Part shown: positions 1-59,463 of the stretch, piece after piece
Layout of the letters: every line of letters starts with the position of its first letter
How positions within the stretch are numbered: position 1 is the first letter of the stretch
Source: Bigelowiella natans CCMP2755
Taxonomy: Eukaryota; Protista; Cercozoa
DNA length: 59,463 bases
Reading direction: 5' to 3'
Assembly: GCA_000320545.1 (NCBI GenBank)
Contig: ADNK01002331.1
Coordinates: forward strand, 1-59,463
Made by a program: the position numbers and the translations under genes
The notes under the pieces: model-generated
What the model was told of the DNA's origin: nothing
Seen by the model: only the letters and a program-made list of their open reading frames with translations
The model's database searches: none

Positions 1-442
1 GAAAGAAACGTAAAGGAAACTACGGTGATTCGTGACCTGGGATGTAAAGAGACGTGACGAAAAACCACGCCTTGAGAAAAGTTGTCGAGAAGGGAATCAG
101 GTACCTTGCAAAGGAAAAAAAGAAAACGATTAAACAGAATTTTTGACAGATCAGCAAAAAGGAACAAAGTAAAAATATTTATTTACACGAAATAATGCAG
201 GGTGGCAGAAATGACTGTATTGAATTAAGCAATAATTAAGCCGGAGCATTAGAAATTAGTTAGTCTTGTTATCATCAAAAGTTGTAATAAATTTGTGATT
301 GTGATAGTAGTAGTAAAAGTATACCACCTTAAATACAGAGACGTTAGAGGCCCGTTGGAGCGGCTGAATAATTCTACCTGCTCTTCACCTGTTTCTGCAG
401 CTGCTGCTGCCGTTGTAATTGATGATTTCACTTCTTTGTCTT

Positions 443-1504
443 TTATCTCTTCTCTTCCTCCTCCTCCCACTGCTCGTTTTCTTTGTCGTAATCTTTCCAT
501 CCTGATGACATCTTGTCGTCGTCGCAGTTACTGCGGCTACTGCTTTCACTTCTCGGCTTGAATACAATAACAACTGGATTATTAATACTTCTTCTGCAAT
601 TATCGGTATTGCTGCTGCTATAGTTGTCATCGTAATCACTATAGGAGACAACAAACTTGAGCAACTCCAGAATTAATGTTTTTATGCCATCTGAAAGAGC
701 AGCTGCAGCTGCTGATACTACCATTGCTACTGCTGACATCCCCTCGACCCTTTCAGATCGTATTATGGTTTCTGCCTTTACTTCTAACGACTCTGCTTCT
801 TCTTCTTCTTCTTCTTCATCTGCTTCTTTCTGCTGCTGCTGCTGCATCATATCGTGATATTCTCTCAGATCGAAGTGGTACATAATAAGGAGCATACTGA
901 ATAGCGATACTCCGACAAGCATCCCAATCGATGCTGATCGAATACGACGATGCCTGCAATTTTATTCATTGTGCAATCAATGATGCCACGATTGTAAATG
1001 TTTGTTACCAAGACATTAACCACCAAAAGTACTACTTTTTCTTCGTTTTCATCGTTAATATTTATTGGTCGATTTCAATTTTCAACGAACTAGAAAGAAA
1101 TCTCTTCTTCGTTGATTGTTATGACAGTCAGTCAGTTATTTTGGATGATGATAATGTAATAAATACTAGGTGGATGGAATATTCTTGATAGGATGGATCT
1201 ATAATTTTTATCATCATCAACATACATTTTTTTATAACGCAGTTCAATAGCTCTATTCACTGTATACGGATCCTATAAAGAATATAAAAGTTAACAATAA
1301 TATGTGTGATCATGTAGAATTTGACAAAACGATCGATCAGGTTATTTGAAGAACAGTACTGAACAGTCCTTTTATGCTTGAATAAGTAATGTCATCATTA
1401 GTTCCAAGCAGGAAACAGAAGCGGGAAAGCATGGTGGAAGTATTGTTGTTCAGATCATAAATCTATCTTGAAGCGGTGTCTCTAGGAATATGCATATTTT
1501 ATAA

Positions 1505-1550
<46 letters not shown>

Positions 1551-1781
1551 CCAAGCAGTTGTTTCACAACCATGGATGGGGAGACTCCGATTGTACTTGT
1601 AGTCCGTGCCATGATTCGCACTTTCTCAATATCCTGTGAATCAAGTAAATAGAAAAACGAGATAACACTGGATATTAGGAAGAAACATATGTCTCTCTGC
1701 ATTATTTACCTCTGCAAAGCACAATACGCCTTCCTTTCGCATTTATATGTACTACCACTACTACTACCACTACTACCACAC

Positions 1782-1815
<34 letters not shown>

Positions 1816-2633
1816 CATTACTGCTACCATATTTTTGCTTCTCTATCCTCTACCCAACTATCTACAAGAAATAGCACCTACCTTGTTTGAGAGTCCCATT
1901 TCCTCTAATGGTACTTCCACCACCTGTATGCATCATGATAGATCAGAATAATAACAACAATCTTTATAATGATCCATCATCATCCCCTACCTTTTTCCAA
2001 TCATAGGAGATATTAATGGTAATCATTATCATCATCATCATCATTATTAGTAGTAGTCGTAGTCGTCGTCTACGTCGCATCGTCGCCGACTATCATCGTT
2101 AGAAAATATCAGTAGCTACCAAATTGTTAATGTTTCGCTATTTCAAAGAATATCAGGTTGCTATAATGTAAAGAAGTGGCTGCGTGGAGGCATGAAAGTA
2201 AGTACCTCATTCCTCTGCGAGAAGGGCACATACTTTCTTAGTTTAGACCAAAACTTTCTTCGAAAAATAAAGGCATTTTTCTGCAAAGCCACTCCCTTAT
2301 TTTGATACTTTCCTGCTCGCACAACAGTAACAGGAGCGGCCCGCCGCCATAGTATGGACATCGGCGGGCTACGAACGTAAAAGCAACCACCTGGAGGAGA
2401 GGAGAGTATGAGTGGAACGTAAAAGCAACCACCTGGAAGAGAGAGGAGAGTATGTGTGGATGGATGATGGTTAACAAACACTACTACAGCTGGATGATGA
2501 TGCGGCGAACAAGATGAATAAGTGGATGCATATTAAACGTAACTGTGGTGTTGATTCGATCACCACCACCAACAACAAGAAACACTTCCGAACTCACTTG
2601 TTTGAAAAGGGAGGGGGAGGAATGCTCGGATGT

Positions 2634-2715
<82 letters not shown>

Positions 2716-3043
2716 AGTAGAGAAGAAAGCGAGTAGAGGAGGAGGAGGAGGAAGAGGAAAACAACTCTGCGACAATAGTTTGGCACTATTATTCGTGTGT
2801 TTTCCAGTCCATTTCGTCATCGTCATCGGTCGTACGCGTAGGAAATGATCAAGTAAAAGATCGGTGGTCTGTCTACAGGCTCTGCACCTACCCACCCCAC
2901 CCACCCGCATCCACCACCTCGTTGAGCGAACACGCCACAACCACCAGTACCGCAGCAGACAGACAGACAGAAATCCACCACAGATAGGCAGGCACCAACA
3001 CACAACAATAATAATAACCCATGTTCCGCTGCCACCAATTCAT
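443..3043 (-). CDS. Hypothetical multi-exon protein, possibly with an N-terminal signal peptide (model uncertain)
   Basis: Candidate GT-AG exons splice in compatible phases: MNWWQRN...WISVCLSAAVLVVVACSLNEVVDAG (hydrophobic, ~2925-3043), GGCFYVRSPPMSILWRR...PFSQRNE (~2205-2390), VVEVPLEEMGLSNK (~1882-1923) and DIEKVRIMARTTSTIGVSPSM (~1571-1633). The 443-922 ORF has a hydrophobic stretch plus poly-Q/poly-E. Linkage between the last parts is unproven and no family was recognised. Confidence 0.3.
2373..2460. repeat. 42-bp-period tandem duplication spanning a minus-strand 3' splice site
   Basis: gaacgtaaaagcaaccacctgga...gaggagagtatg(a/t)gtgga starts at 2373 and again at 2415. On the minus strand each copy reads pyrimidine tract-CCAG|GTGGTTGCTTTTACGTTC. 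Confidence 0.9.
2632..2714. repeat. (TTG/CAA)n microsatellite, about 27 units
   Basis: Perfect trinucleotide run seen directly. Confidence 0.95.
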
Positions 3044-3073
3044 CACCGGTGATTTCAAGACTCGAAAGGTGGC

Positions 3074-3117
<44 letters not shown>

Positions 3118-3419
3118 CAGCAGCAGCAGCAGTAGTAGTGGCGGTGGTAGTAGTGGCGGTGGTAGTAGTGGTGATGGTGATAGTAGTAGTTGCAGTAGTA
3201 GTAGTAAATTGTAGTATGGGTACACACGATCTATGGTATTTGATGATAATCTTCGGATACAGATCATTTAAGTGGTGTTTGAAATACTACTCTTAGAGTG
3301 ATGTAATAATCGACTTACTGAAAAACTTCTAAAGATTTAATTTGCTTGCTGGACGTGAATAATCAGATGATTATTTCTTCATCTATCTCGTAGCTACTTA
3401 CTTCAAATACGAATTAGCA

Positions 3420-4500
3420 GGTCTTCTTGGAAGACAAAGTGTACGGATTGGCATTAGATGCTCTAACGAAAGCTTGCAGTGATATTCTGATTGTAATACA
3501 CATGTATATTATGGCAACACATTCTTGCAGGCTATTATCATCACTATATCACCTAAAGATGTTGATACTAAGCAATCAAATATACGAAAATTCAGCATCC
3601 CTACCACAATAAGCATGAGTATCTTTGTTACAGATTCATCACTTGATGCAACAGCAAGTATATACAAATTCATCGACAGTGCATTGTCCTCGTCGTCGTT
3701 GGCGTTGTCTAACTAGGTATCTCCTGATAAGACTATGGTTCTTCTGGGTATTATGACGACTTGAGTTTATTCTGAAAGACGACAACAACGACAAATACGA
3801 TGACGAAGAACAAAAAGAAGAACAAAAAAAAGTGCAATCATGACATTAAGTATACACTTGTTATTATGTAATCTAATCATCTTGTTAACATTTGAGAATT
3901 GTTGGTTTTCTGACAGGCAAACGAAAAGTGCATCCCCAACCAGACTGGTGGCTTGTAGGTGATGACAAACCTTGTTATTGGAAAAAAAAATGTAGCCACA
4001 GAAAATTCACACTTATGATATCGAGTCGCTACTACCGTATGATTAAGGTGGGAGAGGTCGGCCTGGGTTGTCTCCAAGTGAAGCAGCGGCTGCCAACACC
4101 AAAAGGGAACTTAAAATTGATGCAAATCCAGAGAGGTTCAAGGTTGTAGTAAGAGAAATAGTGTATTTGTTGTCGTCGTCTAGTAATCGTAGCTAGACGA
4201 ATGATTCACAAGTTATGGATGTAGTTGTTGTTGTTATTGTTAGTGTTATTGTTGTTGTTATTCTCGGAAAGAAACTATCTTCTTAGCTACATACATACTA
4301 GCGACAACAGCAGCAGCAATGACACAGCAATGACAGATTTAGTATAAGTATCGATAGGGGATTGATAATAATATAAGGAGAGGAGATCATGCCAGAGGGT
4401 TGGATCATGACATATGAAATACAAAGATGATGATAATGATGATGCCGACGATGACGTTGGTGATGGTGAACTACTCTGAGTGATTATGATATAAAACACT

Positions 4501-4537
<37 letters not shown>

Positions 4538-4550
4538 CACGCACACTCAC

Positions 4551-4598
<48 letters not shown>

Positions 4599-5524
4599 GT
4601 AAATTCTTATATTTATAATATATATTATACAATTAGGTCGTAGGAAGTTACAATTTAGTGTGGGAATTCCGCCAACAGAAACCAAAAAATAACGGGTAGA
4701 CAATGTAGTTTGATTGATGACTGCGATGCTGAAATGAGAGATAACACCAAGCCAAATGATGACAGTTTGACAATGTTATGTTATTATTTAGAGTGGAGAT
4801 AATTCTACTAAAGCACACTTTCCCCCCCCCTCATCAGAACTGCCGATATAAGCACAGTTCATTCGCTAGTACTCACAGAAGTAAGATACCTGATTAATCG
4901 AAATTAGCGACTCGCTAATCAATCATACATGAAAATAAAATGGTGATGGTGGTGATGCTAGGTGATGATGATGAAGAAGAAGAACACCTTTAGCTGCTGA
5001 TGATGAAGTTTCTTGCTGATTACTATTACCATCATTGTCAATATCATTATCATCATCAGCATCATCATCATCATCATCATCATCATCAGTATGGGTATGT
5101 ATACATGCGCGTCGTAGCAGCAGGAGGAAGGCCGCATATTCATGACTTTTTAGGTTTTGTAGTAATAATAACAATCAAATTATAAGACAGCAGACACTCC
5201 GCATCTCAGGAAGAGTTCAAGAGTAGCGAGACTAACATGTTTGAAAAACAAGAATACTCTGAGGTAAGTACCGCTTTAGAAACAACAGCAAGCAGTCGCT
5301 TATATCGAGTAACAACAACAACAACAAAAACAATGGTACTGGTAGGGATGAGGACGAAGAAAACGATGACAATTGATATCACCATTTTCTAGCATCTAAC
5401 AATACCCCTGGTTCTTCTCCTTCTGCTTCTTTATCAAGGTAAAATGGATCCTCATCAAAGACATTTTGAAAACAGAAGCCAGTATTTATTTCAGGTTGCT
5501 TCATCATCATAGCGAGCACATACT

Positions 5525-5556
<32 letters not shown>

Positions 5557-5748
5557 CTGCAAAAGCATAATAGTATAATGAATATAAAAAATTATGTAAA
5601 ATGATCTTATGTATCATGTATTCTGCATACAAGGATGCCGATTCTCTAATAAACAAAATAGTACATGATGCACAATACATATATGCGTCGTTCATTGGTA
5701 TTTACTGTTTTTTTTAGCAACTGTGATCTCCTCCCTTTTCATCATGTG

Positions 5749-5786
<38 letters not shown>

Positions 5787-6061
5787 TCCACAGCCCTGCA
5801 TTACGGCAGTTTGTGCATGACTTATGCAGTAGATTTAAGTATGAAGATCTTGCCAATGCTGTAAAGGTAGTAGTATTACAAAAATGCATTCCATCTTTTA
5901 TTATATGTTCTTCTCACAAATAGCGTGCTTATTTACTACTATATGTTAATTCTTTCTCTGTGTTGGTTCATGGCAACCTCATGATGATTCATAAATTTAA
6001 GAATCCAAATGCAAGCGATGAGGATGTTGGAAAACTTGCAAGAGAACTAATCAAGGTGTGA
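3420..6061 (+). CDS. Hypothetical multi-exon protein (5' end unresolved)
   Basis: AG/GT-bounded segments give protein-like peptides: VFLEDKVYGLALDALTKACSDILI (~3420-3492), VVGSYNLVWEFRQQKPKN (~4637-4694), TADISTVHSLVLTE (~4838-4880), PALRQFVHDLCSRFKYEDLANAVK (~5793-5866) and NPNASDEDVGKLARELIKV* (6002-6061). No family was recognised. Confidence 0.4.
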
Positions 6062-6559
6062 ACAACTGTTCCTTCCTACAGAAGAACAACCAGAATATAA
6101 TATGTATAATATAATATGTATACTCACGATGATTCTTCATTTTCAACCCCCGCCTACTGAATTGAATCAAATATCGTAACTAGATCGATCAACTTCAGAA
6201 TTTTTGAAACTACACACAACACGAATATATTTGCTAAATTCGCATTTTTGGTCGTTTCGGATTCTTAATATGTCGCAGTGGCACGGACCAGCAGAATCAT
6301 CGGCTACACAAGTTTACTTTGATGAATCTTCCCGTTCATACAAGATAAAATCATAACATAATACAGCTAGACAGTGTGCAACCATATTGATGCTACCAAG
6401 CTCTAATGCTTTCAATGCTTTCTTGTTAGTGATTTTTATCGTCATGGCATTGCGTAAAGCCTGCTGATGATTGTGCCCTTTAGATGTTTTCTTATCCTGT
6501 GCTAGTGTGGTAAATCGCATACAGCAAGGGACTCTCAAGGAAATCTATCAGGAATCACG

Positions 6560-7260
6560 TTGCTTTGATGCATGCATGAATGCGGTTTCAATGCATGATG
6601 ATGATGATGGCAAAGTCATGATCCACAAACAAGCTAGCTAGACCAATGAGATAGGCAAGTGCATCGCGATTGTTGCTTGACATGTTGGGAAATCACATAG
6701 CAACGTGTTGTTCACCTGCGCTGGGTCAGAAATTGCCAAATGCACAAGTTGCATTGTCTCTAGCTATGTAGGGCTAGCTAGCCATAGAGATGCAATGTGC
6801 TTCATCAAGCGCCAGCAGAATCATCATGGAATTGAGGAAGAATAACAACTACGACGTACACACAGATCGATGTCAACAGCAGCTGCGGTCTCTAGCTAGC
6901 TAGCTGTCAGCAGTGCATGCTATACGCATAAGGCTGGCATGCCTACGCAGTAGCACAGCTAGGTAGCCATTCAATCGAAGCATGCTAGCATGTCATAGCT
7001 AGATAGCTGATGTGCATGGCCATACTAGCATAGCTAGCTAGCAATGTGACATCTAGCTGCCCAATCTAGCTAGCTAGCTAGCAATCAATGGATGTGGTCT
7101 AACGCTAGAACGTACAGAAAATTTGAGTCAAGCCATGCTACAACCATTACTAGCAGCTAGCTAGATCTAGAGATCATAAGGCCATCTAGCCGTGTCGAGC
7201 TGCCGGGAACATTGCTAGATTATTTGGCGCAGGCTATTCTAATCTAGCAACAACGTGTGC
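6560..7260. repeat. Low-complexity TAGC/CTAG/ATGCAT-rich intergenic tract
   Basis: Many copies of ctagctagc, tagcta and atgcat; no long ORF; lies between two convergent gene ends. Confidence 0.7.
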
Positions 7261-7470
7261 GTGAAGGGGGGAAAAAATGGTGGAACTATTGCGACCGCAC
7301 ATAATAACAAGTACAAATTTCGACATCAATATGGGCGAATATGGGCGACAATCGAATGCAATTGCGTATCACAACGCCACAACGCGAACTTTTAACTGCA
7401 AGCACACGGGTTTAAACAGCAGTTCCGCTGTGCTATTATTATATCAAATTTAACAACATTAGAAACTACT

Positions 7471-9100
7471 CTAAGGGGTGAACTTGGTAGCAATGCCGTT
7501 GGTGAGACCGTTTACTCCAGCAGGGTCTGCGATGTGCTCAGCCCAGTTTTCAACAGGTCCCTTTCCGGTAGCGATAGCCTGAACGTAGAATCCGAGCATG
7601 GAGAACATAGCGAGACGACCGTTCTTGATCTCCTTGACCTTAAGTTCAGCGAAGGTATCTGGATCGTCAGCAAGTCCAAGAGGGTCGAAAGCTCCACCAG
7701 GGTTGATAGCATCAAGGCCTTCTCCAGCAGGACCTCCGTTCACACGGTAAGCTTCAGCTCCTCCCATAAGGATGACTTGGCAAGCAAGGATAGCAAGAAT
7801 CGACTGAGCGTGAACGAGGGAAGGGTTTCCAAGGTAGTCAAGTCCGCCTTCAGCGAAGATCTGGGATCCAGCCTTGAACCAAACAGGCTCAGCGATAGGA
7901 ACGCCAGAGTACTTTGCAAGAAGCTCAGGAGTCACGCATCCGAGTGCTCCAAGCATAGCCCAACGAGCGTGGATAACTTCGGTCTCACGGTAAGCAGCGA
8001 AGGTGTTTGGGTCAGCGGAAAGTCCCTGAGTATCCCATCCGTAGTCTCCAGGGAATTCACCGGTGAGGTAGGAAGGAACAGATCCCTCAGAGAAAGGGCC
8101 AAGCCAGAGAGCACGGTCAGGTCCGTACCATTCTTGATTGCACGAGCGAGCGAGGATGCCGTTGTTGGTCTGGGAACCGTGGATGCAAGCAACCTGCAGA
8201 ATCACAACAATTTTGGGGGGTAATCTGGTTAGTTACACACAAGTAGTAGTACCTACTACAGGTGAAGGAAAGTCTGTGAGATATTAGTGTGAAACATCTG
8301 TTTTTTTGTGAGATATGAGGTGTAACAACTGCATTTTAAAAGCAGCATTAGGCAGCAGCGGCAGCAGAGCAGCAGAAACCTGCTGGGCAATGGACTCCAC
8401 ATCTCCTCCAAGTTGATGAACAAGAGCTCCGGTTTGAACCTAATGATAGCAGCAGTAGCAGTGATAGTAGCACTTAGTAATACGGTGTTCATGGTGACTC
8501 AAAAGGATAAAAGATAGTACTAGTTCCATCACCAAAATACTCTACCATGACCCATGCCAAAAATGATTACGGACCAGGCAGAGACACGCAATACAACGAA
8601 TACACAGACTACCCAATACAGCGCACCGCAAGGCCACACTCTCTCATTACTAGTTACGGATGCGCGTATCCCTTCAATCACCATTTTCTACTACTACAAC
8701 TATGTATCGGACAACTATGTATCGGTTGTTCCTAAAATATTTATACGTACAAGGTTTTTGTAGAGGGTTGGGTTTGCAGATTTGATCTCGGTAACAAACT
8801 TTCCATCAGTAGGCTGAGCGTTCTTCTTCATGAATGAGACAGCCTGGAGACCTTGCTTAGAAACTGCATCAGCCATGTGGTTTACCATCGACCTCATTTG
8901 GGTCTTAGCAACCACAGCAGCACTCAGCTGAGGAGCAGCAGGGCTGGAACCTAAAAATAATCGCGGAGTTAGATCTGGGATTAAAAAAAACATACCTCAA
9001 AAAAGGGAAGAAATCTAGACTTACCGAAGGAGAGTCCGCAGATAGCTGCAAGGAGGGCGAAGTTCACAACAGCGGAAACCGCAATAATCCAGGTCTTCAT
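7471..9100 (-). CDS. Chlorophyll a/b-binding light-harvesting complex protein (LHCII-type) precursor with bipartite plastid presequence, 332 aa
   Basis: join(9100-9025, 8950-8751, 8193-7471) has GT-AG introns and consistent phases. It encodes signal peptide [26 protein letters not shown], a long transit-like region, then the canonical LHCII motifs [37 protein letters not shown] and [17 protein letters not shown]. Confidence 0.96.
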
Positions 9101-9850
9101 GATCTAAGGCGAGATAAAGTCTTTCATAAATGTGCTCTATGGAGAAGGAAAAAGCAAAAAAGGGGGGTGGGATTGAAGTGCAAACCGTGAGGAAGTGATT
9201 GAATTCTGACCTCTTGACACGTCTCGCCTAAAAGAGCAACTGGATGTAAATAACGGGATTTGTACCATTTTATCAAAATTAACCTGTATTTTTGTGTATT
9301 TTCTACCAAAATCAGGTATTTAAATGCGGAGAGCACGAGGGAATCAAGGGGATAAGAGCTGTCTGTTGTCTGTGTGCGCAGGTGTGTTGGTTGTCATGAT
9401 TAAATCACCGGTTTTTGACAGGTTAGTACCTGGTCAATAAACTACCAAGATTAAAATCCCGCCGGGATTTGTTTTTGCAGTGCTTCCGTCCATAGCAATA
9501 TTATCTTGTGCGACATCAATTTTGGATTGCCGTTGAAGGAATTTGGCACTAGTTCCTTTTGAACGGTGCAAAGTGTTGGCACAGTTTCTGGTAGTACCGT
9601 TGTCGTAGTATCATTTCAAGGGCCATTATTAATATTTTATAAAAGATTAATAGGTACGAAATGTGTGAGCATCATCATTTCCTGGTTTCCCTCTGCCCTC
9701 TGCTGGAGAAAGTGTGATCTATCTATCTACATTATATTCCCCCAACCCAAGTACTACTTGTACACAGGGAAACGATAAATCACCTTGCCTGCTACCTACC
9801 AGCAAACAGAACCACGCGTGTTATTAGTAGCTAAAGAAGCGCGCTCTTCT

Positions 9851-10523
9851 ATGGCAGACGAGAAAACCAGAATATCTGCGAAGACATATGAAGGTGAAAA
9901 GTTTAGGATGACACTGATGATTAATTAAGAAAATGCAGTTCTAATTATCTGTGGAAATTACTAGTTGAATTGCGAGATCTCTGGCCAAAGATATTCCTTG
10001 CTTTTGACTCCGACAACAGTGGATCGATCAACAGGGCCGAGGTTTAACCCATTGACTGACGTAGGGAAAATATCAGCTCATAAATTTTTATAATCTTGCT
10101 ATTTGGTCAAGCTGCTGAAGGTTGAAAGGCTGGGAAGTGCTCAGCAACTTGTAGTGAGATTGAGTAGTCGTCTCTTTTAAGTGGCTAATGCAATGTGGCT
10201 AATGTTCAGGTGAAACTCATGCAGGCAGCCGACGACAATAATGTGAATTTTAAATCATAAATGAGATGGGGAATCTCAATGAAATTTAGTTAGCGGACGC
10301 TGGATGTTGCAATACTCGTGAAAGATATGGGAAATTTCTTAGTTTTTTTAATAACCAGGATAATGAAATATCCATGGAAGAGTGGGCAGAAATGTTTGAC
10401 TCTCTATGTAAGAAGGTCAAAAATCTCAATCTTACTTGCGAAATATGAAGAAATTGTTGGTAATACTTTGTTGTAATACTATTCCAGATGGGAAAGCCGA
10501 ACAGGGAGACTTATTTAAAGTAA
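9851..10523 (+). CDS. Small two-EF-hand calcium-binding protein (~90-100 aa; absent from the ORF track because of micro-exons)
   Basis: Exons 9851-9893, 9965-10041, 10112-10150, 10210-10242, 10359-10415 and 10488 onward splice in frame to MADEKTRISAKTYEVELRDLWPKIFLAFDSDNSGSINRAELLKVERLGSAQQLVKLMQAADDNNDNEISMEEWAEMFDSLCKKMGKPNRETYLK. Two canonical 12-residue loops: DSDNSGSINRAE and DDNNDNEISMEE. The 3' end may extend through a further exon near 10593-10617. Confidence 0.85.
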
Positions 10524-11801
10524 TACTGTTGTCGTTACATACATAACTGTAATTGATAATCAATTTGAAATCTCGTTCTTGTTTAAATACAAGGTGCCTG
10601 AAAATGTACAACTCGTTGGTAAGTGCTTCTAATCATATTTGCGCATTACACATATCACCAACAATTTTATCCACCGATTACTAAAAGTTATAGAATTAAG
10701 TTAATACCATGTAAGCATTGGGGGTTGGACAGGCTTACATGAAATGAATTGCTGGCTAACTCCGCAAATGCGATGATATTTGTGTGCGTTGTAGACACAT
10801 GGAGGCGTTGATGGCAATGAATTGGAATGATATGTGGATTCTCATCATGACAGAAGAAAGAGTTGCTACTGACAAGCGTGAAATTTTTTCTCAACATCTG
10901 AACGGCACATTCATGGCGTTTAGCACAGTCCATCATGGATCTCATTACAATCATTTACAACACCTGTTGTTTGTTTGCGCCATGAACAATTTGAATATCA
11001 TAACGCTACGATGCAAATGCAGTCATCATGCATAGAACTAGATTAGTTCGCTACTCACAATGTGCTGGAACTGTTTCAATTCGAACAAGATGCCACCATT
11101 TGTGTTCGTAACACGCAATGCATGCACCTTCGATTCTGCTACGATACGCTGCGATAGTGTGCGCAGCTCAAAAATGCACGTTTAGATCTGTGAGCGCACG
11201 CAGGCAAAACTCATAGTTGTGTGTGCCATGGTGCGTGTGTGTCCCTACCTTGCATGTTGGTCTGACTTACAAATGAACTGCCCACAAACATGTTGACGTT
11301 TTGTACAACTACAAGGACGCAGTCGCTAAGTTTATCAATTTGCGCGCCGGTGCATAGCAAATGTATCTCCTCCAAGACTAGAGCCATGGAACTCACTTAG
11401 ATCGAAGTGCGGAGCAGAGTTCCTAGCTGATGCCTACTCACAACTAGACAATTGCGGTGCATTCATGCCGCCGACTGATCTAGCATACCAGGCTTTGCAA
11501 ACTAAGCTTGCATGGGTGCTTTTTGACGCAAAGAACTTGTACGTCAAGACACCTCGGGTAGAAATGCGTGTGAAATACAAAATGACTGTACGGACCAATT
11601 ATATCTTAGCGTATTCATCACTCATCGGAATTAGATTGCATTATTTTTTCCTCGTACATGCAAGCTATGGTGATTGGGTTATTACATAGCACGTCTAGAA
11701 GTGTGATTTAGGCATTGCTTATATCATGAACTATCTGTGACTTGGACGCCAGAATTATCGATTTAGGATAGAGAAACTGCTTGAATCATAGGCGTATAGA
11801 A

Positions 11802-11871
11802 CTACTGTGCTATATCCGAGAAAGTCGAGGGATCAAATCCATTAGCAAGCTTGTAAAGACCTTGCGTAATA

Positions 11872-11905
<34 letters not shown>

Positions 11906-12632
11906 ATGGGGTGTGTATGCGTGAATATGTACAAATTGCCTACCTATTCCTCCATATGTTGGTAGCAAGCATACCTTCCCAATCCCCTTATAACCCTTAT
12001 AACTATTAACCATCGGTACCTGTTGCTGGCCCGATGAAACGGAAAACAATCCATCCAACTATAACGCCCCCTGAAAATATATAAGATGGGATGAGGACTT
12101 GTGTGTGTATATGTGTGTGTATAAAGAGTGCAACGTGAGTGTATGATTGTCTTATCTAAACTTTTGGAGTAACTTTAAGATTCGTAATAATTGGTTGTGC
12201 AGTACTACGTATATTCTTGATATGATATGATGTAAAAACAATAATTGTTGTATAAATAAATATATAAAATAAATCAAATGATAAAGCCAAATATGACCAA
12301 GTCTATAACATATTAAATCTCTCCCACTTCACTAGTCTACTGAAAATGCTACTTAACTAATAATAATAATACCGGCGACGTAAAGGGAGATCTTGTTAAT
12401 CCAAAATAAGAAACCCCTCTTTCCCATGTATAAATTTACTGCCTGAAAGTAAGGCGTGAGAAGCACGTAGTTTTAGTCTATTAATATACGTAAGCAGCTG
12501 CAAGTAGTAGAGGGCTTGATGTAAGTATGTATGGATAAATGGATGATTGATGGATCAATGGCAGCGCTAACTATACTATCGGTCGCAAGAAGAAGTTTAA
12601 GAAGAAGAAGAAGAAGTGCGCTACTACAACTG

Positions 12633-12666
<34 letters not shown>

Positions 12667-13315
12667 GACTGTTGGTGTTACTAATCAGTATCATCAGCAC
12701 TTTCTCGTCTGCTACTACAACTACTCTACTACTGCTGATGTTGGTACATGTGTGGTGGGAAATAACATCAATAATAACAATAATAATGATAAAAATAATA
12801 GTACATAGAGTGATGATGACATGACTACTTACTACAGCGAGAATAATATGAGTTGGGGGGGTATGTATCAAAAATGGATTCCTCCTCCTCCTCTTCTTCT
12901 TCCTCCTCCTTCTTCTTCTTCTTCTACTACAACATACTTACTACTTACTACTTACTACTGTACGAATGATGCATGACCTTTGTACCCAAGTCCATCTCTT
13001 CAAAGCCTAAAGAAGAAGAAGAAGATGATGATGATGAGATCACTCTATTATTCAGATCACATCACAGTGAACGAATGGAATGGAATGTTGTATAAAACAT
13101 ATTTACTAGTAGTAGTAGTAGTAATCGGTTTAGTACATACCCGATAGAAGAAGATATTTGCTACTAGATTGTTTTTGAGCACAGCAGATGATATTTTGAG
13201 TCATCATGGATATTATTTAATGTATCATCGTACGTACTATCTGCTCATCGTGATATTATTAATTCAACCAAAGATGGTGACAGTACTACTACTACTACTA
13301 CTACTACTTCTAGTG

Positions 13316-13349
<34 letters not shown>

Positions 13350-14243
13350 CAAGACATATACTACACATACACACACACCTTCGGGAAATAATTCCCCTTG
13401 GGAAGGCAAGACATATACTACACATACACACACACCTTCGGGAAATAATTCCCCTTCTTCCCAAGGTGCCATTTCTCCCTGCATTTAAGAAAGAGAGAAA
13501 GAAGAAAAAGAAAGAAAGGAGGTAAACAAGAGGAAGAAGATTCATTAATTGAAATAGCAATGAACTACAGAGAAGATACAACTACTACTTTCAACTAGTA
13601 TTATTTTCATAAGTTCTTTGCTGTCGCAAGGTATAATCATCATCATCATCATCATCGTTATCCTCAATCTCTTAATCACACTAGTAAGCCAATCAATCAG
13701 CAGCACCCGAGCCGTTAGAGCTGTAACCCCCCAAAACCACCTCCACCACCACCTTTTTCAACACGCGCCTTGTCTTTTTACCATTTGCCGAGGAGGTGTC
13801 CTTACGTGGGTGGGTGGGTGGGTCACATAGGAGGTGGGAAAACAAGTTGTTTTGAATATTCTCTTGCTGCTACTGTATGTATGCACACTCTTGGCCGTGT
13901 ACATACCCAATATGTAACATATCTACATCACACACATACACACACACACACACACCTCTGCTATCACGATCATCATCATTATTATCATCGACATATTTTG
14001 AGGAATTAGATCAAATTCCTCTAATATCAAGGATTCTAGAAAGCAGTATCAATTAATTCACATGGCATTCATCGGGAGAATTTGACAAAGACTTCAACTA
14101 AGATCACGATAATTAATAATGGCGATGATCATGCGATGAGAACCACAGTAGCCTGCTGCTTCCGCTTTTTTTTCTTGACTTTTTGCCTCTTGAACTAATA
14201 AAGCAGCAGCAATATTTACACACACACACACACACACACATAA

Positions 14244-14284
<41 letters not shown>

Positions 14285-15854
14285 AAAATGGAAGAGGAAG
14301 AAATACACTGATAGAGAATGTCCTACTATTATTACTCTATGAGAGAAATTAATCTATAATCACTACTACAAATTGAGAGCACACGAGATACTCTTCTCTT
14401 TCTTGATATCATCACCCACAATTTCTAATAGATGATAATACGATGATTCTAGGAATCCATTCTCCATTCTGTAGTAGTAGTAGTAGTAGTAGTAGTAGTA
14501 CATACATACATTTGACTTTTCCAATTCCTTCAAGAGATCTTCTTCTGACATCATCGTTTCAGTCTATCATTGAAATACAACATCACAATTTAGTGATGAC
14601 TGACTCATTTGATGAAGTGCTACTTCTGTCTTCTATCTACATCAATATAATTGAAAGTGAGTGTAAGTGTGAAATGTGTTTTGTGTTGTTAGAGCTGCCT
14701 CTTCATCATTGCAACCATTCGTTACCCACATGTGATCATCTAAATGAAAACGTCCGGTGCTTCTTTACAAAGCCCATGATCATCATGATCATCATCACCA
14801 TTCTCTTTACTAAACCGCACAGTCGTCGTCACGGAAGGTCATAATTGTCGTCGTCGTCTTCGTCTTCTTCTTCACCAGCATTATTTGGTGATTTCTAACG
14901 TTGCTCTAACTAGGTTGTTGTTGTTGTTGTTGCTGTTGTTTTAGTTGTTGTTGTTCCTGCTGCTGCTACTACTACAACTACTACTACTACTACTACTACT
15001 ACTTTTTGATCAATGCTTGTCTTTGTCTCTCCTCCTCTTCCTCCTCCGTTATCAGCCCGCACAAGTAATAATGATGTTGGTTGCTGTTGTCTTAACCATG
15101 GCATCGTTTTCGTCATCGTCGTATCAAAGGATGCACCTTGAAGAAGTGGAATGATATAACACGAGAATATCACTCTTCCTCGCCCTCATCGTATGACAGG
15201 GGTAGTGGTAAAGTAGTAGTAGTAGTTGTTGTTTTTGTTTTGGGTACAGCTAACTGAACAGCAACATCTTGCTCTCTCCTCCCTATGTACACTTTACGCG
15301 TGCTTGCTACCACCTTTACGTCGTCGCTGTCCAAGGTGACGTCGATCTAGTCCCTATCGTTTCAATAATGATGATGACTTGTGAGAAGATTAACATACCG
15401 AAGTCATTATTGATAGCGTCATCATGTATGCGCAGCGTAGTGCAATTTACAATAATCGTAAGAACAAAGTACACCAATTATGCTCTCCACTCATTACCGT
15501 GGAGTATATCATTTGCCTTAGCCCTGTTCTCGTTGTCTTCGGTGTGTTTATTGCTACTGCACGGGATCCAAGCTTATGCTGAATTTGATGATGGTATTGT
15601 GTATAAATGCGATGTACTTTTTACAGTATTGATCATGTCGCTTATTTACTCACCTTGTTAACCGTCATCATGGCAGCAATAGCAAATAGAGTAAGAGATA
15701 ATAGAGCCATGGGAATTATGCGAAGGAAGGTGGCCATTATTCTGTTTTTTAGAGGAATATTTCTTTCCAAAGCTCTTCGTCGTCTCCGACGGGCATCTTC
15801 TCGTTCGTCGGAATAGTAGTTGTAGCTGCTACCGTCGTAGTCACTTACGAGCAT
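11802..15854 (-). CDS. Conserved plastid-targeted membrane protein of unknown function (motif LYMGxRGFLFWxNK...GWIxFRFxGP; resembles, from memory, the Arabidopsis At4g28025 family)
   Basis: 3' exons 13478-13436, 13006-12978, 12442-12373, 12070-12020 and 11860-11802 splice in frame to GEMAPWEEGELFPEGFEEMDLGTKAVNLYMGKRGFLFWINKISLYVAGGVIVGWIVFRFIGPATGLYKLANGFDPSTFSDIAQ*. The 5' part is uncertain: a hydrophobic signal-like exon (MATFLRIIPMALLSLTLFAIAAMM, ~15654-15854) and a transit-like exon ending LLLVRADNGGG (~15003-15140). Confidence 0.75.
13349..13456. repeat. 57-bp-period tandem duplication (51-bp copies plus a 6-bp insert) spanning a minus-strand 5' splice site
   Basis: Identical copies at 13349-13399 and 13406-13456. 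The junction 13396-13405 (ccttgggaag) is the reverse complement of 13457-13466 (cttcccaagg). Confidence 0.93.
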
Positions 15855-16649
15855 GGCTGATGATTATCCATATACTTAGATTTCGAGAAACAATGTGATT
15901 AACGGTGCACAATCTCAGCAAGTAGTAGCTAAACATGCCACTCTTTCCAAATCAAACATAGTATTCGGGAATTGTCACGGCATGCAATATGTTCGAATGA
16001 AATATCGCAGATGAAAGTGATTCGTTGCTTGCTTTATAAGAAGATGGGAGGTGCTGAAAATCGACGAATATCATCTAAATATTTCATACCAAAGGAAAGA
16101 GCAGCAGCTGAAAAAAAAAGAGGGGGGGGGACCTGCTCTTCTGTTTGGTTTATAGTCGATTTTTAACGACAGTATGAAGAGCCTGTATTTGGATAGTACG
16201 ACAAGGCATTTTTACTACCGTACTATTACTATCAAGGAAAACAAGAAGAGGCAAGAATGCATCATTTGCAATTTGCCATGTTGTCATTATTCATTCATTA
16301 TTGCCTTCATTATTTATCGATCATCATCATTTTTTACCCGGCAAATAACCAAGACCAAGAATAGTTTGTTGCAGCAAGTCTAACTACCTACTACATGCAC
16401 AGAACAGATGGACTACATTTAGACGCAAACGACAGCTAATGTACTGCCATGTATGTGGGGACTTGATTTCAAGTTGTGATAAGACTTTATGTAACGCCGC
16501 TCTGAGTAGAATTAATTTTATATATGTAGTTACTGATTTGCGACAACACTTAAACGTTGTCGCATCTGTACAATGAAGACATGTACCGCAACTGCACTCC
16601 TAGTTACTACAATCGCCCCAAATATCCATCCCGGGCAGATCGGAGGGGT

Positions 16650-16651
<2 letters not shown>

Positions 16652-16715
<64 letters not shown>
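16652..16715. repeat. (AG)n microsatellite in the divergent promoter region upstream of the cyclase gene
   Basis: About 32 perfect dinucleotide units seen directly. Confidence 0.95.
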
Positions 16716-16720
<5 letters not shown>

Positions 16721-16920
16721 GAATAAGTGGGGGGGAACGAGTAGGTTCTTTGGGTTTTCAACCCTCTGAATTAATAGAGTCATAGCCTTCATAACTTAAA
16801 AAATCCTTTGTTTGTTACATATCAAGGAAACTACTTCGTCACGACAAAAAGGATTATCTCTTCAATCTACATTTTAATTGGTTGTTCCTTCTCCAGTTTT
16901 GAGAGGGAAGAGACCAAGAG

Positions 16921-17525
16921 ATGGGAAATCAGCTATCGGAGGAGAATAAGTCGAAAGCGACCACTCTTTTCCGATGCCTTGACCGTGGAAATAAGGGCTA
17001 TCTAGTTCTTGCGGATATGCAAGTAATGCGCTCTGTATCACACCGATTTGCTGAAAAGACGGATATCCAATTGATGAAGGCGGACAAGAACAAGGACAAC
17101 AAAGTCTCGCTCGATGAGCTGATAGCCTACTTCATAAAAAAGAACGTCGATTCTGACGAATTAAACCGTATGTGCGATCATCTCACTCGACGAATGTCTT
17201 CACGGCGAGTGCACAAGACCAAGTGCATGTTAATGATGCGCAGACTAAAACGCCGTGGCCGCGTCATGATTATGGCCATAAATGCATTCCGAGGATCGAT
17301 ATACCCATCTTCAGCCGATTCGTACGCAACATTCTTGCCTCAGATCTTTCTTCGAAGGCTAGCGAAAACAGACTTTCGATGCTTAAATAGGTCGATTTCT
17401 TTCCAAATTTTTTTGCTAGTTATTTATCTTTTTGAGATAAATTCCGATATTGAGGTGTAATACATGCTAGTACTCCGGTTATTGTTAGATTGGTGTTCTG
17501 ATTTCCAGCATGAACAGCTTCGAGT

Positions 17526-17563
<38 letters not shown>

Positions 17564-18226
17564 TGTCTACGTATACAACATACCGGAATTCCTCTCACAG
17601 TTGTTATCCCCCAGCGTATGTACGTTTATATTCCTGTAATAAAGAAACTTGACGATGATTCCTACTACCTCCTATTCACAGTCTTCCGATAAAATCGAGT
17701 TTCTTCGGAGTCTGTGCTTTCGTTGACGTTTCAGGCTTCACAGCTCTTACGGAATCCTTAGCAAAACATGGGCCAAAAGGAGTTGAGATGCTCTGCGCTA
17801 TTTTAGACAAATTCTTTGAGCATTTAGTAGGGGTAGTCGGCTCCTATGGAGGCGATATCATCAAGTAAATTCTAACCTTTCAAATGAATAAACAGTGGTA
17901 ACATAGCACTGTCTCAATAACACACGTATGAGTTATTTTTCATTTAATGTTTTCTCTCTCCTCCTTTCTCCGTGGTCCTCCTAATTGTAATTGAAGGTTT
18001 GCTGGCGACGCACTTTTAATTTTATGGAAAGAAGAGCGCAATGGTGCAAGCGCAGATGCGGGAAAGAAAAAAATAACTGCAGCAGGGAGCAAATTCGCAA
18101 CAATAAAAAATCCTGTTGAGGTAGGTTCGTCATCATTCTTTAACTCCAATCTACTGATCCTTTTTACTCCTACCGAAAAAAAAGTATGATGATAAGAATG
18201 ATGCTCCTATAGCAGCCATCCAAGCA

Positions 18227-18258
<32 letters not shown>

Positions 18259-18672
18259 GGTCGATCATCATTTTGTGGGTAGATAATATTATTTTTACCA
18301 TAGGTTGTGGAGAAAAAGAATAGTAGCTCGAAAAATGGAGACGATAGTGGTAAGGACAACGGGAACGATGTTAAAGCACAACTCGCATTGGCTGCCACTG
18401 CATGTTGTATGGAGTTACAGAGGGAACTTTCTGATTACAAGGCAACAGAAGACGTTACCCTCAATATTCATGTCGGTGTTGGAGCTGGAGAGGTAGTGTA
18501 GTAGTAGTAGTAGTAGTAGTAGTAGAAGAAAAAGAAGAAGAAGAAGAAAAAGGAAATGAAGAAGCAAGTAGCAAGTAGCAGGAGGAGGAGAATGAGGAGG
18601 AACAACGAAGAAGGGGAGTAGTTTAAGGATTTGCTCCTAATTGCAATAAGAATATCGTATTTGTTTATTCAC

Positions 18673-18710
<38 letters not shown>

Positions 18711-19125
18711 TTGAGAAGAGAGAGGGAGAAAGTCCCTCAACATTGTTGTATTAGTCTTCATCTCTCACCATCATCATCATCTATCGTTAATGATCTGTTA
18801 TTCTAATTATAGCTCACAGAAATGATACTGGGACAACAAAACTCGGCAGAGTACATCATCACTGGCCAGCCAATAAAGGTAGTAAGTTGTAGCAGTAACA
18901 TACAGTAATCAATGTTAATACCACTATTTCCATTTTTTGCTTGCATACCATAATTTGCTGCTGATGATGGTGGTGCTGCTAATACTACTACTAGGATATG
19001 GGAGATTCGGAAGGACTTTCTCACTCGAAAGAAGTTGTAATCTCCCCTCTCGTATGGGACTTAATCGGAAGACATCACCTAGCAAAGAAGCAGCGGGATG
19101 TCATGAAATTGTACAGGGTGGGAGA

Positions 19126-19160
<35 letters not shown>

Positions 19161-20059
19161 ACAGTAGTACTATTAGCAGTAGTTGTAGCGATGCAGCAAC
19201 CAGAAGAAAACGTACAAAGATAATGATAATAGTCAAGGCTATTATATTATCGAGAAGAGTATGAGGCAAAATTGAGCCACAAAAGAATATTATTGCAAAC
19301 GGAAGAATATGCATTATTCATATCACCATTCCTTAACCATTTACTTTTCAACATGCACACACACGCACATATCATTGTGGGGGAAATCAATGGTGGAACA
19401 TAGCCAAAACCAAGTAGTGTAAATTCCGAATGTAGCCCTAATGGAGGGTTATTACAAATTGATTATTCATTCTTTCACCACCACCACCACTACTCATATG
19501 AATACATTAGGCTTGCCATGTGGACAGTGAGGACAAAAAAAAAGCCAAATTCGTAACTCTTCGCGATTTCTCTAAAGAACTTTGGGAAGAAAAAGAGAAG
19601 TTGGTGAAAAAAACAGTTAGGAAGACTGAACTTACGGCATACGATATCACTCGATTTAAGAGTTTGATTCCATTGCCTATCTATAACACCCTCCGGTAAC
19701 AAATAGTAGTAGTAGTAGTAGTAGTAGTAGTAATAAATAGGAAGAAAGTATCTCTCATATAATAGTAGTAGAGCAGAAGTAGTACCAGCTTACCCATATA
19801 CTACGCATTCTCTAACTAGTTCATATTTCGTGTTGGAGATGTGAAAATAACAACGAATAAAAGTAAATTCATTTTCGAATGAATGACCGTTGCATTCATG
19901 ATGTTGCTGTTCATGTTGTATTATGTATGTCGTCCACGTCAGTACCCATCCATCCATTCATCCATTCATATATTCATTCATCGATCGTACCCTTCCTCCT
20001 TCAATATTTCATGTTCTAGCTCCGGGAAGAATAGCTTCCAATCTAGTATGCGGCAGGTA

Positions 20060-20095
<36 letters not shown>

Positions 20096-20448
20096 AAGTT
20101 ACCTGATTGCTTGCAAGTGTCAGTTAGTTATAGCGGCAAGTAGAAGCAACGTCGTCGTCGTCGTCATCATCGTTATCGTGCCTGCTATTCGACAACGAAA
20201 ATATAATGACAATTATGGCATAACAACCCATCGAATGCATCATCATCATCATCAACAGCAGCAGCAGCAGCTGCAGCTGCTTGTTTTGTGGTCGGTCGGG
20301 GGGTCGTAATAATGGAATATTCTATGAGTAGTACTTTTCACCCTACTATATATTTTATATTCGTTAATATATTACTCCTAAATAATTTTCTGTTTTTCTC
20401 CCTTAGTCCAATATCTTTTCACCACATACACGTATAACACAAGCATAT

Positions 20449-20481
<33 letters not shown>

Positions 20482-21171
20482 TAGGTTTCCGTGTTGTTTG
20501 TCAATGTAATCGGGCTACCACTTACCAGCGAACGTGCTTCTAGCAATTTTACGGTACATCAAGCACAGATTATGATGGTCATGCTACAGAAGATCATTCG
20601 AGACTTCAGAGGCATCGTCAACAAGCTTATGGTAGTAGTAGTAGTAGTAGTAGTAGTAATAGTAATAGTAATGTGTGAGATAATGATGATAATATTAAAC
20701 AGCAAGCACATGGTCATCATTATCATGAACAACTATTGTCATCTTCTTCGTCAATAACAACACCACCTCCATCATAATCATACTCACATTACCATCATCG
20801 TTATAATTATTGTAATCATCGAATTAGGTCGACGATAAAGGCGTAGTACTATTAGCGATGTTTGGGTTGCCGCCGTATAGTCCTGAGCACAGCGCTTTGA
20901 GAGCATGCCTAGCATCACTCATGATTCAAACACAGATGGAAAGTGCAAGAGAAAGGTAGTAGAACAACTACTAGTTGTAGACTGATGATGATATAGTGGA
21001 TTTCGATGTGGCGGAGGAGGAGGAGGAGGAGAGGAGGAGGAGGAGGAGGAGGAGGAGGAGGAGGAGCTGTATATAGAGCAACTCGTAGAGAAGGGTGATA
21101 AGGGAAAAGGAAGATAAAGAGAGCAGCATCAACTAATGAAATTAAGATTCCAATTCATACGCAAAATCATT

Positions 21172-21206
<35 letters not shown>

Positions 21207-21416
21207 AAGAATGATGGTGGTACTAAGATAAATACTTCGTTTGAGCCTTAGAGTTAATAAAGAACATTTGGTGTCAGTATGCTTCTGCAATGTGCTATGG
21301 GAATTACGTACGAAAACGTATTCTGCGGGGTTGTCGGAAGTACTCAAAGGAGGGAATACACGGTGCATAAGTAGTAGTAGTAGTAGTAGTAGTAGTAGAA
21401 ATCGCTGTCCATATTA

Positions 21417-21485
<69 letters not shown>

Positions 21486-21955
21486 TATTAATAATATTAA
21501 TAATACCACTGATGTAACATATAAATGCAACGAGAATCTTACTAACGCTGCCAACAACAACCCACGAAGGTGATGGGAGATGCGGTCAACCTAGCAGCAC
21601 GCTTGATGGGAGTCGGGTGCAAACGCATAGGTGATAATGACGACGACATTATGTCTGAAGTGTTGGTATTATCATCATCATCATCATCATCATCATCGTC
21701 ATTATCATCATAGCCTGAGTAACAATGCAGGTGTTGATTCATCATTTGATGTTGTTGCTCAGGTGATGCTGGCGGTATCGTGATGTGCAATGATATGGTA
21801 GTAGTAGTAGTAGTAGTAGTAGGTGTTCTTTATCGTAGCAAGAAAACAAATAATTAGAACAACTATATTTTCTCAATACTGTTTATGTTAACATGTATTT
21901 CATGCATAATGCCAAGGCTTGTCCATTGTACGAAGAAATAATGATATTCACTCAA

Positions 21956-21994
<39 letters not shown>

Positions 21995-22074
21995 GTTGTA
22001 AAAATCATCGCATTTGCTATATGCTTTAGCATGTCGATGTCTCTGACGTATTATTATTAATTTTACTATATATA

Positions 22075-22109
<35 letters not shown>

Positions 22110-23832
22110 AATATTATGATCTATCATACTAGGTCAAAAAAGAAGTTGCAAAAATTCTCATAACGAAATCGCTCCCTCCGGTCAAGTTAAAAGGCAAGAA
22201 AAATCCAACACAGGTAACAATCCGGCTAATTTCCTTATTGCTTTTAGTCCAATGAGTTGGGTTATCAATAAATATGGAGAAAAGAACGTGCTTAGACTGC
22301 ATTATTCTTAATTCGTACTACTTGCTCATCATCATCATCATCACAGGTATTTCAGATACTAGGTATTCAGTCGAAGAAGACGATGATGAGATTAGGTACT
22401 AAGAAGTAGTAGTTGTAGCACTTCACGTGTTCTTTATCACCATAGGCCATTACATAAGATTTGATGACCACCAACACTTAGGCAGTATTCGTTCACAAAT
22501 TAAATGACTGCCCAGGCTTAGCACCTAACATTGAGGATATGAATAATAAATAATAGGAACTCAGGGCAAAGAGTTGGTCGCTTTATCTACTTCCAGCATT
22601 GCAAAGATGCGACAGAAAGAACATAACAGTATAAGAGCAGCCTTTGACCATATCCTTCGTAGTCCGAGCAATGAGAAAAGTGGTGGTAAAACTACTCACT
22701 GTCTGATAGTACTCCAAGGTGTTATGGGTTGCGGTAAGACGGCACTATTACCTCAAATCATAGCAATTTGTGAGGAAAAGGGGCTATCTGTCTTGTCAAA
22801 CACGGAAGTCGTAATTGTAAAAGGCATAGGGAAATCGCAAGCAGGTGCTGTTTTGAGTGTTCTATTGATACTAGCTTGCTGTTTGTGGAAACAGTTCATT
22901 ATGACCACCGTTAATTCGTATTGTAGGAGGGTGATGAATGAGGGTATTTTATGTGTGTTGTTATGATGATTGATACACTGTGTGCTGATATTGATGACAA
23001 TGATATTATAGCATCGTTGAAGCGAACAGCTAACAACAAACCTTTCTCTGGGTGGCTCCGTATCTTCACCGAAATCCACGAACACCATACTACGCGTACC
23101 CTTAGACATGTAAGTGATAAATATGACAAACATATCACATTGAGACAGAAGTAGAAGATTGCTGGTCACGTGTATGTGTGTATACGTGTGCATATATGAT
23201 GATGAAATGAAGGAACAAGTTCAGTAGTACTCGACTGATTCTGAACTGTCTGTGTGTTATGAAGAGAGGAAGAGAAATATAGGAAGCATCACAACTACTA
23301 CCCCCACTTCCTCGTCGTTTTCCTCCTCCTTCTATATCATCATCTTCTCCTTTGTAGGTATCAAAAAGTAGAAGTAAAAAGGATGCAATCAAGATTAAAG
23401 ACGCCTTGAAAGACTTGCTGGAATGGAGAGGGAATGTGCAATCCGATTTCGACTTACTAAGTGACTTGTTTGAAGCTAAAGCAGAAGTGGTAATGATGAT
23501 AAGATATGCTACTTTTGCTCCTCCCTCTGCAATAACAAACAATGGTTGTATTCAATACTTGTCGTCAACCAGTCAATCAATCACACATTTACATATTACT
23601 TTCATCGTTACCAGGAACGTGAGGAGCGAGCCAAGGATAACGAATTAAAATCTCCTCACGAAAAATCTCCAACGCGCATGACAGTGGAGTTCCTCATGGA
23701 TATTTTTGGCAAAGCTGACGATAAGCTACTTGCAGAGACATCAACGGAGAAACTCAAAAGGATTAATCAAACGATCAAGTGAGTCAGTCCGTCAGTATGA
23801 TGGATTCTTATGTTGTACAGGAGATACACACC

Positions 23833-23879
<47 letters not shown>

Positions 23880-24333
23880 GAAGATGAGAATGAGAAAAGG
23901 CAAAAAGGGATGCAGAAATAGGATAATTTTGAATTCATTACATTAAAAACACTAACCATCATCATCATCATCATAAACTTTCCATCAGAGGACGTGTGAC
24001 GAATTTGATCCTGCCCAATTCGAGCGATAATGAGAAGAAAAAGGCGGAGGGTCTCAAAGAGCGGGTCACCAATGCTTTCTTGGAAGTGCTCGCCGGTGTG
24101 AGTGATTATTTTGAGAAAAGTCTTGGCAAGCCTCTGATTCTACTCATGGAGGATTGGCATAAATTTGACCGTAACTCTAAAGAGCTCCTTGCAACTGTCT
24201 GCAAAAGTAGTAATCATAATAACACTAGGTTTCAGTTTGGGATAGATAATAATATAACAATCGTTTTGTTCCGAGAAAATTATATGAAATATAGACTATT
24301 GCTTTTTGTATTTGAGATGGTTCTCTTTTTTGT

Positions 24334-24367
<34 letters not shown>

Positions 24368-24556
24368 CTATATCAATTACCCAACGATGTGTCAATACCA
24401 TTAGCATGATCATCACCACCATCACTACCATCACTACCATTACTATCGTAACCATCAATATAAGGTATCCGAAATTGCTACGTTTTCGTAACTACAAGAC
24501 CCACAATACCCGATGTTCGCGCAGAGCTTGAGGCAGGACGACTACATAAAATCAAT

Positions 24557-24594
<38 letters not shown>

Positions 24595-26641
24595 TTTGAT
24601 AAGTCCCTTGTTAGGGGTGCTAGATGTAAGGAATTACGATGTCACATTCCATCCTTTCAATCTTCTTCTTTTCAAGTTTCTACTAAACCATGATGATGAC
24701 GATGATGATGCTTTGTGTCTTCTCAGGATCAGGGAGTAGAGCCACTAATGATTCTTATGGAACCTTTGAGCGAGATTGATTCTATGAGTATCATTGCTGA
24801 TTGTCTTAAAATGGACCCACAGGTAGGTAGGTAGGGTGTAGGTAAGGTAGTTCGTGGCAGCACTCAGTATATAGAAGTAGTTTACATCTAGTTACTGCTA
24901 AATCTGCCTCTTCGTCTTGCTTCTTCTCCTTCTCCTCCTTCTCTTCAATAGACGCCATTGGTCGGAGATATTGCTTGGATGGGTAACTAAATATCAGAAA
25001 GGAACAAGAAAAACAAATCAAAGGGAGGAGTAGTAGTCTAAGGAAAAGAGCGTTATCGCTGACTGATCGTCATCCTCTTCTTCATCATGCTTACATCTTG
25101 ACATTGTGACTATCATCATCATCATCATCATTTGTTTGTACTTGTCTTTAGTTGAAGGGAACCCTCTTTTCATCTCGCTTTGGTGTTCACAACTGATGCG
25201 GAAGGGCATGGTCGATAACTACGGAGAAGTGAATGCGAATATGGACTTCCAATCGTTACCAATGCCGCATGCGATACGGCACTATTATGTCACTCTGTTT
25301 GACATGTTTGGTCCAACAAAGCAGGGAATCCTTCGTTTGTTGAGTCAGGCAGATACAGATCTCAATCCCACAGATATATGTTCATGTCTTGAGGTCGATG
25401 ATAACAAACGAAAAAGTAGGAGAAACCCACAGATATATCAAAACCACTGTGAGTCGCTCGTTAGAGTCAATGTTCTTCATCGATTTAGAAAGCTTGGCAA
25501 ACAGGTAGGATTTGAATCTTAGAAAATTAGTGTGATGATATGGTGACTAGTACTTTTCCCTTCTCAATCGAAACTGATGCAAGACTGCTGCTGTCACAAA
25601 ACTTAGTCGTCAAGAAGTGTATTATTGTGTTTTCGTAGCACACCACTATTTTTACCACATTGTTTTTCGTTGATACTAAAAAAACATCATGAGCATGTAG
25701 TCGTCGTATACCTTTATGGCGACGACATACATCATGTGCCCCATCATCTCAGCCACCACCGACAGACACCATTGTACTATTGCAGCGACGAGCTCCAAAA
25801 CACAAACGTTCCATTTCGAAAGCATCAGCTAATATTCTACGTGCTGCGGCGATGTCTGAAAGACGAAGATACCACCAGTCAATATCAGTGAAGGGAGAAA
25901 TTCCATGCACATTAGTAGCTGGTGGCAACAATAGCTACAGGTAGAAATAGTAGTTCTAGCAATGGTTGTAGCTACCGCATGCTGCTGCCGCCTATCATGA
26001 AAAGAAAATGAGTGAAGTATAGAAAACGATGGGTATGTAACAGTGAATGTAATGATTAATTTGGACTGCTAATAGTCATCCCAATAAATTGTTATTTCAC
26101 ATTGCTTAATGATAACATTTTTTGTTTGTCCTCATCATAGCTATCAGCTGGAAAGTCAAAACTTTCGTCGTGTAATACGTGCGATGATGCTCGATTCACA
26201 AGTTGGTAGTTTAAAGAAAGCTCTATCGAAACTTGGCACTTGTCGAAAGGAGTCGCAGAATCCACGATCTGAGCTCCAAAGCGACAGAATATCCGAATCT
26301 AAAACCCGAACGTAAGTTATACTTGTATCCCTCCAAATGTTATGAATTAATAAGAATATCGGTATATATGCATATTATATCGAAGTGTCTGTAAATTGAA
26401 CGTAATCTACCTGAATCGAATTATCAAATTCAAACTTGCAAATTGTGTGACGGTATCATCAAACTTACATAATCTAGAAATAATGTTTTGACATTTCTGC
26501 CGCATTATAGAGCTTTCTTCGTGTCACTGTCGAACAACTTTAAGTTAAATATATTATCACATTTTTAGTGTCGTCATATTTCTTTACAGAACTATAGTAG
26601 ATGATGAAATCATCCGTCCGAGGAACAATAAAATTGGATAA
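16921..26641 (+). CDS. EF-hand-fused soluble adenylyl cyclase-like protein (class III, ADCY10/sAC type; two cyclase domains plus P-loop NTPase), predicted N-myristoylated
   Basis: Exon 1 (16921-17390) has MGNQLS and EF loops DRGNKGYLVLAD and DKNKDNKVSLDE. C1: FVDVSGFTALTE...GGDIIK|FAGDALL (17682-17864, 17997 onward) and IHVGVGAGE. C2: VLFVNV, VNKLM|VDDKG...FGLP, VFCGVVGSTQRREYT|VMGDAVNLAARLM and VKLKGK. Walker A is GVMGCGKT (~22718-22741), Walker B is LILLMEDWH and GNPLF lies near 25157. The 3' end is uncertain (stop at 26641, or alternatively 26805). Confidence 0.9.
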
Positions 26642-26884
26642 ACTAATTCTCGCAGATCTTCATGTTGATTTATTTTCCGTTCCACCTTAGGTTCAGCTTC
26701 CAGGAACATAAAAGGGCGACATCGGTCCTATCTGGGAGTTTTAATAGTCCCTCTACAGTTAAGAAACGCCGTGCTAGCATAAGGGCGACGGAATTAGAGT
26801 TATAACTGCTGTTCATTGCCCACACGGTGCTGATGACATCTAAGCATCAAAGGTTGATAAATATTTGCGTCTATCATCGGTGAT

Positions 26885-27960
26885 TCCTCGCAAATTATGA
26901 GACGGATGTAATGAAATGTTTAATTTTTTGCAATGGTCATCCTGATTTAGCTATGCAGAGCAGCGGCTACAGTGCTTAAGTTGTGTCCTCGCAAATTATG
27001 GATGTATGTGCATGTAACGTTGGTAGCATGTTGTTTGCATTCTAGCACATAGATGCAATGATGATGATGCCTGCATGCTAGCATGGTGTGCATGCATGCA
27101 TTATATACATACATGTGATTATTGAGGCATCAACACGCCCTTCAAGCCTAAGCAAGGGATGGCGCATACACAGATGCACAGCTAGCGGTTGCTGAGTGTA
27201 GAGCTTTACAATGCATGCGACCACATCACAATCAAGCACGTACTCCTCCGACCCGCTGACTAGTTTCGATAGCTTGCATGACGACTTTCTTAAGACTTAA
27301 TTCATTCATGAGACGCAATCTAGTGATGATTGAGTTAAATTTTATCAATAGTTATCCCAATGTAGCCATGTGTAAAGCAGCAGCGGCCACAGCGCTTAAA
27401 TTGCACACATTCGTTTCTGTTGTGGCGACTTTCATGCATGAAAAATCAGAGCGGCGTGCGCGTAGCGCGGCTTTCATTGATGAGACAAATGCAATGAAAT
27501 GAGTGCGTTTTTTCAACAGTCATCCTAATACGCTTAATGTAGCTATTAAAAGCAGAGGCTACGTACAGCACTCATGTCATATCTATTTGTCTTTGCTATC
27601 ATGTCCTCAAGCACACAGATGGCATGTTGTGATGATCAGTGTGCACAGCACAGTGTCGCTTCGCACATGATCACGGTAAATCACTTCACATGTCAGTCAG
27701 TACACATGGCTTCGCATGTTAGCACACAATAATCGCATTGAACACGGTACATTGCTTCGGTACATGTCAATACGGCACATAGCAGTCGCATGTCGCTCCT
27801 CACATTGTGGGCGGTACAAAAAGGGCAATAGAGATATCAAGAATAATCTTCATATTACATATGCATGAGACGGATGCAATATGAAATGTTTAAATTTTTT
27901 CAATGGTCATCCTAATTTAGCTATGCAGAGCAGCGGCTACAGCGCTCAAGCTGTGTCTGT
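26885..27960. repeat. Four dispersed copies of a ~90-100 bp non-coding element
   Basis: Consensus TGAGAC..ATG.AATGAAATG...CAATGGTCATCCTAATTTAGCTATGCAGAGCAGCGGCTACAGCGCT. Near-identical copies at ~26898-26987 and ~27866-27957; degenerate copies at ~27309-27405 and ~27481-27575. Confidence 0.8.
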
Positions 27961-28096
27961 TTTTTCCTTGTGTCACATGTTGCATGCATGTGAAAGCATT
28001 GCAATGTCGTCGGCCATGTCGTGCTTTGCGCGCAGCGGTGCGGGCTCTTTTCTCTGTCTTTGTGAGCCGTTTCGTTTCGTCGTTGCGGTCCATGAT

Positions 28097-28127
<31 letters not shown>

Positions 28128-29305
28128 CAAAATATTTTTGTAATATAATACTTATATATGTATATATATTTCCCTTATCCCCCTATGTAAAGTATAAGTA
28201 TAATTATATAATATAATAAATATAATATCACAGTAGCATAACACAGTTGTATGATACAGCAGTTTGCTTTGCGATGGGCATGTTTACGTGCCACACCGCC
28301 ATTAGCGGTTATAATAATGTTATTATTATTACTTACACATCATACACATATCATATCTCTTGGCTTGCTATCACAGCAGTTGATGTAGATAAACCCCGCC
28401 TGACGCTCCTCACGCATGCGTTCTGGAGAATGCTGGCATATTCAATGCTGCTTTTGATCCGGTGCTTGCTGCAATGTTTTTTGATCCGGCTCCATTATGG
28501 ACATTACGTAATATATGATATAATGACAACAACAATAGCTTTGCTTCCACGAAAATGGAACACACATTAGCTGAGACAAACAAACACAATTTAGGCACTG
28601 TGATCGACCGCTGCATTGCACAGCCACACTAGGATGACTGGAATTGAAAGAGCAATGTAAAATCATTAATTACATCCGTCTCATATAATATGACTGGTGC
28701 TGGCAACTGTGATAACTTTTTGCATTCGCGGGGACAACTGAAACAAGATGACGTGCACTGTGCCAGATACAATGCGATGCCATCAAAATATAGATCATCT
28801 TCTGCGCCGCCCCAAATATGCATATCAGCAATGTCAAGCTGAACAAACAAGTGAGAAGCATCAGGATGAGTGACGACACAAAAAGGCTGACCAAGAAAGA
28901 AATGCTGTCTTTATTTGCATGTTTACATACCGAGCACAGGGAACGACGGACTATCAGAATATGTAAAACACAGTAAATGAATGCAACTAAATAATAAGCG
29001 CATGATACTCATCCGAGGAAGCGATGTAATTCTGAGCAAGCAGACGGCGGGTGCATGCAGTAAGCTTGAATGTGCCACGCGCGATGCCCTGCATAGCCTG
29101 ACAGTGCGCGATCGTGCTGCTACTTTTGAATTTATTATCATTGCGTCAATGGCAGTGCAGTGTCGTCGCGTTTGCAAGTTTCATAATTGTTACATAAACG
29201 AACTTCCATCTTCGGCTAACCGAAAATGGAAGCATTTTTCAAAATCATTTTCATTAAAAAGAATAGTGCAGGAAAAATTAGCACCGAATATGAACGACTA
29301 TTACT

Positions 29306-30437
29306 TCAAATTTTGACTGGCATAACTATTTTGCCCTCGACCGATTCTTCAGTGTGAGAGCCGTCATTTAAGCCAGACTGATCGTTGAAACCGTTATTAT
29401 CATCACGGTTAGTGGGAAGGCTCGAGCGAATGGTAATAGAACTCACGCGATTTTCAAAATTAGAAGCAGTATTTCTTGAACCTACCATGCCAGTATCACT
29501 GTTCCCAAGTAAGTACGAATGGTCAAATTGATGCGGTGTGAAAACCGCTTGCCCATTACCCGTCCCTGTTTGACGATACAAACTTTGACCCGACATCTCT
29601 ATTGTGTTTTCTTGTCCCATCTTCATTCTCGAGACAACACCGAGCCTAGATCCAGAAACTGCTCTTGAATCGCGGGATAAGGCTTCACGTTCCATGTGGG
29701 TAGAAGATAACCTCGATCTTCCAATCCGTTGTGATTCATGACGAGAATGATGACGAGAGTGACGAGAGTGCGTAGAGTCCTGGCTGGACCGGTGAGTCTT
29801 CCCACGACGACGGCGCATTGACGAGCCACCGCTACTTCCCTTAACTACATTGTTCACCTTACCCTTGATCATATAAATTATAACAGCGAGGGCACACGCG
29901 TCGCAGAAAAGAGCGAAGAGGTAGAGTGTGTAGATCTCACGGCCAAACAGCATAGCGATTGAGCAGCAGCAACTTAGGAATATGGGAATTGTCACGAATA
30001 ACACCAATCGTTGGAAACGGTGAGCTGTCGCTGCCTTATCAGCATTTGCCGAGCTTGACACCTTAGAAGCGAGGAGCATACCGTAGAGAAGGTAAGCAAC
30101 CATTAGAAGCAGAGAAAGTCCCACGATAATGCTCGAAACGACGTATGGTGGGAGGTCTAACAAGTAGAATAGTAACCCAACAACCAGGACTGAACCACCA
30201 AGGAGCGTACTGGTCAATATGAACCTCTTCTGGAATTGTTCGAATGGATTTTTTGAGAGTCGAGCATTGTGTATGACGCTAGCCCATTGGAACACGATAA
30301 GACAGTAGAGGGTAAAGCCGATGTAATATGGAAGCGTTATAATTCCCAATGAAATGCCAAAATGCATGCGAGCGTGCTCGAACCCATCGATCAGCCGTGC
30401 AACCTTAGGATTGGATGTGACATATGAGATCAAGTTG

Positions 30438-30477
<40 letters not shown>

Positions 30478-32595
30478 GTATCTTTCACTGAGGTCAGCAT
30501 GTTGTCACTATCCCCCTCCTCCCCCCCAACCCTTTGATTTTGCAACTTCTTTTAGAGAATTTGATGTTTACTAACCATTAACACGCTAAAAATCCTGACG
30601 ATAGCAAAAGCGATGATGAGAATGTGCGTCCAGACGCAGATCTTGAACTTGAATCCTCCTGCACCCATTCGCCCAACTTGCACTAAAGCTACTCCAGCTA
30701 TGACAACAAACACGCCTATCAGCACCCAATAGCCAGCCTCGACGTTGTTCTCATTCGATGTGCAGCTGACTTGATCCGCAAGAAGTGTGAATTCAGTGAG
30801 GTGGTTGCACACGCAAAGATGCGCTCCATCGGAACTAATGCCGTTGTACACGCATCCTTCTCCGCTCCACGTTTGGAGAACCGTATCCCAAAAGCGGCAA
30901 AGCTTAAGCGTGTTGCATTCTTCCTGCACAGATGTGAGAGCAATTGTGACATTCGCGATGGCGTCTTCACTGCTGTGAGTGTCTTCTGAAGACAATAGGC
31001 GCACTCCAGAAGCGTTGTAAAGATTGACTGAAGCAACATCTGGCGACGCGAACACGAAGCCGTCACCAGCCCCTCCTGCAGCTGAGGATTGCTGCTGCTG
31101 CTGTACGTTCTGCTGCGAGTTATGTCGGCAACTTGAAACGGACGCTGTCCCAAGTCGCAGGAGAGTGAGGACACTCTGTGCACGCTCATACTCGCCTGAT
31201 AATAATGTGCCAAGATGGATTCAGATGATGAGAAAACAGCATGCAACGCACAGAAGAAGCCTTTATTTTCATCATATCGCTTCAGACATTGCGTAGAGAG
31301 GGTGTGAATTTTCGTGAACGTTTATGCTCAATGAATGCAGCCCAGCGTCTTCTCTCCCCCTTCTTCACGACCCCAAAAAGGAAGTGTGAAGATTGATGTG
31401 TGTGATGCAAAAGTTACTATCTTACAAAGACAATTTTCACCTCTACAACTATAAATCACTATTTGTTACCTGGTGAAGACAATGAAGTCGTCGTTGATGC
31501 AGTGACAGTAGGGTCAACAGTGACGCGGAATGAAGAAGATGCGTTCAAGCCTCCAGCCTCATCCGCAAATATAGAGCCTGTAGTCGCGTCGAAAGCGGAA
31601 GTAGTGTATTGCACGCCTCCTGTGTTTGATTGAGGAGGGGAGGTTGACCCAGCTCTTTGAAGAAGCACATCCATGGAAGCGAGTGTTTGGTTCAGGAGGG
31701 CGCATGATGATGTCGTTGTGGTTGTCGTTGTAGCAGGAATTGTAGCTGAGGACGAATCCGCATTGATACTGAAGAAATTCGCCTTTTTCACCATCGCAGA
31801 GTAACCATCAGCGAGAACGTGACCCAAATTAGAGGCTAGTCTTTCGGGTTCGGCATGATTCGTGATTGTTTCTATAGCGTCAAGAATATTTAGAGACTCT
31901 TCAGTGTTGTCCTCATTACCTTTACAGAACAACAATGGGAAAGAGAAATATTAGCACCATAGGAAAATCGGCAGTATGTCTTCAGGATAAGCTACACTTG
32001 AGCACACCTACATGCAATCACACTCAAACCTACCCACTCCCAAAAAAGATAAAAGAGTATACCTTGGAACGTTTGAGTCTCGCTACTGTCTCTGAGAGTT
32101 TCCGCTACAAGAAGGCTCATCTCCCCTTCTACGAACTCGGTCATGGATGCCGCTCTTACAACATAACTAGAAGCGATTTGCCAAAGCTCAGAAGAGAGAG
32201 ACTGCAGAGTTGCGCTTGTGGAACATCCGCTGTTTGAAACCCACCAAATGAATCATTTTGTCCATATCTCAATGAATGACTGCAAACGGTTGTTGTGATT
32301 TAGAAAGGAATTTAATATTCTCTTTACCTAATGGTGGTGTTTGTCGGTGTCGTTGCCAATGCCCCCGCATAATCTGGACATTCTGAAAGCGAAATATCAC
32401 CACCGTCACTTCCCTTCCTGGGAATCTCGTCTATCACATCCATGGCCAGGCGAGAGAGACTGAGCATATTTGTCACGTCTCCCAGATCCCAGAGATTGGC
32501 CAATGTGCTGTTCAGGCTCCGACACATATCATCTCGCAGTCCATAGCTATGATAGTCGACATGGAATGCAGGATATGCTTCCTCGACCTTGGCAA

Positions 32596-32635
<40 letters not shown>

Positions 32636-33020
32636 AGCGAGGATATGTATGCATGCATGCGTGCGTGCGTCCGTATGTGTATGTATGTATGTATGTGTGC
32701 TATGTAGTTTGTCGCAGGGTTTGCAATTACCATTTGTCGCAACAAGAAAACAGCTTGAGACGTCTTGAGGCACTCGGTTGTCTGCTGTGCAAAAGAAGGA
32801 TACTGCTGCGCTAACACCCGAACAGGGCCAAACTGACTATACGACACACCGCCCAAGACATCTTTGGCTCCGATCAGAAGTATGTGGTCTCCAGGCGGAA
32901 GAGTGAATTTACAATCTGCGAATGTGTAGAATTCAGAGCGTAAGAGCAAAGATAGTTAAAAAATGTCGTATAAGAAATCATATGAGATATTTTGTGGATA
33001 ATTTTATATGTGGAGAGAGA

Positions 33021-33056
<36 letters not shown>

Positions 33057-34279
33057 GAGAGATGGAAACAGGTCCCAATACATTACTCCTGCTCATCGCA
33101 TATTTTCATAAACATCTTTGTATGACCTGTTACAAGAGAGAACGGGCAGAGTACTTTAGAACTAGACTCGGTAGCGGATTGAGAAAAGTATGCAAAGGAC
33201 ATAAGAATTGGAGCTGCAGCTGGATCTGAGATGACAATGGATGCTTCGGCATCGAATGTTGTCGTGTATGCTGTTCCAGACAGAGGCTGAACCCGAATCG
33301 ATGCGATAACCGGAGCATCAACTACTTTGATTGTAACCTTATTGGATATCATTAGCGATGTTATTAACACACACCCGTGAAACCAAAATACAAGTAACTT
33401 TACACAAGACTTCATGTTTTTAACCCTGCGTACATGTAAATATGTGCAAGCTTTAAAAGGTGATTGTCATTTTTGTACCGATGACTGGGGACTCTGTGAT
33501 TCTGCGTCCACATAGGAAGCGCTGATGGTAAATTTGTCCTCCTGGCGAATAGCTGCTAATTCAGATATGGAAAGTTCAAGAGATGCTGTGGTGGCCAGAG
33601 TTGCTGCTCCTGAAGACGAGGACATCACCCAACGATAGTTATTATCTATGTCATTACCGCTCACACTTCCACCGCTATCGATGCTTCTCGATATTCGATT
33701 GGCTGTGAGGGCAAGGAGACCCTGTCGGGAAACAATGAAACTTTTGCCAGAAATGAATAACGCTGGGGATTCTCCAGAGATCACACGGACAAGGAGCGAG
33801 CGGTCGCTAGAGCGTCGCAGCGTACCATCGTTGGACACTACAGAAAAGTTTACCGTGATGTTCAATATAGAAGGGAAACGGGTGGAATAACGAAGGGCGA
33901 GAGATGGGATAGAGAACACATCCCCATTTGCCGATATCTGAACTGCAGAGCATGGTTGTTGTGCCGTGTGGTTAGTGCAGCTCCATTCGAAGATTTTGGT
34001 CGCATTCTTCGCCTCCTCAGGGTCATATGAAGCTGAACCGGCGTCTAAGTACAGGTCTAGGCTGTTTGCTGGAATTTCCTGAAAGTCTCCGACACCTTTG
34101 ATCATTGCTACGGGAGGACGAGCGCTTGTCTCTAGTACGTTCTAAGTACGTTCAGGTTTTAACATTCATTAGAATCTAAACACATATTGGAAGAAGGTCA
34201 GAACATCTGTCATTTACTGACAAACTGGCCATTACGCTACCGACTACTTATGCACATGTACTTTTAGTCAACACACACA

Positions 34280-34310
<31 letters not shown>

Positions 34311-36449
34311 TCGTGTAAGTGATACCGAAAGCAACAGAAGTCCGCGTTGCACCCCATAGACCTTGGTCATATTCGCCTCGAAACTAATCTGATAGCTCTC
34401 AGCAGGCTCAAGCAAGTGTGTCGGAATTCTAAGGACAGTGGTCTTCGACGACAGCGTCTCTGACAGGTCGATGGTTCTGCCGGACCGACCTGTTCTGCTA
34501 TTTGTGAGTCTCGATATCGCCCAGAGGTAGGAGAAGGAAGAGATATCTTCCGCCGACAAGCTGTTATTCTTCGACTGAAGATGGTGATTTATATCCGCTG
34601 TGAGAATGACATCTTGGCCAGAGCTTACGATACCAAAGCCGCTAAGAGTTATAGTGGGTGCAAAGCTTCGCTGCAGTGTGGTGTTGGTCTCCGCGCAAAT
34701 CTGTAGCTCGTTCGTGGATATGGAAGAGGAGTTGAAGCGAACACACGCCGTGATCCCCACCATAACCGAGGTCTGGTCATCAGCTTGGAACAGTGAGTTC
34801 AAGCTATGAACATTGACGTGCAGGGAGTCTCCAGCCCATGGACTCTCTCGACCACGAAAGCTCAAGACAGCAGAGGAGGAAGCATTGTGGGATAGTAGAT
34901 CCCAATTAAAAATTCTATGTATGCTATTGCTGGCTATAGATGCACAGGTGAGCGAAAAAGTCATGCTGAGCCCATCGCTGGTCCAAGATGTACTTGGACC
35001 TTCAATTCTCAAGCACGATTCTTCGAGGAATCGAGTAATACTGCTGCTACCAGTGCTTGGTGACAACGTTGCACCAATGGTGGGAGCAAGAGAAGGTGAC
35101 TGGGACGTAGATATCGGGTTTATGGTCGGTGCTGCTGTAGGCTGCGTTGACGGGCTTAAAGTGATTGGAATCGCTGTAGCCGGAGAAGCTGTGGGAACCG
35201 AAGACGGCGCCATTGAGGGAGAACGTGATGGAGATAGGGAAGGAATCATAGTCGGTGACGAAGTTGGTATTGTGGATGGAGAGAACGATGGAGATGAGGA
35301 AGGAACGATAGTCGGTGATGAAGTCGGCATTGTGGATGGCGTCATTGAGGGAGTGAGCGATGGAGATGAGGAAGGAACGATAGTCGGTGATGAAGTCGGC
35401 ATTGTGGATGGCGTCATTGAGGGAGAGAGCGATGGAGATGAGGAAGGAACGATAGTCGGTGATGAAGTCGGCATTGTGGATGGCGTCATTGAGGGAGAGA
35501 GCGATGGAGATGAGGAAGGAACGATAGTAGATGGAGAAGTAGAGGGTGTGCATGATGGGTTTTGAGTGGGTGCTGTGGAGGGTAACGCTGATGGGCTGAA
35601 TGTCGGACTCTTTGTGGCCCCAGTGACAGTTGGTGCATAAGTCACAGGAGACAAGGAGGGAGACTGAGAGGGATTTACAGATGGAGTCACAGAGGGGGAC
35701 TGGGAGGGAGAGGCAGATGGTGCATAAGTCACAGGAGACAAGGAGGGAGACTGAGAGGGATTTACAGATGGAGTCACAGAGGGGGACTGGGAGGGAGAGG
35801 CAGATGGTGCATAAGTCACAGGAGACAAGGAGGGAGACTGAGAGGGATTCACAGATGGAGTCACAGAGGGGGACTGGGAGGGAATTGCAGAAGGCGATTG
35901 AGAAGGCGCGGTTGATGGTGAGGTGGTTGGAGTCAGAGTAGGATTGACTGTTGGGAAATTCGTGGGAACAGGCGTTGGGAATTTCGTAGGAACAGGCGTT
36001 GGGAATTTCGTAGGAATCGCCGTTGGAAATTTTGTGGGAAGGGGCGTTGGGAAATTCGTGGGATTGGCATAGCAAATCTCTGTTTTCCTCGAAATACTGC
36101 TTGCACTCTTATCCACCAAAACTCCTGAAGAATGAATTCCAATGTGAAATTAAACAGAAGCATTTCGCATGGAGGTAGCAAGCGAGAGAAATCTACCTGG
36201 AAAGTACTGACATTTGTAGTTGTTATTAGAACTTTGAATTGTATAGCACAGTCCTTCTCCATATGTGTTTCCTATACTCTCACAATAACTTAAGCAAACA
36301 GAATCTCCCTGCCTTGGTGTGCCTTCGTAGCACGTTACTCCTGTTACATCACATGATTGTTGGGGCCTCCTGTTGGCAGTAAAGCTATTGCATGAAACCG
36401 AACCAGTAGCCGTAGAAGGTAACAACAAAAGCAGTGGGAGGAGGCGCAT
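29306..36449 (-). CDS. Adhesion-GPCR/polycystin-like receptor: signal peptide, Cys-rich N-terminal domain, PT/PS mucin-like stalk, REJ-like domain, GAIN/GPS and 7TM (TOM1/GPR137-like)
   Basis: Signal peptide MRLLPLLLLLPSTATG (exon 36449-36197) and Pro/Ser/Thr repeats. REJ-like motifs: LDAGSASYDPE...FEWSC, IRVQPLSGTAYTTTF and FTLPPG...IGAKDVLG. GPS: CRFWD...WSGEGC...CVCNHL|TEFTLL (~30778-30899). Seven hydrophobic helices lie in exons ending 30576 and 30403-29306, followed by a Ser/Arg-rich cytoplasmic tail. Internal exon boundaries are only partly resolved. Confidence 0.85.
35250..36065 (-). repeat. Coding minisatellites of the receptor stalk: 72-bp unit (~4 copies), 87-bp unit (3 copies), 24-bp unit (~5 copies)
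   Basis: TIVPSSSPSLSPSMTPSTMPTSSP (24 aa); SASPSQSPSVTPSVNPSQSPSLSPVTYAP (29 aa; DNA anchors at 35632, 35719 and 35806); PTKFPTPV (8 aa). Confidence 0.92.
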
Positions 36450-37133
36450 AGCACCGGGTTCTGGTAAGAGTTAGCAGGGTTACAGGAGTTTCAAGTGGCA
36501 GCCTTGTCGTAGGAATAAAATCCCATGAGTACCGCTATTTTCGCTACATAAATTCTATAAATAGAGGCAATTTCTTCTCGCACTGGCCACACGCGTGAAA
36601 ATAGATCTAGGTAACAGATCCAGTAACGTTATTTCGTCATTTCTTCTCCCTCATTCCATCCTGTATTCTCGAGTATTCTTAGCCGGTGGATGCGAAACGA
36701 AGCCTCACTTCTTCATGGTGGTCCTATTGAGGAGGATGTGGAAGTTTGCACACCCAATCATCCTTTTGATTGCACCATTAGTTCATTCACGTATTCATTC
36801 ATGTTCAGAGTGAATAAACCCGCCAACGTTGCAGCCCACCTCTTTTGAACCTCTCCTTCGGTGACGGTACGTCGATTAACATTTGAGGGCAGTTGAGAGT
36901 AGCAAGGGTAAATTAGCGAACTGGAATGCAGATTCTCGGCGACGTCATTCGCACACTTCTTCTTCTTCCAGCTTCCTTCTGCTTTCTTTTTTCTTCTCAA
37001 CCCAAAATTCATGGCGGATGCGAAATGCTCGAATCTCTCATCAGATTTCTTGCGGTACGTCGCCTTTTAATTGGGAGAGGAGAAGGTTGATGATGATAAC
37101 AAGAACGAGTCGTTGAGCTCTTCTTCTTATTCT

Positions 37134-37175
<42 letters not shown>

Positions 37176-37620
37176 CTCCTCCTCCTCCCGCTCATTCTCC
37201 CGCAGCCATCATCATCATTTTCATGGGTCATTTTTATGCATGTTGATTGGGCGGCGGGGAGAAATTACAAGTAAAAGGCTACTGATACTAATGATAAGCA
37301 TTCTACTAATGATCATCCTCATTATGCTTTCGACTGGGCCTTATTAGAACACTTCACCCAGTCATTCACAGCATCGAACATGATATTGTTTCGTCACGTT
37401 CATTCTAGTGAACTATTACAACAACAGTTTATCTGTCAACAGTGCATATGCCCTGCATAAGCTTTTGCTGCTACGCCCGCCGCGGGCTGCGCATCTATCG
37501 TATGTATAATAATGACTAGACAAATCGAACTTTATCTCCTTATCATTATTGTACGTCATTGGCGTTCCAGCGCCCTTTATTTTTGACACAATTTGGTTTG
37601 CATTGTTGCATGGTCACGTA

Positions 37621-38004
37621 GCGTGCATGCAAATGCGTGGCTGCGATGCACACATGCAAGCAGCTATAGCTACGTCATGCACGCCGTCGTATATCGAGCG
37701 GCGCGCAATAAGCACAGGGCATCGCTGTTATATAATCACAATGCACGTGCGTGTGATCGATGATCAAGACAGAGCTCGACGTATCGTAAGTATTGTACTA
37801 ATTGTTTTTCAATTGTCACAGCATCGTATGTGAGCATGCACACCATGCGTGCATTCAAATGCGTGGCTGCGATGCACACATGCAAGCAGCTATAGCTACG
37901 CCACGCCGTCGTATCGAGCGGCGCGCAATAAGCACAGGGCATCGCTGTTGTATAATCACAATACCCTAATGCACGTGCGTGTGATCGATGATCACAAGAC
38001 AGAG
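37621..38004. repeat. Imperfect direct repeat of ~155 bp (period ~226 bp), non-coding
   Basis: gcgtgcat.caaatgcgtggctgcgatgcacacatgcaagcagctatagctacg...gtgatcgatgatc..aagacagag at 37621-37774 and 37847-38004. Confidence 0.9.
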
Positions 38005-38410
38005 ACGCTGATTTCGAAGGAACGTACGCTTGCATGCGTTGCTGTTAATCATTACACATTATTTGCGATCGTGGGTGATATGCATGATGTAAACATGAAT
38101 TAGCACATATCAGTACCTGTGCGCTTTCGTGTTGTGGATCAATATTGATTTGAATGGAATCGATGATCAATGGCAACTAAAATGGTTTACATAAAGAGCA
38201 CCGGTGGCGGCGCTGTACACATTTTCTAGATAGATTTTAGTGTGAAAAAAATATTTTCTAAATGAAAAAGCACTACCGTAAACAATTTCCTCTAGAAAAT
38301 TTAAGAAATGTGGAAAAGTCGATTCACAGCTCGGTGCCTGCGCGCGCTCCCTCGATCCTCGTCTAAATAATATATATATATATTTTTCTGCTTCATAGAA
38401 GATCGAACCA

Positions 38411-41400
38411 TTATCCTCTAGCTTTTCTTAGATCCCTATTAACTCTTTCTACTTTTGTAGCCAAGTCGTTCTTCTCATTCTCCAGCTGTTCGTACTGTGC
38501 TTCGAGCTGTTCTATACTTAACTCTCCAGCTGTAGAGCTTCCAATACCCGCCTCACGCTTCTTGATTTCACCGGAGATTTGGAACATCTGCATCACAACG
38601 TTGCACATCTTTGAATCGTACTCATCCGCAAGATCCTCAAGCTGCTGCAGCTTGGATCCCACCTCCGTGGTGTTATGCTTCTGCGTCTTTTCCTCCCCAG
38701 GCTGTAGCAAGTTTGTGTGGCGAGATATATTATCGAGATGCGTTTGGATCGCCTTGGAATGCGTGTACAGCATGTACTTTTTCATGCGCTGCTGAAGCTG
38801 GTGGTGAGACATGTGGTCACCTACTTCTCCTCCCTGCAACTCCATCTTAAGAGCCACAACTTCCTCAATTTCTGAGTCCTGCGTCCTTGGCTCATCGCTT
38901 GAACGCGTGATAAAGAGATCCGCACAGCAGAATTGAAGAAGTTTATGGAACAACTGTAAGAATCTAGGGTGCCTGTCTTCCCATTGCTTGCTGAGAATAT
39001 GTGCGGTTGTGTGGACAAGAACAAGGATGAACTCTCCAACGTTCTTTAGTCTGTCTCTTCGGATAAAGAGGTTATGGTCTTCGCCCTCATCTGGATGGTC
39101 TGGCACAGGAGATGTCGAATGATGATACCAGAAAGAGTTCTTGTATGCGGTCTGGAAGGGGTTGACAGGAAGCTCCGAGGCGAGCAAAACCAGCGGTGGA
39201 GTGGGAATTGGTAAGCCCTTGTCGTCCTTCTCGTCTGTCTTCAACTCCTTCACAAAATTAAGCCCATGTTTGTATAAGACCTTGATCAGTGAGAGGCCGA
39301 AGCGGTGGAGGATGATTTCGTGGTTCGTTAGCTCCTCAAGCTCGCAGATCACGGGCTCCGTTAGCTCTGATGAGGATTGATATACTCTGTCCTTCTCGTC
39401 CACGAAGTTGGACCTCTGCCAGTCCTTAGTCGTCTTTCGGTAAGCCTTCATCAGATCCTCGATATTTTTTAGTTTCTTGAAGATCTCGAGCTCATGCGGC
39501 TTGACGGTCTGGCCAAACTCTTGCTGAAATTGTTCCATCGAGTACTCGGTCAGCACAACCGCGTCCTCCTCGGAGAATCCTACCCCACGACCTGCCCATG
39601 ACTGCGCAGCATTTCGAACCACAGAGTCTTGCTGCGATGATTTCGACAGGAATTGCATGTGGTTTGCCAGCCGCTTCTTGTTCTTTCGCTTCTTCTTGCG
39701 GTTTTCAAGCTCCTTCTCGAGCATGTCGAGCTGGCGCTCCTGCTCGACAAGGATAGCTTCGTGGAGCATCTTTTCGTCGTCGCGGTACTGCTTGAGGATC
39801 ATGTCCGACGCCTTCTTACCGTCTCCCATATTCTTCAGATACTTCTCCTTCTCTTCAGTAACAGTCTTGTGGTCCTTACCGAGCGCCATCTTGATGCGTT
39901 TCTCAGCACGCTCGCGCTCACGTTGTCGAATTCGCTCAATCTGGGCCTCCTTTTCGGCCTTGAGCTTCTTCATTTCCTCGGCATGTTTATTGGCTTGCTC
40001 AGCAGCACTGTCCATCATCTTCTGGGCTGCATCGTTCTTTAGCTCTGCATCCTCCCATTCGACGCCGTCACAAGTTTCATTGGGGAAGAACTTTTTGAAT
40101 GTCTTCTTCACTTGGTCATTCTGCTTTTGCTTCATCTCCCTGTATGATTGTTGCTGTTTCTTCATCATTTCGGCAAGTGGCACATCACCATCCTCCTGAA
40201 GCTTAGCCAGGTCGGCCTGTGCCTTTTTGACAACGTCTTTGCGTTGTTCCTTGAATCGATTCTTAAATACAGCCTCAATTACGTCCTTGGCGTGTTCCTT
40301 CTTAGTCTCCTCGTCGGTGAAGTGCGAAAGAGCATCTTCGATCTGCTGGATCTCTTCAGTGCTGATGCCGTCTTTGTTTACGGTTTGGTCGCCTGAGTTT
40401 TTCTTCTTGCGCCTTCGAGCTAGCATGCGCTTGCGGCGGGCCTTCATTCGGTCCTGTGCAGCTTTTCGCTCGTCCTGCAGTTTCTTCTCCTCCGAGGCGC
40501 GTGAGGTAGTAAAGCTGTCAAGGAGGTTGTTAATCTGGCTCTTCGCCTTTTCTGAGTCAGACACCTCCTTTTCTTTGGCCTCTCGACGTTTGGCTTCTTC
40601 TTCGAGCTCTCTGATACGCTTCTGAAGATCGTCGACGTCTGCGTTCTCGTCAACCTTTTTCTCAACGATATCATCATTACTATCAGTGAGGTTCTTCTTC
40701 TGCTTCTCATTCCATTCATCAATCTGGGCTTTGGCCTCATCCTTCTTTAACTTCATATTTTGGGCCTCCTCCTTGCTGAGGTTCAGAATTTTCTCGGCTT
40801 CTTCATTGCGCAACTTTGCTTCGGACTTCGATTCCTCATCCTGGATTTTGTTCATCTCCTCGATGAACTCCAGTTTTTGTACGTCATTTTTATCGGAGGA
40901 TTCAAACTTCCTCCTCAGCTTCTCACGACGACGGCGTAATTTGTCTCGGAGCTTTTGGCGCGCAAGGTCGCTGTCAGCCTTGAGTTTCATTGCAGCGTTG
41001 TCGCGTTCTGCACGTGATTTCTTTAGTAGATCCGCAACATCCTTGTCGACCTTTGCATCGTTCTTCTTTCGGAGTTCGTTCAGTAGGCGTTCCTGCTCCT
41101 TTGCAGCCTTGGCCTTGAGCTTCTCGACCATAGCATCGTACTCCTCCTGCATTCTTAGGCGCTCCTCAGGATCAGAGGCGCCTTCAAGGTTCTTTCTGTG
41201 CATTGCGAGCTTCTTCTGTACCTGGCGCTCAATTGCATCAGAAATTTTCTTCTCTGCCTCAGCCTCTTGTTGCATAGCCTTGGTCGCGCCGTCGACGGTA
41301 TTCTCAATCTTCTGCTCAAGCTCCTGCTCGAAACCCTCCATTTGATCTTTCACCTTTTCAGAAAGTTTCTTTTCTTGTTCGAGCTGTTCCTGAAGCAAGC

Positions 41401-41641
41401 TTACCTGTTCTTTCAGCACACCTTGCTCGATCTTCTTCACCTCTTCGTCATTGGCATCCTTGCCTTCATCCTGAAGCTTCTTTTTCTCCGCCTCAGCCCT
41501 GGCCTTGGCAGCCGCCATGCGCTTTCTCATTCTGGCCTTCATAATGTCCATCTGTTTTTTCTTGGATGACTGAAGTTCCGTGAGCCTTTTGCTGCGCTCC
41601 TTATCGGCCATGCTGATATTATATGCAGAGTAATATTATAT

Positions 41642-41678
<37 letters not shown>

Positions 41679-44600
41679 CATACACCAGCATGAATATAAA
41701 TAAATACATAACAGCAAAACTCAATATATAGTGTGTTGTGTGAGAGATATCGGTACACATTATGTATGATCGAAGCAGCAGCAGCAGTTGCTTAAATATA
41801 TGTGCGTGCTTTTTTATTAAAGTCAAAATCCTCTGTAAATGAGAAATCGAGTTTATTGTATTCACGGAAATGGGAGAACTCCTTTCAAACTCCAAACCTG
41901 ATAAGGCCGTTGATAGTGGCCTCTTCGTTCATGCGAGACTTGGCTTCATCGATCAACCTTTGCTTAAGTCGTTGCTCCTCAGCATCCTTACCTTCGAGAA
42001 GCTTCCGCATCTTCTCTTCGTATTCGGCTTTGAGTTTATCAGCATCGATGTTGTTTGAAACGTTGCCATCCCCTGTCTGGATGCTGTTGAGAACCTGCTC
42101 CTTGACGAGCTCCGAGGCAGTGTCTTTCTCTTTATCTTTTGCGTTGTTTCGCTTGGATTCCATATCAGCCTTCATCTCCGCAAGTCTCTTCTCTCGTGCA
42201 GCTTTACGTTTCCTGGCGAGTTCCTGGAGACGCTTCTTGCGCTGTTCAGCAGCCCCGTCGCCCTCTCCAACCTCCATAGCTAGTTGGACTTCGGACTCCT
42301 TTAGGATACCAATGGAGTTGTCATCTGAGACTCCAGACGAAGAAATGAGCTTTTGGAACTCCAACTCGTCTTGGTGCATTCGTTCTTGCTCGAGCCTTAA
42401 CTCTTCGGCGTGCTTGCGTTCCATTTCGAGCCTCTTCTGCCGCTGACGGTCAACCTTGTCTTGAAGTTCCTTAATTCTCTTGAGGCGCTCCGCAGCTGCC
42501 TTAGCCTCTTCGTCATCCTCGGCGTCCTCGAGCGCGTCTGTGATGTCCACCAGCCCATTTTTAGATTCATCCTCAACCTTCTTTAGCTCATCTTCTGCCT
42601 TCTTAAGCTCCTCAAGGTCTTTCTTCTCCTCCTCCGTCTTTTTCTCCTCGACAGCGCCTGCAATCTCACCAGCAACCTCGAGCTTGGCTTTCTCCTCTGC
42701 TTCCTTGCGAAGCCTCTCCTCCAGCTCCTTTTTCTTTGCTTCGTGCTCCTTCTTGAGTTCCTCGATCTTATCCTTTAGCGCTTTGATGGCGGCGTCATTC
42801 TCCTCGTCCTTCATCTTGCTCTGTAACTTGAGCTTCTCGAGATTACCACGGAGAACCTTGGCCTCGCTGTCTAGTGACGAGTCGACGATACCGGCAAATG
42901 GATCTGTCGGATCGAATGGCTCGGCTCTCAGAAGAGTTTGCGACTTCTCGTCAAAAACGAAGCCACCCTTCATTCCCAGTAGGCCGGAGAGTACCTTGGC
43001 CATGTCAGGATTAATGCCACGGAACAGATTAGTAGACTTTGCTGCAACTTCTTCCTCGCGCTTGTTGAGAAGCTCGTTGGCCACATGATCGTGCTGGTCA
43101 GAAGCATTTTGCGCCGCGTCATCGAGCGTCGACTTAAGTTTAGATAAGTCTCCTCGTAGCTTGAGGCACTTTTCGCCGATGACCTTGGCTTTCTTGATCA
43201 TACGAAGGTGCTGTTTTTGCTGCTCGCGTTTGAGCTTATCGTCGCCACCAGGTGTGTTTGCTGCGGCCTTCTTGATGGCAGCAAACTTCTCGTCAAGCTT
43301 TGCAATCCGCTTCAAGACTTCGTTGATGCTGAAATTGAAGGCGTTCAGCTTCACGACGAGAGCGTCCTGAACCTTCTTCTCCATGAAATCAAGGTCGCTT
43401 AGAGCCTTGATGATAGGGACGCCAACTACCTCAACATGTGCACCGAAGCCGCGACGTCGTGTCCTTTCCTGTTCAATCCCACGGAAGAGGTTCATAATGT
43501 GCTGCTGAAGAATGCGGCATTGGTTGCGAACCTCAGTGATGGTGTAATCCTCATTACGGATCGTGTTGATCGCATTAGGCATGTCGCTGGTGCAGATTTG
43601 CCAAAGTCGTAAGCGCATATCTTCGAGCCGCCACTGAAAAGATTTGCGTGCGGATATCTCCGCCAAGACGAGACGGCGAACTGCCTCTCCAAATCCTTCG
43701 CCCGAAGTCTTAAGCTGCACGTTCATCTTGACGGCGAGGACAGATTTGAGATGGTCCGTCTCCTCGCTCATGTGCTTGTAGAAGGAGCGCAAATCCTCTT
43801 CTTGCGACTTGAACTGTTGCGTGAAGTCCTCACGAGAAAGCTCCAGCTGCTTGTATAGAGAATGGAAGTCGAAGTCTTCGGTCGAGACCTGATTCTGCCA
43901 CTCGTACATGTGAGCTTTCTCCACGCCCTCACCATTGTCGATCTTAGATTTGACACTTCTCTTCGACGCATCTCCCTGTATAATCTTTTCCCCTGCTATG
44001 GGTGGATCTTTTTCCATGGAGGTAGATAGAATGGGTTGAGTAACATCGAGATCTTTTGTCACGGTCTTGTTGATGACCGGCTTTCCAGGTTGTACGACCC
44101 CTGCTGCTGGTACAGAAACACCTCCGGTAAGGTCAAGCTCTTTGGGGTCTCGTAGCCCTTTGGATGTATCCTTCTGCTGGACGACAGAGCCCTTAGAATG
44201 GAAGTGCCACAGGTTAAGGCTATTGCTTTTCGCCTTCGTACGGTAGCGAGCGTTGGCAGCGTTGGCGGTGCCCCATCCGGTGTTACGGAAGACGTAGGAG
44301 CCAATGATCAGACCGAGAAGGACAGCGAGAACTAATCCCGCCATGATACCAATCATTGTCCAGTCGGGCGTCAGGAGTAGGTCGTCCTCCTTGCTCACGC
44401 CGAGCGAGTTTAGATTCTCAATCGTGAATGGCAAAATGCGCGCTTCGCCTGGGCACTGCGAGGTCGAAGGTAAGACACGGTAGATCGTGCTCCGCGAGGT
44501 GGTGGCTGAGGCATCAGCGAATACGTATGTCCCTGCCTGCTTAAACGTATATGCAAAGACACTGACTGACGTAGCATTTGCCTGCAGCCTCGACTTAAGT

Positions 44601-47600
44601 TCGCGAAATGCTCCATGGTCGAAGTTCTTCGGTTCATTGAGCAGGTCGCTCTCTAAATAGACGGGATAGCTAGTGCCCGTAACGGAAAAAATCACACCTT
44701 CCCCTTCAATGAGACAATGAAGTGCCGGAGAGAAGGAAGCGGTGACGGAGCTAGACGTATCAAGAAGCTGGCGTCCACCAGCATTGAATTCTTGAACGCT
44801 GTTCCACTCATCGAAACTCGCTGTAGCATTAACAGGCAGCGTCATGGCAACATAATCGAGCGTCTGCACTCGCCGAGTGTACTCATCCATGGCGAGAGCT
44901 GAGGCTGTGATCGGACAAGCCTGTTTAATCTTGTTCAAGAACGCGTCGGTAAGGGAATATGATCCTGAAATCGTTCCACCACTCACTTCAGAACTGAGCA
45001 TGGTACACGTGGCGCCAGCGCAGTCGGAGTAATCGACGAAGCCGGAGAGTGCCGACATTTCGACCACACAAGAGGCCACACCCGAGCTGGAGTCATTATA
45101 AATGTAAATGGTGTGGTCGACGAGCACAACAACAGGTTTCGAGGCGCGGCAAGTTGCATCACAGATTGTGTCAAGATCAGGCGCATCATTGCATTGGCAG
45201 GTTCCAAGCGTGGGCGAGAAGGTACCACCAGCGCTGCCGCAGTCGCCGGCTTCTGTACAGTCGTAGGTGGGGTCCTTGCACGATCCATCGGACTTACGAG
45301 CTTGGCCAGACCGGCAACGGTCATAAACCTTTAGTTCGCAGTCCTGATCGCCATCAACGTTTGAGCCGTCATCACCTTGAGTGTCTGTGTACGTGTAGCC
45401 ACCTTCGCAAAGACACGACGAGTCAAATGCCTGGAATACACGGTTCCTTCCTATGCAATTGCAAGTCGTTGCCCCCTCTGAGGATTCGGAAGTTGACGAG
45501 CAAGAGAAGCATCCAGACTGACCCTTTTTGTTGTTATACGTGTTTTTGGGGCAGAGCTCGCACGTCGTCGCGTCGACAGCTCCAGTACTATTACTATATG
45601 TTCCTTCCGGACAAGGAAGGGCCATCGTAGTTGCCTTTGGACAGTAGTATCCCTTCGGGCATATCATGCCGCCTTGGAAGTCGTACAAAGGAGAGGGGTC
45701 TGAAGCTCCCCCAGTGCAGACGTATCCTGCGTCGCAGTCCATGCAAGTCTTCTCGCTCGAGTTGACCTGCCACTTTCCAGGCAGACAATCTGCGCATGTC
45801 GTGACGAAGGACGTCCTGTTCACGACATCGAGGGAGCGCGTACCGTTGCCGCAGGGAATCGGGAATACTGACCCCAGAGGACAATAGTTTGGACCGTCGC
45901 AGTATATCGGTTTTGTGCTGTTAGCGGGACAGTACCAGCCGGGTGGACACAGATTTGCGACCTCAGACCGCGGAGGGCAATAGGAGCCGCCAGGACAATT
46001 AGTAGGCTGTGACGAGTTCTTGGGGCAATAAGTACCTGCCCAGCAAGCCAGCGGAACATCGGTGGCGTCAGGGCAGTAGAAACCGCCAGGACATGAGCGA
46101 CATTCTGTGCGGGACCCAGCACCTGTAATGTCCTGGAAGGTTCCTGCAGTACATGGGATACTTTGGTTCACGCCCTTTGTACAGTAGGCTTTCACGGGAC
46201 ATAAGTGCGGACTTAGCGAGGAGATTCCTTCGACATTGCACAAGTAACCCTTTGGACAAGTGTCGCAGTCAGAAAGGTTTTTTCCTCCCGTGGCTGTGCG
46301 GTATGTTCTCGCGGGGCAGAGAATAGGGCGAGTCTTAAAAGGACAGTACTTCCCAGCGGGACAGGGTACAGGCAGGACGCTACCTGCATCACATTGAAAG
46401 CCAGCAGGGCAATCAGTACAGTCATCGACTCTCTCTCCATAAGTTGCGTTGCGATAAGTATCGTCCGGACAAGGAACGGCGGCTGGGATACCGCGTGGGC
46501 AGTAGTGGCCTTTGGGGCAAGGGGTTCCACGTCCGGGGACATTGGGCGTCGCCTCGTAGTTTTTGATCGTGCAAATGTAGCCGGCAGAGCAATTACCAGA
46601 AATCTGTCCATCAGTACAATACTGGCCAGCAGGACAGGCCTGGCACTGAGCGACGTTTCCGAGCCCCGCCATCGCGCCGTAAGTTCCGTTGGGGCAGAGG
46701 ATGTGGTACTCGGTACCGTTGGGACAGTAGGACCCTACAGGGCACTCAATGGTCTGGTTTGAGTTATCCGGGCAGTAGAAGCGTGCTGGGCAATACTTGC
46801 ACTCGGCAAGCCCAGGTAGATCAGAGTAGGTACCGCCCGAGCACTTAATGGCCATCGAGGAGCCGGGAGGGCATGAGTATCCTGATGGGCAGAGATTAGC
46901 TGATGAGTTCCCAGTGATGGAGCCCTGAGGACAGTAGTAGCCTGCAGTACAGTTGTTCGTGGGCGCTCCCAGACCAGGCGTTTCACAGAAACTCCCCTCA
47001 GGACAAGAGACGCACGAGATCTCGGCGAGGGCGCCCTTGTGCGGATTGTACTTGCCTGGAGAGCAGGGCACTGGGGCCTGAGTTCCATTCGGACAATAGT
47101 GGCCAGCAGGACAATCACCATACCCTGTCCATCCACCGCCAACTCCCTTGACTACAGTGCCGTTGGGGGTTGGGGAGGATGAGCCTTGGCCGCAGAAATA
47201 GCCGCCAAAGCAATCGCCGTTACCAGGCTCTGTCAAGTTGAGCTGGTTGCAGTATTTACCAGCAGGGCAGAGAGTGCAGTTGTTGACGCCGGGTCGACGA
47301 AGTTCGTTACTCCAAGTACCCTTGGGGCACGGGTCTGGGTGTACAGAGCCAGCGGCGCAGTAATAGCCAACAGGGCAGGGTTTTTCAACTACACTAGTCA
47401 TATTGGTTTCGTCGCAGTAATATCCAGCGGTGCAGGCGTCACAGACTCCTCGACCAGGGTTAGCGTTCCAAGTCCCCACCCCACAGTTTAGCTCTACCGT
47501 CGTTCCCTCTGGGCAATACTTCCCCGGGTGACATTGTCGACCCGTTGTGCCGTCTACAGGGGTTGGTGTTTCTGCACGACTGAAGCAAATGTAGCCCGGT

Positions 47601-49109
47601 GAGCACAGACCAGAGTTGTTGCTGTTGAGAGCGGAAGCTGCGGCCTCAGCACAGTACTGTCCCCTAGGACAGTCTAGGCAGTCGGACTGAGCCGTATTTC
47701 CTTTACCACTGCTAAAAAGACCTTTTCCGCAAGCGGTGGGTAGCGAAGAATTGGCGGGGCAAAAGAAGCCCTCAGGACACACATTACCAGTAACCGCATC
47801 CGTAGGAGTGGCACTCGATGAGCCCCCTAGACAATAGTAGCCTTTCTGGCAGATTCCAGTAGGCTCTGTAAGCCCATTACTGGCACAATAGCTACCTCCC
47901 GTGCAGTTCATGCAGTCCGCCTCTCTTGGGAGCTGGTATTTGTCACTGAAGGTCCCTTTTGGGCACGGGTATTGGGTACGGAACGTAGTGTTTTCAAGAC
48001 AATAATATCCTGGAGCGCAAACAGTCATGTTCTCATTTCCGGCTCCTTCAGCGTAGAAACCTGCGGTTGCAGACTTGCAAGTGCCTTTCTTCAGCTCATC
48101 CTGGTACGTACCAGCGGGGCAGGGGACTGGCCATCCTGTTCCCAAAGGGCACTTGTGTCCCCTCGGACATTCAAGCGTGGGTGTGACGGTACCGTTAAGG
48201 CAATAGTAGCCCTCAGTGCACAGGATTGACGAGTTGACTGAAGCCACGCCGGAACGATCACAATAGTAGCCGGAAGGGCACGGCTTGCAGGTTCCAAGAT
48301 CCTTCGCTCCCATTGATGGGGAATAAGATCCGGGAGGACATGGGACGGGATCCTTGGTTGCATTGGGGCAGAAGTGGCCCGTTGTACATTCCAGATGCGT
48401 TGGCGTTACAGCCCCCTGATCGCAATAGTATCCTTCGTAGCATTTACCACTAGGCGCACCGAGCCGGAAGTCTTGGCAGAATGCACCACCCAAGCATGGA
48501 ACTTGAGCAGGGCTACCGGGTGGGCAGTAGTTCCCTGGAGTACACTGGCCCCCGACGGTGGCGTTTGGGTTTTTGAAGGCCGAGCCGCCTGTGCAGTAAT
48601 AACCTGCCTCGCAAGGTCCAGTCGCATTTCCAAGACCGGGAGTCTCGCAGTACATACCAGCTGGGCAGTCTATACAATCCTCGGGGCCATCACGGCCTAA
48701 AACCGGATTGAACTTCCCAGGACCGCACGGGTTTTCATTGTAGACACGAGTACCGATGGGGCAGTAGTGACCCTTAGGGCACTCATGTGGCTGGCTGGCG
48801 CTTTGAGGACAGAAAAAGCCCGGGGGGCAAATTGAACATGCGGATGAGCCAGTGACGTTCGTGTAGTTGCCTGAATCGCATGGAATCATCTCCCAAGATC
48901 CCTCGGGACAGTAGTTTCCAGCCTGGCAGATATCACCACCCACACCGCCTGATGGCGTTGGGGTGGTCGAGTTGCCAGTGCAGTAGTATCTAAGTGAAAG
49001 CAAGAGGCTCAGAACAGTGTTCAAAAACTCTAACTCGAGCGCATATACACACATACACATAAATATTTGAACACGCCTATATGCATCGCATATTGAGTGT
49101 ATATGTTTC

Positions 49110-49160
<51 letters not shown>

Positions 49161-49541
49161 GAAAGCATATTTTGGAGGAAATAAATAAGCAATGAGCAAG
49201 TCGCACCCTGCACTGCATTTGCCAGTAGGTGCCCCGAGGCCAGAGGAACCGCAGTAGTGGCCCTTGGTACAGGATCGGCACTTCGACCCGTCCACATCCA
49301 TTGAGGAGTTAGACCACTTTCCAGGCGGGCAGTGAGTCGGCTGCGCCGAACCGGAGGGACAGAAACTCCCTGCTGGGCATATATGATTCACAGCGTTTGC
49401 TGTTTTACCGTATTTATCTTGAGATCCAGGAGGGCAGTAGTAACCCTGCTGGCATTCGCCTGTTGGCTGCTGAGCCCCGAGTGTGTCGCAATACTTGCCG
49501 CCAGTGCCTAACAAATGGCCGTGATGAGAGAGGGGATATTA

Positions 49542-49598
<57 letters not shown>

Positions 49599-52500
49599 AA
49601 ATATATATATGAAAATATCAGACTAAATCATGTGGAGTGTGCAGCAGCGGCGCTTCTTGTGATAGTTTTGGCTTACATTGGTAGCATTTTTCAATGCCAT
49701 CCATCCCAGTAATGTTCCCGAAGCTTCCCTTTGGGCAAGGAGTCTCATACATGTAGCTTGTGCCGTTGTTACAGTAGAAACCCCGTGGGCAAGCATTTGG
49801 TGTGATTGTCTCAAGCCCGCAGTAACTTCCCTTCGGGCAGGTTAGACACGCACCGAGGCCCTGAGTTGGTGCGTAGGTACCTGCCGGGCATTTGAGAGGC
49901 GCTGCGGTATCCGGAGGGCAGTAATGACCAAGGGTACATATTCCGTTTGTATCGCTCTCCACAGGCTGTGGGCTCGACGCGTTACCGCCACAGTAATACC
50001 CTGCACCGCAGTAGCCTGAGAAGGATGTAAGGCCGGTCTTGTTGCAAACTTTCCCTGGAGGGCAGGCAAGGCAGTCTCCTGCTGACCGGCCAAGGGTCAC
50101 TGGCCTGAAGGTCCCCATTGGGCATGGAATACCTTTGGTGGCCCCCTCTTCACAATAATGGCCGGCCGGACACTGTTCACCAAAGCCTTGGATAGCCTCA
50201 GGGGTGGGATCCGACGAACCAATATGGCAAATATATCCTGCTGTGCATTTTCCGGAGGGTTGCTTTAATCCGTTGGTCTCGCAGTAGTACCCAGGTGGAC
50301 AAGGCGTGCAGGCCGCGCTGGAATTCCTTGATGTTACGTTAGAATAGGTACCGGCCGGGCAGAGCTCGTTAATCTTGACTCCTAAGTAACGAACAAAAAA
50401 AGAGGGTGTGAAGAAATGACGTGTTTTGTTTACGTGGTGAAACTGTGCATGGAGTTTCAGTATTATTTAATTTGTGTACACGTTATGATTTTAGTTGTGA
50501 TTTTTATTCAGACGATTGGGCTCCTTACCCTCGGCACAATAGCTCCCGGCTGGGCACTCAAAGCCAGTGAGGGAGGACATATTCATCTCTGGGCAGTAGC
50601 TGCCCGCCTCGCACGGTAAGCATGAAGACCGATTGTTGTGAGGATTATAGTAGCCAAGAGGGCATGGTGTTGGGTCTTCCGCGCAGGTACCGCAGTAGGA
50701 ACCTGGCGGACAATGATGCTGGCGCGCATGATGCGCACCTCCCGTACAGAACCACCCCTGTTCACAACAGGTCTCGAATTTGGTCTGTCCGTAATTGCCG
50801 CAGTAGTACCCTGGCGGGCACGGCAAGCAGGCAGTGAGAGTCTTACTACCATTCTTGTTATTATAAGTACCAGGTGGACATGGAATGGCGACTTCCAGCC
50901 CAGCAGTACAGTAGTGGCCTTTGGGGCAAATACCACCGGTCACACCACTGTCTGCAGGATTTGCTTGCTTAGCACCCTTAGTGCAAAAATGCCCAGGAGA
51001 GCAAAGCCCCGAGACCTCCTTTAGTCCTAGGGTGTCGCAGAAGCGTCCACCATCACAGAGTGTGCAGTTTGCTGCGTTCGAGAGGCCGGTTGCATTGCTG
51101 TAGGTTCCTTTGGGGCAGGGAACGGGCCAGCCTGTATTGTTAGGGCAGAATGATCCTGCTGGGCACAAGACCGGGAACGTAGTGCCCTCGGGACAATACG
51201 ATTTCTCCGGACAGTCTGTGCATTGTGACTCCATCCAGCGGCCGGTAAAGTTGTTGTATGTCCCTGCTGGACACGGTTTGGCCCGGGAGCCGTCTGACCC
51301 TTTTGGGCAGTAAAATCCCGGAGAGCAGGGGCCTGTGAAGTTCGTTGACTGTTCCACGCAGTAGTAACCGTCTGGGCAGATGGTACAGTTGGACTGGTTG
51401 GAATATTTCTGGAAGGTCCCAGGAGGACAGGGGGTTGCGAAGGTAGAGCCGGCGGGGCAGTAATGCCCAGTAGGGCAGATGTCCGTAGGCGGGGCCGTAA
51501 GCCCTTTTGGGCAAAACGACCCGGCGGGGCAGACTTTCCCAAGCATCTGCGTCTCGTTCATGAAGTCCATGTCACAGTAGTATCCCGCTTTGCAAACTCG
51601 ACACGATTCATCACCGATCTTTGAGTAGAACCCTTTCACGCAGGGGACTGGCTGGTCTGTGACGTTCCAAGCACCGGAGCAGTAGTAGCCGGCAGGGCAA
51701 GACACACACGAAGGGTACATGGAAGAGTTATAGCGATGGCCAGGTCCCGTGGCTCCTGTCAGGTTGTTATAGGTTCCGGCCGGGCAGAGTTTGGGATGTG
51801 CGTACCCCTTAAGGCAGTAGTGCCCGATCGGACAGGTAATGCAAGTCGTTCCATTCGTTTGGCCAGGGTGTGGGGAATAAGTTCCCTCCGGGCATGCGAT
51901 CATTTTCGAGGTGTTACTGTTCTGCGGGCAGTGATAACCAGGAGCGCATGCTCCTGATATGTGATCCTTGCCCCCCACGCAGTAGGAGCCAGCGGGGCAG
52001 TCCATACAGTCTTCAGCCTTGGTACCGTTATTCCACGGGTAGTATTGCCCTGGCGGGCAAGGATACAGAGCGGGAGACGTGGAGCCCCATGGGCAGTAGT
52101 GACCTGTATTGCACCGCTTCTTCGGCTTCACGGACGAATTCGTCGTGCGCCAGTCGCACCACCATCCCTCAGGGCACATCTTGCACTGGTCAACGTGATA
52201 CAAGCCTGTCGTCTCACCGTAGGTTCCAGGAGGGCACGGGTTCGACCTTGGATAGATCGTGCGCTCGGGACAGAAGTTACCTTCAGGGCAGATGTAGCTC
52301 TCCTTGATCTTAGTCAGGTTCGTGAGTCCCTGCTCCGGGCAGTAATAACCAGCAGGACACTCGATACACGAAGTAATAGATTCCGTGCCTGCGTTGGGGC
52401 CATAGGTTCCTGCGGGGCACTTAATGGGCCCAGTGCTCGCCTGGGGGCAGTAATGGCCAATGGGACACGATGTGCAGTTGACGCTTGCAGTGTTCATCTC

Positions 52501-53528
52501 ATGCTCACTGTATGTGCCTCCCGGGCACGGAAACTGGAAAGCGTGAATAGTTCCAGAAGGACAGTAGTGGCCAGGAGGACACATATTGTACGTATCCCCG
52601 CCACTGTAGCCGGAATCACAAAATCGGCCAGCTGGGCAGGTAACACACTGAGAAAGGAGCGTAGCGCCACTCGAGAGGCCAACCGTCCCAGCAGGGCACG
52701 GGTATTGCCATCCAGAAACGGTTCCAACCTTACAGTAGTATCCCTTTGGGCAGGTCTTAGGTGTTGTCATACCATTTTCGTCGCAGTAGGTTCCTTCGGG
52801 GCAGAGCTGACATCCCTGCTCCTGGGTTTTCGCGCCCGTAGTTGTGCCGTAGAACCCCTTTTTGCAGCTGCACAAGCCCAAATAGCAAGATACCTTAAGG
52901 TTGTCATCCCAGCCTCCATAGGGGCACCATGACGCCCTAGGGCAGTTGTTGAGAGTCGAGGACGTCAGACCTGTACCATTGCAGTACTTTCCGCCTGGGC
53001 ATGGTGAGCACTGGACGGCTCCAGCGTCGCTGTACGTTCCAGACTCGCACACTTTCTTCAAACCGGATCGGCATTCATGCCCGGCCTCACAGAGCGTACA
53101 CGCTGTTTTGTTTCCAACAGAGTAGTATTCTGCCTTGCACCTCCGTGGGCTCATATTGTTATTGGGGCATTCGTAGCCTGGTGGGCAAGCCTTGCACTGA
53201 GCAGAGGGAGTATCTGTGTAGGAACCGAGAGGGCAGGGAGTCATAGTGCCTGTCGTCGTGCATGCATAGCCTAATGGACATGGAAGGCATTTAGGCTGGC
53301 TTCCGGTGGAATAGTAGCCTGACTGGCACGGGGTCGAGGTTGATTGCTTTATGTCAGGGCACTCGTGGCCAGCCGCGCAAGCTGTGCAATTTGCAGCTCC
53401 TCCTGTAGCATATGTTCCACGGGGACATTTCTCCAAAGAAGCTGTCATGGCGTTGGGGCAGCGGTATCCTGAAAGTTTATTTGTAAATGTCAGCAATTAA
53501 CACATTCACACATTCACACGTAAACACA

Positions 53529-53559
<31 letters not shown>

Positions 53560-55519
53560 GCGCGCTCGCACAGCTGTGGCAAAAGGGAATATTTTGCGAT
53601 ATGGCATTTAGTTGCGGCAGTAATACCAGCAGGACAAGCCGTACAGCTTGTTTGACGTCCCAAGGAATAAGATCCTGCCACACAAGCTATCTTCGAGGAT
53701 GGGTCAGCAGTTGGGCACATGTAGCCAGGAGGGCACTCTGTACAAGAAGTCGTGTTTCCAGCACTAGTGAAGCCGTTGGTGCATGCGATTTCCAGAGCTT
53801 GGTCAGTGAAGGGGCACTTGTGTCCGACAGGACACGAAGTACACGCACTTACACCGTCAGCGGAGTAGGATCCTCGCCAGCATCGGACCATGAAGTCTGA
53901 CGATGGGCTGGGGCACTGATATCCGGCCGGACAGCTCGTGCAGACTGTTGCGTTCCCACCAGAAAATGTACCTACGATGAGAAATTCAGAATTTTAATTG
54001 TACAAGATGCGAATAGTAATAAAAAGAAGAAACAGTAGCTACGGTATACGTGAGACAGGAGAGGACGTTAGGACATACCTAGGCTGCAAGCAGGCCCTAA
54101 GGCTGTGGTAGTCGGGCATGCATGACCAGCTGGACACTCAGTGCATGCTGTCGCTCCGGCCTCTGCATATTGTCCAGCCTTACAAGCAACAGGAGCGGCG
54201 TTCTTGACCGGACACTTGAATCCAACTGGACACTGGGTGCAAGTCATGTTGCCTCCCAGCGAGTACTCTCCGTCGCTGCAAGCCACGGGGCTGCTGCTCT
54301 TTGTCAGGCATTGTGACCCAGGAGGGCAATTTGTACAAGTGGAAGCCCCCCCAGTAGCGTATGCTCCGTTTGGGCAGACAACGGGAGGGACGGTTGGATC
54401 GTTGCAAGAATGGCCTGGAGGGCACTGGAGGCAGTTTCCACCCCCCTCAAGCGAGTAGGTACCGGGCGAACATGTGGTGATGCTCGCAGGGTTGGAGCAA
54501 GAATACCTGAAAAGAGTATGATGAATGAGAAAGAGAGCAGAAAAAATAGACCGAAGGTGGTGTACGATATCGGATATTTGTCATGCAAAATGTCAAGCTG
54601 AACCACAACGCGCACATTACCCAGGATAGCAAAGAGTGCAATTCGTTTGCCCACTGCCAGAAAAGGATCCAGAGGGGCAAGTCTTAGGGCCAAGATGCGC
54701 CACAGGACAGAATGAACCGGCGGGACAAATTGTACAGGCTGTCACAGACCCACCTAGGCTATAGTAGCCATCCGCACATGCCACAGGGCCCGAGGAGGGG
54801 GTGTTGCACTGGTACCCTGCGGGACAGCTGTCGCAACCATCCTTGGCTACGTTTGATACCGATCCTGCAGCACAGGCTGAACAGTTCGAGGATCCGAGTG
54901 CTGAGAATAAACCTTCCGAGCAGTCGAGCGCCGTCCTCGCTGCCATGCACTTCTTGCCGGCGGGACAGGGATCACAGGCCGGAGAGCCGACGTTAGGTGC
55001 GAAGTAGCCATCAATACACTTGGTACATGTCGTTTGTGCCGGCGATGCCTCAAAGCCTGCTGGGCAGGGGAGAGGGTCCAAGGCGGGGTTACTACATGAG
55101 TGGCCTTCGGGACATGGCAAGCAGTTGGCTGTCCCTGTAGTGTTCGCGTAGTATCCAGTGTTGCACGCGCTGCAAGAAGGCGTGGCCCTAGTCTCCGTTC
55201 CCACTGGGCAAGGGACAGGTGCAGTTGATGCATCAGGGCACGAATGGCCAGGGGGGCATGATGTGCACGATGTCGACCCAAGCAGGCTGTAGGTTCCCGT
55301 GGCGCAAGCGAGTATCCCTCCTCCTGTGCACTTGTAGCCAGGAGGGCAGAGTTCGCAGTTTTGAGCTCCAGCGTTCGAGTAGTTACCTACACATTATTTT
55401 ATCATATTAGGCATTAGTCGAAATTTATTGCCACAAATTCTTATCTTTTTATAGGCTCTGATACTCTCACTCCGTACACACGCTAGTCGGCAGTCACCAA
55501 GTGTGTGTGTGTGTTGTGT

Positions 55520-55567
<48 letters not shown>

Positions 55568-55965
55568 TGTGTAAAAATATAGTATACCTGCAGGACACTC
55601 AAGAGGTGCCGTGAGATTTCCAGAAGGACAATATTTACCCTATTATTATAAATTGAGATAAGGACGTTGACAATGAATGCATCATCGGTACAAAAATTAG
55701 AAGCAGGTCTTTGATGCCGCAAGATATACTACACTCGACGGTGATATCGTGGCAATGGGATACGTACCGCTGGACATTGTGTGCATCCAGTTGCACCTGA
55801 TTGTAACGACATAGTTGTTACCAATATGCAGCTCATTTACAATGATGTGACAAAGATGTGCAAATTTCTTCTGTATCAATAACCTGTAGTCGCGCCATAG
55901 GTTCCTGGTGTACATTCCTAAAGAAAAAGGGAACAGTATTCGTTATTCAATTTGAAATGTATCTT

Positions 55966-56013
<48 letters not shown>

Positions 56014-56696
56014 CTGAGTAAAATTTCATGTGATTTAGTTACCGAGCACGCCGAAACAGCGTTCCCACCATTTGAGTTCTTGAAAGTTCCCTAGAAGAAG
56101 GAAAAGAAAAGCGTTACTACAATATCTCCAGGATCAAAATTACAATCAAGCCTTTCATTATTTATGTAAATTTTGCTAATATATACCTTAGGACATGCTA
56201 TAGTTCCATTGCATCCGCCGGGGCAGCTGGAGAGGATGGGACAAAGGTTTAGGAGAGAATGGCTTCAACATATTTTGTATTACTTATTTTTGGTTGCAAT
56301 AATGTTCTAAGGTGACTATTTGCCCAAAATTTAAGGGAGATCGCTCATGTAATTTTCAATGATACATTAGGTTGAAACTAAAAGTTTACACGGCATTTGT
56401 CTCAAATGCAATAAGAAAATCAATTCTAGGGGTAAGGGAATTGACTTCGACAAATGGTAGATGTAAACGTCATCCAGTGAAAAATGAAATACAATGTGAC
56501 ATAAAAGCACAAATAGCAAGGGAATTTGAGATTGAAGTCATTACTAGTGGCCAGTTGAGCAGCTCACGCAGGACCCAGAGTCAAAGTGGGTTCCAGGTCC
56601 ACAATCATTGCAGGTCGCGTTTGCAAGTTGGATGAGCAATGCCAAAAGCATGGCTCTCGACCATGCAACCCCTTGCAGAGGTCCCCAAGTTCTCAT
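38411..56696 (-). CDS. Giant (~5,400 aa) type I membrane protein: many GCC2/GCC3 (ephrin-receptor-like) Cys-rich repeats, one TM helix, long cytoplasmic coiled coil and a C-terminal HxxAH domain
   Basis: Signal peptide MRTWGPLQGVAWSRAMLLALLIQLANA starts at ATG 56696. About 14 GT-AG exons splice in frame (e.g. GHY|CPGG, CYQ|CTGG, SAG|YYC, LIS|MADK). Dozens of CPxGxYC...CPxGTY/F units precede the TM helix WTMIGIMAGLVLAVLLGLIIGSYVF (~44288-44362), which is followed by E/K/R-rich heptads. Stop at 38411. The length is a hand estimate. Confidence 0.9.
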
Positions 56697-57630
56697 GATC
56701 GCTGTGTGCGACCACGTGAATGGGTGAGAGGGGTGCAGTGGAGTTTTCGTTAGGGCCCTTCCTCTGCTGAGATTCTGAGATGAGATGGGGAAGGCGTGTC
56801 GGGGAACCCCTTGTCGCCTTGCGTTGGCGGCAGTTTCTAACGCTCTTACGCGGCGTTTTATATTGATTTTCATCATTTGTGGCAAAATATGACCAAAATT
56901 TCCCTGATCTCGAACAGTAGCTTTATTATTTAAGATTCATCAAAGCCATCCCAGCACCACATCCGTTGTATGAATCGAGAAATTCTCATTTAAATGCTAA
57001 TTCTGATATGTCGTTTATATAATAATACAGTTATATCATTGCCGAAAAAATATCAGGATCCCATATCAATTTCTGTAATTTTGACTCATCTAAAACGCAG
57101 GGGATTTTCACCTCAGATGGAAGTATGAAATTGAGACATGGGGCTTCACTATTTCAGAAATGACATATATTTTTCAAGGACGTCCTGGAAAAATACATGT
57201 CGGAAATATTAGTCACCGCTCTCGCAATTCGTGGTTTATATTGTACCAGCGTTACATCTGTGGAGAGTTCACATTGTGTGTAACAGCATCGATCTATTTT
57301 TGGATTTACTGAAAATCTTACGAAATGCAAGGAATATTTTAGACGAAAAAGGACCCTGCGGTTGAAGCTAATGTGTTGTTCCTGTTGCAGAGTGGGTTTG
57401 CAAGGAATTGAGAGGGATCAGTTAGTTTTTCAGGCCGAAAACATCATTGTCGTTGTAAGGCTATTCCCTTCCTCATCATCAGACAAAATCTATGCTGTGT
57501 TTCAACCGACAGAACCGTTCACTGAGGAAAGAAGGCCAGACAAGGGAAGTCAAGGGCGCGAAAAGAATAACTAACTAACTAACTAACAAGCGGCTAGGTC
57601 AACGGAGTGTCGTAACCCACGAGAAAGAGG

Positions 57631-57801
57631 ATGGACAGTGCTCATGAAGAGTACTCCATGCCTCTATCAGACGTAATTTCAACAGCGGAACCTTCTTTTG
57701 GCTCCATTCGATTGGCAGGAGAAGGCGAAGGTGGGTGTGATTTGTGGCAGAATGTAACCGAGGGAAATTATGGACAGATTCCGAAGTTTCGCTTTGTGTG
57801 T

Positions 57802-57854
<53 letters not shown>

Positions 57855-59180
57855 GGTGAGCGATGATGAGAAAATCTAAGCTGGATCGGTGCTCAGGAAC
57901 GGATATATCGGACGAAAGAGCTGTTGCGATGCCATTGAACTCCTCCCAGCAACCACCTTCATCTCTAAATAAAAATATAGGGGATAGTAAGTACTCAATC
58001 CCGCAAACACTGAGTGATCTGAGTCAAATTAATATCGATGATGGCTCCATCCCATTGAAGAGTACAAACAGGTCGTCTGTTACTGATTTCCATATTTTAT
58101 TCTATCCTGTTACGCAAATATTTATGCATTACTTTTTACACTCACACACGCACACACACAGAGAAAAAGAGAGGGGGGGGGGGGAGATCCTTTTATAAAA
58201 ATGGTTCATTTAGGCCCGAGAGAAAGGAAATGCTTCAACCCAATACGCAAATCCGATGTCGAGTATCAGAGAAAAAGATAGCGAACGACGGTCTCATACT
58301 ATTATTGCACACAAACATGATCAAAATGATGACTTGACTGGCCATAAGAATTATACTTAATGAAAACAAAAAACAATGAAGTAACAACAACGCATATTAT
58401 CATGAACTATTCTGAAAAAAGCAAATGATACTTAACTACTGTAGACTGTCTTCCCCTTTCTAACCCTTTCTAGCGATAAAGAGGAAAAGAGAGAGAGGGG
58501 TAGGAGATTTAGATTTGTTCTTTCATACATAGGCAAGCCCTTAGTAACATTAGACTTCAGCCAGCAGCCCGAAAATGCCCCTAGAATGTTCATAAAGCGC
58601 AGAACTCCTGTTGTGGAGAGCCGAAACTCGTCTGAGAAGCTGATAGCTTACGTCGATATTGAGATATCAAGCAACCGGGTGAGAAGTAGAAGAAATATGA
58701 TCTGACATATTATAGTACACTCATGTCCCCTACAAGAATTAAGATACAGCGCCTAATTTTCTGCATTTTTTTTCCCAATTCTGCTTTGCGATACGACAAT
58801 TACTCTCAAAGCTCTATTTCAAGAATCGTTGTTGTTACTGCACTGTGTGCGGGATGTTTTCCATCTAGATCGGCCAAATAGCGTTGAGAAACGGTGACAA
58901 TATCTACGAGCTAGTAAGCAGGTCTCGTTGCGATGCATTCTACTTTGCTATTTTATTAGAAGCAACACACATGCTTACATATGTCCAAAACTTCCTATAT
59001 CGCTTTGCTGAGTGAGAACAGGAGATACTTAGCCTCGCCTACATACACAAGTGACACGTCGTTCCTGCCGCTCATCTAAGCATTAAATCTTCCACGCATA
59101 GGTTTCTCGATGTTCACAAGCTAGAAAAAAGAAGAAATCTTGCTCTTCTTGCCTCGGCCATAAAATCAAACGTCGACATG
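57631..59180 (+). CDS. Hypothetical multi-exon protein, possibly running off the window
   Basis: Exons 58533-58678, 58869-58921 and 59102-59180 splice in frame to ...KLIAYVDIEISSNR|IGQIALRNGDNIYELVSR|FLDVHKLEKRRNLALLASAIKSNVDM. Upstream Ser-rich exons (~57631, ~57863-58070, ~58213-58290) and the start codon are tentative. Confidence 0.55.
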
Positions 59181-59337
59181 GTATTAGTGGCTAGAGTATT
59201 GTTCGAAGTCATTTCACAGTTGAATAGTTGTGCCTAATTTAGTCGCTTCCTATCTTATAGTATATCTCAATCTCTATTGACTAATAATAGATAAAAATGA
59301 TATTATGTATTGTATATATGGAGAGAGATAGGTAGAA

Positions 59338-59368
<31 letters not shown>

Positions 59369-59463
59369 CGTACGTACGTAAGTAAGTAACGTATTCAACT
59401 GGGAAATGGCTTTGAACATTACTCTAGCTACCACTACCATGTCGACGTTTGATTTTATGGCCG

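What the first reader, a model, noticed from the sequence alone, without database searches (positions are those of the whole stretch)
16921..26641. Myristoylated, EF-hand-fused soluble adenylyl cyclase: a candidate self-contained Ca2+-to-cAMP transducer
Seen: MGNQLS (Gly2/Ser6 myristoylation consensus), an EF-hand pair, then a complete sAC-type C1/C2 catalytic set. That set includes both metal-binding Asp (VDVSG, FAGD), the adenine-specifying Lys (DDKG) and Thr (EYT), and the transition-state Asn/Arg (VNLAAR). A P-loop NTPase follows. Established: mammalian ADCY10 has no EF-hands or lipid anchor and senses Ca2+ and bicarbonate at the catalytic core. Inference: this is a membrane-tethered (possibly flagellar) cyclase regulated by its own Ca2+ sensor, perhaps through a recoverin-like myristoyl switch.
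Basis: partly seen in the sequence, partly recalled or inferred. Interest (0 to 1): 0.8.

Follow-up and report, generated by a model that had tools for sequence, protein, structure and literature searches.

The report
EF-hand-fused soluble adenylyl cyclase
The alga Bigelowiella natans expresses one gene that joins a lipid-anchor signal and a calmodulin-like calcium-binding module to a soluble-type adenylyl cyclase, a combination I found only in chlorarachniophyte algae, which could turn a calcium signal directly into cAMP, although no function has been tested.

Summary
The window is Bigelowiella natans nuclear DNA, and the gene is JGI model Bigna1 79176 (P0001, 1264 aa).

- **Fusion is real.** Spliced transcript contigs from three runs in three studies join the EF-hand exon to the cyclase exons at exactly 17390|17682 and continue into the P-loop exon. 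In the ortholog from Amorphochlora amoebiformis (1460 aa), residues 1-231 lie in a single exon. That stretch holds the MG start, the EF pair, the linker and the first half of C1, so the fusion does not depend on splicing.
- **Catalytic core is intact.** All catalytic residues are conserved, and the folded core matches human sAC (Foldseek E 2e-32).
- **The EF pair is a real but weak match.** It scores just below Pfam's cut-off. EF2 keeps its Ca2+ ligand positions in both species. EF1 is degenerate in both.
- **A new feature.** A conserved helix with net charge +12/+13 lies between the EF pair and the catalytic core.
- **The architecture is rare.** No other sAC relative examined carries EF-hands, including at least four paralogous loci in this genome.

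Myristoylation, Ca2+ control, a myristoyl switch and flagellar location remain inference. It is not a recoverin-type protein. I class it as a new variant of a known kind. The scan had not noted it on other DNA.

The parts
16648..16826 (+). 5' UTR intron containing an (AG)32 microsatellite. The UTR exon upstream ends at about 16647.
   Evidence: The loose end of the X15 contig before 16826 equals window 16617-16646. GT at 16648 and AG at 16825-16826.
16921..17390 (+). Coding exon 1 (aa 1-156). It holds the MGNQLS myristoylation motif, the EF-hand pair, a polybasic helix and the first helices of the sAC core.
   Evidence: 100% identical to P0001 residues 1-156.
16924..16938 (+). G2-S6 of the N-myristoylation consensus. 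MG[NS]QLSEEN is 8/9 identical in the ortholog.
   Evidence: An NMT gene is present in the genome.
16981..17016 (+). EF1 loop DRGNKGYLVLAD. It is conserved but lacks ligand side chains at loop positions 3, 5 and 9.
17083..17118 (+). EF2 loop DKNKDNKVSLDE, a canonical loop. Oxygen donors at positions 1, 3, 5, 9 and 12 are kept in the ortholog (DRDGDRRVSIED).
17188..17304 (+). Polybasic amphipathic helix, aa 90-128. It has 13 K+R and no D/E; the ortholog has 12 and none.
17682..19117 (+). Exons 2-6 (17682-17864, 17997-18120, 18304-18492, 18813-18878, 18995-19117), encoding catalytic domain C1 (aa 157-385). They hold the metal-binding D172 and D222 and K218 (= human K95).
   Evidence: Joints, exon chain, PDB alignment, AF2 model.
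19511..20056 (+). Exons 7-8 (19511-19695, 20020-20056), the C1-C2 linker (aa 386-459).
   Evidence: Contig record lengths fix a 37-nt exon. Identical to P0001.
20485..22213 (+). Exons 9-14 (20485-20631, 20828-20955, 21278-21362, 21570-21630, 21763-21797, 22133-22213), encoding catalytic domain C2 (aa 460-638). They hold K512, T579, N586 and R590.
   Evidence: (Pfam Guanylate_cyc E 7e-13).
22347..24205 (+). Exons 15-20 (22347-22395, 22557-22844, 23012-23109, 23358-23489, 23615-23778, 23989-24205), encoding the STAND/AAA_16-type P-loop NTPase. Walker A is within 22718-22744 and Walker B within 24131-24154.
   Evidence: RNA joints are confirmed only up to 22790.
24464..24550 (+). Probable exon (VFVTTRPTIPDVRAELE) that the public fgenesh model skips. 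Its exact ends are not determined.
   Evidence: tblastn of the Amorphochlora ortholog. The ortholog has IFVTSRPTIPDIDTQLD at the gap in the BLASTP alignment.
24709..26805 (+). C-terminal exons of the public model (about 24736-24816, 25148-25504, 25783-25938, 26136-26312, 26692-26802) and the stop at 26803-26805. No RNA check was made here.

Best explanation
This is one expressed gene of Bigelowiella natans encoding a sAC (ADCY10)-type class III adenylyl cyclase. The enzyme has gained a roughly 128-residue N-terminal control module.

Shown:
- The module is, in order, an N-myristoylation motif (MGNQLS), a calmodulin-lobe-like EF-hand pair with one canonical loop (EF2) and one degenerate loop (EF1), and a helix of net charge +13. 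That helix runs directly into the first helix of the catalytic core.
- The core keeps every catalytic residue, so it should make cAMP from ATP.
- A STAND P-loop NTPase follows the core.

Inferred mechanism:
- The protein is myristoylated on Gly2. It is held on a membrane by the lipid together with the polybasic helix, the bipartite signal used by Src and MARCKS.
- Ca2+ binding at EF2 changes how the EF pair engages the adjacent basic helix.
- Because that helix is continuous with the catalytic core, the change alters cyclase activity, membrane attachment or both.
- Ca2+ would then be converted to cAMP within one polypeptide. This is an in-cis version of calmodulin-AC1/AC8, NCS-AC8 or GCAP-RetGC, and resembles CDPK or NOX5 in logic.
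For: Fusion:
- Transcript contigs of 2932, 3158 and 4122 nt, from three runs in three studies, carry the GT..AG joint 17390|17682 and the following joints through to 22790.
- The exon chain fixed by those contigs is the only one that keeps the frame. It reproduces database protein P0001 for aa 1-954.
- The Amorphochlora ortholog P0270 is colinear at 44% identity. It encodes aa 1-231 in one exon, L018:3001-3693.

True N-terminus: an in-frame stop lies 18 nt upstream in the same exon.

Myristoylation:
- The PS00008 pattern is met in both species.
- The first nine residues are 89% identical, against 33-45% for most of the rest of the module.
- An NMT gene is present.
- No transmembrane segment is predicted.

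EF pair:
- Pfam E 2.5e-6 for this protein and 2e-4 for the ortholog, over the full-length profile.
- A two-species profile against PDB finds 148 sequences at E <= 0.01; all 60 listed are calmodulin-type EF-hand proteins or fusions containing one, best 1.1e-5.
- The AF2 model of aa 1-130 shows two helix-loop-helix units with beta-bridges at L28 and V62, loop position 8 of each EF-hand.
- EF2 ligand positions are kept while 6 of 7 non-ligand loop positions changed.

Basic helix: net +13 and +12 with no acidic residue, hydrophobic moment about 0.55, helical in both models.

Cyclase:
- D172, D222, K512, T579, N586 and R590 align to the human sAC catalytic residues.
- They are invariant or nearly invariant in 43 relatives.
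- Core pLDDT is above 90. Foldseek to human sAC gives E 2e-32 and TM 0.8.
Against: - No experiment bears on lipidation, Ca2+ binding or regulation.
- The EF pair scores below Pfam's curated cut-off.
- EF1 cannot bind Ca2+ canonically.
- EF2 of the ortholog has Asp rather than Glu at loop position 12, and neither species has Gly at position 6. This may mean low Ca2+ affinity or Mg2+ binding.
- The N-terminal module folds with only moderate or low confidence (pLDDT 37-60 in the 660-residue model, 69 on its own).
- The one test of EF pair against basic helix gave no verdict.
- Mammalian sAC responds to Ca2+ without any EF-hand, so a Ca2+ response would not by itself prove the EF pair is the sensor.
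- Only two species support conservation.
Confidence: 0.55

Rival explanations
1. The fusion is real, but the EF pair is a structural or docking module that does not sense Ca2+. It would serve as a constitutive membrane-targeting or oligomerisation head. Any Ca2+ effect would act at the catalytic site, as in mammalian sAC, or through free calmodulin binding the basic helix.
For: - EF1 is degenerate in both species.
- EF2 lacks Gly at loop position 6, and the ortholog has Asp at position 12.
- The Pfam score is sub-threshold.
- EF1, the non-binding loop, is the best conserved part of the pair at 75%, as expected of a protein-contact surface.
- The basic amphipathic helix looks like a classical calmodulin or acidic-lipid binding site.
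Against: All five side-chain ligand positions of EF2 keep oxygen donors across two genera, while most other loop positions changed. That pattern is expected if metal binding is under selection.
Confidence: 0.3
2. The enzyme is a guanylyl cyclase or a dual-specificity cyclase, like the sAC-related soluble guanylyl cyclase of Dictyostelium, rather than an adenylyl cyclase.
For: From established knowledge, sAC homologues are not all adenylyl cyclases. No assay was done here.
Against: The base-specifying pair is Lys512/Thr579. This is the same as human sAC K334/T405, not the Glu/Cys pair of guanylyl cyclases.
Confidence: 0.05
3. The fusion is an artefact, arising from read-through or chimeric assembly of an EF-hand gene and a neighbouring cyclase gene.
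For: The public model is ab initio (fgenesh) and is wrong in its 3' half.
Against: - Three independent transcript assemblies carry the same joint.
- Exon 1 already contains the first helices of the sAC core.
- In Amorphochlora the EF pair and half of C1 share one exon.
Confidence: 0.02

Closest known systems
Mammalian soluble adenylyl cyclase (ADCY10), catalytic core structures 4CLF/4USU
   Same: - Tandem C1-C2 in one chain with identical catalytic residues.
- K95 equivalent present.
- Followed by a P-loop STAND NTPase.
- No membrane helices.
- Best sequence match (E 7e-38) and fold match (E 2e-32) in PDB.
   Different: - About 128 extra N-terminal residues holding the myristoylation motif, EF pair and polybasic helix.
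- A 45-residue low-complexity insert in C1.
- The bicarbonate-site Arg176 is Gly347 here. Only 2 of the 43 aligned rows have Arg there, including both vertebrate rows shown.
- No TPR detected in the tail.
Ca2+ sensors that regulate cyclases in trans: calmodulin with AC1/AC8, NCS proteins (HPCAL1) with AC8 (bioRxiv 10.64898/2026.04.19.719435), GCAPs with retinal guanylyl cyclase
   Same: An EF-hand protein, often N-myristoylated, confers Ca2+ sensitivity on a class III cyclase. It often does so by binding basic amphipathic regulatory segments.
   Different: - Here the sensor and the candidate target helix are covalently part of the cyclase.
- The cyclase is of the sAC type, not the membrane type.
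- There are two EF-hands, not four.
Enzymes with in-cis EF-hand control: CDPKs (kinase, junction helix, calmodulin-like domain) and NOX5/RBOH
   Same: A catalytic domain is fused to EF-hands and an adjacent helix that can serve as an intramolecular target. Many CDPKs are also N-myristoylated.
   Different: - The catalytic domain is different.
- The EF module here is N-terminal and is a single pair.
- No homology beyond the EF-hand fold.
- The intramolecular contact is not shown (one search gave no verdict).
PH-domain-fused sAC-type cyclases from metagenomes (P0064, P0202-P0206)
   Same: A sAC-type core with a different candidate membrane-targeting module fused on; in P0064 the PH domain lies N-terminal to C1.
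   Different: They carry a PH domain rather than a lipid anchor plus EF-hands, and they imply no Ca2+ sensing.

Membership tests
sAC/ADCY10-type class III adenylyl cyclase | Two catalytic domains (C1, C2) in tandem in one soluble polypeptide | tested here: met
   The alignment to human sAC covers C1 and C2. The AF2 core has pLDDT above 90. Foldseek gives TM 0.8 to 4USU. No transmembrane segment is predicted.
sAC/ADCY10-type class III adenylyl cyclase | Catalytic set: two metal-binding Asp in C1; Lys and Thr for adenine and Asn/Arg for the transition state in C2 | tested here: met
   D172, D222, K512, T579, N586 and R590 align to human D47, D99, K334, T405, N412 and R416. They are conserved in 41-43 of 43 relatives.
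sAC/ADCY10-type class III adenylyl cyclase | P-loop STAND NTPase (AAA_16) after the catalytic core | tested here: met
   Walker A (GCGKT) and Walker B (LLMED) are present. AAA_16 scores E 3.5e-6 at 28 bits, under the 32.6-bit cut-off in my scan, but PF13191 is listed in the precomputed annotation.
sAC/ADCY10-type class III adenylyl cyclase | Bicarbonate site (human Lys95 and Arg176) | tested here: inconclusive
   The Lys is present (K218). The Arg is Gly347 here and Ala in the ortholog. Only 2 of 43 rows have Arg at that column, including both vertebrate rows shown.
sAC/ADCY10-type class III adenylyl cyclase | C-terminal TPR-like region | tested here: not met
   No TPR family at E <= 0.01 in P0001 or P0270, although many bacterial relatives carry TPR families. 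The 3' gene model is imperfect.
EF-hand pair (Pfam PF13499, calmodulin-lobe type) | Profile match over the whole pair at the curated threshold | tested here: inconclusive
   28.2 bits against a 30-bit cut-off, E 2.5e-6, profile positions 2-66 of 67. The ortholog scores 22.1 bits. PDB profile search: all 60 listed of 148 hits are calmodulin-type EF-hand proteins or fusions containing one, best E 1.1e-5.
EF-hand pair (Pfam PF13499, calmodulin-lobe type) | Two helix-loop-helix units paired by a short beta-bridge at loop position 8 | tested here: met
   AF2 model of aa 1-130: H7-21, loop, H30-44, H48-52, loop, H64-73, with bridges at residues 28 and 62. Block-mean pLDDT is 76-81 over residues 11-50 and 61-80, but 59 over residues 51-60, the start of the EF2 loop. 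Foldseek top hits are all EF-hand proteins, but only at E >= 0.012.
EF-hand pair (Pfam PF13499, calmodulin-lobe type) | 12-residue loop with oxygen donors at positions 1, 3, 5 and 12 | tested here: inconclusive
   EF2 meets it (D, N, D, E here; D, D, D, D in the ortholog). EF1 does not (D, G, K, D in both). Actual Ca2+ binding is not testable here.
N-myristoylated proteins | Met-Gly start fitting G-{EDRKHPFYW}-x(2)-[STAGCN]-{P}, and an NMT enzyme in the organism | tested here: met
   The pattern is met in both orthologs. The start codon is fixed by an upstream in-frame stop and by RNA contigs. NMT_C matches at E 3.5e-40 in the genome.
N-myristoylated proteins | Myristate actually attached to Gly2 | not testable with these tools
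   Needs metabolic labelling or mass spectrometry.
NCS/recoverin-type Ca2+-myristoyl switch proteins | Free-standing protein of about 190-200 aa with four EF-hands, whose N-domain sequesters the myristate | tested here: not met
   There is only one EF pair. Residues 78-128 are plain helices without EF loops, and the module is fused to the enzyme.

The most novel reading that the evidence does not exclude
The N-terminal module is a Ca2+-operated myristoyl-electrostatic switch built into a soluble-type adenylyl cyclase. At rest, the lipid and the +13 helix hold the enzyme on a membrane, possibly the flagellar membrane. When Ca2+ binds EF2, the EF pair captures the basic helix. That releases or re-orients the catalytic core and changes cAMP output. 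The result would be a one-protein Ca2+-to-cAMP transducer confined to chlorarachniophytes.
Probability: 0.15. Interest if true: 0.7.

Novelty: new variant of a known kind. Interest (0 to 1): 0.5.

Why it matters
Ca2+ and cAMP signalling are normally coupled through separate proteins, such as calmodulin or NCS proteins acting on membrane cyclases. In mammalian sAC, Ca2+ acts at the catalytic site. A sAC that carries its own EF-hand sensor, a lipid anchor signal and a polybasic helix would show a third solution, analogous to what CDPKs are for kinases.

It would also give a compact natural scaffold for studying how an N-terminal regulatory helix controls the sAC core, or for engineering one. In addition, it is a first handle on cyclic-nucleotide signalling in Rhizaria, where I found no published work on these enzymes.

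Tried and rejected
- **Pfam on single cyclase exons** found nothing because the pieces are too short. PDB phmmer on exon 2 did work.
- **Exon-chain enumeration.** The first run timed out. A second run gave no solution because I had the aligner's plus/minus 2 ambiguity wrong. It was solved by reading the sequence.
- **The search for homologous proteins.** With P0001 region 1-160 it found only P0001 itself. With the 160-residue piece as query it found nothing, although a 229-aa fragment (P0002) exists. That blank is uninformative.
- **The protein-atlas search** gave only short bacterial cyclase clusters at 0.82, below a useful score.
- **Complex prediction**, EF pair (1-90) plus Ca against the basic helix (91-130): no verdict. 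This is not evidence either way.
- **Foldseek of the N-terminal model** gave only EF-hand proteins, but at E >= 0.012, so it is not significant alone.
- **Literature.** Six searches found no paper on this protein or on an EF-hand-sAC fusion. The library is incomplete.
- **Rejected readings.** It is not a recoverin/NCS member, because it has one EF pair. It is not a gene-model chimera. I did not conclude that bicarbonate regulation has been lost, because the Arg is absent from most of the family.
- **Quick tree**. It places the two chlorarachniophyte proteins with a choanoflagellate protein and sequences of unknown origin (one from Tara metagenomes) (SH-aLRT 94, careful search unfinished). I draw no origin claim from it.
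Full report
**What the window is.** The region is intron-rich eukaryotic DNA full of microsatellites. A protein search with one cyclase exon returned a 1264-aa database protein, P0001, that is 100% identical. A source names it jgi/Bigna1/79176/fgenesh1_pg.60_. The window is therefore Bigelowiella natans, a chlorarachniophyte alga (Rhizaria).

**Gene structure and RNA evidence.**
- Assembled transcript contigs of 2932, 3158 and 4122 nt, from three runs in three studies, lack the introns. They carry GT..AG joints at 17390|17682, 17864|17997, 18120|18304, 18878|18995 and 20955|21278. They also show a micro-exon at 21763-21797 and joints at 22213|22347 and 22395|22557. Each contig runs from the 5' UTR (16826) past 22790.
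- Using the contigs' own coordinates as length constraints, only one exon chain keeps the frame open.
- That chain, extended, reproduces P0001 exactly for aa 1-954 in 20 exons.
- After aa 954 the public ab initio model departs from what the ortholog supports. It skips a probable exon encoding VFVTTRPTIPDVRAELE at about 24464-24550. The model's stop is at 26803-26805.
- The ATG at 16921 is preceded by an in-frame TGA at 16900-16902 in the same exon. A 5' UTR intron lies at 16648-16826. MGNQLS is therefore the true N-terminus.

**Note on method.** I sent no joined spliced model to any search tool. Exons were searched by reference. The joined CDS was built only inside scripts, from window coordinates, to check the frame and its identity to P0001. 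Full-length searches used the database protein P0001 by its id.

**The cyclase.**
- Residues 125-660 match human ADCY10 at E 7e-38.
- D172, D222, K512, T579, N586 and R590 align with human D47, D99, K334, T405, N412 and R416. K218 aligns with the bicarbonate-site K95.
- These columns are invariant or nearly invariant in 43 relatives.
- The human bicarbonate-site Arg176 is Gly347 here. Only 2 of the 43 aligned rows have Arg at that column, including both vertebrate rows shown, so this says little.
- An AlphaFold model of aa 1-660 has pLDDT above 90 across C1 and C2. A disordered 45-residue insert sits in C1.
- Foldseek places the model on human sAC structures (E 2e-32, TM 0.8), ahead of membrane cyclases.
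- A P-loop NTPase with Walker A and Walker B motifs follows.
- No transmembrane segment is predicted.

**The N-terminal module.**
- Residues 9-72 match the EF-hand pair profile over its whole length (E 2.5e-6, 28.2 bits against a 30-bit cut-off). They match troponin C and calmodulin lobes in PDB (E 3e-5).
- A profile of the two orthologs finds 148 PDB sequences at E <= 0.01; all 60 listed are calmodulin-type EF-hand proteins or fusions containing one.
- An AlphaFold model of aa 1-130 (mean pLDDT 69) shows two helix-loop-helix units. Beta-bridges lie at L28 and V62, loop position 8 of each hand, which is the hallmark of a paired EF-hand.
- EF2 (DKNKDNKVSLDE) is canonical. EF1 (DRGNKGYLVLAD) lacks ligand side chains at positions 3, 5 and 9.
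- After the pair come a short helix and then a long helix, aa 90-128, with 13 basic and no acidic residues.
- Weak local phmmer matches (E 0.08-10) to relatives without an extension all fall at about residues 125-151 here and near residues 3-24 of those proteins, which suggests the canonical sAC N-terminal helix begins at about residue 129. The added module is then about 128 residues, and exon 1 already contains part of the cyclase.

**Conservation.**
- The 229-aa hit P0002 belongs to a cluster with a 1460-aa protein, P0270. NCBI lists it as a hypothetical protein of Amorphochlora amoebiformis, another chlorarachniophyte.
- P0270 is colinear with P0001 at 44% identity.
- Identity by segment: the first nine residues 8/9, the EF1 loop 75%, the sAC N-helix 72%, and the rest of the module 33-45%.
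- In EF2, all five ligand positions keep oxygen donors while six of seven other loop positions differ.
- The basic helix keeps net charge +12 in the ortholog.
- In the Amorphochlora genome, residues 1-231 lie in one uninterrupted exon (L018:3001-3693). That stretch runs from the MG start through the EF pair and linker to FAGD in C1. The fusion therefore does not rest on any splice.

**How common is the architecture?**
- Of 2201 proteins matching the C1 exon, nearly all of the best 150 start C1 at about residue 30-90, so they have no extension.
- None of the 120 best full-length relatives has an EF-hand family in its precomputed annotation.
- A local phmmer of the N-terminal module against all 280 fetched proteins finds only the two chlorarachniophyte proteins.
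- Pfam scans of 20 relatives with N-terminal extensions find no EF-hand. One has a PH domain.
- B. natans has at least four more sAC-type loci, on contigs C1262, C461, C711 and C3389. None matches the N-terminal exon and none has an EF-like ORF nearby.
- Six literature searches found nothing on this protein or this fusion.
- Limits: only sAC-type relatives were surveyed, not all class III cyclases, and only two chlorarachniophytes are represented.

**Mechanism.**
- Shown: one mRNA, one protein, an intact catalytic set and a conserved N-terminal module.
- Inferred: Gly2 is myristoylated. The motif fits, NMT is present, and the N-terminus is unusually conserved.
- Inferred: the lipid plus the polybasic helix bind a membrane.
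- Inferred: Ca2+ at EF2 changes the contact between the EF pair and the basic helix. Because that helix leads straight into the catalytic core, the change would affect activity or location.
- The only test I could run of the EF-helix contact gave no verdict.
- My odds: fused protein 0.97; active adenylyl cyclase 0.8; myristoylated 0.65; EF2 binds Ca2+ 0.6; Ca2+ regulates activity or location through the module 0.45; recoverin-type sequestration of the lipid 0.1; flagellar location 0.15-0.2.

**Comparison with known systems.** It is a member of the sAC/ADCY10 family by every catalytic and structural test. It has no detectable TPR tail and no Arg176. It works like Ca2+-sensor-regulated cyclases, but in cis. 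The trans systems are calmodulin with AC1/AC8, NCS proteins with AC8 (bioRxiv 10.64898/2026.04.19.719435) and GCAP with RetGC. Its logic resembles CDPK or NOX5. It is not an NCS or recoverin member.

**Verdict.** This is a new variant of a known kind, present in public databases only as an unnamed predicted protein. Interest is moderate (0.5).

Noticed in passing
window 24464-24550: The public fgenesh model (P0001) jumps from 24205 to about 24736 and skips a probable exon, VFVTTRPTIPDVRAELE. This is the STAND 'TTRP' strand after Walker B, and the Amorphochlora ortholog has it. The real protein is therefore longer than 1264 aa.
   Followed up: partly
window introns starting at 18493, 18879, 19118, 19696, 20632, 20956, 21363, 21798, 22396: Nine of the first 19 introns carry (GTA)n/(TAG)n trinucleotide runs at or within about 10 nt of the donor. 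At 20632 and 21798 the repeat starts exactly at the donor GT, with 9 and 8 copies. Each copy offers another GT donor, and in one frame a TAG stop.
   Followed up: partly
window 16573-16902: The 5' UTR has an intron with an (AG)32 microsatellite. If the transcript starts far enough upstream, a uORF from ATG 16573 would, after splicing, end at the TGA 18 nt before the main ATG.
   Followed up: no
G000 contigs C1262:6440-7894, C461:159165-160492, C711:20331-22956, C3389:17494-17745 (loci L014-L017): B. natans has at least four further sAC-type cyclase loci. None has the EF-hand exon.
   Followed up: partly
proteins P0064, P0202-P0206 (metagenomic): Another sAC-type lineage carries a PH domain. 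The sAC core has therefore gained a candidate membrane-targeting head more than once.
   Followed up: partly
L018:3001-52886 (Amorphochlora amoebiformis): The ortholog spans about 50 kb in 55 or more small exons, against about 10 kb in B. natans. Its introns hold tandem near-copies of exon pieces: aa 658-669 matches six places at 21120-21636, aa 443-459 three places, and aa 1204-1215 six places. Intron positions near the 5' end are not shared between the two species.
   Followed up: no
window 18037-18120 and 18304-18357 (aa 232-277): A low-complexity Lys/Ser/Asp-rich insert sits inside C1. It is disordered in the model (pLDDT 40-46), shorter in the ortholog and absent from human sAC.
   Followed up: no
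window 44001-56000: GC content rises to 0.50-0.56, against 0.36-0.45 in the first 30 kb. This lies in the region of the neighbouring giant gene that another note covers.
   Followed up: no

Follow-up and report, generated by a model that had tools for sequence, protein, structure and literature searches.

A single, transcribed 10-exon gene of Bigelowiella natans, at positions 29306-36449 on the minus strand of the analysed window (the whole stretch of 59,463 nucleotides), encodes a 1,901-aa protein in which a Cys-rich head, a Pro/Ser/Thr stalk, an REJ module, a full GAIN domain with an HL↓T motif, seven transmembrane (TM) helices, and a basic tail follow one another. The best explanation, which we hold with moderate confidence, is a REJ-GAIN surface receptor with a THH1/TOM1-type core that is predicted to cut itself, is likely stapled by a disulfide, and likely signals through a tethered peptide. 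More tentatively, it may represent a large undescribed class that arrived at the adhesion-GPCR design on its own, starting from a TOM1/GPR137-type core, with self-cleavage, an acidic tethered agonist docking on a TM2 arginine, and a disulfide staple, present in two thirds of members and gained or lost a dozen times, that would place shedding and non-shedding (resettable or redox-gated) receptors in one family.

The reading frame runs from an ATG at 36449 to a stop codon at 29308-29306 (minus strand, Table 1). The JGI model (Bigna1 141072, P0001) covers the 3' three quarters only, without the first ~530 aa, and differs in some splice choices; JGI also split one paralogue into two adjoining models, P0004 and P0005. 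An intron 2 donor at 34361 was dropped for 34325 owing to conflict with the paralogues and with a contig end. Seven of the nine introns were found as joints in assembled contigs from three runs (introns 2 and 5 are absent from the list of exact contig joints), and the sole raw-read run covered the gene's 3' end only. Single contigs extend from GAIN through GPS into the 7TM domain, one of them from a run recorded as RNA, and contigs cross intron 9 in six of eight runs. These bridging contigs have the letters of the near-identical paralogue P0002 and establish the joint for the gene pair rather than for this copy alone; at that level they agree with the original prediction of one gene instead of two. 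Such paralogue letters, together with the paralogue that JGI divided, would fit a gene-model artefact in which a REJ-GAIN gene adjoins a separate 7TM gene. However, GPS, TM1, and TM2 are encoded by a single exon, intron 9 is bridged in most runs, and in dozens of relatives the protein is one long ORF, so we regard an artefact as exceedingly improbable.

Table 1. Features of the receptor gene, with positions in the window.
Feature	Residues (aa)	Position	Strand	Remarks
Likely signal peptide	1-17	36399..36449	-	leucine run after Met-Arg, judged by eye
Small 8-Cys head	20-102	36072..36392	-	candidate ligand-binding tip
Mucin-like stalk	105-443	35049..36065	-	68% Pro/Ser/Thr, tandem repeats; Pfam PT above cutoff
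Probable extra beta-sandwich module(s)	~455-642	34452..35015	-	weak partial REJ-profile match, 9.3 bits
REJ module	643-1004	32830..34451	-	profile of REJ-positive relatives
GAIN	~1022-1470	30774..32778	-	helical subdomain A (extra N-terminal helices) and beta-sandwich subdomain B; AlphaFold of P0002
Cys1423	1423	30915..30917	-	N-terminal-fragment side of predicted disulfide; co-occurs with linker Cys
GPS motif	1429-1468	30780..30899	-	His1461-Leu1462↓Thr1463, tethered peptide TEFTLL
Cys1474	1474	30762..30764	-	peptide-to-TM1 linker, C-terminal-fragment side of predicted disulfide; covariation
7TM domain, THH1/TOM1 type	1483-1715	29867..30737	-	split by intron 9; THH1 profile and GPCR fold
TM2 Arg1530, conserved	1530	30596-30594	-	in 7TM domain
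Cytoplasmic tail	186 aa	29306..29866	-	Arg- and Ser/Thr-rich; predicted disorder beyond short helix
Exons 1-5		36449-36197, 36124-34326, 34141-33479, 33337-33127, 32915-32731	-	GT-AG introns, open frame
Exons 6-10		32587-32328, 32229-32063, 31919-31470, 31195-30576, 30403-29306	-	GT-AG introns, open frame

Relatives were sought with phmmer using P0002 (145 hits among 1.84e9 proteins); three word-indexed protein searches yielded only 3-4 B. natans proteins, and the family surfaced only in an unindexed search. A profile of the 7TM domain alone, with the GPS excluded, gathered 95 of the 146 collected proteins and took none of the nine that Pfam assigns to 7tm_2 (of the 51 non-family hits, Pfam was run on all but 31). 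All named members are chlorarachniophytes, and no match named as Ectocarpus was present among the 30 hits looked up. A metagenome DNA scan gave three loci, of which L003 is bacterial and was matched by chance, and L001 carries the same match.

The original prediction described a chimeric receptor with a polycystin-like REJ module, a cleavable GPS, and a TOM1/GPR137-like 7TM domain, and its coordinates, strand, and quoted motifs are all present in the sequence. The Pfam REJ model gave no direct match on this protein; a profile drawn from 20 relatives positive for Pfam REJ nevertheless scored 150 bits over positions 12-359 of 365 (≤8.1 bits in 200 shuffles), and Atlas returned REJ in 30/30 hits for paralogue P0004 (score 0.95). 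The REJ assignment, like that of THH1/TOM1 below, draws on the family. The counterpart in P0004 of the region before the REJ module shares ~50% identity, and exon 1 had no match in Pfam or the PDB.

The GPS was confirmed as intact, with its H-L↓T triad and TEFTLL peptide (Pfam GPS 30.7 bits, cutoff 22.5; HL↓TEFTLL at 30803-30780), while Pfam GAIN (PF16489) did not match this protein. The domain was instead read from a fold of the close paralogue P0002, which is 87-100% identical over GAIN and 7TM. In its AlphaFold model (pLDDT 79.6), GAIN A is followed by GAIN B, whose last element is the peptide strand, and then by seven helices; a single-sequence model reached pLDDT 41, and fold searches from it were meaningless. 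Foldseek matched the GAIN domains of BAI3, CELSR1, and BAI2 (E 4e-7 to 1e-6), and VIA aligned the P0002 GAIN with 4dlo_B (Z 18.1, rmsd 5.0, 269 aligned) and its 7TM domain with the GPCR fold (Z 20.3, rmsd 3.1, 245 aligned). Pfam GPS and the P0002 model with its fold searches thus place a GPS-type GAIN immediately before TM1. H-x↓T is kept in 88/95 members (the remainder are six N-truncated proteins and one degenerate site), and autoproteolysis at HL↓T is predicted from the sequence with good confidence.

Exactly seven hydrophobic segments follow the GPS, with basic loops alternating on the inside, and the region includes LPYYIGF.. at 30334 and AYLLYGMLL at 30097. Its link to TOM1/GPR137 is through Pfam THH1_TOM1-3 (PF06454), which ranks first among GPCR-type families on this protein's TM segments, at 16.5 bits (E 0.006) and under the cutoff of 25. 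PDB matches included no chain named TOM1 or GPR137. For exon 10 alone, EMC6 ranks first and is similarly weak (E 0.015 vs E 0.022 for THH1), and the Atlas score of 0.88 for this 7TM is a lead only. Across 94 of the 95 members (the counts omit P0034, whose 7,321 aa exceed what Pfam accepts), THH1 exceeded the cutoff in 25 (up to 67 bits, best E 2.4e-18), GPS and THH1 occurred together in 21, and REJ, GPS, and THH1 in 7, with the THH1 match colinear from TM1. At E ≤ 0.5, THH1 matched 34/63 members, and any other TM family at most two. The likeness to THH1_TOM1-3 is seen in the family, and in this protein below the cutoff. As predicted, the TM region did not score to 7tm_2 or Dicty_CAR: these, along with PLAT and PKD_channel, had no match in the 94 members at the thresholds used, 7tm_2 had none on P0001-P0003 at E ≤ 1, and hhalign of the family 7TM against 7tm_2 domains gave a probability of 5%.

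We considered whether the protein is a very divergent true adhesion GPCR, with GAIN and 7TM linked once in early eukaryotes and the 7TM since drifted from the 7tm_2 profile. The P0002 model finds full-length CD97 as its best Foldseek match, the GAIN+7TM profile aligns continuously through both domains to cover the whole of ADGRL3 (~30 bits above the GAIN-only chain), and the peptide-to-TM1 spacing (family median 22) resembles that of controls (17-27). Deep kinship of the family 7TM with an ADGRL3-type 7TM may therefore exist. Adhesion-GPCR 7TM chains were not among the 50 VIA matches listed, which says nothing on their exclusion. Against common descent of the whole unit, THH1 passed its cutoff in 25 members and 7tm_2 in none, 7TM-only adhesion GPCR chains did not outscore class A receptors (E 0.09-9), hhalign was low, no Cys reached 60% conservation within the family 7TM, and the REJ-before-GAIN order is polycystin-like; the family 7TM profile also gave negative whole-sequence scores on 7/7 7tm_2 control domains. 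A divergent adhesion GPCR is thus improbable, and the 7TM is very probably kin of THH1/TOM1/GPR137 rather than of class B2.

The REJ-GAIN-GPS unit, the core of the polycystin-1 ectodomain, would also fit a channel subunit like polycystin-1 whose membrane part is reduced and which works with a PKD2-type partner, and an Ectocarpus REJ-GPS-7TM protein has been interpreted as polycystin-like (PMC4700764). This reading is largely refuted by the seven helices in a GPCR fold and by the lack of a PLAT or PKD_channel match in 94 members, and is very unlikely; the tail, which has low pLDDT in the P0002 model and 34%–39% identity among paralogues, adds no further TM segments. The GAIN-7TM link probably goes back to a REJ-GAIN unit of polycystin-like type and arose separately from that of holozoan adhesion GPCRs.

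We assessed how residues on the two sides of the cleavage site associate across the family. In 75 members, a pre-GPS Cys and a linker Cys were both present in 50, both absent in 22, and discordant in 3 (72/75 agree), and a disulfide across the cleavage site is therefore predicted. The count omits 19 members that had no parsable GPS or too little upstream sequence, P0045 (150-aa insert) was excluded from covariation, and the upstream window of 35 residues was picked after windows of 14 (66/78 agree) and 25 (69/75). On the tree, the two residues changed 13 and 14 times individually and 15 times jointly; agreement was at most 57 in 500 simulations, and an upstream control window had no association (p 0.44). 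Cys360 of P0002 was rejected as the partner, as 15 members keep it without a linker Cys. The linker Cys is missing in 8/8 7tm_2 adhesion GPCR controls. A Cys1423-Cys1474 disulfide probably forms, judging from this covariation, and the predicted staple argues against simple force-driven shedding.

The second residue pair joins the acidic +2 residue of the tethered peptide with the TM2 Arg. Both were present in 79 of 89 members (five gapped rows omitted), with neither in 5, Arg only in 4, and acid only in 1, and the Arg column was the best of 56 TM columns for pairing with acidic +2. Three of the four Arg losses fell on acid-loss branches (rough p 0.001), a signal of three events, two of them on long branches, that is weaker than that of the Cys pair; a strict independent-pairs test (3-4 pairs on strongly supported branches) was not significant for either pair. 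Acidic +2 occurs in 73/82 parsed family sites versus 1/12 sites in 7tm_2 controls. The tethered peptide could plausibly act as an agonist, its acidic +2 residue contacting TM2 Arg1530, a proposal to which we give about even weight.

In the proposed mechanism, a stalked head would stand outside the cell on REJ and GAIN modules above the seven-helix core, the receptor would be self-cut at HL↓T, and the Cys1423-Cys1474 disulfide would likely keep the halves covalently joined across the cut. Binding or load on the head would likely free the TEFTLL peptide to reach the helix bundle and signal; the mechanosensory or adhesion role in the original prediction is putative. In stapled members, a pull on the ectodomain would reach TM1 through the disulfide without passing along the peptide strand; activation would therefore proceed without shedding and be resettable, or would depend on the bond being reduced. 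The unstapled third of the family could shed, like animal adhesion GPCRs. Output may possibly pass through heterotrimeric G proteins; the G-alpha set of B. natans is expanded, alongside 39 RGS proteins (PMC3971589).

Rather than to a G-protein receptor, the same architecture could belong to a protein of vacuolar or phagosomal membranes whose TOM1/GPR137-type core acts as a scaffold for Rag/ARL8-type small GTPases, with GAIN cleavage serving folding and trafficking. GPR137 is reported to be lysosomal and to act on mTORC1 (PMC12716839) and TOM1 to co-purify with ARL8 (PMC3234234), and a staple would impede release of the peptide. TOM1 itself did not bind the plant G-alpha GPA1 in split-ubiquitin assays, but two TOM1-similar candidates did bind plant G-alpha (PMC2530877). 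A location at the cell surface fits the mucin stalk (340 aa), the variable Cys head, and the 15 sequons for N-glycosylation, and the peptide is strongly conserved, with a +2 acid that tracks the TM2 Arg. We consider a scaffold unlikely and prefer the surface receptor.

According to a 2025 survey, GAIN-7TM linkage is restricted to holozoans (PMC12716839). Here GAIN is joined to a non-7tm_2 core in Rhizaria, and the design therefore likely arose at least twice. A single Cys pair separates stapled from unstapled members, a natural test of whether tethered agonism needs fragment dissociation, and a candidate built-in agonist with a predicted contact residue offers a handle on what activates a TOM1/GPR137-type orphan 7TM.

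Among known systems, Ectocarpus Esi0130_0068, a male-gamete-specific candidate receptor with REJ, GPS, and 7 (or 6) TM segments (PMC4700764), has the same REJ-GPS-7TM layout, also in a SAR organism; its TM family was unnamed and read as polycystin-like, and the comparison is with its published description only. The original suggestion of a possibly undescribed class is upheld for the identity of the 7TM and not for the gross layout. THH1/TOM1/TOM3 and GPR137 share the 7TM profile match, which exceeds the cutoff in 25/94 family members, whereas the B. natans protein adds a 1,480-aa ectodomain with GAIN in the same frame and transcript; described members of that group lack further domains, as is reported for GPR137 (PMC12716839). 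Holozoan adhesion GPCRs (class B2; ADGRL, ADGRB, ADGRG) are alike in the size and modular make-up of the ectodomain, a GAIN domain just ahead of TM1, the HL↓T site, a hydrophobic tethered peptide ~20 residues from TM1, and the GPCR fold. They differ in having a 7tm_2 rather than a THH1/TOM1-type 7TM and HormR rather than REJ before GAIN, and the acidic +2 and predicted cross-cleavage disulfide set the present family apart. The polycystin-1, PKDREJ, and sea-urchin REJ family shares the REJ module followed by GAIN with a GPS; however, polycystin-1 proteins have 11 TM segments with PLAT and a channel-like C-terminal part (single-TM REJ forms exist too), where the B. natans protein has seven helices in a GPCR fold and no PLAT or PKD_channel match. 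In the glycoprotein hormone receptors (TSHR, LHCGR, and FSHR), which have an LRR ectodomain, a class A 7TM, and no GAIN, the ectodomain is disulfide-linked to a pre-TM1 segment that holds an internal agonist, and activation occurs without release. Their resemblance to the predicted staple is an analogy of mechanism only.

The gene runs on the minus strand from an ATG at 36449 to a stop at 29306, and its 10 exons, joined across GT-AG introns, form a single open frame of 1,901 aa. At its TM3–7 exon the gene shows 100% identity to JGI Bigelowiella natans model 141072 (P0001); that model begins some 530 aa downstream of ours and departs from it at some splice sites. Seven of the nine introns were visible as joints in assembled contigs from three runs (introns 2 and 5 were absent from the exact joints listed), and most were seen again in four further runs, one recorded as a marine metatranscriptome; the contigs lack introns, and the RNA nature of most runs is a guess. 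Single contigs contained GAIN, GPS and helices with the letters of a near-identical paralogue, P0002, so the GAIN-GPS-7TM junction is demonstrated for the gene pair, while difference-free contigs covered the window copy's own tail and exon 2. The gene is real and expressed, and the originally predicted chimera of REJ, GAIN/GPS and 7TM as one protein is borne out by the open frame and these contigs.

Modules of the predicted receptor and other genes in the window
Feature	Position or size	Observation
Signal peptide	N-terminus	likely
Head		8 Cys; without match
Stalk	339 aa	68% Pro/Ser/Thr
Probable beta modules	between stalk and REJ
REJ module	aa 643-1004	profile built from relatives
GAIN domain	after REJ, before TM segments
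7TM		seven hydrophobic segments, inner loops basic
Cytoplasmic tail	186 aa	basic
Chlorophyll a/b-binding protein	7471-8232 (-)	unbroken ORF, E 3e-50
ORF with EF-hand pair	16903-17460 (+)	sub-cutoff in Pfam
Giant gene	38411-55400 (-)	Cys-rich Ephrin_rec_like (GCC2/3) repeats, numbering in the dozens; exons as long as 2,500 aa; apparent single TM segment and a charged, very long coiled-coil tail

All 15 N-glycosylation sequons lie N-terminal of TM1. Other isolates differ in head and stalk sequence (window 35965-36359): 24 bases are deleted, a 1-base insertion and a 1-base deletion compensate each other, and 25 consecutive bases are replaced, as would be expected of a ligand-facing tip. In direct Pfam scans the GPS was above cutoff, in agreement with the intact GPS first proposed; THH1_TOM1-3, the 7TM family of plant TOM1 and GPR137 kin, was below it (E 0.006 in P0001, 3-4e-4 in P0002 and a further paralogue, P0003), and REJ, GAIN, 7tm_2 and Dicty_CAR gave no direct match at E≤1. 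By itself, the window protein therefore backs the GPS alone.

Assignments beyond the GPS are settled, at the level of sequence, by family comparison. A phmmer search with P0002 of 1.84 billion representative proteins gave 145 matches, and an iterated profile restricted to the 7TM matched 95 of the 146 collected proteins and none of the nine called 7tm_2 by Pfam, which had entered the collection through their GPS. The window protein belongs to a sizeable family, with a median pairwise identity of 19% among 78 near-complete 7TMs. The Pfam scan took in 94 of the 95 members: THH1 was above cutoff in 25, GPS with THH1 in 21, and REJ, GPS and THH1 together in seven (P0009, P0013, P0021, P0027, P0045, P0047, P0085), with no matches to 7tm_2, Dicty_CAR, PLAT or PKD_channel (E≤0.005 or 0.001). 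At E≤0.5, 34 of 63 aligned members matched THH1, and any further TM family matched two at most; the Atlas comparison resource ranked THH1/TOM1 clusters top for the 7TM (score 0.88, a lead), and hhalign gave a probability of 5% for the family 7TM against seven 7tm_2 domains. Pfam favoured THH1 over 7tm_2 or Dicty_CAR, and the TOM1/GPR137-like rather than secretin-type identity very probably holds through the relatives, although the window protein is itself sub-cutoff. The predicted REJ likewise stands through relatives rather than a direct match: a profile built on the stretches that Pfam calls REJ in 20 of them scored 150 bits on the window model (shuffles ≤8.1), and Atlas returned REJ in 30/30 for the ectodomain of the paralogue P0004 (score 0.95).

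An AlphaFold model of P0002 (mean pLDDT 79.6, 63-sequence alignment) comprised, in order, a helical subdomain, a beta-sandwich with the TEFTLL peptide as its last strand, seven helices and a disordered tail. The Foldseek top ten were adhesion-GPCR GAIN structures (E 1e-8 to 4e-4), after which class A and class B receptors ranked alike (E about 0.004-0.01). In VIA comparisons, the GAIN aligned with BAI3 (Z 18.1, rmsd 5.0, 269 aligned) and the 7TM with a class A receptor (Z 20.3, rmsd 3.1, 245 aligned, many ties). The modelled 7TM has a GPCR fold and shows no particular affinity to class B2. On the other side, a GAIN+7TM profile aligned along the entire ADGRL3, ~30 bits above the GAIN-only chain; on 7TM-only adhesion chains it gave E 0.09-9.

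The H-L|T triad noted originally is a family feature, with His at -2 and Thr at +1 in 82/82 parsed sites and in six more by a wider pattern; of the remaining members, one has a degenerate site and six are truncated at the N-terminus. Among individual members, P0119 no longer carries the cleavage residues, and in P0045 ~150 aa separate peptide from TM1. In the window protein, Cys1423 and Cys1474 flank the cut, one on each side, from which we infer a disulfide stapling the halves together. The upstream Cys (sought in the 35 residues preceding the first Cys of the GPS) and the peptide-TM1 linker Cys occurred together in 50/75 members; 22 had neither and three had only one of the two. Window lengths of 14 and 25 residues, used ahead of 35, gave agreement in 66/78 and 69/75, and a control window farther upstream showed no association. 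On the 7TM tree the pair required 13 and 14 changes separately and 15 jointly, and the 72 agreements compare with ≤57 in 500 simulations of an independent trait; the strict pairs test, with 3-4 pairs, was underpowered. The linker Cys was absent in 8/8 adhesion-GPCR controls, and the cited section of a 2026 review gives GAIN subdomain B two conserved disulfides only (PMC13197933).

Peptide position +2 was Glu/Asp in 73/82 sites and a TM2 Arg was present in 94%, a pairing predicted from charge before testing. Both occurred in 79 of 89 rows, neither in five, Arg only in four and acid only in one; among 56 TM columns that of the Arg ranked first, and in the reverse test the pairing again came out best, of 73 columns. 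Three of four Arg losses fell on acid-loss branches (rough p 0.001), and an independent-pairs test was not significant; a contact between the two is suggestive only.

Organism was on record for six of 30 members looked up (four B. natans models, two Amorphochlora amoebiformis proteins), and the family is therefore demonstrated in chlorarachniophytes only. B. natans has at least seven genes, counting P0001-P0004, dispersed across the family tree. One member, P0034, has 7,321 aa, and a WW domain ends the cytoplasmic tail of P0054 (above cutoff) and P0099 (below). The adjoining JGI models 137893 and 137892 (P0004, P0005) are apparently parts of a single receptor gene, divided at the intron that follows TM2. 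In P0109 a short segment separates the GPS from a downstream protein kinase domain, making this protein, by its predicted domains, a GAIN on another kind of output module, and P0103 and P0104, REJ+GPS proteins whose C-terminal part lacks a match to the family 7TM, indicate further putative protist REJ-GAIN receptor types.

We propose that the stalked, glycosylated head would bind a surface (candidates are prey, substrate or mate), with REJ as a stiff spacer, and that GAIN would cleave the chain during maturation. Because the staple would hold the cut halves together and pass load directly to TM1, the peptide would reach the bundle via local GAIN opening or after reduction, not shedding; peptide signalling independent of dissociation is a recognised adhesion-GPCR mode (PMC13197933). 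Output is the weakest step of this mechanism. G-alpha and RGS sets are expanded in B. natans (PMC3971589), TOM1 failed to bind G-alpha in published assays (PMC2530877), and GPR137 has its site of action at lysosomes (PMC12716839).

GAIN-7TM linkage has been stated, of adhesion GPCRs, to be confined to holozoans, and GPR137 is described without any other domain (PMC12716839). Dictyostelium and Tetrahymena have GAIN (PMC3321182), amoebozoan family-2 receptors are described as lacking it (PMC10445921), and GPS and GAIN go unmentioned in the cited part of bioRxiv 10.64898/2026.03.02.708220. An Ectocarpus REJ+GPS+7(6)TM protein has been published (PMC4700764). Across the non-subscription literature searched, we found no paper on GPS/GAIN joined to a THH1/TOM1/GPR137 7TM. 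All modules are already known and a similar layout has been noted once before; what merits specialist attention is how large the family is, its THH1-type core and the staple predicted across the cut. Glycoprotein hormone receptors provide an analogy for the proposed mechanism. The family resembles adhesion GPCRs in working design, but its 7TM sets it apart from them, and the membrane part of the window protein likewise places it outside the polycystins, which are defined by 11 TM.
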